A DNA stretch of 64,000 bases from an uncultured Pseudomonadales bacterium. Its GTDB lineage: Bacteria > Patescibacteriota > Microgenomatia > UBA1400 > PJMF01. The translations under genes and the position numbers were made by a program. Below are positions 1-64,000 of this stretch, piece by piece (the stretch's first letter is position 1; each line of letters begins with the position of its first letter). Where the stretch lies: NCBI GenBank assembly GCA_964447075.1, contig CAYUQY010000002.1, positions 11,317 to 75,316 on the forward strand. Reading direction: 5' to 3'. Below the pieces are notes generated by a model that saw only the letters and a program-made list of their open reading frames with translations, was not told where the DNA came from and ran no database searches.

Positions 1-1947
1 TTGTCGACAGATAAAGAAAACGATGCGGACATGATTGGCCTGATCGCTGCCTCAGCAGGTCTAGCAATCTCTGAAATTCCCTTCGATGGACCGATAGCAG
101 GACTACGCGTGGGTTACAGCAAATCCTCATCTGAGTACATCATCAACCCTACCAACACTCAGCGCGCCAAGCTTGATATGGATCTAATAGTCTCTGGTAC
201 AGGTGAGGCCATCGTGATGGTTGAGTCAGGCGCCAACGAAATTCCAGAAGAAGTCGTTTTAACAGCATTTGAGATGGCTCAGAAAGAGTTTGCTCGTATC
301 TGTGCCGATATAGTGTCAATCGCCAAAGAAATAGGTAAGCCAAAGGCAGATATTCTGCCCAAGGTTGTACTCAATCCTGAGCTTGATCAACTACATGAAT
401 CCCTCTCCAAAAAATATAAAAAAGAAATTGTAGAGATGGTGAACAAAGAAGGAAGACTTGAAAAAACTGGATTAGATACTCTAGTAGAAAAAATTCAAAC
501 CGAAGCCATGGAAGCAGAGAAAGATCTAGAGACCAAATCTCTGATGTGTGATGCAAGCAAAGTTTCTCAGGTCTTTCACGAGCTAATGAAGCTCGAAACT
601 CGTCGCATGATCATCCAAGATTCTCTACGTCCAGACGGTCGCAAGCTTGAGGAAATTAGACCAATCTGGTGTGAAATAGATCTTTTACCACGCACTCATG
701 GCTCTGCCATGTTTAAACGTGGTGCCACTCAAGTTATCTCTGTCACCACTCTTGGCTCACCTTCTCTTGGACAGATGATTGAAGACATGACCGGTGAAGA
801 AGTTCGCCACTACATTCACCACTACAACATGCCCCCTTATGCCTCAGGTGAAGCAGGTCGTATCGGCTACCCAAAAAGACGTGAGATAGGTCATGGTGCG
901 CTCGCTTCGCGAGCGCTTCTCCCAATGCTCCCAGCGCAGGATGACTTTCCATACACCATTCATGTCGTCTCTGAAGTTGTTAGCTCCAATGGCTCCACCT
1001 CACAAGCCTCAGTCTGTGGCTCCACTATGTCTCTCATGGCAGCCGGAGTCCCACTCAAGGCTCCAGTAGCTGGAATCGCCATGGGCTTGATCACAGATGG
1101 AAAAGGCAAGTACGCAATTCTCTCGGACATTCAAGGACTTGAAGACCACATCGGTGACATGGACTTCAAAGTAGCCGGAACCAAGAATGGCATTACAGCT
1201 CTTCAGATGGACATCAAAATCAAAGGAATCCCAAATGACGTGATGGCTAAGGCTCTCACTCACGCCCTGACCGGCAGACTTCATATTTTGGGCGAGATGC
1301 TCAAGTGTATCTCAGAACCAAAAGCTGAGTTATCACAGTATGCTCCTAAGATAAAGCAAATAGTCATCCCTGCCAGCAAAATAGGTGAGCTAATAGGTCC
1401 AGGAGGCAAAATGATCAGAAGCATCATTGAAGACTCTGGTGCTCAGATTGATGTGGAAGAAGATGAAGCTACCGATACCGGTAGAGTCAACATCTCTTCC
1501 CCTGACCAAGCAGCTATAGACAAAGCTTTCGCAATAATTTCAGACATGATGAGAGAAATAAAAGTTGGCGATGAGTTTGATGGAAAAGTTGTCCGAATAG
1601 AAAGTTATGGTGCCTTCGTCAACATCGTACCTAACAAGGATGGCCTAGTGCATGTTTCAGCCATGTCAACTGAGTACGTCAACGATGCCAGTGAGATCGT
1701 CAAGATGGGAGAAGTAGTCCACGTCAGAGTTAGCGATTTCCAAGATGACGGTAAGATCAAGCTAACCATGCTAACTCCTGAGCAAGAAGTCGAAGCAGCA
1801 GCCAAGAGAGGTTCTAGTTCTGGCGGTAGAGGAGGCGGAGGTTTTGGAGGAGGCTCAAGAGGTGGCTTTAGCGGAGGGAGAAGAGATGATGGAGGAAGCC
1901 GAGATGGCGGAGGAAGAGCTCCTTTCCGACCAGGTGGACGAAGATAA
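1..1947 (+). CDS. pnp: Polynucleotide phosphorylase (PNPase), 5'-partial, with Gly/Arg-rich C-terminal tail
   Basis: The frame is open from position 1. The translation shows the second RNase PH domain, a KH domain (GPGGKMIRSIIEDSGAQIDVE) and an S1 domain (GDEFDGKVVRIESYGAFVNI...GLVHVS). The last ~45 residues are GGRGGGGFGGGSRGGFSGGRRDDGG... Confidence 0.9.
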   Translation: MSTDKENDADMIGLIAASAGLAISEIPFDGPIAGLRVGYSKSSSEYIINPTNTQRAKLDMDLIVSGTGEAIVMVESGANEIPEEVVLTAFEMAQKEFARICADIVSIAKEIGKPKADILPKVVLNPELDQLHESLSKKYKKEIVEMVNKEGRLEKTGLDTLVEKIQTEAMEAEKDLETKSLMCDASKVSQVFHELMKLETRRMIIQDSLRPDGRKLEEIRPIWCEIDLLPRTHGSAMFKRGATQVISVTTLGSPSLGQMIEDMTGEEVRHYIHHYNMPPYASGEAGRIGYPKRREIGHGALASRALLPMLPAQDDFPYTIHVVSEVVSSNGSTSQASVCGSTMSLMAAGVPLKAPVAGIAMGLITDGKGKYAILSDIQGLEDHIGDMDFKVAGTKNGITALQMDIKIKGIPNDVMAKALTHALTGRLHILGEMLKCISEPKAELSQYAPKIKQIVIPASKIGELIGPGGKMIRSIIEDSGAQIDVEEDEATDTGRVNISSPDQAAIDKAFAIISDMMREIKVGDEFDGKVVRIESYGAFVNIVPNKDGLVHVSAMSTEYVNDASEIVKMGEVVHVRVSDFQDDGKIKLTMLTPEQEVEAAAKRGSSSGGRGGGGFGGGSRGGFSGGRRDDGGSRDGGGRAPFRPGGRR

Positions 1948-2025
1948 ATGCCAGGGCAAAAAAATACCCACTGAGCTTGAGATTCTAGATTGATAAGGTC
2001 AGGCAATTTTTCACCATTGCCGTAA

Positions 2026-2901
2026 GTGCCTCTTATCACTCACAATGAGTGTATGACTCTGTCATCTATCCAAACTCAATCTGGTCGCTACTGCATTGCT
2101 CCATTTGATCATAGGGCATCCCTAGCCAAGCTCTTGCAGATTGATGAGAAAAAGCCTGAAAGTAAGCAACTACTGTCGCAGGTCAAGTCTCTTTTCATGC
2201 AAGCTTTCTCACCCCTTTGTTCTGGGGTTCTGGTAGATCCAGTCTATGGTTTTGAGAGCATTGACTACAAAGCTCAAAGCTGTGGCCTAATCCTGACACT
2301 TGAAGACTCAGGCTACTCCGGAAGTGAGTCTGCTGTTCCCAATATTATTCCTAACTGGAGTGTCCACAGTGTCAAAGAAAACTATGCTGTCGCCAAACTC
2401 TTGATATTCTTTCATCCTGATGAGCCTAACGCTGTCCAGAAGAAAAAAATGGTGATGGAGCTCCACTCATCCTGCCAATATGAAGGTATCTCCTTCATGC
2501 TTGAGCCAATTGTTTACAATCCTTTCTCAAAAGATGAGCTTCAGTTGCCTGATTTTCAAGAAATTCAGATCCAAACTATTCGAGAGTTTCGTAGTAGTTG
2601 CGACATCATCAAAATTCAGTATCCTGGAGATTCTCTGGCTTGTGCCACAGTTACCTCTGAGCTTGATATTCCATGGATTTTATTATCCAGAGGTACGCAG
2701 TATGAGCAGTTTCGAGATGCGCTTAAAGATAGCATGGACAACGGTTGCTCTGGTTTCGCCGCTGGAAGAACTATTTGGCAAGAGATTGGTCAGTTCCAGC
2801 TAAGTCAAGGCGGACCAAACATAGCAGCCATTCAGCAGTTCTTGATGACGACCGGAGTAGAGAGATTGAAGGAAATAATTGAAATCATTGACTCTACCTG
2901 A
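2026..2901 (+). CDS. Class I aldolase-like TIM-barrel protein (LacD/DeoC-like family), tentative
   Basis: The N-terminal IAPFDHRASLAKLL resembles the ALDQRGAL-type motif of the tagatose-bisphosphate/DhnA-type aldolase family. The ORF track uses a GTG start at 2026; the first ATG is at 2053. Confidence 0.3.
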   Translation: MPLITHNECMTLSSIQTQSGRYCIAPFDHRASLAKLLQIDEKKPESKQLLSQVKSLFMQAFSPLCSGVLVDPVYGFESIDYKAQSCGLILTLEDSGYSGSESAVPNIIPNWSVHSVKENYAVAKLLIFFHPDEPNAVQKKKMVMELHSSCQYEGISFMLEPIVYNPFSKDELQLPDFQEIQIQTIREFRSSCDIIKIQYPGDSLACATVTSELDIPWILLSRGTQYEQFRDALKDSMDNGCSGFAAGRTIWQEIGQFQLSQGGPNIAAIQQFLMTTGVERLKEIIEIIDST

Positions 2902-2931
2902 TAGAGTGACAGTAACTCCACAAAGGCAACT

Positions 2932-3534
2932 ATGCACACACTCCCCAATCTTTCTTACTCACTCGATGCTCTTGAGCCATACATCGATGAAGCTACCATG
3001 CAGCTCCACTACTCCAAACATCACCAAACATACGTGGATAAATTAAATGCTGCTTTAGCCAGCCACCCAGAGCTGCAGTCCAAAACTGCAGAAGAACTTC
3101 TTGCTCAAATAGGTTCTCTGCCATCAGAGCTTAAAACAGCGGTCACCAACCACGCAGGAGGTCACGCCAATCACACTCTTTTTTGGAGCACCCTCTCACC
3201 ACAAAAGTCCTCACCTTCGGCGAACTTTAACTCTCAACTCACTTCTACATTTGGCTCGTTTGAAAAATTTCAAGAACTTCTCACCAACACGGCCCTCAAT
3301 CACTTCGGATCAGGCTGGGCCTGGCTAGTGTATACGCCAAACAAAAAACTAGAACTATGCTCCACACCAAATCAAAACTCCCCCCTCATGGATGGCAAGA
3401 CGCCTCTCATGGGAATAGATGTCTGGGAACATGCTTACTATCTAAAGTATCAAAACAAAAGACCTGATTATGTCAAGGCACTCTGGTCTATTTTTGACTG
3501 GCCAAGCATCGAAGAGAGGCTCGGGAAGCTCTAA
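2932..3534 (+). CDS. Fe/Mn superoxide dismutase
   Basis: YSKHHQTYV, the metal-ligand His residues and DVWEHAYYLKYQNKRPDY are hallmark Fe/Mn-SOD motifs. Fe versus Mn specificity is not resolvable from sequence here. Confidence 0.9.
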   Translation: MHTLPNLSYSLDALEPYIDEATMQLHYSKHHQTYVDKLNAALASHPELQSKTAEELLAQIGSLPSELKTAVTNHAGGHANHTLFWSTLSPQKSSPSANFNSQLTSTFGSFEKFQELLTNTALNHFGSGWAWLVYTPNKKLELCSTPNQNSPLMDGKTPLMGIDVWEHAYYLKYQNKRPDYVKALWSIFDWPSIEERLGKL

Positions 3535-4118
3535 TGTTGCAAGTTTTTTTTGATATCGAGACCAAACAAATTTTTGAGGAGGTTGGAGGTTACTTTCCAG
3601 ATAAATTGGGTATTTCTTATGTGGGCGTTTGCGTTAGAGACGGGAGTGCTGGAGCAGGGGACATGACTGGTTTTTTTGAGCATCAGTTGGATGCTCTGTT
3701 TGAGCTTCTAGAGCAAGCCGATGTCATTATCGGCTTCAATAGTGACAACTTTGACTTACCTGCTCTCGCACCTCACTATCGAGGTAAAATTGACAAGCTT
3801 CCATCCCTAGATCTTATGGCGCGGATCAAAAAGAGCTGCGGTCATCGCATCGGACTAGATGCTGTTGCAAAAGATACTCTAGGAACTAGTAAAAATGGAT
3901 CTGGATTGGACGCCGTAAAGTACTACAAATCAGGCCAACTTGATCTACTCGCCAAGTACTGTCAACAAGATGTAAAAGTCACGCGCGATCTCTATGATTT
4001 TGGTTTAAAAAATGGCAAAGTACGTTTCAAGAATAAATGGCAGCGTGTAGTTGAGTGTCAAGTAGACTTCAGCTTTAACTCTAAAAAATCTTCTGGCATT
4101 CAGATGAGCTTGTTGTAA
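3534..4118 (+). CDS. DEDDy-type 3'-5' exonuclease (RNase H-like fold), putative
   Basis: Three exo-like motifs are present: FFDIET (Exo I), IIGFNSDNFD (Exo II) and YCQQDVKVTRDLYD (Exo III, Y-x3-D). The start overlaps the SOD stop by 1 nt. Confidence 0.45.
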   Translation: MLQVFFDIETKQIFEEVGGYFPDKLGISYVGVCVRDGSAGAGDMTGFFEHQLDALFELLEQADVIIGFNSDNFDLPALAPHYRGKIDKLPSLDLMARIKKSCGHRIGLDAVAKDTLGTSKNGSGLDAVKYYKSGQLDLLAKYCQQDVKVTRDLYDFGLKNGKVRFKNKWQRVVECQVDFSFNSKKSSGIQMSLL

Positions 4119-4147
4119 ACACCCTTTCTTCATTGTAAAGTAGCCCC

Positions 4148-5791
4148 ATGAAAGTCTCAGATCTCTTCGTTAGGTGTCTTGAAAATGAGGGAGTTGAAGT
4201 TATCTTTGGGCTGGGTGGCGAGGAAAATTTAGATCTTCTCGACTCAATTAGAGCTTCAAAAATAAAATACATCCCGGTGCGCCATGAACAAGCTGCTGGT
4301 TTCATGGCCGCAACTCAAGGAAGGTTGACTGGAAAAGTCGGCGTCTGTCTCTCTACACTTGGTCCTGGAGCTACCAACTTTCTGACCGCAGCGGCCTACG
4401 CCAAGTTGGGCGGCATGCCCATGCTTATGATTACTGGCCAAAAACCCATTAGAAATAGAGTTCAAGGCAACTTTCAAGTCTTAGATATGGTTGGAACACT
4501 TGATAAAGTCACCAAGTTTACCACCCAAATATCTCACCCTGAGTTGGTTGCCTCCACCATCCGCCAAGCCTTCCGTATCGCCACAAGTGAGCGACCTGGC
4601 CCAGTTCATCTAGAGCTACCTAAGGATGTAGCCACTGAGTTGGTAGATGACGAGCCTTATCAAGTCACCTACTCACGCCGTCCCGTAGCTGAGTCGAAGG
4701 GCGTACAGAGGGCTGTAGAGCTGATTTCAAAAGCCAAGCACCCTCTGCTTCTGATTGGGGCAGGTGCCAATCGCAAGCTGACTTCCAACACTCTCACCAA
4801 GCTCATCAAAAAATTCCACTTACCATTCTTTGAGACGCAGATGGGCAAGGGCGTACTTGACGAAAGACTACCTGAGCATCTTGGAACAGCTGCGCTACTT
4901 CAGAATGACTTTATTCACTGTGCCGTAGAGTACTCAGATCTTATTGTGAACATTGGTCATGACCACGATGAGAAACCTCCCTTCATCATGAAGCGCAATC
5001 AAAAAGTAATTCATATAAATTTTAGCGCCACTGACATCAGCTCAGTTTACTGTCCCACAGTAGAAGTAGTTGGCGATATAGCCAATACTATTTGGCAAAT
5101 AGATCAACTTTTAACTCCACAAGACACTTGGGACTTTAATTACTTCTACAAGGTAAAGAATGCTCTTGATGTTCATCTTAAAGTTAATGCCAATGCCAGT
5201 ACTTTTCCTCCCAAGCCTCAAAGAATTGTCTCCGATGTGCGCCAGTGCATGCCTGAAAATGGCATTGTCTGTCTAGACAACGGTATGTTCAAGCTCTGGT
5301 TCGCCCGTTACTATCCTACCTACTCACCCAATACTTTACTCCTTGATAATGCTTTAGCCACTATGGGTGCTGGCTTACCCTCAGCAATTGCAGCCAAGCT
5401 CTTGTACCCTGATCTTCCAGTTATAGCAGTCACAGGAGATGGCGGCTTCATGATGAACTCTCAGGAGCTAGAAACTGCTGTTAGACTCAAGCTTAACCTA
5501 GTAGTTATAATTATTAACGATGAAGGTTTGGGCATGATACGTTGGGAACAGGCAGAAAAAGAGTTTGTTCCCTTTGGTTTGGAGCATAACAACCCTGATT
5601 TTGTGAAGTATGCTCAAAGTTACTCAGCCCATGGCCACCGCGTAGGCGCAACTGACGAGTTGCTCCCTTTACTCAACAAAACTCTGAGAACACCAGGTGT
5701 TCACGTCATTGATTTACCCGTAGACTACAGTGAAAATCTCAAAGTTTTTTCAAAAAAAGGCTATGCAGATAGTTGTCCAGCACCTAGATGA
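4148..5791 (+). CDS. Thiamine-pyrophosphate enzyme, acetolactate-synthase-large-subunit-like (2-keto-acid decarboxylase or ALS family)
   Basis: The N-terminal TPP-pyrimidine-binding domain (VIFGLGGEENL...HEQAAGFMA...GPGATN) and the C-terminal TPP-binding motif GDGGFMMNSQELETA...N are both present. Length is 547 aa. Confidence 0.8.
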   Translation: MKVSDLFVRCLENEGVEVIFGLGGEENLDLLDSIRASKIKYIPVRHEQAAGFMAATQGRLTGKVGVCLSTLGPGATNFLTAAAYAKLGGMPMLMITGQKPIRNRVQGNFQVLDMVGTLDKVTKFTTQISHPELVASTIRQAFRIATSERPGPVHLELPKDVATELVDDEPYQVTYSRRPVAESKGVQRAVELISKAKHPLLLIGAGANRKLTSNTLTKLIKKFHLPFFETQMGKGVLDERLPEHLGTAALLQNDFIHCAVEYSDLIVNIGHDHDEKPPFIMKRNQKVIHINFSATDISSVYCPTVEVVGDIANTIWQIDQLLTPQDTWDFNYFYKVKNALDVHLKVNANASTFPPKPQRIVSDVRQCMPENGIVCLDNGMFKLWFARYYPTYSPNTLLLDNALATMGAGLPSAIAAKLLYPDLPVIAVTGDGGFMMNSQELETAVRLKLNLVVIIINDEGLGMIRWEQAEKEFVPFGLEHNNPDFVKYAQSYSAHGHRVGATDELLPLLNKTLRTPGVHVIDLPVDYSENLKVFSKKGYADSCPAPR

Positions 5792-5804
5792 GTAGTTTTA
5801 GATT

Positions 5805-7178
5805 ATGAACTTCACTTCTCACAACCCTACTTTGGATCAGGACATCGCCACCTACGTCACAGTAACTCCTGCTCAGATCGCAGAAAAAATTAAGTTGGCT
5901 TCTTCAGCCTTTGAAAAATGGTCACAATCTCCACTTTCACAACGAAGTCAGTACTTACTAATGATTGCTGCAGCTCTTCGTCTCGAAAGAGTAAAGCTTG
6001 CAACCACTGCCGCTCAAGAAATGGGCAAGACTTTGAGTAGCAACCTAGCTGAAGTTGAGAAGTGCGCCTTGGTGTGTGAGTACTATGCCCAACATGGTGA
6101 ACAACTCCTCAAGACTCAATCGATTGAAACTGAAGCTAGCGAATCATTCGTCGAGTTTCAACCACTTGGTGTTATCTTTGCTATCATGCCCTGGAACTTT
6201 CCCTTCTGGCAAGTATTTAGAGCTGCGGCACCAGCAGTTATTTCTGGCAACACGTTGATTCTAAAACACTCATCACTTGTCCCTGCCTGCGCTCTTGCCA
6301 TCGAAAAAATATTTACTTCTTCACTTCTCCCTGATATGCCAAAAGAAGTTTTTCAAAGTATCTTTATCTCTTCGCGAGATAGTGAGCTACTCATCTCTCA
6401 CCCTGCAGTAACTGCCGTCACTTTGACAGGTAGTGAACAAGCAGGAAGTAGCGTTGCTTCCCTAGCAGGTAAACATCTCAAAAAATGCGTCCTTGAGCTT
6501 GGTGGCAGTGATCCATTTATAGTTCTGGATGATGCAGATCTAGAAAAAGCCTCAACTGCAGCTGTCGAGTCACGACTTATTGCCAATGGTCAATCTTGCA
6601 TTGCAGCCAAGCGATTCATTGTCGATCAGAAAATAGCCGCTCAATTTTGTGAACTTTTTAAAGCTAAGCTTGAAAAGATCAGAGTAGGGGATCCTCTCGA
6701 AACAAATACACAGCTAGGACCACTTGCCAGTCAACAAATTTTAGAAACACTTGAAGCGCAAGTTGCTCACTCGCTGACTGCAGGAGCAGTAGTAGTTACC
6801 GGTGGAGCTAGACTTGATCGCAGGGGGTTCTACTTTGCTCCAACTCTAATAAGAGGCGTCAAGCCTGGTATGGCTATCTATGAAGAGGAAACTTTTGGCC
6901 CAGTGGCAGCAGTTATAGAGGTTACCAACGATCAAGAAGCTCTTAAAGTAGCCAATGATACAAAGTATGGCTTGGGGGCTTCTATCTGGACAACCGACAG
7001 TAGTCGTACCAAGATTTTCATCAAGAAGCTGCAGTCAGGTTGTGTCTTTATCAACTCAATGGTCAAGTCTGACCCTAGGATGCCATTTGGAGGAGTCAAG
7101 TTATCAGGTTTTGGTCGAGAGTTATCAGAGTGGGGAGTAAAAGAGTTTGTGAATGTAAAATCAGTTTGGAGTTCCTGA
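5805..7178 (+). CDS. NAD(P)+-dependent aldehyde dehydrogenase (succinate-semialdehyde-DH-like)
   Basis: The ALDH glutamate motif LELGGSDP, the catalytic-Cys motif [11 protein letters not shown] and EETFGPV are present, over 457 aa. The gene sits 14 nt downstream of the TPP enzyme, so they are probably co-transcribed. Confidence 0.85.
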
Positions 7179-7188
7179 GAATCACAAC

Positions 7189-7527
7189 TTAATCCTGAAT
7201 CTCTTCAATTTCGTCTTCTTTTTTTTGCAGGTACTTGAACCACTTATCGTTCAGCTGCTTTTCCATGTCTATGCCATTATTTCTGGCTAGGAGCAAAACA
7301 TGACAAAAAACATCAGTACACTCTTGCTCAAACTCCTCCTTAATTTCGGCCAAAGACTTGCCTTTTTGACGACCTCTACCTGTCAGCATAAGGTATGCCT
7401 GAGTTAACTCTCCAAGCTCCTCTTGGAGTTTTAACATGTACCAGTCATGATCGCGCTTGATCTTAAACTTTTTAGCGTAGTGAGAAGAAACTTGAGCAAC
7501 TTGATCAGAAATACTATTTAAATTCAT
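7189..7527 (-). CDS. MazG-like nucleotide pyrophosphohydrolase (small all-alpha NTP-PPase), putative
   Basis: The 112-aa product carries the EELGEL...E...D pattern typical of the short MazG/NTP-PPase family. Confidence 0.45.
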   Translation of the reverse strand: MNLNSISDQVAQVSSHYAKKFKIKRDHDWYMLKLQEELGELTQAYLMLTGRGRQKGKSLAEIKEEFEQECTDVFCHVLLLARNNGIDMEKQLNDKWFKYLQKKEDEIEEIQD

Positions 7528-7617
7528 GAATTTTTCTATCTTTAAATAAAATATACCTTCTATTTTTAATCAGTTCTTCAAAAGATAAAAAGTACTATCT
7601 TGTTGCTGAGTGTAGGG

Positions 7618-7691
7618 TGGGCGTTTATGGAGTCGAACCATAGACCTCTGTCTTATCAGGACAGCGCTCTAACCATCTGAGCTAAACGCCC
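7618..7691 (-). tRNA. tRNA-Ile (anticodon GAT)
   Basis: The reverse complement reads GGGCGTTTAGCTCAGATGGTTAGAGCGCTGTCCTGATAAGACAGAGGTCTATGGTTCGACTCCATAAACGCCCA. It folds as a cloverleaf with a 7-bp acceptor stem, a GCTC/GAGC D-stem, a CTGTC/GACAG anticodon stem with loop CTGATAA (anticodon GAT) and a GGTTCGA T-loop. Confidence 0.85.
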
Positions 7692-7738
7692 TCACTTTGG
7701 CTTTTGAACAACTGATATTTTAGCACATATAAAGGGTG

Positions 7739-7767
7739 TTGCATTTTAGCAGCCTTGCACCTACAAT
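7739..7767 (+). promoter_or_regulatory. Sigma-70-like promoter candidate upstream of lon (TTGCAT-N17-TACAAT)
   Basis: TTGCAT at 7739-7744, a 17-nt spacer, then TACAAT at 7762-7767. The annotated lon ATG at 7776 would be almost leaderless, so either this promoter call or that start codon is probably wrong. Confidence 0.3.
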
Positions 7768-7775
7768 GCTAAGTT

Positions 7776-10397
7776 ATGTCCCTAAATTTCGTTCCCAAAT
7801 CTGGTGGTTCGTCAGGTAGTGATGATCAGAATGACGACTCCAAAAAAAATAAACCACTCAATCCAAACCAAGAAAAACCTAGTTCTAAATCCCAACTAGG
7901 ATCTCAACCAGCATCCTCGTCACCAGCGTCAGCCTCTGAAACCTCTTCTACCACAGCTCCTTCCTCACCAGCTGCTCCCTCCACAGCGTCTCCACCTATC
8001 ACCACGTCGCCATCTGAAGTAATTTTTGATCAAAAGGCACCTGTTATTGTGGAAGACCCGGAAGGACGGGTTTTCAAGCCATCTCCTCTGCAAATTCTGC
8101 CTATAGTTCCTATCAGAGAAGGAGTTTTGTTCCCTAGTACAGAGTCAGTTCTGACATTTGGGCGAACTTTAGCCATCCAAGCAATTCAAGCCAGCATGAA
8201 GCAAAAAAATCTAGTTATTCTCTTGGCTCAAAAAGAGTCAGGTGTTGACAGGCCGATTAAAAACGACCTCTATCAAGTCGGAACCCTTGCCACAATCGAG
8301 AGAACGCTCAATGTGGATGGTCAACTAAATGCCCTAGTAAGAGGTATTTCTCGAATTAAGATTGAAGATCTCATCACCGTAAAACCATTCTTAGTCGGAA
8401 CGTATAGAGAACTTAAAGATAATCTGCACAAAGACGAAGAGTTCCATATCCTGATGAGCCATCTCCAGAAAGAGTTCAAGAAGTCTGTCCACATGGGAAA
8501 GCCAGTGGAGTTTCTCAACTTCATGAAGCTCATGAGCGGCGTCAATGATAGTGAGTTAATTGACCAAATTGCCAGCACTCTCAACCTTAGTACTTCTGAA
8601 AAACAAGGTCTTTTAGAAACTCTGGATGTCAAAGATCGACTTAAGTCTGTCGTTAAGTTCTTGGATAAGGAAATCAATATTCTTGAGATCGAGAAAGATG
8701 TTGTCAGTAAAACCCAAGAAAAGTTTGATAAAAACATGAGAGAAAATATTCTTCGTGAGCGTCTGCGGACCATTCAGCAAGAGCTAGGTGAGATAGATGA
8801 CGAGGAAGAAGTTCTAGACGAGTATCAAAAAAAACTAAAGCACTCCAAACTTCCAGTTGAAGCTAGAGCCAAGGTTGTACGCGAAATAAAAAGACTTAAA
8901 CAGATGTCTGTCAATAATCCTGAGGGTGGCTACATCCGCTCCTGGCTTGATACCATCTTCGAGCTGCCATGGGGTAGTTACACCAAAGGGAACATCGACT
9001 TAAAAAAAGCTCTTCAAGTTCTAGACAAGCATCACTATGGACTCAAGGATGTTAAAGATAGAATTATCGAGTACATTGCAGTTCTCAAAATGAAGCAGAA
9101 ACAGCTGAAGCCTGGGCATATACCCACAATTCTATGTTTTGTGGGAGCTCCTGGGGTAGGTAAAACTAGCATTGGTAGATCGATAGCTGAAAGTTTGGGT
9201 AGAAAATTTGCCAAAATTTCCTTAGGTGGAGTACGTGACGAAGCTGAGATTAGAGGCCACAGAAGGACTTATGTAGGCGCAATGCCAGGTAGAATTATCA
9301 ACGGCATGAGGCAAGCCAAGAGTATGAACCCAGTCTTTATGCTCGATGAGATCGACAAGCTCGGCCAGGACTTTAGAGGAGATCCATCGGCAGCACTTTT
9401 GGAAGTCCTAGATCCTGAACAAAATCAACTTTTTGAGGATCACTACTTAGACATGCCTTTTGATCTTTCGAGAGTCATCTTTATCACCACCGCCAACACC
9501 CTAGATACAATTCCTCCAGCTCTTCTCGATCGTCTCGAAGTCATTCGTTACGCTGGGTATACACAAGATGAGAAGTTCCACATTGCCAAGGATCATCTTC
9601 TCGAAAAAGTTCGAAAAGCTAATGGTCTGTCTGGCAAGCATCTAGCCACTTCTGACCAAATCTTAAGCAAAATTATAGAGCGATACACCAAAGAAGCTGG
9701 CGTGCGTAATCTTGAGAGAGAGTTCAACAAAATCATGCGCAAGGTGGCCAGAGAGATCTCAGAAAGTAAACACAAAAGTGTCACTCTCACTTCGACGTCT
9801 CTCCAAAAGTATCTAGGACCAGAAAAATACGATACGACTCTTGCTGAAGAAAAAAGTGAGATCGGACTAGCCACAGGTCTAGCTTGGACCTCAGTTGGGG
9901 GCGATGTTTTATTCATTGAGGTCGCGCTCTCACCAGGTAAGGGCGATGTAAAGCTCACTGGCCAGCTTGGCGACGTCATGAAAGAGTCAGCTCAAGCCGC
10001 ACACACTTATGTACTGTCTCACGCAGCTTCACTTAAGATTCCACCTAACGTGCTCTCTAAAACAAACATTCATATCCATGTGCCAGAAGGCGCAGTCCCC
10101 AAAGACGGACCATCGGCCGGCATCACTATCTGCACTGCTATTATTTCAGCCTACACCAAAAGACCAGTTCGACGAGATGTAGCTATGACGGGCGAGATAA
10201 CGCTTAGAGGTAGAGTTATGCGCATTGGCGGATTAAAAGAGAAGAGCATTGCAGCCCATCAAGCAGGCATCAAAATTATCTTGATTCCCAAAGACAACTT
10301 GAGAGATTTGGTAGAAATTCCAGATGTTGTGAAGAAAGAAATTAAGTTTATCGGTGTTAGCAATGTTGAGGAAGTTCTAAAGATAGCTTTGACTTAA
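7776..10397 (+). CDS. lon: ATP-dependent Lon protease with N-terminal Ser/Pro/Thr-rich low-complexity extension
   Basis: Walker A GAPGVGKTS, the Lon AAA+ region (GHRRTYVGAMPG, FMLDEIDKL) and the C-terminal proteolytic domain with the catalytic Ser motif DGPSAGITI are present. The first ~90 residues are S/P/T/N-rich. Confidence 0.9.
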   Translation: MSLNFVPKSGGSSGSDDQNDDSKKNKPLNPNQEKPSSKSQLGSQPASSSPASASETSSTTAPSSPAAPSTASPPITTSPSEVIFDQKAPVIVEDPEGRVFKPSPLQILPIVPIREGVLFPSTESVLTFGRTLAIQAIQASMKQKNLVILLAQKESGVDRPIKNDLYQVGTLATIERTLNVDGQLNALVRGISRIKIEDLITVKPFLVGTYRELKDNLHKDEEFHILMSHLQKEFKKSVHMGKPVEFLNFMKLMSGVNDSELIDQIASTLNLSTSEKQGLLETLDVKDRLKSVVKFLDKEINILEIEKDVVSKTQEKFDKNMRENILRERLRTIQQELGEIDDEEEVLDEYQKKLKHSKLPVEARAKVVREIKRLKQMSVNNPEGGYIRSWLDTIFELPWGSYTKGNIDLKKALQVLDKHHYGLKDVKDRIIEYIAVLKMKQKQLKPGHIPTILCFVGAPGVGKTSIGRSIAESLGRKFAKISLGGVRDEAEIRGHRRTYVGAMPGRIINGMRQAKSMNPVFMLDEIDKLGQDFRGDPSAALLEVLDPEQNQLFEDHYLDMPFDLSRVIFITTANTLDTIPPALLDRLEVIRYAGYTQDEKFHIAKDHLLEKVRKANGLSGKHLATSDQILSKIIERYTKEAGVRNLEREFNKIMRKVAREISESKHKSVTLTSTSLQKYLGPEKYDTTLAEEKSEIGLATGLAWTSVGGDVLFIEVALSPGKGDVKLTGQLGDVMKESAQAAHTYVLSHAASLKIPPNVLSKTNIHIHVPEGAVPKDGPSAGITICTAIISAYTKRPVRRDVAMTGEITLRGRVMRIGGLKEKSIAAHQAGIKIILIPKDNLRDLVEIPDVVKKEIKFIGVSNVEEVLKIALT

Positions 10398-10431
10398 GGC
10401 TCCGAAGTTGCTTGGCTCTACTCTTGCACCC

Positions 10432-10791
10432 TTAAGAGCACTTTTCACACAGTCCAAAAATAGTAACGTGGTGATGGTCTACTTTAAAACCATTCAACTC
10501 TGTCGTGATGTTCAGCGCACATTCAATAGAGTTGACGGAGCCACAACTACTGCAGTAAAGATGATCATGGTGATCTGTTGTGACCTCATATCTGAGATCG
10601 TTTTGCTCAAAATTATGTCTACAGATCTTATGTTGAGCTTGAAGTAGATCAAGAGCTCTGTACATACTTGTCTTGTTGACTTTTCGACCTACTTTATGCA
10701 GCTGAATCAGTAATTCAGGCGCAGTCAACAGATGATGAGTCACTAGAAGTGACATGATGGCATCTCTCAAAAGTGAATGTCTCTGCGCCAT
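10432..10791 (-). CDS. Fur-family metal-responsive transcriptional regulator (Fur/Zur/PerR)
   Basis: An N-terminal winged-helix region, the HHDHLYCSSCGSV motif and a C-terminal HHVTIFGLCEKC (paired CxxC, structural Zn) are present, over 119 aa. Confidence 0.8.
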   Translation of the reverse strand: MAQRHSLLRDAIMSLLVTHHLLTAPELLIQLHKVGRKVNKTSMYRALDLLQAQHKICRHNFEQNDLRYEVTTDHHDHLYCSSCGSVNSIECALNITTELNGFKVDHHHVTIFGLCEKCS

Positions 10792-10810
10792 AGCTTAAAA
10801 ATATCCTTCC

Positions 10811-11674
10811 ATGGTGTACACTATATCAGCTATGCGACGATATCTGCTCGTATTGTTGTTGGTGACTTCTTTTCTCACCTCAGGCTGCTCAATTTTAGAC
10901 TGGAAAGCCAAGTCCGGTCTACAAGTGGTGACTAATGACGTGCGTTCTTCTGTTTTTTTGGATGGAGTTCTTCTTGATACTACACCTTACATCAACAAAG
11001 AAATAAAGCCTGGCGAGTACTTGCTTCAGATTCAGCCTGACGATCCTGAGTACGTTCCCTACTCCACAAGAATATCTCTCTACAATGGTTTTCTCACGGT
11101 AATTGCCTGGAAGCCAGGTAAAACACCTGAAACTAGTGGGGGAGTAACCTACGAGGCTGAGCCTCTACCAAATGGCAATAATACCAAGCTAACTCTAATC
11201 TCTATCCCCGATACAGCCATTGTTCAGATCGACAGTGCTCAGCGTGGCTTCACGCCTCTATCTCTTGAGGATCTCCTGCCAGAGCATCACGACTATCAGG
11301 TGGCTTTACCCAGTTATGAGACTCAAAAACATACTATCGACTTGATTAAGGGTTACCACACTCGCATCACCGTAAAGCTAGCCAAGGAAGAAGATCTCAA
11401 TAGTTTGGAGACTCAATCAACTCTTGGAAGCGATCAGAAGAGTCCGTCCCCATCCCTCAAGAAATTAAAAATTTTAAAAACTGGCTTGTTTCGCAATGCC
11501 AAAGAAGGAGTGAGGGTTCGAGAAATGCCTGATTCTTCATCTACTGAGCTCGACTTTGCCCTCACAGGAGATGTCTACAACCTTGTAGAAAGTTCTTCTG
11601 AAGGCTGGCATAAAATCCAGATCGAGGATCAAGAAGGCTGGATTTCTGGCAAATTTAGCGAGGTAGTGGAGTGA
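10811..11674 (+). CDS. Lipoprotein-like secreted protein with PEGA-like and C-terminal SH3b-like domains
   Basis: The signal peptide ends in a lipobox-like LTSGCS. PEGA-like beta-sandwich repeats and an SH3b-like tail (GVRVREMPDSSSTELDFALTGDVYNLV...GWHKIQIEDQEGWISGKF) follow. Confidence 0.45.
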   Translation: MVYTISAMRRYLLVLLLVTSFLTSGCSILDWKAKSGLQVVTNDVRSSVFLDGVLLDTTPYINKEIKPGEYLLQIQPDDPEYVPYSTRISLYNGFLTVIAWKPGKTPETSGGVTYEAEPLPNGNNTKLTLISIPDTAIVQIDSAQRGFTPLSLEDLLPEHHDYQVALPSYETQKHTIDLIKGYHTRITVKLAKEEDLNSLETQSTLGSDQKSPSPSLKKLKILKTGLFRNAKEGVRVREMPDSSSTELDFALTGDVYNLVESSSEGWHKIQIEDQEGWISGKFSEVVE

Positions 11675-13500
11675 GATTGAGTATTTTGAGATCACTACTG
11701 AATCAATTTTTCCAGCTTAAGTACCTGTCGCCACTCACCTACTTTGGTTGCTGGTTTTTCTTCATGAGACGCTATTGGCTACAAGCCATTCGTCTGGATG
11801 ATGCCGGAAACTTACTCGTTGATGGTCAGATCTGGGGCGACTTCGCAGCTCACTTTACCATGGGATCTATGCTTGCTTACCGTGATTTTTGGCCTCAGAG
11901 TAATCCTTTTTTACTTGGACAATTCTTTAACTATCCATTTTTAGTCAACTGGATCTCTGCCATGCTCATCAGAGTTGGAGTGCCATTTTTTTCTGCCTTC
12001 TGGATTCCTAGCTTGATATTTAGCTTGCTTCTAGTCATTGCTCTCTACTATTTTTTTTATAAAGTCTTTCGCTCACCAACCCTGGCAGCTCTCTCAGCCA
12101 CACTTTTTTTACTCAATGGTGGAGTAGGTGGAATTTTCTACCTTAACGAACTCTGGAAGAGCTCAAATTTAATCGAAGCTGCCTTAAATCCTAAACATTG
12201 GTACACCTCTCTGGACATAAATATCAACTGGATGCTCGTGACTAGAAGCTTATTTTTTCCCCAAAGAGCTCTAGCTCTCGGATTTCCCCTCACTCTTGGA
12301 GCCCTGATGATACTTTGGCACCAGATTATGGAAGGTTCTTTTACAAAGAAAAAAATAACTCTTTCCACAAAAACAGAAACCAGAGCTTCCAAATCAATAA
12401 ACTTAAAACAGTGGCCAGAAGTTTTAAAACTGCACAATTTTGTTCCTCTCCTGCTCGCTGGTGTGACTCTAGGATCACTTCCTATCATCCACATTCACTC
12501 CTTCCTGGCAGCTGGGGTGATCTGTACATCCTGGCTTGTCATCTCCCTTCTCACCACTAGAAAGAGATTCATCGGCTCCTGGCTAGTTCTAAGCTTGAGT
12601 GTTGCCCTGATAGCTGCTCCATTGCTGATAGTTTTCTTCTGGGGAAAAACTACCACCGAAATTCGATTACTTCCTGGCTGGCTAGCAAATGTTAAACATG
12701 AGAATTGGCTAGTGTATTGGTTTAAGAACTGGGGTCTCACACCTTACTTAGCTGCTGTAGGCCTAGCCCTTGCTTGGCGAAAACGTGATTGGCGCAGCAC
12801 TACACTTCTAGGACCATTCATTCTGCTTTTTATTCTGGCTAACTTACTTGTTTTTCAACCCTGGGACTGGGACAACACCAAGCTGTTTGCTTGGAGCTCA
12901 TTGGGGATTAGTGGCTTTGCTGTTTATGCCCTGAGCCAAGCTTGGCAAAGTACAAAAAAGATCAACAACACAAGTGAATCTAAAAAATCAAAGAGGGGTC
13001 TTTTTTTAAGAATATCTAGAGTAATCTACTCCAAACTGCTCCGGCTGATTATTCTGTTGCTGTTCATATCTCTAATTTTTACTGGACTCATAGACTCGCT
13101 TAAGATGCTAAGTAAGAAAGACCACAAGCATACCTTGTACAGTTCTGAAGAGCTTGGGTTAGCAGAGTGGGTCAAAAACAACACGCCCTCATCAGGAGTT
13201 TGGCTGACCAACACACGTCATAACAACTGGCTCTACAACCTCACGGGAAGGCAAGTCATCATGACCTATCCTGGCTGGCTGTGGAGCTATGGCTACAGCT
13301 ACCAAACTCAAGAGAAAGAAGTCGAGCTCATGCGTAAACAGCCACTGCAAAATCTTGAACTGCTGCGCAGCTACAAAGTAAAGTATGTAGTAATAGAAAA
13401 TGATATGATTAACTCTTGGGAAGATCCCAAACTTGCTCCAGCCTTACCGCTTATTAAGCTCAAACAAACTACAAATTACCAAATTTTACAGATAAATTAA
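11671..13500 (+). CDS. Polytopic membrane protein, probable GT-C-fold glycosyltransferase
   Basis: The protein has 609 aa with at least 10 predicted TM segments. It is the first of four consecutive GT-C-like membrane genes. It uses a GTG start overlapping the upstream stop. Confidence 0.4.
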   Translation: MRLSILRSLLNQFFQLKYLSPLTYFGCWFFFMRRYWLQAIRLDDAGNLLVDGQIWGDFAAHFTMGSMLAYRDFWPQSNPFLLGQFFNYPFLVNWISAMLIRVGVPFFSAFWIPSLIFSLLLVIALYYFFYKVFRSPTLAALSATLFLLNGGVGGIFYLNELWKSSNLIEAALNPKHWYTSLDININWMLVTRSLFFPQRALALGFPLTLGALMILWHQIMEGSFTKKKITLSTKTETRASKSINLKQWPEVLKLHNFVPLLLAGVTLGSLPIIHIHSFLAAGVICTSWLVISLLTTRKRFIGSWLVLSLSVALIAAPLLIVFFWGKTTTEIRLLPGWLANVKHENWLVYWFKNWGLTPYLAAVGLALAWRKRDWRSTTLLGPFILLFILANLLVFQPWDWDNTKLFAWSSLGISGFAVYALSQAWQSTKKINNTSESKKSKRGLFLRISRVIYSKLLRLIILLLFISLIFTGLIDSLKMLSKKDHKHTLYSSEELGLAEWVKNNTPSSGVWLTNTRHNNWLYNLTGRQVIMTYPGWLWSYGYSYQTQEKEVELMRKQPLQNLELLRSYKVKYVVIENDMINSWEDPKLAPALPLIKLKQTTNYQILQIN

Positions 13501-13506
13501 ATTTTC

Positions 13507-14751
13507 ATGCCCATGAAGTACTTTAGCCGCCTACTTTTATATCTCGCATTGGCAGCAATTGTCACGTTTGCCTTCAATCCTGCCTGGTCAGGTCATGCCA
13601 GCTACGATGTTTCAGTCTTTTACAGTCGAGCCCAACATTTTTTTAAAGAAGGTAGCTATGCGACTCTCAAATTTAATGAGTACCAACCTGGCGCCTTGCT
13701 TTACTTTGCCCTTCTTTCACCTGCGTTAAACATAATCAATTCTGGTGATTTTTTTCTAAAAGTTTTTATAGGTGTCAATGTGCTCCTCTGCATTCTTTAT
13801 GGAGAGGCTATTAATAAATATGCCGGCCACTGGGGTATTATCACTTACGCTCTCATAGTTATCTTTTCAGGACCCATCTTACTTTTTAGATTTGAGATGT
13901 TCTGTCACCTTCTCGTATTTGGCAGTATCTACTTCTGGCATCGCAAAAAACCTTATCTAAGTCTCTTTCTTCTGGGCTGGTCGATCATGACAAAAGTCTA
14001 CCCTGTTATCTTGATACCATACTTCTTGATGGTAGCTTGGCAGACATATCCTCTCAAAAAAATACTTAAAATTCTACTTTTCTCGCTTGGTAGCTTTCTA
14101 CTCTCAGTTGGAGCCTACTTCATTATTCTGAAGGACTCACCGGCGAGTATTATGAGTGGACTGGAAGTACAATCTAAAAAACCACTAACAATAGAAAGCG
14201 TGCCAGCTGTAGTAGCTTCTTCTATAAAATACTGGTCTACAGGAAAAATCGTTAAATTAGAAAGTTATCTAATGTGGGGAATATCTCAGGACGAACTACT
14301 AGGTGAAAGATGGATTTACAACGTTCTCTGGATAATCCCACTTTCAATTTTTTATCTCTGGCTTTCAAAGAAACAAAACTTAATAAAAAAGATGCATTTC
14401 AGTGTCATAGCCACCTTGATTACTTTGTTTCTGTTCTTCTCCAGTCAATTAGCACCACAGTACTTATTGTGGTTTGTACTATTCCTACCTCTTTTCATGA
14501 ACCAAGGGTCAAGTAAATACAAATGGCATAGGATCTGGTTGCTCATAACAACTCTGGTAATGCTGCTTACAGCGCAAGTTGTCTTTCCTATTTATTATAC
14601 TGAGCTAATTGAAGACTTCTTCAAAAACAATGGCAACCCAGATATCTTTTATATCTTAGTTATTAGAAACATATTACTTACTATGCTAGCTGTCTTCTTA
14701 ACATTCAACCAACATAAATTTTATAAGCAATATCTCAGTAGAGTGGTGTAA
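13507..14751 (+). CDS. Polytopic membrane protein (DUF2029/GT87-like mannosyltransferase-type), putative
   Basis: The protein has 414 aa and is hydrophobic throughout. The N-terminal FNEYQPGALLYF-type loop resembles membrane glycosyltransferases. Confidence 0.4.
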   Translation: MPMKYFSRLLLYLALAAIVTFAFNPAWSGHASYDVSVFYSRAQHFFKEGSYATLKFNEYQPGALLYFALLSPALNIINSGDFFLKVFIGVNVLLCILYGEAINKYAGHWGIITYALIVIFSGPILLFRFEMFCHLLVFGSIYFWHRKKPYLSLFLLGWSIMTKVYPVILIPYFLMVAWQTYPLKKILKILLFSLGSFLLSVGAYFIILKDSPASIMSGLEVQSKKPLTIESVPAVVASSIKYWSTGKIVKLESYLMWGISQDELLGERWIYNVLWIIPLSIFYLWLSKKQNLIKKMHFSVIATLITLFLFFSSQLAPQYLLWFVLFLPLFMNQGSSKYKWHRIWLLITTLVMLLTAQVVFPIYYTELIEDFFKNNGNPDIFYILVIRNILLTMLAVFLTFNQHKFYKQYLSRVV

Positions 14752-14760
14752 GGCGACGAT

Positions 14761-16464
14761 ATGAGACATCTCCTCTCTCATGTTGGACCTTATGCCTTAC
14801 TTTTCATACTTGGCTTCTCAATTCGCATAGCTTATATATCTATTCTGCCATATGGTCTTAATTGGGACGAAACATCCTATGCATATAATGCATACTCCGT
14901 AATGACTACTGGTAAGGATGAATGGGGGACTTCTTATCCAATACTTCTCAGATCCTTTGGTGACTTTAAACCTGCACTTTTGAGCTATCTTATTATTCCA
15001 TTTCTAAACATCTTTTCAGATTGGAATGTAGCAGCTAGGTTTCCAGTGATTCTACTAAATTCGCTTGCAGGCAAGGTACCCGTTTCTTAAACAATCTGTC
15101 TTTTCTGTCTGTTAATTAGTAGCTCTCTGTAAACGGCTGGTGGCATTTTTAGAGCAGTATGAATTCACTTTAGTAAATTAGCTATGGACCCTGGCTTCTC
15201 ATTTGCACTTCTTTCTATTGGAGTAGCTTTACTAAATTCAACTAAGTATTGGCTCAGGTTTGTCGGGACAGTATGCCTACTGGCTTCAATGTTTGCATAC
15301 AACTCTGAAAGAGCATTCATTCCAATATTTTTTCTCGTACTAGCTTTAGTTTATAAAAATTACATAGTCAAATATCTATCAAAAAATAAATTAGCTAGCT
15401 TTAGCTTCATCATAGGTTCTTTATTTCTACTATATACAACTTTCTTTGGATCGGCTGGGAGTCGCATGAGATCTACTTCCTTTTTGTTTTTACCACAAGA
15501 TAATTTTTCAAATCAAGGTAATTTGAATCTCGAGTCTCGTGCGATAGGAGGAGTTACTTTAGCTGTGAGAAGAATTGGAAAATTTGCACAAAACTACCTT
15601 TCCTATTTTCATCCTAAATTTTTGTTTTTTCCAAATGGGCATTCTCATGATTTACTTGGTTTCACAGAAAAAGAAAACATACTTTTAATTTTATTTCCAT
15701 TTTTTTTAATAGGAGCGTTTACTTGTATTCTAAATAAAAATGACTTGCACAAACGTAATCTATCTAAAATATTTATATTATGGCTTTTAATAGCTCCTAT
15801 TCCAGCCGCTCTTACAAACGATCTACTTCACCCTGGTCGTTCTCTGATAATGTTACCCCCAATTATTTTTCTTTGCACAGTTGGAATCAATAGAATAATA
15901 TCAATTACTTCCAATAAACCCCGCCAACAAGTTATTGCAGCAATGACTGTCGTCATCTTAAGTTTAAACTTTTTTAGTTATTACCTAAGTTACTATAGAA
16001 CTTACCCAGAAAAATCTGAACTCTCATTTCAAGGATACTTCCAGTCAATTGCAAAATGGTTAAAGCCTAGGTCTGAGAACTACTCTAAGGTAGTAGTTTC
16101 CCATAATAACCCAATTACTTTTTCCAATGAACTAATTTTTCTAGCATGGTATATGAAAATAGACCCCAGTATGGTTCAGAAAGATAGAACATTTAGCGAC
16201 ATTAATTACTTAGATAAATTCAATAATATTACCTCATCTAAGCCACTAGGCATGGAACCAATTTGTGCATTACTCAATGATGACACTCTAGTAATTTTGA
16301 GCAAAGGCGAATCAAATGAACTGAATACTATGCCTGTAAAAGAGTTTTTTAGTTATGAGAGATACGAAAAGCCAGAAGTTTTGCTCAGGGCTTATGAAAC
16401 AAATAATGTGCTTCAGTCGGATAAAGCTCTTATTAAAAATATGTACTGCGCCTTGTCAATCTAA
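14761..16464 (+). pseudogene. ArnT/PMT-like (GT39/GT83) membrane glycosyltransferase, split into two ORFs (14761-15090 and 15184-16464)
   Basis: The N-terminal fragment carries the GT-C DE/WDET loop (YGLNWDETSYAYNAYSV...TGKDEWGTSYP). The protein continues as a TM-rich ORF after an in-frame stop and a roughly 90-nt gap. The region is markedly AT-rich (some 60-nt lines are about 25% GC). Confidence 0.5.
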
Positions 16465-16484
16465 ATTTGACCCTCTATTTTTTG

Positions 16485-17201
16485 TTAAATATTGCAAAGC
16501 ATAACTAAATTTACAAACTCACCCACATCCAGCGAGGCTTCTCCCACTAAAACTCCATCGCTTACTTCCAGGTAGCTGTTTACATTTTTTGGTGTAGCAG
16601 AGCCGCCGTAGATCACTCGTGTTTTGGGCATGAGTTTTTTGATTCTCTCCACTATGGTTTTTACGTGTTTTGGATCGTCGCTTTGGCCTGATCCGATAGC
16701 TTCCAGTGGTTCATACGCCACTACGCACTTGGAGTAGCTCTGGGGGGAGATAGCCTTGAGTTGTTCTAGTAAGTAAGGCGTGTCTACACAGATTATAGGA
16801 GTGATGTCGTTGTCCAAGCACTGATCCACTTTTTGAGCCACCATCTGACTTGTCTCCCTAAAATACCTCCGTCTCTCGCTATGTCCCACAATTGCGTACT
16901 TAACATTAAAACCCTGCAAGTTGTAGGCAGAGACTCCACCAGTATACTTGCCAGCAGGATATGGACTAATGTCTTGCACACCTAACTTAGTGAATGATTT
17001 TAAAGCTGGATTAAGCAGTCGATTAGAGACGAACATAAGTGAGGGCATTGGTGGTGCGATCACAACCTCAACTTCTTTAGAAAGCTTGGAGTCTACTAGA
17101 CTCATGTCTGATCCCACGAGTTTCTCTTCATACTTATCCATCCAGTGCTCCACTTCTGAGCGATTTTTATTGGACTTCCAGTTGGCGACAATTAATTTCA
17201 T
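16485..17201 (-). CDS. tpiA: Triosephosphate isomerase
   Basis: ANWKSN, AIVGHSERR, PIICV, AYEPLEAIGSG and IYGGS are all present in the 238-aa product. Confidence 0.9.
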   Translation of the reverse strand: MKLIVANWKSNKNRSEVEHWMDKYEEKLVGSDMSLVDSKLSKEVEVVIAPPMPSLMFVSNRLLNPALKSFTKLGVQDISPYPAGKYTGGVSAYNLQGFNVKYAIVGHSERRRYFRETSQMVAQKVDQCLDNDITPIICVDTPYLLEQLKAISPQSYSKCVVAYEPLEAIGSGQSDDPKHVKTIVERIKKLMPKTRVIYGGSATPKNVNSYLEVSDGVLVGEASLDVGEFVNLVMLCNI

Positions 17202-17252
17202 ATTAGATGGAGTATCTCACGTAGAATTATTTTTTCCTACTCACTATCCTAG

Positions 17253-19433
17253 TCACTCCCTCTTGCGTCCAAACTGTTCGCGAGAGACACGCAGAACTTT
17301 TTCGCGATTCTGGTTACGTGATGAGGCGAGAGGCAAGGTCAGAGCAGGGAAGGGGCGACTGACTTGGCCATCGATCATCAACTTTAAGATCACTTGATAG
17401 CGCGCAAGTGAGACGAGATCTTCTTGAGTATAACGATCACCAAATTCTTGCATCATCCAGCTGGCATCCTGTGCCCCAAGAATGAAGCTGGCCATCGTAC
17501 CCGCATTGCCGAAGATAGCGGCCTTGACGTCATCACTGATCTGACCCATGTACTGGTTGGCTAAGGTTAAGTTCAGACGATACTTTCGTGCTTCAGAAAG
17601 TATCTTTATAAAACTAGTCGTAGCAAAGTTCTGAAACTCATCTATATACAGGAAAAAATCTCGTCGATCGGCCTCGTTGGTGTAGACACGATTCATGGCT
17701 GCCAGCTGAATCTTGGTAATAACCATAGATCCCAGCAGGGCTGCATTATCTTCACCCAGTTTTCCCTGAGATGCATTGACTAGTAAAATTTTTCCTTCAT
17801 TCATGACTTTTTCGATGTCAAATGAGCTGGTAGTAGTGTTGACCACATTGCGAATGAGAGGGGATGTTACAAACTGACCTACCTTATTAAGTATTGGTGA
17901 GATCGACTCGCTGCGTAGGCGATTCTCCATCATGTTGAACTCCATGGTCCAAAAGTTTTTGAGAACTTGGTCGGGTGTTTTCTCGACCATCTGCGCTCGG
18001 AACTTCTCATCTGTCAGAATGCGCAAAATATCTTCCAACTTAGCATTTGTAGAAAGTAGGGTCAGAAGCGAGTTGCGCAGAATATACTCGAGCCTTGGCC
18101 CCCAACTATTGGCATACATCTTCTGAAACATAGCTACTATGCCAGAAGCGATAAGCTCTCGATGCACCACACTACCTCCCTCAAAAAGATTCAGCTTGAC
18201 CACACTGTGTGTGTCAGCAGGGTCAAAGACTACGACATCATTAATACGATGTTTTGGAATGTAGTCCAGAATCGTCTCGATTAGGTCACCATGAGGGTCT
18301 ACCACAGCCAAGCCTTCGTCGTGCTTTAGGTCATTAATAATCATGTTGGCAAGTAGGGTAGACTTGCCAGTACCACTTTTACCTATGACATACATGTGAC
18401 GACGACGATCTACTTTTTTTAAGCCAAAGATTTGTTCTTGATTTTTAAACTCAGCCCGAAAGGTAAGATTGATATCTGCCAACTCAGCTTCTGGAGTCAA
18501 AGTGTAGGTTGGTAAGTTCTCCGGAGGCTCTCCCAACAAATTCTTTCCCCAAGCAATATTTTTGATGTTCGATAGAACTTTATTAGGCAAGTGAAATATA
18601 GTCGCAAGCTCATCTGGCGAGAAGAACTGCTTATGCAAGTTAGAAAATCCTGCTCTCTCTATCAAGTGCCTAGTGGCACGCTCTTTGAAAAAAAGTGGTT
18701 TGGCCAGAGTAAGGCTATTAAACTCAGACTGTAAGGCCGTAAAACTTGATGCCAAAGTATGCAAAATCTGATCGGCTCTAGACTGAGAATGCGACATGAC
18801 CAAGAGACGAACAACAGTCTCAAAGCCCATATCCGCCATTTTACGTGAGACCACTTTATTATTCAGTTGCGCTGAGAGCTGTTCCAAAGCCTGTGATGAT
18901 TCTGGCGCAAGACTCGCACTGCCATGCTTCCAGTGATCGCGACTTTTGCGAATCACGAGCTGAATGACGGCTTCGTCACCCTCCTGCAGCTTGGCCATAC
19001 TGGACAGAACTGCCGAAAAGAGATCCAGCTCGCCACTCTCACGAAAAGTCTTAAGCGGAAACTGACTTGGTCTGGCAAGTCTTAACTGTCCCACAGCCTT
19101 AGGGAGTGGGTGATAGAAATCTTGGAGTGGGTTGTGAGCAAGAGGTCTTATCAATACTTCAGGGTAAGCAGCAATGAGCTGACTAGCTACGTACTCACTT
19201 AAAACAGTGGGAGTGGTCAGCAAAAAATAAAGAGTCTGACCTTGATTCAAAATTTCTAAGTGAAACTCTGGAGCTTGGTGAAAGAACTTCCACCACTCAT
19301 GAGGCGGATTGGGGAGGGAACTCAAGATCTGAGCCATAGCCTCAGGACCCTGCTCGCACTCGCGAGGCGTACGCAGCTCGAGAGTCGTCACCGACTGAAA
19401 AAGATCCTCATTTGTTGGAACAGAAACTGGCAC
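17253..19433 (-). CDS. FtsK/HerA/TraG-superfamily P-loop ATPase (TraD/VirD4 coupling-protein-like), no N-terminal TM anchor
   Basis: Walker A VIGKSGTGKST, DPHGDL, Walker B FLYIDEFQNF and the C-terminal EARKYRLNLTLANQYMGQI (the RKYG...Q motif of TraG/VirD4/HerA ATPases) are present. The ~330-aa N-terminal region has no similarity I recognise. It uses a GTG start. Confidence 0.5.
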   Translation of the reverse strand: MPVSVPTNEDLFQSVTTLELRTPRECEQGPEAMAQILSSLPNPPHEWWKFFHQAPEFHLEILNQGQTLYFLLTTPTVLSEYVASQLIAAYPEVLIRPLAHNPLQDFYHPLPKAVGQLRLARPSQFPLKTFRESGELDLFSAVLSSMAKLQEGDEAVIQLVIRKSRDHWKHGSASLAPESSQALEQLSAQLNNKVVSRKMADMGFETVVRLLVMSHSQSRADQILHTLASSFTALQSEFNSLTLAKPLFFKERATRHLIERAGFSNLHKQFFSPDELATIFHLPNKVLSNIKNIAWGKNLLGEPPENLPTYTLTPEAELADINLTFRAEFKNQEQIFGLKKVDRRRHMYVIGKSGTGKSTLLANMIINDLKHDEGLAVVDPHGDLIETILDYIPKHRINDVVVFDPADTHSVVKLNLFEGGSVVHRELIASGIVAMFQKMYANSWGPRLEYILRNSLLTLLSTNAKLEDILRILTDEKFRAQMVEKTPDQVLKNFWTMEFNMMENRLRSESISPILNKVGQFVTSPLIRNVVNTTTSSFDIEKVMNEGKILLVNASQGKLGEDNAALLGSMVITKIQLAAMNRVYTNEADRRDFFLYIDEFQNFATTSFIKILSEARKYRLNLTLANQYMGQISDDVKAAIFGNAGTMASFILGAQDASWMMQEFGDRYTQEDLVSLARYQVILKLMIDGQVSRPFPALTLPLASSRNQNREKVLRVSREQFGRKRE

Positions 19434-19624
19434 AAACTCAGTATATCAAGATAACTTGATCAGAGGCAATTGGAGAACGATGAAATATCGGTTGGTTAAA
19501 AAAGCAGGCACACTCAGTTTTGCCTTGAAAATATTTACCATGAAGAAGTGTCTCGCAACTTAAAGATATCACATGATATCATTCACATAGTTTAGTGATC
19601 AGTAGAAATATTTAGGAGTTGGTA

Positions 19625-20476
19625 ATGCCTAGTACTCAAACAGCAGAATTAGTTCAACACATAGTTAGTGAAGCTAAGATCCACGATCCAAATATCGTGG
19701 CAGCAATTGAGCTTTACGATGCTACCACTCTTGGACTGCTTTATCATTTTGCAACATCTGGTCAGAGATATAGTGAGGCAGAGCTTAAGGGAATTCTTGA
19801 TGTTTTTAAAGCAATACCTCACTTGGGTCCACTCTCTTTAATTGAAATGTTGAGACGCAGGATTGCTGATTATGGATCTGAGGCGGCCATTGAGTCTGAG
19901 TCTGTTGCTCTTGAGGCGATTAGCAGAGAAGGATTTAGGTCAGCACCAGAATGTTTTAATATCAAAGCAATCATGGATAAAATTCCATTAGGTGACATAC
20001 CCAACAATGCGTATGTGGCGTCTGAATTTAGAACTTTGATGCATGAAACTGGTTTTAGAATTTTAGGAGTTGCTGAAGAAGTGATTCCATCGACAGGCAA
20101 TACACACACTTTTGTTTTGTATGAACATCATCAAATACTGCCTGATCCATCAGCTATTGGAGATAAGTTTGCAGATACTTGTACTTGGGTTAATCCAACA
20201 GAAACATTTGAAACCGAAGGTGCATTTTCTCTTCCAAAAATATACGGTAGGGCATATCTTTTTAGAAATAGATGGAAACCAGCTCATACTGGCTACGGTA
20301 GCAATGGAGATTTATTTATGACACTCTTAGACCCCAGATGGAGTGGAACCTATTCGCTAACTCAACATCTCATCTGCATAAATTTCTCCCAGATACAAGT
20401 AGCTCTCACTAATGGGAAAATTCCCCAAGAGTTCGAAAATCTATTTCTGACAGGTCAAAAGAATCCCCAGCAGTAA
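19625..20476 (+). CDS. Hypothetical protein
   Basis: An ATG at 19625 is preceded by AGGAG, whereas the ORF track uses a TTG at 19619. No recognisable motifs. The gene is divergent from the ATPase gene. Confidence 0.4.
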   Translation: MPSTQTAELVQHIVSEAKIHDPNIVAAIELYDATTLGLLYHFATSGQRYSEAELKGILDVFKAIPHLGPLSLIEMLRRRIADYGSEAAIESESVALEAISREGFRSAPECFNIKAIMDKIPLGDIPNNAYVASEFRTLMHETGFRILGVAEEVIPSTGNTHTFVLYEHHQILPDPSAIGDKFADTCTWVNPTETFETEGAFSLPKIYGRAYLFRNRWKPAHTGYGSNGDLFMTLLDPRWSGTYSLTQHLICINFSQIQVALTNGKIPQEFENLFLTGQKNPQQ

Positions 20477-20584
20477 TACTTAAAGAACTTACTACCATTC
20501 TCTCCCCACCACCCTGTCAACTCAGGAGAATTAAAGGTATAATCAACCTTCGCTTTTTCGCAGTGATAGGTCACAACTCCAGAT

Positions 20585-23500
20585 GTGAGCAGGCCTCAGC
20601 AGCTAAATATGTCCTCATCTCAGAATCAAAACAACCCCACATACATCGAGATCGTCGGCGCCAAGCAGCACAATCTCAAAAATGTCTCGTGCAAGATTCC
20701 GAAGAACCAATTGGTAGTGCTCACTGGAGTATCTGGTAGTGGCAAAAGTTCTCTGGCCTTCGATACTCTCTATGCTGAAGGTCAGCGCCGCTATGTCGAA
20801 AGTCTAAGTTCATACGCACGTCAGTTCCTAGGCGTCATGCCCAAACCAAACGTCGACTACATCTCCGGCCTTTCCCCAGCTATCTCGATCGATCAAAAAA
20901 CTACCTCACACAACCCTCGTTCCACGGTAGGAACCATCACTGAAATTTATGACTATCTCAGACTCCTCTTTGCAAGAGTTGGCCACCCCCACTGTCCCAA
21001 CTGTGGCTGCGAGATTGCCACTCAAAGTGTCGATCAAATTGTCAGCAGGATTTTGGAAAAGCTAGAAGCCAATCTCTCCAGCGCTCCAAGCAGATTCATG
21101 ATTCTCTCTCCTATCATCAGAGACCGAAAAGGAGAGTACTCCTCACTGTTTGAAAATTTAGAGAAAAAAGGCTACTCACGCGTAAGAATAGACAAAAAAA
21201 TGTTCGATCTAAGTGAAAGCTTGAGCTTGATCAAAACAAACAAGCACACTATCGAAGTCATCATCGATCGCCTCTCTATGACGGCAAATGAACACCGAGA
21301 CAAAGACTTCCTCAAGAGTTTTCGTTCCCGTCTCTCTCAATCCCTAGAAGAAGCGCTCAAACTAGCCGATGGATTTGTAACTATCTCACATGTCTTCGAT
21401 AAAACTCTGGAGTTTCCAAGTAAGCCAGAAGAGTTTGAAGACGAGCTTTTTAGCGAGAAGTTTGCTTGTAGTAAGTGCGGCTTATCTTTGCCAGAAATCG
21501 AACCCAGACTTTTCTCTTTCAACTCACCACACGGCGCCTGTCCTACCTGTACTGGCTTAGGCTCACTTCTCAAGATAGACATCGAGAAAATTACTGCCCC
21601 CACTCTCTCGCTAAGCGAAGGAGCTGTCACTCCATTCGCTCGCATGCTCTCAAGCGACACTTGGTGGAGTAGATTGATAAAAGTGGTAATTGAAACTGAA
21701 GGCTTTGATTTTCGCCGAACCGCCTACCAAGATTTACCAGAAAAGACTCAAAAACTACTGCTTTATGGAAGTCAAAAACTCTACAAAATTGAGGGGGAAA
21801 ATAGGTTTGGAAAGATGACCATGATCCAAGAAAAGTTTGAGGGTTTTGTTACCAATCTAGAAAGACGATATAGAGAAACGGACTCACCCTTCATACGCAC
21901 CGAGATAGAAGACTTTATGTTGAAACAAGTTTGTCCAGACTGCAAAGGTAGTAGGCTCAAAGACGAAGCGCTATTTGTCAACATCGACCAGCTTAACATC
22001 TCCCAAATTACTCGCATGCCTATCAATAAAGCCTTTAACTGGATCACTAGTTTGGGCTTACTAAACTCAAAAGAAAAACCAAAAATTTTATCCGAAAAAG
22101 AACTCCAAATAGCCGATACAATTCTCAAAGAAATAGCCACGCGTCTTCAGTTCATGTCAGCTGTCGGTCTAGATTATCTGACTCTAAGTCGCGAGGCTGG
22201 AACCCTTGCCGGAGGAGAAGCTCAGCGCATTCGTCTGGCTTCTCAGATAGGCACTGGTCTAACAGGAGTGCTCTACGTTCTGGATGAACCCACCATCGGC
22301 CTGCACCAAAGAGATAACTTTCAGCTAATAGCAACCCTTCAAAATCTTCGTGACAAAGGCAACAGCGTCATTGTCGTTGAGCACGATCGCGACGTCATGC
22401 TCTCAGCTGACTATATTTTTGACTTTGGACCTAAAGCTGGAAAAAATGGAGGTGAGATCGTAGCTCAGGGAACACCAGCTCAGTTGATGAGCGCCAAACA
22501 CTCTCTTACTGGCAAGTACTTATCAAAAAAGCTCAATATTCAAAGATCCTCAAACTTCACTGAATCAAGCAACTCAACTGAAAGAAAAATCATTCCTGCA
22601 GACGAAGTTCCTGATAGTTTGGAAACAAAAACCTCCATCAGGATCAGCGGGGCATCTCATCACAATCTAAAGATTGATGATGTCGAGTTCCCCTTACGCA
22701 CTCTTACCTGTATCACTGGAGTCTCTGGAAGTGGTAAGTCTACTCTGCTTCACGAAACCCTTTTTTATAATGTCCAGAAGCACTTAGGCTCTAAGCCTGA
22801 GAAATCTCCCGGAGCTGTGTCATCCATCTCGATTCCTGATGAAATCAAAAGAATTGCCCTAATCGACCAAAGTCCAATCGGCAAAACTCCACGATCTAAT
22901 CCAGCCACATACACCAAAGTTTTCGACCTAGTACGCACCCTTTTTTCCAACACTCGTGACTCTAAAGTGCGAGGCTACACAGCTGGAAGATTCAGCTTTA
23001 ATGTTAAGGGTGGTAGGTGTGAAGCCTGCCAAGGTGATGGTCAGATAAAAATCGAGATGCAGTTCTTGCCAGATGTCTATGTCACTTGCGACGTCTGTCG
23101 CGGCTCCAGATACAATGATGAAACCCTTGAAGTAAAGTATAAAGAAAAAAATATTGCCCAAGTTTTGGCGCTCAGCATAGATGAGGCTGTGGAGTACTTC
23201 GGCTCTCACTCTACACTTCGCTATAAGTTAAAAATGCTACAGGACGTTGGACTTGGTTACATCCAGCTTGGTCAGCCAGCACCCACCCTTTCTGGTGGTG
23301 AAGCTCAGAGAGTCAAGCTAGCGCGCGAGCTATCTATCCGCACTACCGATCACTGTGTCTATCTTCTAGATGAACCCACAACTGGGCTTCACTTTGATGA
23401 CATAGCCAAACTATTATTCATTTTAGATCGATTGGTAGCCCAAAACAACACTGTTATTCTGATAGAACATAATCTTGATATTATCAAAAATGCTGACTGG

Positions 23501-23623
23501 ATCATCGATCTAGGTCCGGAAGGTGGAGACGGTGGGGGAGAAGTAGTCGTATCAGGAACTCCCAAGCAGGTTGCGAACTGTAGCAGCTCCTACACTGGAC
23601 AGTATCTTGTGGGCGAAGTATAG
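20585..23623 (+). CDS. uvrA: Excinuclease ABC subunit A
   Basis: Two ABC modules (GVSGSGKSSLAFDTLYAEGQRRYVESLS and a second GVSGSGKSTL), Zn-finger CxxC pairs and both LSGGEAQR signature motifs are present, over 1012 aa. Confidence 0.95.
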   Translation: MSRPQQLNMSSSQNQNNPTYIEIVGAKQHNLKNVSCKIPKNQLVVLTGVSGSGKSSLAFDTLYAEGQRRYVESLSSYARQFLGVMPKPNVDYISGLSPAISIDQKTTSHNPRSTVGTITEIYDYLRLLFARVGHPHCPNCGCEIATQSVDQIVSRILEKLEANLSSAPSRFMILSPIIRDRKGEYSSLFENLEKKGYSRVRIDKKMFDLSESLSLIKTNKHTIEVIIDRLSMTANEHRDKDFLKSFRSRLSQSLEEALKLADGFVTISHVFDKTLEFPSKPEEFEDELFSEKFACSKCGLSLPEIEPRLFSFNSPHGACPTCTGLGSLLKIDIEKITAPTLSLSEGAVTPFARMLSSDTWWSRLIKVVIETEGFDFRRTAYQDLPEKTQKLLLYGSQKLYKIEGENRFGKMTMIQEKFEGFVTNLERRYRETDSPFIRTEIEDFMLKQVCPDCKGSRLKDEALFVNIDQLNISQITRMPINKAFNWITSLGLLNSKEKPKILSEKELQIADTILKEIATRLQFMSAVGLDYLTLSREAGTLAGGEAQRIRLASQIGTGLTGVLYVLDEPTIGLHQRDNFQLIATLQNLRDKGNSVIVVEHDRDVMLSADYIFDFGPKAGKNGGEIVAQGTPAQLMSAKHSLTGKYLSKKLNIQRSSNFTESSNSTERKIIPADEVPDSLETKTSIRISGASHHNLKIDDVEFPLRTLTCITGVSGSGKSTLLHETLFYNVQKHLGSKPEKSPGAVSSISIPDEIKRIALIDQSPIGKTPRSNPATYTKVFDLVRTLFSNTRDSKVRGYTAGRFSFNVKGGRCEACQGDGQIKIEMQFLPDVYVTCDVCRGSRYNDETLEVKYKEKNIAQVLALSIDEAVEYFGSHSTLRYKLKMLQDVGLGYIQLGQPAPTLSGGEAQRVKLARELSIRTTDHCVYLLDEPTTGLHFDDIAKLLFILDRLVAQNNTVILIEHNLDIIKNADWIIDLGPEGGDGGGEVVVSGTPKQVANCSSSYTGQYLVGEV

Positions 23624-23626
23624 AAC

Positions 23627-25579
23627 TTGAAGTATCAAAATATAGAACGGAAGCCAATAGTCTCTCAAGTGATGTCACACAATCGAAACACCAGCTTTTT
23701 TTGCAAAACTTTCATGCGCTTAAAATCCCTGTTGTTAAACAGTTGCTTAATTTTTCTGCTCAGTTTTATTTTTTTAGCCACTCCAGCATCGGCAGATGAA
23801 AACTTTAAGATTAGCTTGGTATCTACCTACAAAACAGCCGACAACGGTAAGCCCAGAGTAGTTCAAGAGTTCACGCTCACCAACAGAAAACCTGACGTCT
23901 ACGCAACAGAGTACTCACTAGAAACTAGCACTACCAACATCGCCAACATCTTCGTCTTAGATGGAAAAAAAGAACTCACACCAAAGATCGTCACTACCGA
24001 TGAAAAAACTAGCATTAGCTTCAACTTTCCAGATAATGTAGTTGGTGAGGGCAAAAGCAGAAAGTTCTCCATTAGTTTTGAGAGTCCAGACTCAGTCATC
24101 TCTACGGGCAGTGTGACTGAGTTCTACGTCCCTCGACTTGCCAACAGATCCAGCTTTGAAAATTATGTAGTTCAAATCGAGCTTCCCAAAGATCAAGGCT
24201 TACCTACTAGATCGTCACCAAAAAATTACGATCGTCAACAAAAAGGTTCATCAAATATATTTACTTATAGTGAGCTGGCCGATCAGGGAGTTGTGGCTAT
24301 TTTTGGCCAAGAACAGACGTATAACTTCAGCTTGCGCTACTTTCTCGAAAATCCCACCACCTCATCTGGCATCATGCAGATAGCTCTACCCCCAGACAAT
24401 CGAACCCAGAGAGTGGTCTATAACTCACTCGAGCCTCCAGCCAAGACTCTCGAGCGAGACGAAGATGGTAACTGGATCGCTACCTACAGTGTTAATTCTC
24501 AAAAAAGTTTAGAAGTTGTAGCAACTGGAACTGTAAATACCTACATCTCGCCACTAGATGGCGTTCCTGACTCACCACCACTCCCTCAACATACTTTGCC
24601 TGATACTTATTGGGAAAGTGACAACCCAAAAATAATCGAGTTGGCCCAAAAGTACCAAACACCAAAAGAGATTTATGACTATGTTACCAAAACACTTGAT
24701 TATGACTACTCAAAACTTTCGTCGCCTTCAAAGAGATTAGGAGCAGTAGCTATTTTGGACACTCCTCATCAAGCTATCTGCCAAGAATTTACTGACTTAT
24801 TTATCGCCATTGCTCGTTCTGCCAAAATTCCTGCCAGACGTGCTACTGGCTTTGCCTTCACCAACAACAGTCGTCTCAGACCCTTTAATTTAGATCAGGA
24901 GATACTGCATGCTTGGCCTGAGTACTACTCTACAGAAAAAAAAGCTTGGATTGCAGTTGATCCTACTTGGGGAAAAACAACTGATGGACTAGATTTCTTT
25001 GATGACTTTGACGTCAATCACATCGTCTTTGCTTACAATGGTGTCTCCAGCACACAGCCCTTTGGAGCAGGCTCGTACAAACCTAAAAATGACAAAACGC
25101 GCGATGTAGTCGTCAAAGTGAGTGATAAAGTTTCTTTACCAGAGCCGTCTATCGAGGTTAGCCTTCATCCAGATATTTTTTACTCTTTGCCTGTTGGCCA
25201 AAAATTTAGACTAGATCTGCTGAACAAGACTGGCAAAGCTGAGTACAATCTACCATTTTTAACCACTGCGCAGGATAGTGCCACATCTGAAAATATTAAA
25301 ACTTCAACTCTCTCCACTCTTGACTACTTATTGCCATTTCAAGAGCGATCTGTGTCACTAGCGCTTGAGCCTACGACTTGGTGGCAATCTGGCGTAAGTA
25401 AAATTGATCTCCAAGTAGGTATAATTAGCAACTCTTATGAACAAGCCTACGGTCCCATCCAACCTCGCTTCGTCATCCCCGCTACTCTGGGAGTCAGTCT
25501 GGCCACAGCTGCCATCATCTCCTGGGGTGTACTGGTTCGTCTCAGCCGCAAAAAAAGTGCTCTACGTTGGCAAAGCTAA
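23627..25579 (+). CDS. Secreted, membrane-anchored transglutaminase-like cysteine-protease-fold protein
   Basis: A signal peptide or TM (probable true start at the ATG near 23714, MRLKSLLL...) is followed by a transglutaminase-like core with Cys (AICQEF), His (HAWPEYY) and Asp (VDPTWG). A C-terminal TM plus KK anchor (ATLGVSLATAAIISWGVLVRLSRKKS) closes the protein. Confidence 0.65.
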   Translation: MKYQNIERKPIVSQVMSHNRNTSFFCKTFMRLKSLLLNSCLIFLLSFIFLATPASADENFKISLVSTYKTADNGKPRVVQEFTLTNRKPDVYATEYSLETSTTNIANIFVLDGKKELTPKIVTTDEKTSISFNFPDNVVGEGKSRKFSISFESPDSVISTGSVTEFYVPRLANRSSFENYVVQIELPKDQGLPTRSSPKNYDRQQKGSSNIFTYSELADQGVVAIFGQEQTYNFSLRYFLENPTTSSGIMQIALPPDNRTQRVVYNSLEPPAKTLERDEDGNWIATYSVNSQKSLEVVATGTVNTYISPLDGVPDSPPLPQHTLPDTYWESDNPKIIELAQKYQTPKEIYDYVTKTLDYDYSKLSSPSKRLGAVAILDTPHQAICQEFTDLFIAIARSAKIPARRATGFAFTNNSRLRPFNLDQEILHAWPEYYSTEKKAWIAVDPTWGKTTDGLDFFDDFDVNHIVFAYNGVSSTQPFGAGSYKPKNDKTRDVVVKVSDKVSLPEPSIEVSLHPDIFYSLPVGQKFRLDLLNKTGKAEYNLPFLTTAQDSATSENIKTSTLSTLDYLLPFQERSVSLALEPTTWWQSGVSKIDLQVGIISNSYEQAYGPIQPRFVIPATLGVSLATAAIISWGVLVRLSRKKSALRWQS

Positions 25580-26861
25580 AAATCTCAAAAATAGAATCAC
25601 TAACTATCATCAGTGGCAACAGACTAAAGGTAAAACACGCAAGCTTGTACTTGAAGCTCAGGACTTGAAGTTCAAAGAACTTGGGAGCGAGCTAGAAGCC
25701 CTTCTAGTGGAAGCTGAGTTAATTCGACTTCATCAACCACCCTTCAACATTCTGCTCAAAGATGATAAATCAAGTATTTATGTACAGATTACAAAAGAAG
25801 AGTTCCCTAGAGTTCTCACTCTTCGAAAAAAAGAATTATTGCGATTGCCTGCCCTAAAAGACTCATCTCTTGGGCCGTTCCAAAGCAGTTTTCAACTTAA
25901 ACAAGTCTTGGGAATTGTTCGAAAAATTTTTCCATGGTGCAACCAGAGATCAGTCCTTGGCAGGCCTTGTTTCTATCACCATCTTGAGCTCTGTCCAGGT
26001 GTCTGTGTAGGCCATATTTCCGCCTTAGACTACCAAAAAAACATAGTTGATCTAAGTCTTTTTTTGAGAGGTAAGAAAAAAAGTGTCGTCACATCTCTGA
26101 AGAAGGATCTGAGAGAAAAAGTCGAGTCTGAACAGTATGAGCATGCAGCCGTGATCAAAAAACGAATCGATTTAATTCAAAAAGTTACAGAAACTAAGTA
26201 CCGCTTGAGTCCAGATTTAGTTTTGCCTAAACTCCTGTCTAGCAAAGCGGATGAGACTGTAGTCCAGCTGCGCGGCATCCTTACAACTTACTTTGCCCTG
26301 CCTAAAACCTATCCTTTACAACGTATAGAGTGCTATGACGTGAGCAACATCTCAGGCACGAGTGCTGCTGTAGCTATGGTGGTGGCCATAGATGGTCAGA
26401 TAGACAAAAGTGAGTACCGCTTATTTAACATTAAAACAATCGACACACCTAATGACTACCATATGCTTCAGGAAGCTATCTTGCGTAGACAAAATCACAG
26501 CGAGTGGGGAGTGCCAGATCTCATTGTGATCGATGGTGGGAAGGGTCAACTACGCAGTACCTTATCGGTACTAAATTGGGATGTGCCTGTTGTTTCTTTA
26601 GCTAAAAAACCAGATAGGCTGATAATTCCAATCCTAACTACAGTCAAAATTAGGAAAAATCCGCCTGACTTAGTTCTAGAAGTCGATGGCCATAACTTGA
26701 CCAAATACAAATCACTTCAGTATGTTCAAGTTCCACTAGACTCAAACCAGCCAGCACACCAACTGCTTCAACAACTACGTGATGAGGCACATAGATTTTC
26801 GAAAAAACAACATCAACACTTGAGATTAAAGAGTATGTTCGTAGAAAACACGACTAAATAG
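25437..26861 (+). CDS. uvrC: Excinuclease ABC subunit C, short form lacking the C-terminal (HhH)2 domain
   Basis: The GIY-YIG domain (PGVYWF...VLYVGKAKNLKNRI), a UvrBC-like region and the RNase-H-like endonuclease motif (LRDEAHRF) are present. The protein ends about 20 aa after that motif, at 474 aa. The ATG start overlaps the upstream gene by 143 nt. Confidence 0.8.
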   Translation: MNKPTVPSNLASSSPLLWESVWPQLPSSPGVYWFVSAAKKVLYVGKAKNLKNRITNYHQWQQTKGKTRKLVLEAQDLKFKELGSELEALLVEAELIRLHQPPFNILLKDDKSSIYVQITKEEFPRVLTLRKKELLRLPALKDSSLGPFQSSFQLKQVLGIVRKIFPWCNQRSVLGRPCFYHHLELCPGVCVGHISALDYQKNIVDLSLFLRGKKKSVVTSLKKDLREKVESEQYEHAAVIKKRIDLIQKVTETKYRLSPDLVLPKLLSSKADETVVQLRGILTTYFALPKTYPLQRIECYDVSNISGTSAAVAMVVAIDGQIDKSEYRLFNIKTIDTPNDYHMLQEAILRRQNHSEWGVPDLIVIDGGKGQLRSTLSVLNWDVPVVSLAKKPDRLIIPILTTVKIRKNPPDLVLEVDGHNLTKYKSLQYVQVPLDSNQPAHQLLQQLRDEAHRFSKKQHQHLRLKSMFVENTTK

Positions 26862-26877
26862 GTGTAGGATGTGAAAC

Positions 26878-27234
26878 ATGATCAAAGCCTTTTTGTCCAC
26901 AATCATCTCTATTTTTCTGATAGCTTTCTTCGTGCCTTCTCTCTCATACTCCAACTGGACGGCATTGATAATAGCTAGCATAGTCCTGATGATCTTGATG
27001 GCAGTCGTCAAACCAATTCTCAAGCTGCTTTTTTTACCTATCAATCTCGTCACTCTAGGACTTTTTTCCTTTGTCATCAATGCTCTTATCCTCTGGCTCG
27101 TACAAGTGTTAGTCCCTGGATTTAACATTCGCCCCATGATTTTGGCCGGCGTCTATCTAAATGAGTTCTTCACCCTAGTTGTTCTAGCTGCAGGCATAAG
27201 CTTAGTCCAAAACGTACTTCACAAAATCCTCTAG
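26878..27234 (+). CDS. Small 4-TM membrane protein, YvlD/DUF360 (phage-holin-4_2-like) family
   Basis: The 118-aa product has four hydrophobic helices with a conserved P/G pattern, as in DUF360. Confidence 0.45.
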   Translation: MIKAFLSTIISIFLIAFFVPSLSYSNWTALIIASIVLMILMAVVKPILKLLFLPINLVTLGLFSFVINALILWLVQVLVPGFNIRPMILAGVYLNEFFTLVVLAAGISLVQNVLHKIL

Positions 27235-27258
27235 GCATTCTTAAGATATAATGTCACT

Positions 27259-28254
27259 ATGCGCATTTTTAGTGTTTTGACAGTTTTGGTTTTTACCCTC
27301 CTTCTCCTGACAGAATCAGCTCAGGCGGTAGTTGCAGTTGACCCAAGCCTTGTCACTCCTCCTTCAAGTTCTCAGCCAGTCTTCTCGCAACTTCCTCAAT
27401 CCGATCTGTACAGTGACTCAGTCGAGATGGCCTTGCCCACAGCCTCACTTTTATTGATAGCCAGTGACTCTGCTTCAGCTGCACCATCAGCACAGGTAGA
27501 GCCTCAAGGCTCCACTGAGACTCGCCAGGACATCACTACTATCACTCCCAATAAAAAAGAAAAAATGGCCGAGGTCTTGGATCAAAATCCCATAAGGCTA
27601 AGTTGGAGTAACATTCTCCAGTTCTACATTAGAGGCGCAGTAGATAGAGGTTTGCCAGCCAACATTATCGTTTTACTCTTACTTTTCCCTATCATCGCCT
27701 TAGTCATCGCTTTCTCCCGTCACATCATCGGTCTCTCAGGCTTTGGAGTCTACACCCCTGCAGTACTCTCGGTTGCCTTCGTCTCGACAGGCATCATCAC
27801 GGGCATCTTACTTTTCCTTGTTGTTCTGACTGCAGCTATTCTCACTCATTCGTTTGTAAAAAAACTTAAGCTTCAAGCTTTGCCACGCACAGCGCTGCTA
27901 TTTTGGGGAGTCTCTTGTGTCATTCTCTTTGTCTTAATTCTGTCAGCTTATTTAGGTATGAGCGCTGTCATCAATGTCAGTATTTTTCCCATTCTGATTG
28001 TTATTTTATTAACTGAAAACTTCATGGAGACTCAACTTTTTAGTAGTCAGAAGGCTACAATTCGACTAACTGCTGAAACCCTCCTCACTGCTACTCTCTG
28101 CTCGCTTCTCATCAGTATGGAGTCACTCCAAGTGGCAGTTATTCTTAACCCTGAGCTCACCCTTAGTTTGGTGGCTTTAGCAAACTTCGTCATCGGCAAG
28201 TACTCTGGTTTACGACTTATCGAAAGACTTCGGTTCAAATCTATCATAGAGTAG
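27259..28254 (+). CDS. Signal-peptide polytopic (about 7 TM) membrane protein, first gene of the ATP-grasp operon
   Basis: A signal peptide and a ~110-aa low-complexity ectodomain are followed by 6-7 TM helices. The next gene starts 18 nt downstream. Confidence 0.5.
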   Translation: MRIFSVLTVLVFTLLLLTESAQAVVAVDPSLVTPPSSSQPVFSQLPQSDLYSDSVEMALPTASLLLIASDSASAAPSAQVEPQGSTETRQDITTITPNKKEKMAEVLDQNPIRLSWSNILQFYIRGAVDRGLPANIIVLLLLFPIIALVIAFSRHIIGLSGFGVYTPAVLSVAFVSTGIITGILLFLVVLTAAILTHSFVKKLKLQALPRTALLFWGVSCVILFVLILSAYLGMSAVINVSIFPILIVILLTENFMETQLFSSQKATIRLTAETLLTATLCSLLISMESLQVAVILNPELTLSLVALANFVIGKYSGLRLIERLRFKSIIE

Positions 28255-28272
28255 TCACCTCTCCTCACCTAT

Positions 28273-29553
28273 ATGCCACGCTCCAGAGATATCCTCGGCA
28301 TGAATGCACGAAATCAACTGTACACTTCTCGTAATAGCTCAGAAGCTCGTCGCTACGGTACCTCCAAGTACGCCACCAAGCTTCTACTTCAAGAAAAAGG
28401 CATCCCAACTGCCATGGTTTACGGTATTTTTGATAGCTATGAGCAAATCACCCAGTTCAATTGGTCGCAGCTGGATGGAAACTTTGTGGTCAAGCCCTCC
28501 AACGGCAATGCAGGTAAAGGAATCTTAATTTTTCGCAAAAAACTAGATGACTCTCACTGGCGAGATACTACCGGTAAATCAACTCCTATCGACGAAATAC
28601 TCTTGCACTGTGCCGATATTTTTGCCGGCCAGTTTAGTACCTACCAAACTGAACAAAAAGTAATTATAGAAGAACGCGTACCTATTCATGGACGATTCTT
28701 TAAGTTCACTCAGCATGGCACTCCTGACATTCGTATCATTGTTTTTAATCATATTCCTGTTATGGCCATGTTACGTTTGCCAACCCAAGAATCGCAAGGT
28801 AAAGCCAATCTTCACCAAGGAGCTATTGGAGTAGGTATTGATCTTTTTTCGGGGGTGACCACACACGCTATCACTGGTGGGGGGGGAGATATTCATGTCT
28901 ATCCTGGTACAAAGAAAAAACTCAATGGTATCCAGATTCCCAACTGGACCAAGTTGCTCGAAATTGCTATCCAAGCTTCAGATGCAGCCGGACTATTTTT
29001 CAGTGGTGTGGATCTTTTTTCTCATGAGGAGAAAGGCCCCCTGGTGGTAGAGCTAAATGCCAATCCTGGCCTCTCGATCCAGCTAGCTAATCATGCAGGT
29101 TTACGCCGACGTTTAGAGAGAGTTGAAGACCTCAATGTCCTCAATCCAGCTCACGGAGCTAAGATCGGTCAATCTCTTTTTGCAGAAACTTTTTCTGATA
29201 AAATCAAGGCCGAGGAAGGACTCCAAATTGTCTCTCCTTACGAAAAACTTTTAGTCTACGACAGTCAGAAGAACAAACATGAAGTTGAAGCCTTGATAAA
29301 CACTGGCCGCTTTCGCAGTGCTATCGCTAGTAGTTTAGCCAAAGAACTAAATCTCATCGATGCAGACGACCTCCTCTGGCATCAGCAAGAAAAAGAAGAA
29401 GGAAGAGTGCCAGTAGTGGAAGTGACTTTTAGAGTGAAGGGACGCAAAATTACAGCCCCTATGGTAGTCTCCAAAACAATGAACAAGTCTAAGATACAAG
29501 TTGAGATAGGAAGATCTAATTTAGCTGGGTTTTTAGTTGGGGAGAACGCCTAG
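28273..29553 (+). CDS. RimK-like (alpha-L-glutamate-ligase-like) ATP-grasp enzyme fused to a C-terminal retropepsin-like ('Zn-protease'-type) domain
   Basis: The ATP-grasp core (GNFVVKPSNGNAGKGILIF, the EERVPIHGRFFK...DIRIIVF region, VVELNANPGLS) is followed by a ~100-aa tail resembling the retropepsin-like domain often paired with RimK homologues. Confidence 0.65.
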   Translation: MPRSRDILGMNARNQLYTSRNSSEARRYGTSKYATKLLLQEKGIPTAMVYGIFDSYEQITQFNWSQLDGNFVVKPSNGNAGKGILIFRKKLDDSHWRDTTGKSTPIDEILLHCADIFAGQFSTYQTEQKVIIEERVPIHGRFFKFTQHGTPDIRIIVFNHIPVMAMLRLPTQESQGKANLHQGAIGVGIDLFSGVTTHAITGGGGDIHVYPGTKKKLNGIQIPNWTKLLEIAIQASDAAGLFFSGVDLFSHEEKGPLVVELNANPGLSIQLANHAGLRRRLERVEDLNVLNPAHGAKIGQSLFAETFSDKIKAEEGLQIVSPYEKLLVYDSQKNKHEVEALINTGRFRSAIASSLAKELNLIDADDLLWHQQEKEEGRVPVVEVTFRVKGRKITAPMVVSKTMNKSKIQVEIGRSNLAGFLVGENA

Positions 29554-30504
29554 ATGCCAAGCAATCCATCTACCATAGACTTAACTCCCATCAACTTATT
29601 AAGTGAAAAGGACAAATGTCAGGATGATCCAAATTATAATCCACAGTTTAACTATGAGTCACCCATTGACCCAAAAGTTCTTACTTTCTGGGGTGAACCT
29701 AAACTAGAATTTATAAAAGCTGCTAAAAAGATTATTGAAAAATACTCAGCTTTAAATCATGATAAAACAAAACCAGATCCGGAGATTAACGAGGAGTATA
29801 TTCGATCTAAGGTTAACAACTTCCTTGACAAAAATGGCATCACGACTTTTTCAGTCAAGTTTAATTCAAGACAAGTAGCCAGATGCGGAGTCAGTAGTAA
29901 TACAATCTCTTTTAAAAAGAACTTGTCTTTGGATGCTTCTAATTTTGAAGGCTTATTTCGTCATGAAATTGAAACCCATGTCTTAAGACGATACAACCAC
30001 TTCACTAATTTTCCTGAACGCAAGATAAGCTCTAACTACCGTCACACAGAGGAAGGTCTGGCAGCTTACCACACATACTTAGGCCATCATCTATCTCCAC
30101 TACTTTATAGATCAGCCATAAGATACTTGGCCACTGATCTAAGTTTAAGAGAAAGTTTTGTAACAGTAAGAAAGTTTCTTGAAGAATCTGGCATACCTTC
30201 TCATAAGGCCATCCTTATTGCCATCAGGGCCAAAAGGGGGCTTACTGATTTAAGCAAGCCGGGCGCAAACACTAGGGACATTGTCTATCTCGAGGGAGCC
30301 GCCATGGTAGGACAGTGGTTGCAAGATCCACTCCACGACGTAAGACAGCTATACGTCGGCCGTCTCAACATTGATGAGGCTTCAGACATTCAATGGCAGA
30401 ATTTTCCCCAGACAATATTTCCTTCATTCATTGAAAGCCCTACATATCGTCAACGAGTTCAAGAGATCTATGAGTACAATATGCTGTCAGAAATAAATGT
30501 ATGA
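29554..30504 (+). CDS. DUF1704 / QEGLA-motif protein (tyrosine/phenylalanine-carboxypeptidase-like metallopeptidase fold)
   Basis: HExxH (FRHEIETHV) and a QEGLA-like TEEGLAAYHTY motif are present, over 316 aa. The start abuts the upstream stop. Confidence 0.55.
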   Translation: MPSNPSTIDLTPINLLSEKDKCQDDPNYNPQFNYESPIDPKVLTFWGEPKLEFIKAAKKIIEKYSALNHDKTKPDPEINEEYIRSKVNNFLDKNGITTFSVKFNSRQVARCGVSSNTISFKKNLSLDASNFEGLFRHEIETHVLRRYNHFTNFPERKISSNYRHTEEGLAAYHTYLGHHLSPLLYRSAIRYLATDLSLRESFVTVRKFLEESGIPSHKAILIAIRAKRGLTDLSKPGANTRDIVYLEGAAMVGQWLQDPLHDVRQLYVGRLNIDEASDIQWQNFPQTIFPSFIESPTYRQRVQEIYEYNMLSEINV

Positions 30505-31475
30505 AAAATAACCTTCAAATCAAACTAAATGCGAGCTCTAGAATCATGATGGCTGAAGCAGAAGCTAGAGGGATCAAATGTACGCCATTTCCAGATCAAG
30601 AGACTATATTGATGGAACAGGGCAATCGCTCATGGTATGTTCGGGGCAGTAGAACTTCACTACAGTCATCGGTTGGCAAGACTATTGCCGACTACAAGCC
30701 TCTGACAAAAATTATTTTGAACCATTTCAATATTCCAACAGCTAAAAGTGTCTTGATAGAAAGTGAAGATAACTTCGATCAGTTAAATAATTTAAAGTTT
30801 CCTGTTGTAGTTAAACCAACAAGTGAGAGGCACGGCGTCGGAGTTTTAGTTGGACTTAAGGATGCACTAGAGGTTGCCAATCTCTTCAATAAGTCAAAGA
30901 AGCCAATGCTTGTAGAAGAGATGCTTCAAGGTAAGGAGTATCGGGTAGTCTGTATCGACTACAAGCTTGTGGCCGTAGCTTTTAGAAAATCGGCTCACGT
31001 GATCGGTGATGGAAGACACACCATTTCTGAATTAGTAATAGAAAAAAACAAGCATCCATGGCGTGGATCTGGACATACTAATAACTTAAGCTTGATTACT
31101 GTCGATGACTCAGTCACATCATTGCTAAGCGAGAGTGGCTACAGTGTTGATTCAATTCCAGAAGAAAATACCGAACTACAGCTAAGAAAAACAGCCAATC
31201 TTTCTACTGGCGGAGAAGCCTGGGATGTGAGCTCTGAAGTCTGCCCCGAAAATAAGGAACTATTTGAAAAGATAGCGAAAGTCTGCGACCTAAACACAGT
31301 AGGTATCGATGTTATGTGTAGAAGCTTAGGTAGCCCTATAATCACCCAGCCGGATGCAGGAGTTATCGAGATCAATGCCTCACCAGGACTCAGAATGCAT
31401 CATTTTCCCATCAAGGGACAAGCAGTCAATGTAGCTGCTAAGATTCTGGACATGGTACAAGAAAAACTCAAATAA
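30501..31475 (+). CDS. Stand-alone ATP-grasp ligase, cyanophycin-synthetase N-domain-like (paralog 1)
   Basis: PVVVKPTSERHGVGV, KEYRVVCIDYKLVAV...HVIGDGRHTISELV (the CphA-like VIGDGxxTI motif) and EINASPGL are present. There is no Mur-ligase-like domain. The gene overlaps the previous one by 4 nt. Confidence 0.65.
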   Translation: MKNNLQIKLNASSRIMMAEAEARGIKCTPFPDQETILMEQGNRSWYVRGSRTSLQSSVGKTIADYKPLTKIILNHFNIPTAKSVLIESEDNFDQLNNLKFPVVVKPTSERHGVGVLVGLKDALEVANLFNKSKKPMLVEEMLQGKEYRVVCIDYKLVAVAFRKSAHVIGDGRHTISELVIEKNKHPWRGSGHTNNLSLITVDDSVTSLLSESGYSVDSIPEENTELQLRKTANLSTGGEAWDVSSEVCPENKELFEKIAKVCDLNTVGIDVMCRSLGSPIITQPDAGVIEINASPGLRMHHFPIKGQAVNVAAKILDMVQEKLK

Positions 31476-31497
31476 AATATTTTAAATTGTAAATATC

Positions 31498-32265
31498 ATG
31501 CCATCTACATTATCACTAGTTAGCTACCAAATTCTTCGACCTGAAAAAATTCGATGGCACTTTCATCTCATAGAAAATAACATCCTGGCTTCATTAAAAA
31601 GCAAAAGTCTGAAAAAGTTTTTAGCTAAATATGACAGTATTATCAAAGATAACAATCTTTCAGTTGAGCACAAAATATTAGATACAGAATCTTTTGAAAA
31701 GTGGCTTGAATACTATCGACGAAAAATGTTGGAAAACAACTACGACATAATAGCTTCTACAGATTGGTATGATGACAGGACAAAAAAAGGGTTATCAATC
31801 GAAGGGCTTTTCTTTTATCAAAACAGCAAGCTAGTAGGCTCAGGAATAATAACCAGAAACTCAAACGAGCAAGCCACCTTCGCATTTAAAGCAAGTGAGC
31901 GCATAGATCTAGGCAATGATGAAAATTCATCAATCGGCGCCATGATAGATTACCTATTCCTGAAATTTGCTGTCGATTCTAAAACTAAAATTATATCGGC
32001 AGGACAATCTCGAAATGCTTTTGGAGTGATCAATACTTATGGCTACCTAGATTACAAATTCAAGCTAGGCTACTTGCCTCTTCTGCCTGAGAAACCCACA
32101 TTTGCAGACTCCATCCCGCTCTCTGAAAATGGAGTAGGAGTGTTCTTTGGTCAATATGAGTCTATGCTGACTCTATATATTTTCAAGCCAAAAGGTGTCA
32201 CGTTTAAGTTAGAAGCAGCTAGGTATAGTTCTTCAGAGTTGCCAGTAGTGGAGATAGAGTACTAA
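31498..32265 (+). CDS. Hypothetical protein within the ATP-grasp operon
   Basis: The 255-aa product has no motif I recognise and is tightly spaced between the two CphA-like ligase genes. Confidence 0.4.
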   Translation: MPSTLSLVSYQILRPEKIRWHFHLIENNILASLKSKSLKKFLAKYDSIIKDNNLSVEHKILDTESFEKWLEYYRRKMLENNYDIIASTDWYDDRTKKGLSIEGLFFYQNSKLVGSGIITRNSNEQATFAFKASERIDLGNDENSSIGAMIDYLFLKFAVDSKTKIISAGQSRNAFGVINTYGYLDYKFKLGYLPLLPEKPTFADSIPLSENGVGVFFGQYESMLTLYIFKPKGVTFKLEAARYSSSELPVVEIEY

Positions 32266-32296
32266 TCTACGTCATGAATTCAAAGGCTATCAAATA

Positions 32297-33373
32297 ATGT
32301 TTAGTTCCACACCAAGTCTTACCGATTATCAGCACAAACTATTTTGTCCAGACGGTATTCGAAAAGAAAATATACCCCTCAGCACTCAATTAATAATACA
32401 AGAGGCCGAGAGCATGGGAATTACATGGAGCTCCATACCTGGCACTCGAATCATAGAATTAACTCATGGTAAGACTAAGAAGTATTTTTATTTTCAGATA
32501 CCCTCAGGCACTACCCAACTAGCTTTTTATGCCTGCCTAGACAAAGGTGTGGCTAGAGCTTTGCTAAAAAAAGCAGCAGTCAGCACTCCAAATGGGTTCA
32601 AAATAGAGCGTGGTGATAGTCAAAATTACAGAGACTTAATTTTTAACTCACTTAAGAAACCACTAGTTGTCAAACCATCCAACGGCAAGCAAGGGTGGTC
32701 GGTCATGATGAGCATAAATTCTAAATCTGAGTTTGATGCAGCAGTAGATAAAGCCATATCCTATAGCTTGGATGAGACAAATGGCGCCATAGTAGAAGAA
32801 ACATTTCAAGGCAAAGAGTATAGGGTAATTCTTACTGATGAAAAAGTTCTAGCAGTGATGCACAGAATGCCAGCGAATATAGTAGGTGATAGCAGGCACT
32901 CTGTCCAAGAGCTTATTGATATTAAGAATAGTGATCCTAGAAGAAATAAAGAACCCAACCTTTTAGCAAGAATTGAAGTAGATAGTGACGTAGCCTCATA
33001 TATAAACGAACAAGGATTCGAATTTGTTGACATTCTCCCAAAGGATAAGGTCCTGTATCTAAAACGTGTGTCTAATATCTCGCAAGGCGGAGACAACATT
33101 GACTTCACTGACAAGGTCCACCCATCTGTAAAAAAAATTGCACTTCGAGCTATTCGATCTATTCCTGGACTAAAATTTGCTGGCGTAGACATACTATCTT
33201 CAGACATAACTAGACTTCAAAATGAAAGCTCGTATGTTGTTCTAGAAATTAATAGCTCCCCAGCTATCGATATTCACGAACTGCCATTTGAGGGAAAGAA
33301 AAGAAAAATAACTAGAGAGTTTTTGCTGACTATGTTTCCTAAGCTTAAAAAATCCTTCCCAGAAACAACTTAA
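32297..33373 (+). CDS. Stand-alone ATP-grasp ligase, cyanophycin-synthetase N-domain-like (paralog 2)
   Basis: PLVVKPSNGKQGWSV, KEYRVILTDEKVLAV...NIVGDSRHSVQELI and EINSSPAI are present, and the protein is collinear with paralog 1. Confidence 0.65.
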   Translation: MFSSTPSLTDYQHKLFCPDGIRKENIPLSTQLIIQEAESMGITWSSIPGTRIIELTHGKTKKYFYFQIPSGTTQLAFYACLDKGVARALLKKAAVSTPNGFKIERGDSQNYRDLIFNSLKKPLVVKPSNGKQGWSVMMSINSKSEFDAAVDKAISYSLDETNGAIVEETFQGKEYRVILTDEKVLAVMHRMPANIVGDSRHSVQELIDIKNSDPRRNKEPNLLARIEVDSDVASYINEQGFEFVDILPKDKVLYLKRVSNISQGGDNIDFTDKVHPSVKKIALRAIRSIPGLKFAGVDILSSDITRLQNESSYVVLEINSSPAIDIHELPFEGKKRKITREFLLTMFPKLKKSFPETT

Positions 33374-33420
33374 TAGCAAAAACTTAAGTGAAGGTGGACT
33401 GAGTAGTCTACAATATCCCC

Positions 33421-34620
33421 ATGCCCAAGCGCGTCGCCCTCGGTCTCTCCGGCGGTGTTGATTCATCCCTCTCTGCAGCCCTTCTTATCGAACAGGGCTA
33501 TGAGGTGACGGCCGTTTTTCTGGAGTGCTGGCGTGCACCGGGCTGTCGCACGGATCAAGATCGCAAGGACGCACTTCAAGTGGCTTTGCAGCTTGGTATC
33601 CCATTCAAAGTTCTAGATTTTAAACATGCCTACAAAGACAAGGTGGTAGAAAGTTTTTTCGCTGAGTATGAAGCAGGTCGCACACCCAATCCAGATGTGG
33701 CCTGCAACAAAGAAATCAAGTTCGGTCTTTTCTATGACTGGGCAATGGCTGAAAGTTATGACTATGTAGCCACAGGACACTACGCCCAGATCTTAGATAC
33801 TCGGACCAGGACTACACCCTCCGATTCAGCCACCAACCACTCCGATAACAAGCCTGCGCCTACTCTTGATCACTCAAAATTAATTACTTCCAGTTTATTT
33901 TTAGTTACTCCCACCGACGCTCACAAGGATCAGACCTACTTTCTATATCGCTTAAGACCTGACCAGCTGCCGCACATTCTTTTCCCCATAGGTCATCTGC
34001 TCAAAACTCAAGTTAGAGCTGAGGCAAAAAAACGCCAGCTCAAAACTGCAGACAAAAAAGACTCTGTAGGTATCTGCTTTATCGGTGACATCAATGTCCA
34101 TTCTTTTCTCAAAGAGAGACTAGGTGAAAACCCAGGCGATGTGATTAATCCATCTGGGCAAACTATTGGCCAACATCAAGGGTTGTGGTTCTACACCGTG
34201 GGTCAGCGCCATGGCTTCAATATTTTTCCCAAAATATCTGTGATCCAACCAGACGGCTCAACTGTAGATAAGCACAATATACCTCCTTGCTATGTGATTG
34301 GGAAAAATCCTGAGAAAAATCAACTGGTCGTAGGCTTTGGCTCTCAGGCATTAACGAATGGTTTTTCAGTAACTGACCTACACTGGATAATGCCTGAAGC
34401 AGAGTCACTTCTAACTTCTGACAGGCTAACGGTGCGCATTCGCCACACCGGATCCCTACATACCTGTCGCCTCAACTTGAGAGATAGCACAGCGCAGCTC
34501 ACTCTCAACTCACCAATTCAAGGCGTTGCAAGCGGTCAATCTGCTGTCTTTTACCTTCAAAACAGCATGTCTCAGCGCATCTGCCTAGGTGGAGGCATTA
34601 TCGACGTGGCAGTGATATAA
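33421..34620 (+). CDS. mnmA: tRNA-specific 2-thiouridylase MnmA, with a low-complexity insertion
   Basis: The PP-loop SGGVDSS, TPNPDVACNKEIKFG and DSVGICFIG are present. A ~40-aa T/S/P-rich insert (TRTRTTPSDSATNHSDNKPAPT...) interrupts the central domain. Confidence 0.85.
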   Translation: MPKRVALGLSGGVDSSLSAALLIEQGYEVTAVFLECWRAPGCRTDQDRKDALQVALQLGIPFKVLDFKHAYKDKVVESFFAEYEAGRTPNPDVACNKEIKFGLFYDWAMAESYDYVATGHYAQILDTRTRTTPSDSATNHSDNKPAPTLDHSKLITSSLFLVTPTDAHKDQTYFLYRLRPDQLPHILFPIGHLLKTQVRAEAKKRQLKTADKKDSVGICFIGDINVHSFLKERLGENPGDVINPSGQTIGQHQGLWFYTVGQRHGFNIFPKISVIQPDGSTVDKHNIPPCYVIGKNPEKNQLVVGFGSQALTNGFSVTDLHWIMPEAESLLTSDRLTVRIRHTGSLHTCRLNLRDSTAQLTLNSPIQGVASGQSAVFYLQNSMSQRICLGGGIIDVAVI

Positions 34621-34627
34621 TTAGGAT

Positions 34628-35953
34628 ATGCTTATGTTGAAGGCGACATTTTTTCTTCGCTCCTTGATACCACTCTTTGTGTTCGTGGTTTTTCTCGCGT
34701 CTGGTTCTTTTCATCAGCTAAGCGCTGCTGCTCTCACCTATGGCTCAGGCACATACACCAACCTCTGTGGCACGGGCCTTGCCGCCACTGCAGACACCTG
34801 TACAGCGGGGTGTAACACCTCAGTAGGTAGTTGCTACTCCACCAACCACTTCGTCACCAAGTTTACTTGCTCAGGCAGGGTCACAGAGTGTCGTAGCAAT
34901 GAGCAACCTTTCTCTACAAGCTACACTCTAGCCAACACAGCCTGTGGTAAGACTGTCCAGATCGATGTTTTTAACAAAAACTGCCGAGCTAATGGTGACT
35001 GGAGCTGCAATCAAAACTCTGACCTCAAAGATTACATCGTCTGGTACTCAGGTGACTGCAGTACACCAACTCCGACGCCCACCCCAACACCAAGTCCCAG
35101 CGCTTCTCCTAGTCCATCACCAATCATAGTCTGTGACCCACCTTGGGCGAATAATCCCAACTACTGCCAAAACCGCTGCGGAGTTACGACCTCTTGTAAT
35201 CAAACCAAAAACTGTGGCAGTTGTACAACCCCAACCCCAACTCCGTCACCCACACCCAGCTACTACTCTAGTTGTGACTCATTGAAGATTCTCTCTGGAG
35301 ACAACTCGCTCGTACCTGCCTCCATCACTTTCAGAACCACAGGTGCTGACAATCATGGTGCTATTCAAAATTACCGCTACTCATTCGGCGATGGCACCTC
35401 ACAAACTTCTATAACTCAAGAAGTAACTCATCAATACACAACTTCTGGCACCTTTAGTGTCAGATCAGAGATACAAGATAGTTTTGGCAACTGGAAAAGT
35501 AGTAGTAACTGCTCTAACTCGGTTATAGTCAAGCCCTCCAACATAGAGTCTCACAAGTCTGGCTGCTCAGATCTTTACTTCACCCTCTCTAACAGCGGCC
35601 GCGCTCCAAGCTCAGCACAGCTGGAAGTAAGTGCCTACGACAATAAAGGCAGTATCCAAGCCTACAAAATCGAGTTAGGCAATGGAGAGGTAAAAGAAAA
35701 TAGTAGTCGATTCTTTGACTACACCTACAACACCGCTGGCACATACACCGTCAAAGCTTTTATGAAAGATAGTCAGGGCAACTGGAAAGGCGGCAGTGAT
35801 AACTGTCAAAAATCGCTTCAGGTTCTATCAACCCAAGTCATGAAGAAACAGCCTAAAACTGGCACTCCTGCCATACTTTCGATCTCTGCTATTATCAGTG
35901 TTCTGGCAGGCGTAGGACTCCAGTACGCCAAGAAAAAGTTGGCTCACAAGTAA
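34628..35953 (+). CDS. Secreted cell-surface protein with PT-linkers, PKD-like repeats and a C-terminal sorting-signal-like tail
   Basis: A signal peptide and a Cys-rich N-terminal domain are followed by (TP)n linkers and two PKD-like repeats (FGDG...H.Y...G.Y.V). The C-terminus reads KKQPKTG-TPAILSISAIISVLAGVGL-QYAKKKLAHK, that is a motif, a hydrophobic span and a basic tail. Confidence 0.6.
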   Translation: MLMLKATFFLRSLIPLFVFVVFLASGSFHQLSAAALTYGSGTYTNLCGTGLAATADTCTAGCNTSVGSCYSTNHFVTKFTCSGRVTECRSNEQPFSTSYTLANTACGKTVQIDVFNKNCRANGDWSCNQNSDLKDYIVWYSGDCSTPTPTPTPTPSPSASPSPSPIIVCDPPWANNPNYCQNRCGVTTSCNQTKNCGSCTTPTPTPSPTPSYYSSCDSLKILSGDNSLVPASITFRTTGADNHGAIQNYRYSFGDGTSQTSITQEVTHQYTTSGTFSVRSEIQDSFGNWKSSSNCSNSVIVKPSNIESHKSGCSDLYFTLSNSGRAPSSAQLEVSAYDNKGSIQAYKIELGNGEVKENSSRFFDYTYNTAGTYTVKAFMKDSQGNWKGGSDNCQKSLQVLSTQVMKKQPKTGTPAILSISAIISVLAGVGLQYAKKKLAHK

Positions 35954-35988
35954 CTCATCATTTAACACCAGGTCTTTAAACTAGATCA

Positions 35989-36774
35989 GTGAATTTAGTC
36001 CACTTTCCTATACAATTGACTCAGCTGCAAGACTTACCCCTCCAGACACCACAAGACTTACCCCCTCAGACACCAGTTGAAACTCCTCCTAAATATACTG
36101 TTCAACTCTGGTCTAAGCTCTACTATTACTTGAAAAGAGTTGTTAGTAATCCTATCTTTTTATCCTTAGTCTCAGTGGTCTTGATAATCTACGGCATAAC
36201 AGCGCTGGCTCTAACCTACGGCCCCATCATCCAAGTAGAAGCAATCTATCAGTATAAAACTTTCTTATTTCAGACTTTTCACGTAACTTCATTGAGAGAG
36301 CTGATTCTGCCTACACTTAAGTTCGATTATCAGGGCCAGAGCTCACACAGGGATTTTGGCTTGGTGATTCCAGCTATTTACCTCAATGAACCCATCATTG
36401 CTGATGTCGATCCTAATGACGAAGCGATGTACACTCAGGCACTAAAAAAAGGTATTGCCCATGCTGCAGGCACTGCCAATCCAGGCGATGTTGGGATAGG
36501 CTACTACTTTGCTCACTCATCCTCACCAGCGCTCAAGTCCCAATATAATGCAGTTTTTTACACCTTAGGCAAGCTAAAAAAGGCTGACCAAATCTTCGTC
36601 TGGAAGGATCAAAAGAAATTTACTTACTCCGTGACCGAGATCAAAGAAACTTCGCCCGATGACGTCAGTTTTCTAGAGGGAACTCCAGGCGCCCAGTCGA
36701 TAGTTCTGCAGACCTGCTGGCCGGCTGGATCGACCGCCAAAAGGTTGCTAGTTTTTGCTCAACTTGAGGATTGA
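35989..36774 (+). CDS. Sortase-family transpeptidase
   Basis: An N-terminal TM anchor, a catalytic His region and the active-site IVLQTC (TLxTC-type) near the C-terminus are present. The start is GTG or TTG. The gene lies immediately downstream of the candidate substrate. Confidence 0.7.
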   Translation: MNLVHFPIQLTQLQDLPLQTPQDLPPQTPVETPPKYTVQLWSKLYYYLKRVVSNPIFLSLVSVVLIIYGITALALTYGPIIQVEAIYQYKTFLFQTFHVTSLRELILPTLKFDYQGQSSHRDFGLVIPAIYLNEPIIADVDPNDEAMYTQALKKGIAHAAGTANPGDVGIGYYFAHSSSPALKSQYNAVFYTLGKLKKADQIFVWKDQKKFTYSVTEIKETSPDDVSFLEGTPGAQSIVLQTCWPAGSTAKRLLVFAQLED

Positions 36775-37063
36775 CTTTTACCCCCCTTCATAAGACAATC
36801 CTAATTCCTCAAAAATAAGTCTGGAGGCATAAGCCACCAGGGACTGTTTTTCAATAATTGGATCGAGTTCTTTCACAAGTTAAGAGATTACTTGTGTTTT
36901 TCTGTTTGCAAAACACAATAATCACCATCTGAAACAAACATGGTGGTACATACTGCTTTAAAGAGCGATAGTGTGTACCTCCATTCATTTGAAGATACAC
37001 ATATATCCGCTCAATTCTTTTCTCTATTTTTTTATTAATATACAGAAATCGAATTCTTTTTTT

Positions 37064-38536
<1,473 letters not shown>

Positions 38537-38693
38537 AAGGAGTATGGGTGGCGGACATCACGGCCCGCCATATTCCCTTCTAGCAGCAATGCTAGATGAA
38601 TCTTTCAAAATCCAGTGATATTCGTGTCCTGGTAGTAGCTATGTGCCACCTTGTTTGAGTCAGATTGGTGAATTTTTCTCTTTTTAAAATCTA

Positions 38694-38726
38694 AACCGTC
38701 ACTTGTATCTAGGTGGCGGTTTTTTG
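38694..38726 (+). terminator. Rho-independent terminator-like hairpin downstream of the 16S gene
   Basis: AACCGTCAC and GTGGCGGTT form a 9-bp stem (one G-U pair) around a 10-nt loop, followed by TTTTTG. Confidence 0.4.
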
Positions 38727-38885
38727 TAGTTCTTGAAGTTTCTGACCTGATACTTAATGCCAAGGTAATCAAACTTAAGAACTCATCACACCCAGTTCTA
38801 GATATCGTTCTCTGCATAAGTCGTACGACCGGTTAAAACTGTATCCCATGCGCTGACCTCTGCTCACAATCTTACGAACTGTCAA

Positions 38886-41800
38886 TTGACCTACCAAAAA
38901 TACTGCCCTATGCTAATTAGCGTAGTATTTACTCATCCTCAAAAACCATTAGTCGGCATGGAAAAACAAATTTCTAAAAGTCATTTTTTTCTTTCTTTCA
39001 TTGGTAATCTCTTTGCCCTTGCTTTTCTAGCTATCAGCCTTTCATCATTTTTTATAAATAGAGCTACAACACATCAAGTTCAAGCCCAGTCCTCATCATT
39101 CACCTTTGGAGCAGCAGGTGACTTTGGCTGCATGTCAAGCTCATGCAATGGCTATAAAGTCCTGCAAAAAGCTAATACTGAAAATCTCAATTTTTTGCTC
39201 GCTGTCGGTGATCTTGCATACGGCAGTAACCTGCCTGAGTCTACCTGGTGTCAAAACGCCAAAAATGCCCTTGGAGCGGTGCCCATGCAGATCATCTCAG
39301 GCAATCACGAAACATGCGGGCATAATGCCAACTATCCTACTTCAATAGATGATGGCTACATTGACAGATTCACTACTCCAACTTGTTTGCCAATTGGTTT
39401 GGGAGCCATACCCAGAGAAAGCGATGAGCTTGGCAAGGAGTACTACTTTGACTATCCACTTGCTCCAGCCGCACCACTGGCTCGTTTTATACTCCTTTCA
39501 CCACGCGCAAACTACGCCCCACCAGGTGGATCTTGTGCTTCGCCAGAATACTACGACTTTGTAAAAAATGACGTCCACTACACTTGGGCCAAAAGTAAAA
39601 TTCAAGAAGCTAGAGCTGCAGGAATCCCTTGGGTAATTGGAGTAAATCATGAAAACTACATCAGTACAGGTGATAAGACCGATGAAATCGGAACTGACTT
39701 CTTCAACCTTCTCCTAGGTGAGGGCTTAGGACCAAGTGGCGCACCTGGGCAAGGGGTAGATCTAATTCTCCAAGGACACGATCACAACTACCAGCGAAGC
39801 AAGCTCCTGGGTCTAAATTCAGCTACCTGTCCCAAGATTCTTGGCAGCGGATTTGATGCTGACTGCATCAAAGAAAGTGGCAGTAACTTCACCAAAGGTC
39901 AAGGTACAGTACTTGTCATCAACGGTACTGGTGGCCTAGGTCACTATCCAACCAATGTAGGCGATACCCAGAATCCATATTTTTCAAGTTGGAACGATAC
40001 CGCTTTTGGACTGATCAAATTTGTTGTCACTCCAGATCAGATTTATGGAGAGTACAAATCTGTAGTGGGCACCCACACCGACAGCTTTACAATCTCTACC
40101 AACCCCACCCCCCCTAGCTCACCAACTCCAGTACCATCATCAACACCACCTCCTTCGTCAGCTAGCCCTAGTCCTAGCCCTTCCCAATCCCCACTGCCAT
40201 CAGCAGGACCTTCTACCACATTTGTCCCTTTTGGCTCAAGTTGGAAGTACTTAGATAATGGTTCTAACCAAGCTACACTCTGGAAAGAGCGCACCTTTAG
40301 TGACCTAAATTGGGCTTCTGGTAGCTCTGAGTTGGGCTACGGAGATAGCGATGAAGCCACTGTCGTAAGTTATGGTCCGGACTCAGCCAACAAGTACGTC
40401 ACCACTTACTTCAGAAAGAGTTTTGACTTGACCAACCATCAGTCGTTCAGCGGACTAACTCTCAAGCTAGTCAGAGATGATGGGGGCGTTGTGTACCTTA
40501 ATGGTACAGAGGTGCATCGTAGCAACATGCCAACTGGAGCTATCTCATACACGACACAAGCTTCCAGCTCCATAGAGGAAACTCAGGACACGGTCTCAGT
40601 TCCTGCATCATTCCTAGTGGAAGGAAATAACACCTTAGCGGTGGAAATTCATCAGTCAAATGTCACCTCTTCAGATATAAGTTTTAATTTAGAGCTAACT
40701 GGTATCAGTAGTGGTGCCTCAGCTACACCTTCGCCACAATCACCGTCGCCGACCCCACAACCTACTTCTCCAACTCCTTCACCCACGCCAGCTCCAATTC
40801 CAGGAGATGCCAATGGAGATGGTGCCGTCAATGAAGCAGATTATTTGATCTGGAAAGACCACTATGGACAAACGATAGCGGGTGGAAATCAAGTTGGCGA
40901 CTTTGATAGTGATAGTAAAATTGATGGAGTTGATTACTCGATTTGGCTGTCTCACCTAGTCATTGATTCTTCATCACCGCTACCTACTGCTTCTCCAGCT
41001 GGAATTACTTATTATGTTGATTGCAACAGTGGGGTTGATAGTAACGCCGGGCTATCGCAAGATTCTGCGTGGCAAACTCTTACTAGAGCCAATGCAGCTA
41101 ACTTAGATCCTGGTCAGTCACTCTTGCTAAAAAGAGGTTGTGTCTGGAATGAGGGGCTTTTACTTGCAACAGAAGATAGCGGCTCAGCGCTTCAAAACGT
41201 TTTGGTTTCTGCCTATGGATCCGGAGAGCTGCCCAAAATTCAAAGAAATGCTAACTCCACAGTAGCTATCAAAACATCTGGCTCTTACATAACCATTGAG
41301 AATGTCTTAGCCGAAGCTCTGCCTTTCAATCTCGACCCAGATTGTGGCAGTAATCCCGTTGGCTATGTCCTAGGTTTTTCATTTGAAAAAGGGGCTTCAT
41401 ATAACACTTTGAGAAACTCTGTGGCCACCGGCAACTACGCGGGTGTATACCTAAAAGCTGGAGCTCACCATAATCTGGTGACCAACAACATCCTCAGCAA
41501 TAACATCATGATGAATCCACTTGACATTACCGTCATCATTGACGGTACCGCCATCAATAACAACAATGACGCTGGTGCATTTGGAGTCCTAATTCACGGC
41601 AATAACAATGAAGTAGCCTACAACACCATTTCTGGCCATGATGCCTGTTCATATGACTATGTCCGTGACGGGGCAGCTGTGGAGATATATGGAGACAGTG
41701 CAGTCAATCCCGACGGCACAATCAATCCCGCAACTCAAAACTCAATCCATCACAATCGAGCTCACAATAACGATGCCTTTACAGAACTGGGTAAAGAGAC

Positions 41801-42314
41801 GAATGGGGAAGCGCAGAACAACACGTATGCATATAACCTAGTCACTTCCACCTTACCAAGCTCAATAGGTGTGGTCACTCGCGGAGCAGGTAGTAGCTAT
41901 GGACCGGTGCTTGGAACAAAGCTTTTCAACAACACTTTTTACCTAACTGGACAGTCAGCCCAAGGGGTGGTCTGTAGCTCTGGCTGCAGCGCTGACATTC
42001 TCACCATGAAAAATAATCTCATCTGGGCAAACTGGAAGGCTGCCTATGCTGATGCTCCATTTGGCGAAGGGCATAATGACTACTGGAAAACCGGAGGTTC
42101 GCCACTGATCCAAGGTTATGTACCTACAGCTACCTCTATAAGAATGGATCCACTATTTGTTTCATCTGGCTCAGATTTTCATCTACAAACCAGCAGTCCA
42201 GCCAAAAACATTGGAACAGACGAATCTACCACTGCAGGTTTTGGGTCTGATCTAGATGGCACGATAGTTCCGCAAGGTGTTGGAGTAGACCTTGGAGCCT
42301 TTGAGTGGAAGTAA
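38886..42314 (+). CDS. Large secreted multidomain protein: calcineurin-like metallophosphoesterase, PT-linkers, dockerin-like EF-hand pair, right-handed beta-helix
   Basis: A TM or signal segment (the likely start is the ATG at 38958) is followed by metallophosphatase motifs (GDLAYGSN, GNHE, GHDHNYQRS). After P/S/T-rich linkers comes DANGDGAVNEADYLIWKDHYGQ...DFDSDSKIDGVDYSIW (dockerin type-I-like), then NN..N..N parallel beta-helix repeats. Confidence 0.6.
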   Translation: MTYQKYCPMLISVVFTHPQKPLVGMEKQISKSHFFLSFIGNLFALAFLAISLSSFFINRATTHQVQAQSSSFTFGAAGDFGCMSSSCNGYKVLQKANTENLNFLLAVGDLAYGSNLPESTWCQNAKNALGAVPMQIISGNHETCGHNANYPTSIDDGYIDRFTTPTCLPIGLGAIPRESDELGKEYYFDYPLAPAAPLARFILLSPRANYAPPGGSCASPEYYDFVKNDVHYTWAKSKIQEARAAGIPWVIGVNHENYISTGDKTDEIGTDFFNLLLGEGLGPSGAPGQGVDLILQGHDHNYQRSKLLGLNSATCPKILGSGFDADCIKESGSNFTKGQGTVLVINGTGGLGHYPTNVGDTQNPYFSSWNDTAFGLIKFVVTPDQIYGEYKSVVGTHTDSFTISTNPTPPSSPTPVPSSTPPPSSASPSPSPSQSPLPSAGPSTTFVPFGSSWKYLDNGSNQATLWKERTFSDLNWASGSSELGYGDSDEATVVSYGPDSANKYVTTYFRKSFDLTNHQSFSGLTLKLVRDDGGVVYLNGTEVHRSNMPTGAISYTTQASSSIEETQDTVSVPASFLVEGNNTLAVEIHQSNVTSSDISFNLELTGISSGASATPSPQSPSPTPQPTSPTPSPTPAPIPGDANGDGAVNEADYLIWKDHYGQTIAGGNQVGDFDSDSKIDGVDYSIWLSHLVIDSSSPLPTASPAGITYYVDCNSGVDSNAGLSQDSAWQTLTRANAANLDPGQSLLLKRGCVWNEGLLLATEDSGSALQNVLVSAYGSGELPKIQRNANSTVAIKTSGSYITIENVLAEALPFNLDPDCGSNPVGYVLGFSFEKGASYNTLRNSVATGNYAGVYLKAGAHHNLVTNNILSNNIMMNPLDITVIIDGTAINNNNDAGAFGVLIHGNNNEVAYNTISGHDACSYDYVRDGAAVEIYGDSAVNPDGTINPATQNSIHHNRAHNNDAFTELGKETNGEAQNNTYAYNLVTSTLPSSIGVVTRGAGSSYGPVLGTKLFNNTFYLTGQSAQGVVCSSGCSADILTMKNNLIWANWKAAYADAPFGEGHNDYWKTGGSPLIQGYVPTATSIRMDPLFVSSGSDFHLQTSSPAKNIGTDESTTAGFGSDLDGTIVPQGVGVDLGAFEWK

Positions 42315-42319
42315 AACAT

Positions 42320-43351
42320 ATGAAAAACTCATCACTTGATATATCTCAAACTAATCCACTGATGAAGCTGACCAGTGTAAAAAGCTCAAAAGAGAAGTTG
42401 ATAGTCTCAGCGATTGTGCTAACTGTCCTAATTTTTGTCCTAGGAATTGGTCTAAGCTTGTCAAAGTCAGCCACAAATCTTGGTAGCAAAGCAGCCGGAA
42501 CAGGTACCGTTTTCTTTACTCCTACGACCCAGTCTCTGCCGCCTGACGCAACTTTAATGCTTCAGCTGGATTCCCGACTAACTCCAGTGGTCTTTGCCCA
42601 TATTGAGGTCAACTTTGATCCAACCAAAGTCCAGCTTGTGCAAAATGTGCAGTTGAGTAATCCTAAGCTAACTAGAGTCGTTGTCTTGACGCCAAGCTCA
42701 GAGGCCAATACAGTTGGAAAAGTGAAGATAGCTCTAGGCTTAGATCCTTTATATAAAATGACTCCACCGGTAGGAACAATAGATCTAGCAAGCCTTAAAT
42801 TCAAATCTATGACTCAGGATCCCAACACTGTAACGAACATTATAATTGACGGCCTGCATCAACAGATTGTGGGGGCTGACTCCACAACATTAGGAATTTC
42901 TACTCAGGATGCGACTCTAACTTTAAACCCTCAACCTTCTCCCTCACCAGCTGCCTCTCCATCACCCATCGCTAGCATCCCTCCCTCACCATCTGCCTCT
43001 CCATCACCAATCGCTAGCATCCTTCCCTCACCATCTGCCTCTCCATCCTCTTCCCCTCAGCCAAGTACATCTCCTCTTCCTATTAGCGTGACAATCACAA
43101 ACCCTCTAAATAACAGCACTGTAAGAGCCAACTCATACGTGAACATCGTCGCTGCTACCTCACCAAACATCACAAAAGTCGAGTTCTTGGTTAACAACTC
43201 GCTAAAGTGTGCCGATGTCGTCGTTCCTTTTTCATGCAGTTGGAAAGTTCCTGGCAAACAAAATGTGCTCTACAAACTTACAGCCAAAGCCTATGACAGT
43301 TCAGGCAACACAAGCCTATATAGTATTTTTGTAACTTCGAAGCGACAATAA
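42320..43351 (+). CDS. Secreted or membrane-anchored repeat protein (SPSPIASIPPSPSA repeats) with Ig-like C-terminal domain
   Basis: An N-terminal TM, a cohesin/Ig-like domain, three tandem PSPSASPSPIASI(P/L)PS repeats and a C-terminal beta-sandwich-like domain are present. The probable start is the ATG at 42320 rather than the GTG at 42305 used by the ORF track. Confidence 0.5.
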   Translation: MKNSSLDISQTNPLMKLTSVKSSKEKLIVSAIVLTVLIFVLGIGLSLSKSATNLGSKAAGTGTVFFTPTTQSLPPDATLMLQLDSRLTPVVFAHIEVNFDPTKVQLVQNVQLSNPKLTRVVVLTPSSEANTVGKVKIALGLDPLYKMTPPVGTIDLASLKFKSMTQDPNTVTNIIIDGLHQQIVGADSTTLGISTQDATLTLNPQPSPSPAASPSPIASIPPSPSASPSPIASILPSPSASPSSSPQPSTSPLPISVTITNPLNNSTVRANSYVNIVAATSPNITKVEFLVNNSLKCADVVVPFSCSWKVPGKQNVLYKLTAKAYDSSGNTSLYSIFVTSKRQ

Positions 43352-43515
43352 GAGTTTTTAGCCTTAATTCAATATTTTTCCAAAATTCTCAGTTGCTTGA
43401 TAGTTAACAGAAAGAGAGCTCGATCGAGAATCAAAAAATACTATCAAGTACAGTAAGCGCTTCTTACTTCCCACTTGCGCAGCAAGCCCTAAATGCGCCA
43501 CAATCATTCTCAACT

Positions 43516-43965
43516 ATGTCACTACTCACTGCTTTTCAAAATATCATCCGCACTCCGTCTGCTGCTTCACCTGCTAGTGCTTCAATGACTTTAGATACTC
43601 CCCAAGCTATCCAAAGCAGCAATCAAGAAAATACTCAATCAGTTGCAGTTACCCCAGAATCACCAATATCTACTGGAGCTCAACAATCAACCATAGCTAA
43701 TCAATCCCTCCAAACCACACCAACTAGCCCAACTCTAACAACGCCTATCATTTCGTTTCCAGTCAACTCAGGCGAATCCATGCGGAGTAGAGTTCTAGCT
43801 CCACCACGGCCAGTACCCATCACTCCAGAGCTGAGTAGAAGCACCCCAGCCCAATCAAATTTAGCCCAATCACCAGCAGAAAATTTAGAAAACTCTTTCT
43901 ACACTCATCCTCCAGATTCCAGTCTTCAAAACAACACATCAGACTCTACTGTCAATAGATTTTAA
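43516..43965 (+). CDS. Hypothetical S/T/P/Q-rich low-complexity protein (doubtful)
   Basis: It is an open frame of only 149 aa with no signal peptide and no motifs. It could be non-coding. Confidence 0.2.
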   Translation: MSLLTAFQNIIRTPSAASPASASMTLDTPQAIQSSNQENTQSVAVTPESPISTGAQQSTIANQSLQTTPTSPTLTTPIISFPVNSGESMRSRVLAPPRPVPITPELSRSTPAQSNLAQSPAENLENSFYTHPPDSSLQNNTSDSTVNRF

Positions 43966-44033
43966 TTAACAATTTGAATCGCAAATTTATTTTTTTTCTA
44001 GCGTCTTACATATAACTGCAGCTCCACCCATCT

Positions 44034-45632
44034 CTATCTACTTTTAAGATTCTTAGTAATTTTAGTTTTTTTAGTTCTTTTATGAGATGCAGTTTCAATG
44101 GCTTTTACTTTAGGCACATCAGCAGTTTTTAGTAACAGTCCTGCCTCAAGTTCTTCTGCGTGTTTGAGACCTCTTCGGATTGAATTTTTAGCCGCAGTAG
44201 TCACCACAAACTCGAGCCAATCTGGATTAGGTTTAGTTCTCCCTCTATCAAGAATTATCTTGACAATGTCGCCATTTTTCAGCTGGTAATTGAGCGTCAC
44301 CATCCTACCATTTACACTTGCGCCGACTGCCTGATGACCTAGCTCCGTGTGGACGCTGTAGGCAAAGTCTATAGGTGTTGCCATGCGAGGCAAGTCGTAT
44401 ACATCGCCTCGTGGAGAAAAAACTAGATTACGATGTTGCAAAGCATCGAACCGTAAGGCGTGAAAATAGTCTTCATTGTTAGTGATTTCCTTCTGCCAAG
44501 CTGCAAGCTGAGTAACCCACGCCAGTTTCTCTTTTGGTACAGCCACCCCATCCTCTAGATCTTGATCTGAAACTCCACTAGACTTTGCCTGGGCATAGTA
44601 CCAATGGGCAGCAACCCCATACTCCGACTGCTCGTGCATCTCTTGAGTACGTATCTGCACCTCACAGATAGACTCATTCGGTCCAATCAGATTTGTGTGA
44701 ATGCTCTTATACCCATTAGGCTTTGGATTGGCAATAAAATCACGAACTCCTAGAAATGGCACCGGATGATAAAGCCTATGTACAACTCCCAAAGTAAGGT
44801 AACAATCTTCCACGTTCTCAACCACTATTCTAAGAGCTTTGATGTCATGCACCTTGGTAATATCTTTATTGTGCTCTGGTCTGAGTAGTTTTAGGTAGAG
44901 ACTATAGAGAAACTTAGCTCGTGTATGGAGAGTTACTTTTTTTATGCCGTGTTCTTTAAGAGCTGTCAGAACTTCACGACGCATTTTTTCGATTATCACA
45001 TTTGCCAGCTTGTAGTACCTAGAGGTGTAGCGCTTGACCCACTCATAGTCCTTGGGATAGACGTAAGGAAAGGCTAAGTCCTCTAACATACCCTTGACGT
45101 GACCCATTCCTAGCCGCTCGGCTAAAGGTGCATACACTTCGAGTGTTTCAGTAGCAATTCGCTTCTGTTTGAGCGGTGGTAGGGCAGCCAATGTCTCCAT
45201 GTTGTGGAGACGGTCAGCTAGTTTGACCAAAACAACCCGTAGGTCTTTGGCCATCGTCAAAATCATCTTGCGCAAGTTCTCAACAAACTCTTCTTGGGTA
45301 TTATTTTTGAGGCGAATATTACTAATCTTGGTCACTCCATCTACCAACACAGCCACACTTTCACCAAAATTTTTCACTATGTCCTGGCGAGTAGCTCCAC
45401 CATCCTCAATAGTGTCGTGCAGTAGCCCAGCCACCACAGAGTCTGTGTCCAATCGCCACTTAACAATCGTCACGGCTATGCTATTTGGATGCTCAATAAA
45501 GGAAGTGCCATCTTTTCGTTTTTGTTCAGTATGAGCCAAGTTGGCAAACTCCCAGGCACTCTGAATTTTTGCTAAGTCCAAAGTTCTTGGAGATCTAGCA
45601 GCTTCGTCAAGCAGATCCTGAAGTAACGACAT
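44034..45632 (-). CDS. Short RelA/SpoT-homolog (HD hydrolase + synthetase + TGS; no ACT/RRM tail)
   Basis: An HD domain (HDTIEDGGAT) and the synthetase domain motifs (YKSIHTNLIGP...CEVQIRT..MHEQSEYGVAAHWYYA) are present. The TGS domain (SPRGDVYDLPRMATPIDFAYSVHTELGH...VNGRMV) follows. The protein is 532 aa. Confidence 0.85.
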   Translation of the reverse strand: MSLLQDLLDEAARSPRTLDLAKIQSAWEFANLAHTEQKRKDGTSFIEHPNSIAVTIVKWRLDTDSVVAGLLHDTIEDGGATRQDIVKNFGESVAVLVDGVTKISNIRLKNNTQEEFVENLRKMILTMAKDLRVVLVKLADRLHNMETLAALPPLKQKRIATETLEVYAPLAERLGMGHVKGMLEDLAFPYVYPKDYEWVKRYTSRYYKLANVIIEKMRREVLTALKEHGIKKVTLHTRAKFLYSLYLKLLRPEHNKDITKVHDIKALRIVVENVEDCYLTLGVVHRLYHPVPFLGVRDFIANPKPNGYKSIHTNLIGPNESICEVQIRTQEMHEQSEYGVAAHWYYAQAKSSGVSDQDLEDGVAVPKEKLAWVTQLAAWQKEITNNEDYFHALRFDALQHRNLVFSPRGDVYDLPRMATPIDFAYSVHTELGHQAVGASVNGRMVTLNYQLKNGDIVKIILDRGRTKPNPDWLEFVVTTAAKNSIRRGLKHAEELEAGLLLKTADVPKVKAIETASHKRTKKTKITKNLKSR

Positions 45633-45641
45633 GAGCCTATT

Positions 45642-47030
45642 CTACTCCACAAATGTCAAAGCCACGCCTTTTTTATCAGCTCTGCCAGTACGACCAATTC
45701 TGTGAATATAATCTTCAAGAGTTTCTGGCAAGTCAAAGTTGATCACGTGAGAAACATCATCTATATCAAGTCCTCTAGACGCTACGTCTGTAGCGAGCAA
45801 GACTTTGACTCTGTTACTTTTGAACTGATCAATAGCTTTTTGTCTCTGATACTGAGATTTATTGCCATGAACTGCCGCAGCTGAAATTCCCAAGTCATCA
45901 AGATTTTGTGAAAGTCTCTCTGTAGCTCGCTTTGTTCTCAAGAAAATCAAGACCTTTTTGAACTCATCTTGCATCAACATCTCTTGCAAGACCTCAATCT
46001 TGATACGACCGTTGGTGCGAATGATGTTTTGGTCAATATTACTAGTAGTTGGAGCTGTTTTGACAGAGATCTGTACTGGATTGTTCAAGAAATCTCTCAT
46101 TACTCTCTCGATATCTGACGTCATCGTGGCTGAGAAGAAGAGAGAGTGTCTCTCCTGTGGTAAGAGGGCCACTAAGTGACGTATGTCTCTAATAAAGCCC
46201 ATATTTAACATCTGGTCAACTTCGTCCAAAACTATATTCTGGAAAAACTTTAAGTTGAGAGCGCGTTGGTTTTCCAAATCTTTAAGTCTACCTGGGGTAC
46301 CAATCACAACTCTAGGTGTGCGGCGCAACTTCTGCACCTGAGTGTTGATGTTCATGCCACCTATGCAAAGAGCTGTATTAATACTCATGCCCTTGGCAAA
46401 AAGTTGACATTCTTGCTCTATCTGAACAGCCAGCTCTCTAGTTGGCGCTACAATGAGGATTTTTTGAGTTGAGTCTGCAGACAGCTTCTGAATCAAAGGA
46501 ACCAAAAATGCAGCTGTTTTACCTGTGCCAGTGTTGGCCAGACCAACTACATCACGTCCTGACAAAACAACGGGAATAACTTTATCTTGAATTGGTGTGA
46601 CTTGAGTGTAGCCACGCTCATCAATATTTTTTTGAAGCTGTGAGTGAAGTGAAAAACTTAAGAAAGTGTTTTCTGGCTCATATTGAGTGCTGACTACAGG
46701 AGTTGTAGCCTGGCTTACAAATCTTGATGGGTCAAATGATCTACGAGCTCTCATGGCAGATCTACCGCCTCCTGAGGATCTCTGTCCACCACCAAATGAG
46801 GATCGACCTCCAGAAAATGATCTTGAGCCTCCACCAAATCCTCTCGAACCACCAGAAGAACTACTACGAGCCCCTCCATAGCTACGAGGTCTATCTCCAA
46901 ACGAAGCTCCCTCAGAACTTCTCTGAGAGCCTCTATCCGAGACTGAATCTGATCTACGACTTGTGAAGCCCCTACTGTTTCCACTCTGGCGGTTGCCTGA
47001 TGGAGAGCTTGCGCGCTGTGACTGATACAT
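45642..47030 (-). CDS. DEAD-box ATP-dependent RNA helicase with ~110-aa N-terminal Gly/Ser/Arg-rich (RGG/SGG-type) extension
   Basis: Q-motif, GTGKTAAF, PTRELA, DEVD (DEAD variant), SAT, ARGLD and HRIGRTGR are present. The N-terminus reads ...SYGGARSSSSGGSRGFGGGSRSFSGGRSSFGGGQRSSGGGRS. Confidence 0.9.
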   Translation of the reverse strand: MYQSQRASSPSGNRQSGNSRGFTSRRSDSVSDRGSQRSSEGASFGDRPRSYGGARSSSSGGSRGFGGGSRSFSGGRSSFGGGQRSSGGGRSAMRARRSFDPSRFVSQATTPVVSTQYEPENTFLSFSLHSQLQKNIDERGYTQVTPIQDKVIPVVLSGRDVVGLANTGTGKTAAFLVPLIQKLSADSTQKILIVAPTRELAVQIEQECQLFAKGMSINTALCIGGMNINTQVQKLRRTPRVVIGTPGRLKDLENQRALNLKFFQNIVLDEVDQMLNMGFIRDIRHLVALLPQERHSLFFSATMTSDIERVMRDFLNNPVQISVKTAPTTSNIDQNIIRTNGRIKIEVLQEMLMQDEFKKVLIFLRTKRATERLSQNLDDLGISAAAVHGNKSQYQRQKAIDQFKSNRVKVLLATDVASRGLDIDDVSHVINFDLPETLEDYIHRIGRTGRADKKGVALTFVE

Positions 47031-47255
47031 AACAATACTTCCTCCCTGTAGATACAGGGCTGATCAAAAAGGGGAGGATAGCAAGTGAAAATTTGGCGGC
47101 GACTTACTTAAAAGACACTATTTTCGTACTAACCTAAAAGCGTACTCGAGGCACGCACCGTTCTTTTTGTGATGAACGCTTTAAAAATTGCGTCCTTAAG
47201 GTGGTAATTGTACAGTACATTTTCTGCTTTGTCTATAGTTATAGGCTAACAGTCC

Positions 47256-50054
47256 TTAACCTGACTCGCTTCTTACCGCTACGTCACCAGACATAGGGCA
47301 GCTCTCAAAAAGCCTATCTCTGAAGTACTCCATGTACTCGCTACCTGGATCAAACTTGGGGTACTTCAAGTACTCCTTAGGGACATCATAGTGACCTATG
47401 AAGCTCTGGACAGGAATTTTATACTGCAGTCTGACCTGGCACGCATTTTCCACGGCTAGATCTGAAATTTTAAGTAACTCTTGAGTGTGATTCCTCACCG
47501 TAATTTGGGTATATTTACTGTCCTTGCCTTCAGTCGTATTTTGGGCAAAGTGATCACAGATCGCCTCAACATCCTGATTGAAATCAACATAGGCCTGGTC
47601 AGGAATCGAGTCTGGAGCAAGCTTACCAGCCAGAACTTGATTGAAACAGACCCCACTCAGCTCATTATTGAGCGCCACAAAGTTGGAGTTCCTGCCCGTA
47701 CAAGCTGCACGCTCAACTCTATCACTGTAGAACTTCATCAGAGCCCAAACTCCGTCCTTGTCCGTCGCAAGCTGGCATGACGAGCCATTTCCTTCTACAA
47801 CACCTTTTATGGTTGACGCATCTAACCAAGCGCCAGCCCAGTGAACTACGAAGTACTTTGGAACTACGCAGACATCTATGAGTCTTCCGTAACGCACATT
47901 TTCTTTGATCAGATTTATTTTGTCTTCAGCTACAAGACTCTCAGTTATAGAATCGCCGCTACAGTTGATGTAGCTACTTTTTTTAATTTGCTTCAGTAGC
48001 TCATCCTGGTTCAGCTCTATTTGATACTTAGGCTGATACCTGAGTCTAGTGCTTGAAGGTATGTTACTGACCATTGGACTCTCCAGATTATCAGCATCGG
48101 TCGGCTGAGCTTCCAAGCCAGAGTTGACCATTGGTAGTCCTTTTCTGCGACACATCACTAAGATTAGGTCTGAAAGTGAGTTGGCTTGAATTGGAGTCAA
48201 GAAATCGTTGGGCAGAGTGTGACACTCAAAGTTTTGGGTAGCATAAAGTAGAGGCACCAGATCCTGAGTAAACAAATCAGTTACCACTATGAAGTTATTG
48301 ATAGAGCTAAGTAACTTAAAAGTATTCTCATACTGTTTATTGGTCTTACCAGAGCTACGGTACTTTATCTCATCTTGTGAAGTAATATTTTCCAAGACAG
48401 GCTTTCCTTTGAGAGCCCCTAAGAAATTGATAAAATTATTCTCCCCATAACTGGTAGTCAATGAGCCATCTACAGCGTCCCAGAGTACAGTATATTTGTC
48501 AGCAATCTGGTAAACATTGTCATTAAAAAACAACTTCAATCCAGCTGCATACTCAGACAAAAAATAGGATGTACTCTGAGAATTTTTTAAGGATGGATAA
48601 GGTCGCCACGAATAATCAGACTTTAGTGACAGAGCCACACTTATCACACTCATGAGGAAGATAAATCTGGATACATTTTTTTTCGCCAGAAAAGTAATCA
48701 GAATCTTATGGAGAGAAGCTGGGTTATCAAAGATAATCCAAATAAGTACTATAAAATGCAGCGGTGCGATGTATCTGCCGTAACCAGAATAAAGTGACCA
48801 AAAAAAGTATGTTGCTACAACAGTTATGGAAAAGTAGAATCTCGAAGTAAAAATTCCTCGTCGAGATAAAAGGGCAGAACTTGACTGCAGCAAACAGTAA
48901 AGATATGCAAAGCCTGACACCAGAACAAGAAAAATATTGGCATACCAAGAGATATAAATTTCTGTGTAGCGAGAGGTGAACGAGCCAATAATTGGCCAGG
49001 TTATTGCTTCCAGAGCCGAGCGCGGTCCAAAGTCACTTGACTCAGAGTGCCTAAGCTGGTGAACATACCATGACCCTGAGAGTTTATTAAAAATTTGTGA
49101 AGTGCTCTCACCTGAAATATCAAGTTGAACCAGATGCATTTCCTCCAAAGTTACGCGGATAAAGTAAAAACTACTCACTCCAATAAAGATCAGGACTGGA
49201 AGAATAAATTTAAGCCACTGTTTAAACTCTTGGAGCTGTTTTTTTAATGACCAAAAAACAGATAGACAGATAAATAACCAGAACGGGGAAAAAACTACGA
49301 CCGACTGCTTGGTTAAAATTGACATAACTACAAAAATAATAACTAGGGTAGCTGAAGATAAGTTGCTCTTAGTAGGCAGAGATTTAAATTTTAAAAATTG
49401 ATAGAAGGCTTCTAAACAAATCAAAGCGCTCCAAACGTCTGTCATAAAAGTAGCGTGCGTGGCAACGAGTAAGGGAAAGTAAAAGAAGCCAACGAAAGTA
49501 ATAAAGATCAACTTTGGAGATTTCTCTGGCATTAATTCTGTAAATCTACTAGCCAGAGAAACGACCCAGATCGAGAGTAAAAAACCACTTAACAAGAGTG
49601 TAGCTCTAATCCCAATACTTGCCAAAAAAGGAGTGTAGTTTTGATTAAGAGCTGGATATTTATACTGAGCAATTCCGTTAAAGTTACCACTGCTGAAAGG
49701 CGACTGACTATAAAATGCGGCAGGAATGTGAAAAGCCAGATCATCATGAGTAGGATAGTAGAGAGGTGTTCTAATTATAAAAAGGGCAAAACAGACACCA
49801 AAAAGTGCCACCGATAATTTTTTATGGCTAGAAACTAAAGCAAATTCACTTCTCCATCTCAAACCATAAAATAAGACTACGGCAAAAAGTAGAACATGTA
49901 GGCCGACAGAGACCCACCCTTCACCAGACAATGGAATCAGAGCAACAACTGAAAGATAAGCCATGTTTGAGGCTGTGGAGCAGAGAAACAAAAAAGGAAG
50001 TGCTTGAAAAAGTACTGAGAGAAAATAATTTACCCCTTTTTTAGCAAACTTCAT
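47256..50054 (-). CDS. Large membrane protein: N-terminal polytopic GT-C/YfhO-like domain plus ~450-aa extracytoplasmic C-terminal domain
   Basis: The 932-aa product has about 12 N-terminal TM helices followed by a soluble Cys-containing domain. No specific family was recognised. Confidence 0.45.
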   Translation of the reverse strand: MKFAKKGVNYFLSVLFQALPFLFLCSTASNMAYLSVVALIPLSGEGWVSVGLHVLLFAVVLFYGLRWRSEFALVSSHKKLSVALFGVCFALFIIRTPLYYPTHDDLAFHIPAAFYSQSPFSSGNFNGIAQYKYPALNQNYTPFLASIGIRATLLLSGFLLSIWVVSLASRFTELMPEKSPKLIFITFVGFFYFPLLVATHATFMTDVWSALICLEAFYQFLKFKSLPTKSNLSSATLVIIFVVMSILTKQSVVVFSPFWLFICLSVFWSLKKQLQEFKQWLKFILPVLIFIGVSSFYFIRVTLEEMHLVQLDISGESTSQIFNKLSGSWYVHQLRHSESSDFGPRSALEAITWPIIGSFTSRYTEIYISWYANIFLVLVSGFAYLYCLLQSSSALLSRRGIFTSRFYFSITVVATYFFWSLYSGYGRYIAPLHFIVLIWIIFDNPASLHKILITFLAKKNVSRFIFLMSVISVALSLKSDYSWRPYPSLKNSQSTSYFLSEYAAGLKLFFNDNVYQIADKYTVLWDAVDGSLTTSYGENNFINFLGALKGKPVLENITSQDEIKYRSSGKTNKQYENTFKLLSSINNFIVVTDLFTQDLVPLLYATQNFECHTLPNDFLTPIQANSLSDLILVMCRRKGLPMVNSGLEAQPTDADNLESPMVSNIPSSTRLRYQPKYQIELNQDELLKQIKKSSYINCSGDSITESLVAEDKINLIKENVRYGRLIDVCVVPKYFVVHWAGAWLDASTIKGVVEGNGSSCQLATDKDGVWALMKFYSDRVERAACTGRNSNFVALNNELSGVCFNQVLAGKLAPDSIPDQAYVDFNQDVEAICDHFAQNTTEGKDSKYTQITVRNHTQELLKISDLAVENACQVRLQYKIPVQSFIGHYDVPKEYLKYPKFDPGSEYMEYFRDRLFESCPMSGDVAVRSESG

Positions 50055-50136
50055 GACAACTAGTATACGTTGTACCGACAGTTCTGATCCAGTACATCAA
50101 GTTATGACTTAAAGACACATTCCTTAGGCATCTATC

Positions 50137-50281
50137 TGGACAACCACAAAAATATAAGAGTATGAGGTCATGATCCAATCCACTCCTGATATTTTTTATA
50201 TTGACCAAGAAGGTCTAAAGAGCCTAAAGCTGGTAGGTGTTGCTTATTCTCACATCAATCGAGAAGATTTTGCCACTCAAG
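50137..50281. repeat. Direct repeat copy 1 (about 145 bp; 124-bp core identical to 52766-52889)
   Basis: TGGACAA(C/T)CACAAAAATATA...GAGTATGAGGTCATGATCCAATCCACTCCTGATATTTTTTATATTGACCAAGAAGGTCTAAAGAGCCTAAAGCTGGTAGGTGTTGCTTATTCTCACATCAATCGAGAAGATTTTGCCACTCAAG reappears 2.6 kb downstream. Copy 1 carries a relic 53-codon ORF (MIQSTPDIFYIDQEG...). Confidence 0.75.
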
Positions 50282-50828
50282 GCCAAGGCTTGCCAGCCAC
50301 GAGAATTCCCTTAAGCACCGCCTCACCCTGATCATCCACAACAACCCTAGCTGCTGCCTCCTTACGAAAAAAGCTAAAGTTACGTCCCGTTCCTTCGGGA
50401 ATAAAGTACTCTTCAACTCCATATGTTATGTGATAACGTGGAATCGTAAACTGCTGATTGAGTACATCAGTCTGATCCACTATATCTCCGCTTGTTACCA
50501 TGCCTTTAATAAAAATCTGATCCGAACCTATCGGCTTCTTCAACAGAGCGCGCTGGGCAATCCAGTAGTTGCCATTCTTTACTAAAAGAACATAGACAGT
50601 CTCACCATTTTTAATTCTAGCAAAGTCAAAATAGGCTGACTCTAGCTCAGAAATATCATACTGGAACGTGACGTAGTCACCTCGCAATGGACTGTTGGGG
50701 TCAACAGGTGCAATTCTAAGCACTACCTCGGTCCCCCCAGTAAGGATCATGAGTTTAGTAACAATCATGACGGCGATGATCAATAGTTGCAGAGCAACTG
50801 CCAGAGAAAATTTGAGTTGTTTAGTCAT
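50277..50828 (-). CDS. GDYXXLXY-domain protein (membrane-anchored)
   Basis: An N-terminal TM and the motif RGDYVTFQYD (GDYxxLxY-type) are present, over 183 aa. The stop codon lies within 5 nt of the repeat boundary. Confidence 0.55.
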   Translation of the reverse strand: MTKQLKFSLAVALQLLIIAVMIVTKLMILTGGTEVVLRIAPVDPNSPLRGDYVTFQYDISELESAYFDFARIKNGETVYVLLVKNGNYWIAQRALLKKPIGSDQIFIKGMVTSGDIVDQTDVLNQQFTIPRYHITYGVEEYFIPEGTGRNFSFFRKEAAARVVVDDQGEAVLKGILVAGKPWP

Positions 50829-51956
50829 GATTGTGTCTGTATTTGAGCTGGTACTATCGACTCTGCTTTGATGTTAGCCAACATGATTCTCCTACCTTTC
50901 TCCATGAACCAACCTACAACAAAAAGAAGGATGCCGGCGCCAATGAAGAAAAGACTCTTATCCAAGTAAGTAAAGAACCAGTCAAAGTACTTCACTACCA
51001 CTAAGATAAAAAGAAAGACTGTTCCTAAATTTATTAGCCAGCTTTCTCTCCTAAGATAACCTGAGAAAATTAATCCCAGCACTTCAAAAAAAACCGTAAT
51101 ATTAAAAATAACCGACCAGATAATGCCCGCACTCGCCAACTGGTTACCCGCTCCAGATACAGAGTAAAAAGAAGGATTATTTCCTGACTGAACAAAAATT
51201 GTTTGTTGAGGTAAGAAAACCGTCAGACCAAACAAGAATGTAAGGAACACAACTGCAGCAGTCTCAGCTGGTAACATCAATTTTCTACTAAATACGTAAA
51301 AAATCATTCCTAGTAAGGACACCAGTAAGATGGTCATTGATAAAGTAGCTTCCCAGGAACTCAAAAGTGAGCCACCAACTGTTAAGTCTGACAAAATTCC
51401 TAAGCCAGGTTTTGTAGATAACACAAACAATACTCCTGTTACCAACAAGATGCCAAACATCAGGTATACCAAAGAGAAACGCTTCTCTTTTAAGTCTCTT
51501 TCGTGAAAATGTCCAACAACGTAAAATAATAAGGCTAAACATAGTTCCAACTAAAATTGCAGAACTTTTGAGCTCATGACCGCGCGTCCATTGGGATGCC
51601 TGCAGTCCCCACCAACTCACCATACCAATCAAACTAAAAATGAGAGTAGCTAAAGCTCTAAAGTAGTAAGTCGTCACAAATCCTAGTACTGTAGTCAAGA
51701 TAACTATGGTTCTCCAATCGATCGGATCACCCAATAGTCGATCGATGGATAGCATGGTCACACCTAAGAAAAACATTGACAGGAGTAGAAACCACTGGCT
51801 AAGTGCATCTTCTTTTGAAAGAGCCAGCTGTAGATACCAAGATGAGTTTTGAGAAGGGTGAACATTGACGTTTTTTCTTGTTAGAAAGTAGACTATGAGG
51901 GCAGGAATACCTACAGGTGGGAAAGCAATAGCTAGGATAATAATTAGTATCAACAT
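50825..51956 (-). pseudogene. DUF4401-like polytopic membrane protein, disrupted by a frameshift (ORFs 51288-51956 and 50825-51550 overlap by about 260 nt in different frames)
   Basis: Both ORFs are TM-rich. The combined length of about 377 aa matches a single DUF4401-type protein lying between DUF2157 and GDYXXLXY genes. Confidence 0.45.
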
Positions 51957-51962
51957 GATTGT

Positions 51963-52655
51963 TTAGTAGTAGCCTTTTAGATCATCTGGCATGTTCCTGC
52001 GAATACTCCAACCAAAAGTAAAAGTGATGGCTGTTGCAACTATCAAGAGTCCTGTTGATGTCAGAAGGAAGCTGCTTGCGGTAAAACTAGAGATAATATT
52101 GTAAGGATGACCTAAAATAGCTGCTATGCCTAGTGGTATTGCTAAGTAATAGAGGGGATACGACTCCAGAGCATATGCCAGGGCAATGGTGCCCAACATC
52201 CAGAGAATAAAGCCGTCTGGCCAGTTTGCCCTGATGTGAAACATCTGAGCCACTAAGAAGATACCTGCGCCAAAAATTATTGCGCCAAGTAAGATTAATG
52301 CCTCACCAGTTTTGAGTAATTGATACTTTTCTTTTAGGCTCCAACCAAGAGCATACGAGGTAAGCATACTCAGGACAATTATTGAGATCTTGATCGGCTT
52401 ATCCATCACTTGCCAGTTAGAGGCAATGAATGAAAAAATGCCCGCTCCTACCAGCAGAGCGGCAAAGGTCAGAATGATGTTGATCGTTTTTTTCTGAGTA
52501 TCTTCTTTTTGTTGATCTGAAGTTAACGAATTTAAGTTTGCTTGAATTCTGTCAATTTTTATTCCCTGTCCAAGAAGTTCACTATATAGGTCTTCCTTGG
52601 ACTTACCCTGAAGTATCGAGGTTTGAATATATGCTGCTAGCTGCTGATCATTCAT
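51963..52655 (-). CDS. DUF2157-like membrane protein (soluble N-terminal region + 5-6 TM)
   Basis: The 230-aa product has a hydrophilic N-terminus (MNDQQLAAYIQTSILQGKSKEDLYSELL...) followed by TM helices. It is the first gene of a three-gene minus-strand cassette. Confidence 0.5.
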   Translation of the reverse strand: MNDQQLAAYIQTSILQGKSKEDLYSELLGQGIKIDRIQANLNSLTSDQQKEDTQKKTINIILTFAALLVGAGIFSFIASNWQVMDKPIKISIIVLSMLTSYALGWSLKEKYQLLKTGEALILLGAIIFGAGIFLVAQMFHIRANWPDGFILWMLGTIALAYALESYPLYYLAIPLGIAAILGHPYNIISSFTASSFLLTSTGLLIVATAITFTFGWSIRRNMPDDLKGYY

Positions 52656-52742
52656 AGAGTATTTTGTCTCAACTAAGTTTACACTCTTATTTGCATTTTA
52701 ATTCAACTAGAAGTCAACCATTTAGATGGTGCTCGGCCTGAG

Positions 52743-52889
52743 TGGACAATCACAAAAATATATGAGAGTATGAGGTCATGATCCAATCCACTCCTGATAT
52801 TTTTTATATTGACCAAGAAGGTCTAAAGAGCCTAAAGCTGGTAGGTGTTGCTTATTCTCACATCAATCGAGAAGATTTTGCCACTCAAG
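52743..52889. repeat. Direct repeat copy 2 (overlaps promoter and first 37 codons of the Ddl-like gene)
   Basis: It is identical to 50158-50281 over 124 bp. Upstream of that core there are 25 more bp with one mismatch and a 2-nt indel. Confidence 0.75.
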
Positions 52890-53818
52890 CGGCCTACGAT
52901 GGAGAAATAGAGGTAGAGGACAGAGCTGAAGAAGTGATAGCTGAGATAGCCAAGCTTGGTGTCCCTGTCAAAGGTTATGCCGGAGACTCGTACTTCTTCA
53001 CAAATGTCCTAGTGGATAAACCAAATTTGATTCTTAATCTAGTCGACACTGTGCGTGGTCGTGATGCCCTCCAACCAGCTATTCCTGGAGCCCTAGAGCT
53101 CTCCAATGTTCAGTACACTGGAGCCGGCATGAGTGGCTTGGTGATAGGTAACAATCGCCACATGTTCAAGCAGCTCTTGATAGCCCATGACATCCCAACT
53201 CCTCAATACAAGTTTATTCGTGACTTGCGTTCAAAGATTCCAGAGTCTCTGGGTCTTCCATTAATTGTCAAACTCAATGAAAGTGGTGGTAGCGTAGGCA
53301 TAGACAACAAAGCTGTCAAAGAAACTCTAGAAGCAGCGACTAAAAAAGTTGAAAGCATGATCGATGCTTATAAAATTCCTGTCATTGTCGAAAAATTTAT
53401 CAACGGTCCAGAAATCACAGCAGTGATTTACGATGATAGTCGTCGCAAGCACATCTTTTTAGGTCAGAAAATCTTCAGACTCCAACCTGATGGAAAGCAT
53501 GACTTCACCAGTCTTGAGAGCTATGAGGATATCAAAGCTTATAAGTACAAAGTTCCAGACCAAGCTATTATCGATAAAATTAATCCTTTAGTAGCAAGAG
53601 CCTTCGACACTCTCGGCTGTCGTGACTACGCCAAGTTTGACATCAGATGGGAAGAATCTACTTCTACTCCCTACTTTATAGACTGTAACCCAAACACAGC
53701 TCTAGGACCAGACAAAGGCCTGCCAATGACTGAGGTCTTGATGCTTCACGGTATTGACTTCACCACCCTCCTCAAGAGTCTCTTGAGCAAACACGCTCGC
53801 ACACTGCAGAGGCAGTAG
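52778..53818 (+). CDS. D-alanine--D-alanine-ligase-family ATP-grasp protein
   Basis: The N-terminal domain (LVGVAYSH...), a central ATP-grasp region (IPTPQYKFIRDL...GLPLIVKLNESGGSVGI) and the C-terminal FDIRWEE...PYFIDCNPNTALGP (Ddl-like R-D-x-E-N-P pattern) are present. Confidence 0.55.
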   Translation: MIQSTPDIFYIDQEGLKSLKLVGVAYSHINREDFATQAAYDGEIEVEDRAEEVIAEIAKLGVPVKGYAGDSYFFTNVLVDKPNLILNLVDTVRGRDALQPAIPGALELSNVQYTGAGMSGLVIGNNRHMFKQLLIAHDIPTPQYKFIRDLRSKIPESLGLPLIVKLNESGGSVGIDNKAVKETLEAATKKVESMIDAYKIPVIVEKFINGPEITAVIYDDSRRKHIFLGQKIFRLQPDGKHDFTSLESYEDIKAYKYKVPDQAIIDKINPLVARAFDTLGCRDYAKFDIRWEESTSTPYFIDCNPNTALGPDKGLPMTEVLMLHGIDFTTLLKSLLSKHARTLQRQ

Positions 53819-53882
53819 GGCTAGACTCTGGCTATATTTTCCGGGGAGTGATTGAGAGATAGCCAGCCCACCATGCGTGTAA

Positions 53883-55652
53883 CTACTTGCAGACACTTTT
53901 TGCATACTCTATATACTTAGCCACAAGCTCTGAGTTTTCCTTAATGAGCTGATAAGCCTGCCACTCTCTAAAGTTAAACTGAGTGATGTCGGTAAGCGGG
54001 GCGCCACCTTTTTCTAAGGCTTGGTATTTACTGCTCAACCTCTGCAACTTATATTCAAGATAGCTCGACTGCCTTTTTAAAATTATTTTATCGACAGGGG
54101 GACCGTAAGGTGGGTAATCCGTGATGTCTTCAGTGTAAGCGACGCAAATTGGCAGATAGTTACTACCGAAGGAATCAACACCAGCCGAGGAGAAGTACCC
54201 CCAATAATAATTCCTATCTGGCTTAGCAATTTTAGTAGTCATCGCTTCTCCCATGTGTGACTCCCAAAACCCAAGATTATCGTAGGAATTGCCCACGATA
54301 TAAGCAAAGTCTTTTTGGAGAGACTGGTCGACAAAGTACTTGGGAGCGCCCAGCTGACTAACAAGCATGTCAGTAGGGAAGATATTCAAACACAGAATAA
54401 AGATAGAAAAACTTAGTACTTGCGAACGAAAAATGACTTTTGCAGTGATCTTTTGATAAATTTGAAAGATGGTAGAAATAAAAGTCAGCAAAATGATCAA
54501 AGTTAAACCAGTAGCTAATATGCGCTGATCCTTAAGCCCAAAAGTAGACTGAAGCACATAGAGCTTGTGAGCCATAAAGACGCTGACGGCGACCAGCTGA
54601 AGGCTAAAAACGGTTAAAATTTGTTTTATACTTCTGGATTGTTCATCACAAATCGCTATTCTTCTAAGAATAAACTGAATCAAGCAGTAGCCTAAAAATG
54701 AAACCACGATTAGCTCAAGAAAACCTTTCTGTACATATTGAGATATAACCGTGAAAGTCAGCTTGGCAATATCCTGGAAAAGTAACTTAGCTTGAAAACT
54801 AGAGAAGATAAAAAACAATGAAGCAACACCAAAAATGATAATCTTGAAGGTCACTAACTTCCATTGGTTCTCGAACTCTTCATCTTGATCGTGAGATCTA
54901 GAAAGCGTCAAAAATACAAAGAATAGATAACCTTGGACCAGACCTTGAAGCAAAATTCTAAATATGTCGATCTCAAAAATGAAACTTATGATCTTTTGAA
55001 TCCAGTAAAAGATATCTGAAGTAAACTTGACATACTCTTGATTAATACCTAAGAAAAGTACATGAAATATCAGCATTACGGGTATAGATAAAAGTAACCC
55101 TGAGGCGACTGACATTCTCAGAGTAAAGTTAATGTTCTTAGCCTTAAACCTCATGTAACTACTCAAACTTGTCAGAGAAAGAATGTTCAAGATGTAGTAC
55201 TTGGAGTAACGTAACGAACTACCAACAAGCTCCGAGAGTGAGTCTTGAGACCTACCCTCAAAAATATATATAGATAAGATAAGTGTAATCACCCAAACTA
55301 CCTTCGAAGTTACATCCAGCATGAGTGAGTTGGTTGTGACAGATAAAAATACCGATAAGAAAGCACCAAGACCCATCAATAATTTATGATATTTTTCAAA
55401 AGGCAGATTACGACTGCGGCCCATCAAGAAAATTAAGCTAAAAATAGTCAAGTGAAAAAGAGTAGCCTGAAGATTGCTTCCTATTTTAAAAAAACCAATA
55501 AAAACTACATAAAGTATACCTATGATAAAACTCAAGCTCTTGGTGCTCAAGTAAAAGCGCGCGAGACAGTTATCAAGACTAAAACTAGCCATCAGCTTTT
55601 CATTTGGTGGGGCAGTGTTTTCTAAACTAGGTGAGTGAACTGCTTGTTTCAT
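53883..55652 (-). CDS. Polytopic membrane protein with C-terminal soluble domain (unknown family)
   Basis: The 589-aa product has at least 12 TM helices and a ~170-aa C-terminal extracytoplasmic region. Confidence 0.4.
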   Translation of the reverse strand: MKQAVHSPSLENTAPPNEKLMASFSLDNCLARFYLSTKSLSFIIGILYVVFIGFFKIGSNLQATLFHLTIFSLIFLMGRSRNLPFEKYHKLLMGLGAFLSVFLSVTTNSLMLDVTSKVVWVITLILSIYIFEGRSQDSLSELVGSSLRYSKYYILNILSLTSLSSYMRFKAKNINFTLRMSVASGLLLSIPVMLIFHVLFLGINQEYVKFTSDIFYWIQKIISFIFEIDIFRILLQGLVQGYLFFVFLTLSRSHDQDEEFENQWKLVTFKIIIFGVASLFFIFSSFQAKLLFQDIAKLTFTVISQYVQKGFLELIVVSFLGYCLIQFILRRIAICDEQSRSIKQILTVFSLQLVAVSVFMAHKLYVLQSTFGLKDQRILATGLTLIILLTFISTIFQIYQKITAKVIFRSQVLSFSIFILCLNIFPTDMLVSQLGAPKYFVDQSLQKDFAYIVGNSYDNLGFWESHMGEAMTTKIAKPDRNYYWGYFSSAGVDSFGSNYLPICVAYTEDITDYPPYGPPVDKIILKRQSSYLEYKLQRLSSKYQALEKGGAPLTDITQFNFREWQAYQLIKENSELVAKYIEYAKSVCK

Positions 55653-55654
55653 AT

Positions 55655-56380
55655 CTACTTTCCAAATCTTCTGTGACGAGCTGCAAACTCTTTTAGTACT
55701 TCATCTAATCTGTCTGGTGTAAAATCTGGAAAACCAAACTTAGGAAAAGCAAACTCGCTGTAAGCAGACTGCCAGCTCATGAAGCCAGACAGCCTCATCT
55801 GACCACTGGTGCGAACAATCAAATCTGGATCAGGTATACCTTTAGTATCTAAGTTAGACTCAATCTCAGCTGCTGTGACTTCCTGTCCAGCTAACTTACT
55901 TGAGAGCAACTTATTAACTGCTCTGAGTAGTTCGTCATGTCCGCCATAGTTCACGGCTATAACCACTATTAGTCCAGTGTTGTCTTTAGTTAGTTCGAGA
56001 CCTTCTTTAATTTTTTCCTGAATGTCAGTCGCCAGTCTGCTCGGATCACCAATCATAATCACACGAATATTCTTTTCGTGTAGTCTCTGAACTTGTGAAT
56101 CAAAAAACTCTCTAAATAAATCCATTAAGTAACCTACCTCCTTCTTATCGCGCTTCCAGTTCTCGGTACTAAAGACCCAGAATGTTAAGTACTTAATGCC
56201 TCGCAAGGCAGCTCTATCCACAAGTGGCTCAATCACTTTTTGGGTAGCTTGTCTGTGACCAAGAAAAGCCTCCAAACCATGAGCTCGAGCCCATGTTCTA
56301 TTGCCATCACAGATAATCGCGACGTGACTAGGTCCCTTAAGATCTGAATTTGATAGTTTTGAATCAGAATTAATTTTCAT
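55655..56380 (-). CDS. uppS: Undecaprenyl-diphosphate synthase (cis-prenyltransferase)
   Basis: HVAIICDGNRTWA, LTFWVFSTENWKR, IGD and the RTSGQMRLSGFMSWQSAYSEF tail are present. Confidence 0.9.
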   Translation of the reverse strand: MKINSDSKLSNSDLKGPSHVAIICDGNRTWARAHGLEAFLGHRQATQKVIEPLVDRAALRGIKYLTFWVFSTENWKRDKKEVGYLMDLFREFFDSQVQRLHEKNIRVIMIGDPSRLATDIQEKIKEGLELTKDNTGLIVVIAVNYGGHDELLRAVNKLLSSKLAGQEVTAAEIESNLDTKGIPDPDLIVRTSGQMRLSGFMSWQSAYSEFAFPKFGFPDFTPDRLDEVLKEFAARHRRFGK

Positions 56381-56434
56381 AACTTCACAGCCCTTTATAT
56401 ATTTACCAATTTAATCTCAATCTACTTACTGCTT

Positions 56435-57250
56435 TCACTCACAACTTGTCATAAGTGTGCCCAACCAGTTGTGCCCTGATAGAGCATGCAGCAAATTATC
56501 TTTTTTCAAACCAGAAAGAATTGCTACATCAATACCTTTCTTGACCACGATCATCGCTTCTTCTATCTTGTGACCCATACCACCAGTGACATCAAAACCA
56601 GTAGTTTCAGTGATCATTTTGGACACCTTCGTAAAATTTGCAGGAGAAATTTTTGACACTACCTGTCCTGATTTATCTAGGACTCCATCAACCTCTGTGA
56701 CATGGATTATTTTGACAACTTCATACTTTTCATCATAACTGAGCTGCTCCACAATCCTACCTAATATTTTCTCTGCCGACCAAATAGTGCAACCTTGAGC
56801 GCTATCGACTATCACGTCACCACAAGTCACTGGAAGTAAGCCTTGGTTAAGATACTCTTTCAAAACTTCTCCCGACCAGGTCTGACTCTTGGATCCGGCA
56901 GTTACTAATACGCTACTAGCGGCAAAGCTAACCGCTGGCAAAGACGCTTTGATAAACTCAGAAACTACGATTCTATTTAGTTGTGCTGCGCTATCTTGAG
57001 TTATAGCCATACCTAGCCGACTATCGGGATCTTGAAAACCTGCGATGGTGCAATACTTTGTAGCTGGTACATGAGCAAAACTCCCCTGGCCATGACTGAT
57101 GATCAAATGCAAATCTTGATCTTTGAGACTACTCGAAATTTCTCCAACTAAGCGCTTAAGCACCTCTAGTCGGAGTACGCCAGGTGCACTTTTATCTGTA
57201 ATAACTGATCCACCAAGCTTAATTAGTGTTATAGGTACTTTATTTATCAT
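56435..57250 (-). CDS. Isopentenyl phosphate kinase (amino-acid-kinase fold)
   Basis: The N-terminal LIKLGGSVITDK, ISHGQGSFAH (the His-containing lid typical of IPK) and a C-terminal GGMGHKIEEA are present, over 271 aa. The gene is adjacent to uppS. Confidence 0.6.
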   Translation of the reverse strand: MINKVPITLIKLGGSVITDKSAPGVLRLEVLKRLVGEISSSLKDQDLHLIISHGQGSFAHVPATKYCTIAGFQDPDSRLGMAITQDSAAQLNRIVVSEFIKASLPAVSFAASSVLVTAGSKSQTWSGEVLKEYLNQGLLPVTCGDVIVDSAQGCTIWSAEKILGRIVEQLSYDEKYEVVKIIHVTEVDGVLDKSGQVVSKISPANFTKVSKMITETTGFDVTGGMGHKIEEAMIVVKKGIDVAILSGLKKDNLLHALSGHNWLGTLMTSCE

Positions 57251-57364
57251 AATTGTTTACATGGACCAAGACAAAATGACTAATATGTATCTGCTCTAGT
57301 AAATTAGTCGCAAAAACAGCCTCAAATCACGCAAAAGTGCCCAACTCCATCTTAAAATTGAAAA

Positions 57365-57700
57365 TTAGCGAAAAACTGACCAAAATCGTAAAAGAAGGTA
57401 AAGTAGTAGAACTTGCCAATATAAGCAGAAAAAAAACAACCAATTGGCCACAAAAGGAATAATCTCACACACTCCAAGAGTAGATGTCTGACACGAAAAA
57501 AAATAGCGCACAAAAGGTACCAGAATGTAAAACCAAGTAAACTTAGCTAGAACAAACACAGATGTAGGCAGAAAAATCAGCCAACTAAAAACATTTTCTT
57601 TTGCTAACGACTGGACAGTTTGATATGGGTGCAGGAGTAGTCCCACAGTTATCTGCGTAATAGAGTAGAGAAGTGAAGTCAACCAGGATCTAGCATTCAT
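57365..57700 (-). CDS. Small 3-TM membrane protein (unknown)
   Basis: The 111-aa hydrophobic product lies downstream of the sigma/anti-sigma pair. Confidence 0.3.
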   Translation of the reverse strand: MNARSWLTSLLYSITQITVGLLLHPYQTVQSLAKENVFSWLIFLPTSVFVLAKFTWFYILVPFVRYFFSCQTSTLGVCEIIPFVANWLFFFCLYWQVLLLYLLLRFWSVFR

Positions 57701-57897
57701 TATTTAATTCCTCCTAACCAGAACTCTACTACTAGGGAAGTTACTCCAGATGATATTAAAATGACTTGCCAAGAATAGCGGCCGATAAATGAAGTCACGA
57801 TGTCTAAAGCAGGAGGAAAAAAGCGCGTTGAAAACAACCTTTTCTGTGCCTTGGCTTCTGCCTGAAGCTTAAGTAAAAACTCTGAGTTTGAGCTCAT
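57700..57897 (-). CDS. Putative single-TM anti-sigma factor
   Basis: The 65-aa product has a single TM. Its start overlaps the stop of the ECF sigma gene by 4 nt. Confidence 0.3.
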   Translation of the reverse strand: MSSNSEFLLKLQAEAKAQKRLFSTRFFPPALDIVTSFIGRYSWQVILISSGVTSLVVEFWLGGIK

Positions 57898-58451
57898 GAA
57901 CTCTCACTTTCTTTAATAAAGAGAAGTTTAAACTCCTTGCGTGCTCTAAATAGTTCTGACTCTATTGCCTTAACTGACTTACCAAACTTAGCTGCTATAT
58001 GAGCAACTTTCTTTTTATCAATGTATTTCTGCAGTAGTAGTTCTTTTGAAGCAGCGCTCATCTTCTGAAGCACTGATGTAACCTGAGCTGATGTCTCTTG
58101 GGCATCCACCACTGGTGAAGCAATAAGTGTGTTAATAAGTGGGAGAGTCTTGACTGCTTTTTTAGCGTACAGCTTTCTATAGTAATCAGCCACAATGTGC
58201 TTGGCTATCGAGATCATCCAAGTAAATAGGCTTGATTGGCCCAAGTAGAGGGGAAGCTGCTTGAGACAGTCCATGAAGGTGAAGCCTACCAGCTCCTCTA
58301 CATCTTCTTTACTACTCACTTTTAGGGAGATGTAGCTGCTTATTTTGGGCTTATATCTGGTGTACCAGACCCTAACGGCAGAATCTTGGCTCTCCTTGAG
58401 GGCGGCAACTAGTTTTTGCTCCTGAGTATAGTCTGTCTGGGGAGTCATATC
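57894..58451 (-). CDS. ECF (sigma-70 family group IV) sigma factor
   Basis: Region 2 (VEELVGFTFMDCLKQL...WMISIAKHIVADYYRK) and region 4 (SKELLLQKYIDKKKVAHIAAKFGKSVKAIESELFRARKEF) are present. The likely start is the Met at MTPQTD. The ORF-track version extends upstream into the copZ-like gene. Confidence 0.6.
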   Translation of the reverse strand, partial: DMTPQTDYTQEQKLVAALKESQDSAVRVWYTRYKPKISSYISLKVSSKEDVEELVGFTFMDCLKQLPLYLGQSSLFTWMISIAKHIVADYYRKLYAKKAVKTLPLINTLIASPVVDAQETSAQVTSVLQKMSAASKELLLQKYIDKKKVAHIAAKFGKSVKAIESELFRARKEFKLLFIKESESS

Positions 58452-58527
58452 GCAGTTTTTGATCTGGAAAGAAGTGCTTCTTCTATCAACAAATAGCATT
58501 ATACTCTTACTCAGTTCGAGAGTTGAG

Positions 58528-58764
58528 CTACTCTGCACCATAGCCCTGATCGGCAATAATTTTTTGTAGTTCTTTGATGGAAATTTTCTTCTCATCAAAG
58601 TCAATCGTAACTTCAGACTTGGCATAGCTTGTGCTAGCCGAATGAACACAGTCACAGTCTTCCAGGGCTCCATCAATGTTGAGAGCACAACTTGCACAGT
58701 GCATGCCTGATAACTTCAAGGTGACTTTCTTACCCTTTGCTTTTTTTTTAAAAAAATTAATCAT
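58528..58764 (-). CDS. copZ: Heavy-metal-associated (HMA) copper chaperone, CopZ-like
   Basis: The 78-aa product carries GMHCASCALNI (the MxCxxC metal-binding motif). Confidence 0.7.
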   Translation of the reverse strand: MINFFKKKAKGKKVTLKLSGMHCASCALNIDGALEDCDCVHSASTSYAKSEVTIDFDEKKISIKELQKIIADQGYGAE

Positions 58765-58828
58765 CTATACCTCCTTAATTTTTGAGAGAAAAATAAATCT
58801 ACAAATGCAGTATCTTCGTAACTCTTAT

Positions 58829-59965
58829 CTATATTACTTCTATCACACCACTATACATTCCCATCGAGCACGAGAATGGATACTTTCCTTTAGCGGTCGG
58901 AGTAAAAACAACTGTTTTTGAATCTGTAGGAGCGAGTTGGAGCTTGATATTAAATGCTTTCATCACAAATGAACTGGCACATGAGTACGAATTATTTGTC
59001 TTCAAAGTAAGATTAACTGGCACACCTACTTTGGCTGTTAATTTACTTGGTGAGTAACCGTTAGAATCAATATTGATCAGAAGTGTTTGCTCTCCACTTG
59101 CTGTCGGCTGACTTGTAACCGCATCTAAATAATCAAAACGTTTGTCAGAAAAGTAGTAGGTTATTGGACTGGTTATTTTTTCAAATGATATGGGAGAGTC
59201 AAGAACTACCAGTACGCCATTAATACTACTTAAGCCTAAGAATATTAGTGCTGCAGCCGCAATTTTTAAGAACTTCTGTCTAAAACCTTCGGAAAGCCTA
59301 GCTGTAGCTACGCCAATAAGCGCAAAAAGTGGAGAAGTGCCCAGCACGAAGAAAAACATGATGAGTGCACCATTGACTGGGCTTCCAGATGTAATTGCAA
59401 GAACTTCCATAGCCTGAGTGACTCCACAAGGGATGAGTATGGTTAGCAAGCCCAGGAGAAATGGTGTAAAAAGTGCCCTACTTTTAGTCGTGCCACGGAT
59501 TATTTTATTTAGGAACTTGGGTGGCTGGATAACTACATACCTAAAAATTGGATGTAACTCAAGCAAATTACCAGCTGTGGCTAACATAAAAAGTGCCGCT
59601 GCTACTTGAAAAAATAAACGAACGGTGAGATTTAACTCCATCTTCGAGCCTAACCAACCCAGGAAAAAACCCAGGATAGTGTGAGTTATTAACTTGGCTA
59701 GTAAAAATAAGCCTACTGGCAGCCAATCAAGTGAATCAAAAGTCGCGGAGAGATCCTTGATTTTACTTATGCTTTGAAGTTGCTGTGAAGCTCTTCTGTC
59801 TTGACGAGTCAAGTGTTTGCTTTTTACCTCTACAGCTGACTCTTCTGTGCCCATCTCGCTTCCCTTTTGATTGGCTATAATTCCAGCAAGCAAGCCACCC
59901 TGCATGGCCAGACAACTCAAGCCACCCGTGGTCAAGCCTGTTAAGAAAACTGCCCAGAGATTCAT
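58829..59965 (-). CDS. DsbD_2/MerT-like membrane protein fused to a C-terminal cupredoxin-like domain
   Basis: Six TM helices with conserved Cys in TM1 (GGLSCLAMQGG) and TM4 (IPCGVTQAM) are present. A C-terminal ~100-aa beta domain (YPFSCSMGMYSGVIEV) resembles a cupredoxin. The gene lies directly downstream of copA. Confidence 0.45.
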   Translation of the reverse strand: MNLWAVFLTGLTTGGLSCLAMQGGLLAGIIANQKGSEMGTEESAVEVKSKHLTRQDRRASQQLQSISKIKDLSATFDSLDWLPVGLFLLAKLITHTILGFFLGWLGSKMELNLTVRLFFQVAAALFMLATAGNLLELHPIFRYVVIQPPKFLNKIIRGTTKSRALFTPFLLGLLTILIPCGVTQAMEVLAITSGSPVNGALIMFFFVLGTSPLFALIGVATARLSEGFRQKFLKIAAAALIFLGLSSINGVLVVLDSPISFEKITSPITYYFSDKRFDYLDAVTSQPTASGEQTLLINIDSNGYSPSKLTAKVGVPVNLTLKTNNSYSCASSFVMKAFNIKLQLAPTDSKTVVFTPTAKGKYPFSCSMGMYSGVIEVI

Positions 59966-59973
59966 AGAACCCT

Positions 59974-62301
59974 TTATAAATTTAGTTTCTTTAAATGCAG
60001 TGCATTTAGAACTACGCTGACACTAGAGAAAGCCATCGCAGCTCCTGCCAAGGCAGGACTCAACATAATACCAAAGAAAGGGTAGAGAACACCAGCTGCA
60101 ATTGGTATACCGACTATGTTGTAGAAAAAGGCCCAAAACAAGTTTTGTTTGACGGTGCGCATCGTAGCTCTAGATAGAATAATTGACTGAGGTAACTTAG
60201 CAAGGTGTCCGCCCAAAATAGTAATGCCTGCTGACTCTATCGCCACATCTGTACCAGTCCCCATAGCTATTCCCACATCTGAGGTAACCAAGGCTGGAGC
60301 ATCATTAATACCATCGCCTACCATCGCTACAACTCTGCCGCTTTGCTGCAGCTGAGCTACCCTGAGGGCTTTATCTGCAGGCAGAACTTCAGCAATTACA
60401 TTATCGATACCTACTTGAGCTGCTATGTGATTGGCAGTGCGCTGATTGTCACCTGTCAGCATCGACACTTTGATGCCCAACTGATGAAGCTTTTTTATAG
60501 CTGATGCTGTATCAGGCTTAATGGTATCTGCTAAAAACACATAAGCTATAATTTCATGCGCTGTCATCAAAAGAATAGGTGTTTTTCCCTGAGAAGTGAA
60601 CTGCTTGATTATCTCGTCATTTGCCTCCAGTGATAAATCTTGTGCCAACTTTAAGTTACCTGCAAAGTATTTGTGAGTGTCAACTTCACCCTCCAAGCCT
60701 TTGCCTTCCAAGGCTTTAAAACTTTCCACTGATTTTAAAGAGAGCTTCTTAGACTTAGCCATCTCCACTACAGCTTGAGCTAGTGGATGCTCTGAGTGGT
60801 ACTCAAGTGATGCCAGAATTCTGAGAGACTCATCTTCAGTCAGGTCACTGACTGATTTGATATCAGTTACTTCAGGAGTGCCTTTAGTCACTGTGCCTGT
60901 TTTGTCCAGAACCACTGTGTTGACCTGAGCCAGTTTTTCCAAACTCTCTGCATTTTTGATCAAGATACCATGCTGGGCTGACTTGCCAACTCCTACTATT
61001 ACTGCCATGGGAGTAGCTAGACCCATAGCGCATGGACAAGCTATGACTAGAATTCCCACGAAGCTGACTATGCCCAATGTCAGGGCTTGTGAAAAAGGCA
61101 TGAACTGAGAGCCAATGCCCAACCATGCGATCAAAACTAAAATAGAGATCACTAAAACTACAGGCACAAATACGGCAGAGATTTGATCAGCAAGTCTCTC
61201 GATAGGTGCCTTAGATCCCTGAGCTGCTTCTACCATTTTTATAATTTGAGAGAGGACGGTGTTACTGCCCACCTGAGTAGCTTTGACTAATATAGAACCG
61301 TGTTTATTAATGGTAGCTCCTATGACCTTTTCACCGACTTGTTTGTCCACGGGGATCGACTCGCCTGTAATCATCGACTCGTCTATGGAGGTACTGCCCT
61401 TTGTTATCTCACCATCGACTGCAATTTTTTGTCCAGGCTTGATGACCAAAATATCTCCGACTACTACTTGCTCGATTGGAACTTCGACTTGCTCTCCATT
61501 GCGTAGAACAACTGCATTTTTCGCTTGTAGACTGAGAAGTTTTTCAATTGCCTCACCAGTCCTAAGCTTACTTCTAGCTTCCAGAAACTTACCTAATGTA
61601 ATAAATCCTATTACCACAATCGTTACATCGTAGTAGGTAACTGAAGTGTCGAGGTAAGGCGCGAGGCTAACTTCAAAAGCTGAAAGAATAAAACTATATG
61701 TAAAGGCGACTAAGGTACCTATTCCTACAAGAGTATCCATGTTGGCTACACGATGCTTGATGAATCTTACTACTCCCTGAAGATATACTTTGCCAACTAC
61801 GAAGAGTGTATAAGTAGCCATCAAGGGCAAGAGGTGATGTATGAAAGTCTTGACGATCTGAGGCATTTCAGGAAAAATTTTGAAGATGGCGCCAAACTCC
61901 CAGAGCATCACTAAAATGCTGAACACGACGAATGGTGTGACGATGTGAACGTGTGACTCTAATTTTTTGAGCTCAGCCAGTTTGCGAGATTTTGCTTCAG
62001 CATCAGATGAGACTGCTGACATATCGTGACCTTCATGTGGCAGGCCACTAGCTGAAACCTCCCGACTATGCCCAAGTTCAGCTGATGGGTCGAGCAATGT
62101 ATACCCCAACTTTTTTATCTCGTGATTCATCCCAACGACAGAAGTATCTTGGTCGTCGTAAACTACTTGAGCTTTCTCTGTCCCATAGCTCACCTCACAT
62201 GACTCAACACCTTTTATCTTTGATAGCGTTCTTTTGATTACGCTAGCACAAGAGGCGCAGTGCATACCTTCTATCGGAAGTGACTGTGTGACTTTTGGCA
62301 T
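59974..62301 (-). CDS. copA: Copper-translocating P1B-type ATPase
   Basis: An N-terminal HMA domain (GMHCASCASVIK), CPC (ACPCAMGLATP), DKTGTVT, GDGINDAP and about 8 TM helices are present, over 775 aa. Confidence 0.9.
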   Translation of the reverse strand: MPKVTQSLPIEGMHCASCASVIKRTLSKIKGVESCEVSYGTEKAQVVYDDQDTSVVGMNHEIKKLGYTLLDPSAELGHSREVSASGLPHEGHDMSAVSSDAEAKSRKLAELKKLESHVHIVTPFVVFSILVMLWEFGAIFKIFPEMPQIVKTFIHHLLPLMATYTLFVVGKVYLQGVVRFIKHRVANMDTLVGIGTLVAFTYSFILSAFEVSLAPYLDTSVTYYDVTIVVIGFITLGKFLEARSKLRTGEAIEKLLSLQAKNAVVLRNGEQVEVPIEQVVVGDILVIKPGQKIAVDGEITKGSTSIDESMITGESIPVDKQVGEKVIGATINKHGSILVKATQVGSNTVLSQIIKMVEAAQGSKAPIERLADQISAVFVPVVLVISILVLIAWLGIGSQFMPFSQALTLGIVSFVGILVIACPCAMGLATPMAVIVGVGKSAQHGILIKNAESLEKLAQVNTVVLDKTGTVTKGTPEVTDIKSVSDLTEDESLRILASLEYHSEHPLAQAVVEMAKSKKLSLKSVESFKALEGKGLEGEVDTHKYFAGNLKLAQDLSLEANDEIIKQFTSQGKTPILLMTAHEIIAYVFLADTIKPDTASAIKKLHQLGIKVSMLTGDNQRTANHIAAQVGIDNVIAEVLPADKALRVAQLQQSGRVVAMVGDGINDAPALVTSDVGIAMGTGTDVAIESAGITILGGHLAKLPQSIILSRATMRTVKQNLFWAFFYNIVGIPIAAGVLYPFFGIMLSPALAGAAMAFSSVSVVLNALHLKKLNL

Positions 62302-62329
62302 ACTACATTTTCCTTGTTTAGACTGATGC

Positions 62330-62815
62330 TTATTCTTTTAAAAATTGAGTGGGATTGCTTTTGAAGTTCTTAAGACAACCGCTGGCACAGAAGTAATGAT
62401 TACGCCCATTATGTTTGAAGACAAACGCAGCTGTATTAAGTGAAATTCTCATACCACAAATTGGGTCGTGAGTTAAGGGGAGAAGCTCTGACATATTAAG
62501 GGATAACTCATGGCCTAATTGAGAATTTTTATTTTCGTCAATCAAATGCTCTCTAAATAGATCAACAGCAGCCAAAATTTTAGGACCACTTAGAGAGTAA
62601 TAAATTTGCTTTCCCGTCCTGCGTGATCCCACAATATTTGCTTCTCTCATCACCGTGAGGTGCTGGCTTATGTTGGCCTGAGGCAGATCTAACATAGCGT
62701 AGATATCGCTCACTGGAAGCTCTTGATCTCTCAAGAGCTGGAGAATTTCCAGTCTTTTAGGATGAGCTAGGGCTTTGAAAAGTGAAGCTTGAAGATCAAA
62801 AACTTCTGCGTACAT
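62330..62815 (-). CDS. ArsR/SmtB-family metalloregulator with C-terminal YHS/TRASH metal-binding domain
   Basis: The HTH (LAHPKRLEILQLL...ANISQHLTVMREANIV) and a C-terminal DPICGMRI...HYFCASGC (the YHS/TRASH Cys pattern) are present. Confidence 0.7.
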   Translation of the reverse strand: MYAEVFDLQASLFKALAHPKRLEILQLLRDQELPVSDIYAMLDLPQANISQHLTVMREANIVGSRRTGKQIYYSLSGPKILAAVDLFREHLIDENKNSQLGHELSLNMSELLPLTHDPICGMRISLNTAAFVFKHNGRNHYFCASGCLKNFKSNPTQFLKE

Positions 62816-62836
62816 ATTCGAATATTAGAATATGTA
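62811..62836. promoter_or_regulatory. Inverted repeat TACATATTC-N8-GAATATGTA (with nested palindrome ATATTCGAATAT) overlapping the regulator start codon
   Basis: A perfect 9-nt inverted repeat encloses a 12-nt palindrome at the 5' end of the ArsR-family gene. This is a candidate autoregulatory operator. Confidence 0.3.
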
Positions 62837-62983
62837 TTTAATAGTGTCAAGTAGGGATTTGGACTAGGTCAAGAAGCCGACCAAACAGATGTTCATTTAG
62901 GTTTCAAAGTATGAGTAATATTCGTCAGCTAAACTCTAGCTTTTAGGCAAACATCTTAGGCAGTCCCATGATGTTTACTTGAC

Positions 62984-63127
62984 TCATCTAATTATACCTA
63001 GGCCCAACAGGCCGATGATTATCAGATAACCAGCCAACAGGTAATTAACTAATTTTGGAAACATAAGAATTAAGATACCAAAGACTAGTGATGCCAGGGG
63101 GCTAAGGTGAGAAAGTGAGATGAACAT
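62984..63127 (-). CDS. Small 2-TM membrane protein, DUF3096-like (47 aa), missed by the ORF track
   Basis: The minus-strand ORF encodes MFISLSHLSPLASLVFGILILMFPKLVNYLLAGYLIIIGLLGLGIIR. A GGAGGT RBS sits 3 nt upstream of the ATG (plus-strand ACCTCC at 63131-63136). Confidence 0.45.
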   Translation of the reverse strand: MFISLSHLSPLASLVFGILILMFPKLVNYLLAGYLIIIGLLGLGIIR

Positions 63128-63295
63128 ACTACCTCCAGGTAATTATTTATTTTGATCTAGTGTCCCAAAGTTCAAGATCATTTTATATATTTATAACAAT
63201 AGACATACTACCACAGGTACGTGCTTATCAACTCTGGTTTCTATTTTCTTCATGATTTAATAAGCGTAATTTCGATAAGAATTTTATCACATTCT

Positions 63296-63763
63296 CTAGA
63301 TGCCTATTATCTTTATCAGAGCCAAGATAACTTCATTAAGCATTGCTGAGTTTGCTAAGTAGTCTGGCCTATTAGGGCTGATCAAATATGTGGATATCAA
63401 GTTTTCAGCATACTCAATTGCATCTGCTATGCTTTCCTCAGCCGATGAATAGTCACCAACTACTAGGCAAAGCCTAGCTCCTGCAACAAGAACTCCTATC
63501 TGTTGCTCAGGAGTAGGGTAATTGTTAATCTTTTTAGCTAGCGCTGCCCATCTTACAGCACTTATGAACCTATCTTTCTCATTTGTCTGAGTAAGTACAT
63601 CCATTTCTGCCAAATATAGTTCATGGGTTCTGATATAACCTAATTTATTGGCTATGAGATCTAGATCCATTGCAAGTTTCTCAACTAACTCGCTCCTCTC
63701 TTTATCTCGAGCACTGGTGCTCACAAATCCATTCTGAGAATCTTCTAATCCAGAATTTCTCAT
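63296..63763 (-). CDS. Hypothetical protein
   Basis: The 155-aa product is AT-rich and has no recognisable motifs. Confidence 0.35.
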   Translation of the reverse strand: MRNSGLEDSQNGFVSTSARDKERSELVEKLAMDLDLIANKLGYIRTHELYLAEMDVLTQTNEKDRFISAVRWAALAKKINNYPTPEQQIGVLVAGARLCLVVGDYSSAEESIADAIEYAENLISTYLISPNRPDYLANSAMLNEVILALIKIIGI

Positions 63764-63787
63764 AGTGTCCTAAAAAACTAGTACGGA

Positions 63788-64000
63788 TCAATAATCTAGC
63801 TGTTTTAATACCTCATCTATCAAGAATACCTGATTCGTCCTGAGTAGTGGTATTCTATCTCTTTTAAAGAATCCGTGCTCTGTCACTTCATGAGAAGCTT
63901 TGAACTCACCGCCTATTAATATACCGACGGTTTGTACCACTTTTCGGATAAGGAGATTAGGATTCCTCAGTAAAAAATCTGGCTCTATCGACTCTAAGTC
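63788..64000 (-). CDS. Hypothetical protein, 3'-terminal fragment (gene continues beyond window end)
   Basis: The frame is open from the window edge to a TGA stop (...GILIGGEFKASHEVTEHGFFKRDRIPLLRTNQVFLIDEVLKQLDY). It is absent from the ORF track, presumably because no start codon lies inside the window. Confidence 0.3.
   Translation of the reverse strand, partial: DLESIEPDFLLRNPNLLIRKVVQTVGILIGGEFKASHEVTEHGFFKRDRIPLLRTNQVFLIDEVLKQLDY

Follow-up and report, generated by a model that had tools for sequence, protein, structure and literature searches.

Integrative elements with long att identity, such as genomic islands and phages that target tRNA genes or gene ends, leave direct repeats that duplicate the end of a gene while the target gene stays intact. 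Mobile insertion cassettes and MITE-like elements are non-autonomous, carry no transposase, and are flanked by inverted repeats. In insertion-duplication, the Campbell-type single crossover exploited in insertion-duplication mutagenesis, a fragment of host sequence ends up flanking the inserted DNA as a pair of direct repeats; when that fragment contains the 5' end of a gene, the upstream copy is truncated, the downstream copy remains intact, and the insert can pop out again. Homology-facilitated illegitimate recombination (HFIR) joins one end by homology and the other with at most a few bases of microhomology, needs no recombinase, and is generally described with a deletion of recipient DNA (PMC3240628). 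Transformation can also give rise to duplications in which an intact essential gene lies beside a cassette-disrupted copy; these merodiploid duplications span 100-900 kb and are bordered by IS elements (PMC3784515).

The window analyzed here, meaning the whole stretch of 64,000 nucleotides, contains a cassette of three membrane-protein genes that is abutted exactly at both ends, in direct orientation, by copies of the 5' end of a Ddl-like ATP-grasp gene (Table 1). Alignment of the two copies bears out the repeat coordinates given in a preliminary description of this DNA. The long perfect identity reported there was also found, with a length of 125 nt instead of 124: positions 50157-50281 are identical to 52765-52889. 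The copies differ only by C50144 versus T52750 and by a 2-nt TG indel (52763-52764), so that all three differences are confined to the left 20 nt. Divergence between donor and recipient and decay after the event fit this clustering equally well. A 50-mer taken from the repeat has exactly two matches in the window (none expected by chance). Neither a third copy of the repeat nor a second cassette is present in the window, and the exact 50-mer had no match in JGI metagenomes.

Table 1. Features of the repeat-bracketed locus (positions refer to the window)
Feature	Position	Strand	Description
Left neighbor, 932-aa membrane protein	47256..50054	-	No Pfam or NCBIfam family
Repeat copy 1	50137..50281	+	145 nt; relic of Ddl-like promoter and first 37 codons
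Relic ORF, 53 aa	50170..50331	+	37 Ddl codons, then 16 codons antisense to the GDYXXLXY 3' end
Junction of repeat copy 1 and cassette	50277..50282		Possible microhomology of up to 6 nt (CTTGAG)
GDYXXLXY gene, 183 aa, full length	50277..50828	-	PF14345, E=5e-32, 111.1 bits
Middle polytopic membrane gene, frameshifted	50825..51956	-	Weakly DUF4401-like
DUF2157 gene, 230 aa	51963..52655	-	PF09925, E=1e-33, 116.6 bits
Cassette's own upstream region	52656..52742	-	-35-like TTGACT (52712-52717), read from alignment
Repeat copy 2	52743..52889	+	147 nt; Ddl-like promoter (predicted) and codons 1-37
Ddl-like ATP-grasp gene, intact, 346 aa	52778..53818	+	Pfam/NCBIfam profile search

The repeat-bracketed structure is real. 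An independent assembly of reads, the Logan k=31 contigs of SRR8670877, breaks at the repeat in a regular manner: contig L055 corresponds to window positions 38497-50186, L001 to 50252-52794, and L056 begins at 52860, each with an end that lies precisely k-1 = 30 nt into the run of perfect identity. Let A stand for the left flank with the 932-aa gene, R for the repeat, C for the cassette, and B for the Ddl side. The position of these contig ends means that the A/R, R/C, C/R, and R/B junctions, as well as the frameshift in the middle gene, were present in the raw reads. The junction between R and the cassette, which falls within a stop codon, was found in the reads of two samples. Short-read contigs of this kind support the junctions and not the linear order A-R-C-R-B across the 125-nt repeat. 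A de Bruijn k-mer artefact as the origin of the repeat was rejected, as the copies run 20 nt past the perfect run with three differences and their junctions are seen in reads.

The gene that runs rightward out of copy 2 encodes a protein with a Pfam Dala_Dala_lig_C domain (E=1e-15), whose best NCBIfam Ddl score of 98.7 bits lies below the cut-off of 243 for a D-alanine--D-alanine ligase; it is therefore named Ddl-like ATP-grasp. The gene is probably essential. Copy 2 comprises 35 nt upstream of its ATG (52778), 37 codons, and one further nucleotide. As described previously, it holds the promoter region and the first 37 codons, whereas copy 1 survives as a truncated ORF running antisense into the cassette. 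The promoter predicted in copy 2 consists of TGGACA, a 17-nt spacer, GAGTAT, and 6 nt to the ATG; the pattern T(T/A/G)GACA, 17-18 nt, nAnTAT, 6-9 nt, ATG is kept in copy 2 and 11 relatives. It was read from the alignment of these relatives, since a consensus scan for promoters and terminators gave nothing above shuffled sequences and missed it. The left boundary of the repeat coincides with the first base of the conserved -35 element. In copy 1, the -35-like TGGACA (50137-50142) is separated from GAGTAT by just 15 nt, in contrast to the 17-18 nt of copy 2 and the 11 relatives.

The three minus-strand genes of the cassette had been described as a DUF2157-DUF4401-GDYXXLXY triad with a split middle gene. 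The DUF2157 and GDYXXLXY members score above the Pfam gathering threshold and occur in triad order, an order identical in all of the approximately 60 loci long enough to show it. The DUF4401 assignment did not hold. The two frames of the middle gene, which is frameshifted near 51533-51542, score just 17.5 and 15.8 bits, below the Pfam cut-off of 30.4, and a Pfam search with the intact homologues of two relatives (L057 and L058) gave no match. The gene may be called DUF4401-like by its position and a weak similarity. Intact homologues have 360-368 aa. The GDYXXLXY protein keeps the invariant C-terminus of its family (...KPWP), and the distance from the TTGACT element to the ATG equals that in the closest relative, L057. 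A comparison of composition with the flanks, suggested earlier, gave no indication of foreignness: the tetranucleotide distance of the cassette equals the median of window controls, its GC3 matches that of its neighbors, and a foreign composition was thus rejected. With its frameshifted middle gene the cassette itself appears to be decaying, and it is probably not an autonomous mobile element here.

The right end of copy 1 is informative as to how the repeat was formed. The repeat supplies the stop codon of the GDYXXLXY gene (TGA, read as TCA at 50277-50279 on the forward strand) together with two nucleotides of its last proline codon. Among the homologues, 44 have an in-frame stop at this position; every one of them ends in ...WP-stop, and only three use TGA as the window copy does. 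A boundary placed inside a stop codon suggests an illegitimate junction, probably at microhomology, and not a site-specific one.

The anatomy of the locus is best explained by a one-off insertion-duplication that combined a homologous exchange in the 5' end of the Ddl-like gene with illegitimate joining on the opposite side. This reading, which excludes an att site and a target site duplication, seems somewhat better than an even proposition. The repeat is host sequence, truncated upstream and running into an intact gene downstream, and an upstream truncated copy with a downstream intact one is the signature of insertion-duplication; the same anatomy agrees with the earlier proposal of an insertion by recombination. 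Two gene orders upstream of the Ddl-like gene would have been joined, namely the 932-aa gene followed by Ddl and the triad operon followed by Ddl, with partners that were probably sister chromosomes or closely related strains. On one side, the exchange would have relied on homology across the promoter and 5' coding part of Ddl; on the other, Ddl codon 37 would have been joined illegitimately to the GDYXXLXY stop codon at a few bases of microhomology. Such an event fits HFIR or a Campbell-type integration of a circularized fragment. The segment common to both partners, a minimal promoter with 37 codons, would thereby be left in two copies. The downstream copy keeps the Ddl-like gene intact and presumably expressed; the upstream one would be a dead relic whose promoter spacer lost 2 nt afterwards. 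As had been pointed out, the repeats would permit pop-out of the cassette by homologous recombination. Directly observed are the anatomy of the locus, where its junctions lie, an intact and a relic copy, the lack of a recombinase, and a native composition; the recombination pathway and the identity of the newcomer side are inferred.

Compared with insertion-duplication mutagenesis, the event at this locus is natural and involved no vector, its circular intermediate is hypothetical, and one of its junctions is illegitimate. The locus resembles HFIR products in having one homologous end and another with at most a few bases of microhomology; however, it shows a 145-nt duplication in place of the usual deletion, which calls for either an interchromatid event or a pair of haplotypes that differ in arrangement. 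It shares with transformation-triggered merodiploidy the adjacent, repeat-bordered intact and disrupted copies of a probably essential gene, but measures only 2.6 kb and has the 5' end of the gene itself at its borders.

Established types of mobile element account less well for the locus. No transposase, integrase, or recombinase domain was detected within the cassette or among genes called over approximately 11 kb to either side, in line with the preliminary description. Integration at an attB-like site, proposed there, was not upheld. The identical core of 125 nt at both ends is common to any duplication, no integrase is present, blastn and tblastn searches with the repeat gave only chance matches in about 90 other triad loci, and long direct repeats around 50 other triad loci were not comparable, consisting just of palindromic terminators. 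In addition, unlike integrative elements with att sites, the locus has its junction in a stop codon, a repeat that related cassettes do not carry, and a content of three membrane genes in 2.5 kb. A transposon or IS with a target site duplication was rejected: the only Pfam matches are DUF2157, GDYXXLXY, and a weak DUF4401, inverted repeats are absent, and the duplication measures 145-147 nt versus about 2-14 bp, far too large for a transposon as already remarked. An integron gene cassette was likewise rejected, as the three genes have a -35/-10-like upstream region of their own and the last of them is followed by no structured site, its stop codon being abutted by the repeat. No inverted repeat of at least 25 nt was found at the cassette ends in the window, and no consistent target site duplication in relatives, which led to the rejection of a non-autonomous cassette with terminal inverted repeats of the MIC/MITE kind. 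No known RNA families were detected in 47000-56000 at E<=0.1, no tRNA lies near the window cassette, and the interval separating the cassette from the 932-aa gene on the same strand showed no terminator-like site.

Related Ddl loci were searched for an empty site or for a donor with the cassette adjacent to Ddl, and neither was found among 53 GTDB loci with 10-kb flanks or the closest JGI and Logan relatives. In none of these relatives does Ddl have either the cassette or the 932-aa gene in its vicinity. The closest ones (79-80% amino acid identity) already lie in unrelated neighborhoods, so that the comparison is uninformative on direction. In 16 of the loci a DEAD-box helicase gene lies no more than 10 kb from Ddl, and in L002, L035, and L046 the distance is at most 400 nt. 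This association suggests that the 932-aa gene and the cassette may both be later arrivals beside Ddl.

Other routes to the same arrangement have to be weighed against the one-off insertion-duplication. The contig may be a mis-resolved repeat or a mixed population, in which an empty site (A-R-Ddl) coexists with a circle or tandem array of R and the cassette, or in which two strains were threaded into one contig. R is a two-in, two-out node in the k=31 graph, the arrangement A-R-C-R-B and the pair of A-R-B with a circle (R-C) share the same k-mers, the source contig is metagenome-derived, and triad flanks can mislead assemblers, as palindromic contigs like L075 show. Nevertheless, this appears improbable. 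The junction in the stop codon, seen in two samples, requires that some rearranged molecule exists regardless; the copies differ at their left ends, so that 150-nt reads or k>127 could tie each of them to its right junction; the deposited 82-kb contig passes through both copies; and no Logan contig encodes the Ddl protein in full, which is what one expects if the organism carries the repeat wherever it occurs. End-joining at a staggered double-strand break, with nicks 145 nt apart filled in and a 2,461-bp fragment ligated between them, would yield a true but very long target site duplication. It would account for repeats in direct orientation that abut both cassette ends exactly, and an intragenomic fragment would be in keeping with the native composition. 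Such an event is distinctly improbable: it needs two illegitimate junctions, a proline and stop codon restored by chance (about 1%, as estimated from homologue stops) unless microhomology was used, and a left boundary that falls exactly at the promoter edge, and a second copy of the cassette is absent from the window. A tandem duplication of a segment that began at the Ddl promoter and took in a downstream cassette, with most of the first copy lost afterwards, is very improbable. Tandem duplications that are subsequently reduced by deletion are frequent in bacteria, but this course requires two events with precise end points and predicts a second cassette downstream of Ddl, where none was found in the 11 kb within the window.

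The triad family beyond the window shows signs of mobility that leave room for a dedicated mechanism. Triads 82-96% identical in DNA sit in flanks without detectable homology even at the protein level, whereas Ddl loci at 76-80% identity, taken as the comparison set, usually retain flank homology. Flanking inverted repeats of 32-214 nt were found in 9 of 40 distinct triads versus none of 209 control segments. A tRNA gene lies within 500 nt of half of the triad loci (14/28) but of only 7 of 47 Ddl loci, and one triad is located in the spacer between 16S-tRNA-Ile and tRNA-Ala. A dedicated cassette without a recombinase, mobilized in trans or by circular intermediates, could have left the 145-nt repeats as an insertion footprint and be excisable as a 2,608-bp circle. 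For the window copy this is rather unlikely, since it has neither inverted-repeat arms nor a nearby tRNA, a comparable direct repeat occurs in no other triad, an R-like att sequence was found nowhere else in the roughly 90 loci, and no recombinase is near. Moreover, target site duplications are not consistently present at the outer ends of the arms in relatives, and the triad had no match in viral contigs and phages and a single, distant match in plasmids (31% identity). The earlier suggestion of a novel mobile membrane-protein module thus receives indirect support at the level of the family, from the arms, the unrelated flanks, and the tRNA adjacency, but not from long direct repeats like those of the window, which are absent there.

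These relatives recall mobile insertion cassettes and MITE-like elements, as they are flanked by inverted repeats, carry no transposase, and share a unit of arm, operon, and arm in unrelated contexts (L081/L082). They differ in that their arms (about 30-200 nt) differ from clade to clade and contain the -35 element of the operon itself, and in that consistent target site duplications were not found; the window copy is armless. A broader proposal, tentative and at present unlikely, is that the triad operon is an unrecognized, recombinase-less mobile cassette of Patescibacteria that moves between tRNA-proximal and other sites, in several clades with long arms whose inner end splits the operon's own promoter between -35 and -10, and that integrates and excises via target homology, the repeats in the window being a fresh footprint.

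Under the preferred one-off insertion-duplication, the window offers a clean natural case that spares a probably essential gene, with a junction in a stop codon and a relic promoter already crippled. It may serve as a marker of recombination-driven change of gene order in the ultra-small genomes of Patescibacteria and calls for caution in the assembly of MAGs. If the family pattern holds, a widespread uncharacterized membrane operon that changes context at high identity would suggest a route of gene mobility in CPR bacteria without an element-encoded recombinase, and the clustering of the operon near tRNA genes and its long inverted repeats would point toward the same route.

A repeat search of 48000-55000 returned one strong direct repeat, with a spacing of 2608. 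The preliminary description had near-identical repeats bracketing the membrane-protein triad; alignment and exact comparison confirmed them, the perfect run being 125 nt (50157-50281 = 52765-52889) instead of 124. In the 20-22 nt to the left of this run, a single C/T difference and an indel of 2 nt distinguish the copies. A 50-mer of the repeat occurs twice, with zero occurrences expected. Copy 1, on the left, opens a 53-aa relic ORF, and copy 2 leads into the Ddl-like ATP-grasp gene, which is intact (346 aa) and whose product contains the Pfam domain Dala_Dala_lig_C and scores under every NCBIfam Ddl cut-off. In the cassette between the copies, the middle gene changes frame near 51533-51542 (intact homologues have 360-368 aa) and matches DUF4401 below the Pfam threshold. 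One paper (PMC11237479) unifies DUF2157 with the LiaI-LiaF transmembrane domain known from envelope-stress systems. The 932-aa protein matched no Pfam or NCBIfam family; its gene and the cassette stand between the DEAD-box helicase gene and Ddl. Because a promoter/terminator scan found no terminator-like site between the cassette and this gene, read-through transcription is likely.

Features of the window and inverted-repeat arms around triads in relatives (L handles other than L001, L055 and L056 denote loci of relatives, in their own coordinates)
Feature	Position	Strand	Remarks
DEAD-box RNA helicase gene	45642-47030	minus	Ser/Gly/Arg-rich N-terminal extension, ~120 aa
932-aa polytopic membrane protein gene	47256-50054	minus	co-oriented with cassette
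Repeat copy 1	50137-50281		alignment and exact comparison
GDYXXLXY gene	50277-50828	minus	PF14345, E=5e-32
Middle membrane gene	50825-51956	minus	split into two frames
DUF2157 gene	51963-52655	minus	PF09925, E=1e-33
Repeat copy 2	52743-52889		alignment and exact comparison
Ddl-like promoter layout (predicted)	52743-52780		homologous positions in L002, L004, L005, L011, L013, L015, L028, L068, L069
Arms, L081	3956-4068 / 6479-6591		92% identity
Arms, L107	2093-2215 / 4635-4757		89% identity
Arms, L116	723-865 / 3301-3446		83% identity
Arms, L101	5858-5943 / 8414-8501		85% identity
Arms, L109	83-232 / 2734-2874		76% identity

Alignment of 11 relatives revealed a conserved layout 5' of the Ddl-like ATG: T(T/A/G)GACA, 17-18 nt, nAnTAT, 6-9 nt, ATG. 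We read it as a sigma-70-like promoter-like element of the Ddl-like gene; the consensus promoter scanner made no call at this predicted promoter. Its position so near the ATG would imply a leaderless or near-leaderless Ddl-like mRNA in this Patescibacteria clade. The first base of the -35 element is the start of the repeat in both copies and, given the conserved layout, the repeat therefore corresponds to a minimal promoter plus 37 codons. The spacer has the canonical 17 nt in copy 2 and 15 nt in copy 1, and the relic promoter is probably crippled.

The right end of copy 1 joins the cassette at the GDYXXLXY stop codon. Wherever a GDYXXLXY homologue has an in-frame stop there (44 genes), it ends in ...WP-stop (TAA 31, TAG 10, TGA 3). 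The window protein shares this C-terminus, but copy 1 contains the TGA and two nucleotides of the final Pro codon, so that the end of the cassette is either at or inside its own stop codon. The possible overlap of this end with Ddl codons 36-37 is CTTGAG at most, and the junction has the look of an illegitimate microhomology join rather than a site-specific site. At its other end the cassette retains 87 nt of upstream sequence of its own, in which TTGACT is as far from the ATG as in the cassette's closest relative.

The names of homologues identify the organism as a member of the Patescibacteria. Across 53 genomes of species representatives and the nearest metagenomic relatives, the Ddl-like gene proved to be single and intact; none of these loci has the triad or the 932-aa gene near Ddl. 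In 16 of them a gene for a DEAD-box helicase is no more than 10 kb away from Ddl (immediately adjacent, <400 nt, in L002, L035 and L046), a hint of an older linkage between helicase and Ddl. The triad was found in hundreds of Patescibacteria sequences, with a best DUF2157 identity of 72% aa; among the loci compared, its gene order is invariant and none stands beside Ddl. Searches of viral contigs and phages yielded no triad, and plasmids gave a single distant match. The composition of the cassette gave no sign of foreign origin: in GC, GC3 and tetranucleotide profile it matches the host window, so that it is either long resident or derived from a close relative.

On balance, a one-off insertion-duplication seems to have joined two alternative gene orders whose sole shared segment was the Ddl promoter and 5' end. 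In this segment the exchange would have been homologous, and at the GDYXXLXY stop codon illegitimate, the same asymmetry of one homologous and one illegitimate side that defines homology-facilitated illegitimate recombination (HFIR; PMC3240628). In the simplest version, which needs no topological trick, a donor fragment "helicase ... 932-aa gene - Ddl codons 1-37" would enter a "cassette - Ddl" strain; the opposite direction, or a circular intermediate, would fit equally well. Later changes would be the loss of 2 nt from the relic promoter and the frameshift in the middle gene of the cassette. Both copies could still be a substrate for RecA-type pop-out, yielding a 2,608-bp circle. When transformation involves interchromatid integration, an intact and a disrupted copy of an essential gene are known to end up next to each other (PMC3784515).

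The window structure works like Campbell-type or HFIR insertion-duplications, and its features place it outside transposon target-site duplications, att-flanked integrative elements and integron cassettes. A dedicated cassette mechanism is in our view unlikely; a transposase or integrase had been reported missing, and indeed no recombinase domain occurs in the cassette or ~11 kb of its flanks. The attB-like duplication proposed earlier found no support, as sequence resembling the repeat is absent from the ~90 other triad loci compared and the junction falls in a stop codon. A long direct repeat was found in no other triad tested. A mis-resolved repeat or mixed population is quite unlikely. In an independent check, Logan k=31 contigs from the raw reads of SRR8670877 matched the window exactly (L055 = 38497-50186, L001 = 50252-52794, L056 from 52860 on), each terminating 30 nt (k-1) into the perfect run; hence all four junctions, from the left flank into copy 1, copy 1 into the cassette, the cassette into copy 2 and copy 2 into Ddl, as well as the frameshift, are present in the reads (two samples). 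The k=31 graph is equally compatible with an empty site, in which the left flank runs through one repeat into Ddl, plus a repeat-cassette circle, but the deposited 82-kb contig runs through both copies. End-joining at a 145-nt staggered break appears very unlikely, and a tandem duplication followed by deletion most improbable. We file the structure as a natural, recombinase-free insertion-duplication, with a repeat made of gene promoter and 5' end and a junction inside a stop codon; the feature is real and tidy, and probably a one-off scar.

The mobility signal of the triad family is a more surprising lead than this scar, and a testable one. Of 40 dereplicated triad loci, 9 carry flanking inverted-repeat arms (32-214 nt, 76-100% identity); 209 control segments of matching length, taken from these loci, have none. 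Besides those in the table, inverted repeats surround the triads of L082, L079, L100, L097, L125, L067 and L075, and a weaker remnant is visible in L058. In L067, a k=31 unitig, the terminal inverted identity is exactly 30 nt; arms that have diverged (76-93% identity in several loci, including the tabulated ones) are therefore not assembly artefacts. The inner arm end always lies between the -35 and -10 of the operon, and no target-site duplications were found at arm ends. Triads 82-99.9% identical in DNA have flanks without detectable homology, even by tblastx (L086 vs L100, L081 vs L082, L107 vs L130, L122 vs L101, L072 vs L075), whereas most Ddl-like loci still share kilobases of homologous flank at an identity of only 76-80%. 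The unit common to L081 and L082 is arm-operon-arm. This suggests that the operon relocates or is transferred horizontally.

Of 28 triad loci, 14 have a tRNA gene within 500 nt, compared with 7 of 47 Ddl loci; the tRNAs near triads have many different identities and anticodons (loci listed: L116, L058, L094, L097, L102, L105, L106, L110, L114, L118, L122, L135, L136, L142, L143). In L116:1-3674, the triad and its arms occupy the interval from tRNA-Ile to tRNA-Ala, shortly after the 16S rRNA 3' end. Together, inverted repeats, unrelated flanks and tRNA adjacency suggest frequent relocation. They do not explain the direct repeats of the window, whose cassette has neither arms nor a nearby tRNA.

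Several smaller observations concern these loci. Partial tRNA 3'-end duplicates, 100-145 nt downstream of the tRNA and just upstream of the triad (L058:9649-9668 and 9814-9833, the L136 upstream region, L076, L102), look like att-type scars of small insertions. A ~30-nt sequence, GAATTTGACTTTCGG...TTGACCGAC, trails four different tRNAs (L058, L110, L122 and, inverted, L101). L101:1339-1441 is a third copy (97%) of the outer arm part, 4.5 kb upstream and ~130 nt from a tRNA-Arg gene, so that in that genome the arm sequence also occurs away from the triad. L075:1-6615 is a near-perfect palindrome about the triad (terminal inverted identity 2,062 nt), and L072, which belongs to the same species (99.9%), differs from it in the left flank, beginning 19 nt ahead of the ATG; the explanation is either an invertible operon in that population or a flank that was assembled twice. 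Within the arms, a hairpin at L081:3956-4068 keeps its pairing in the L082 upstream arm with different stems (GGCAAAACGGAAA/TTTCCGTTTTGCC vs GGTTTTGCGAAA/TTTCGCAAAACC) and a conserved loop, TATTTTCTGGGGAAAAGGA, a hint of a structured element of DNA or RNA.
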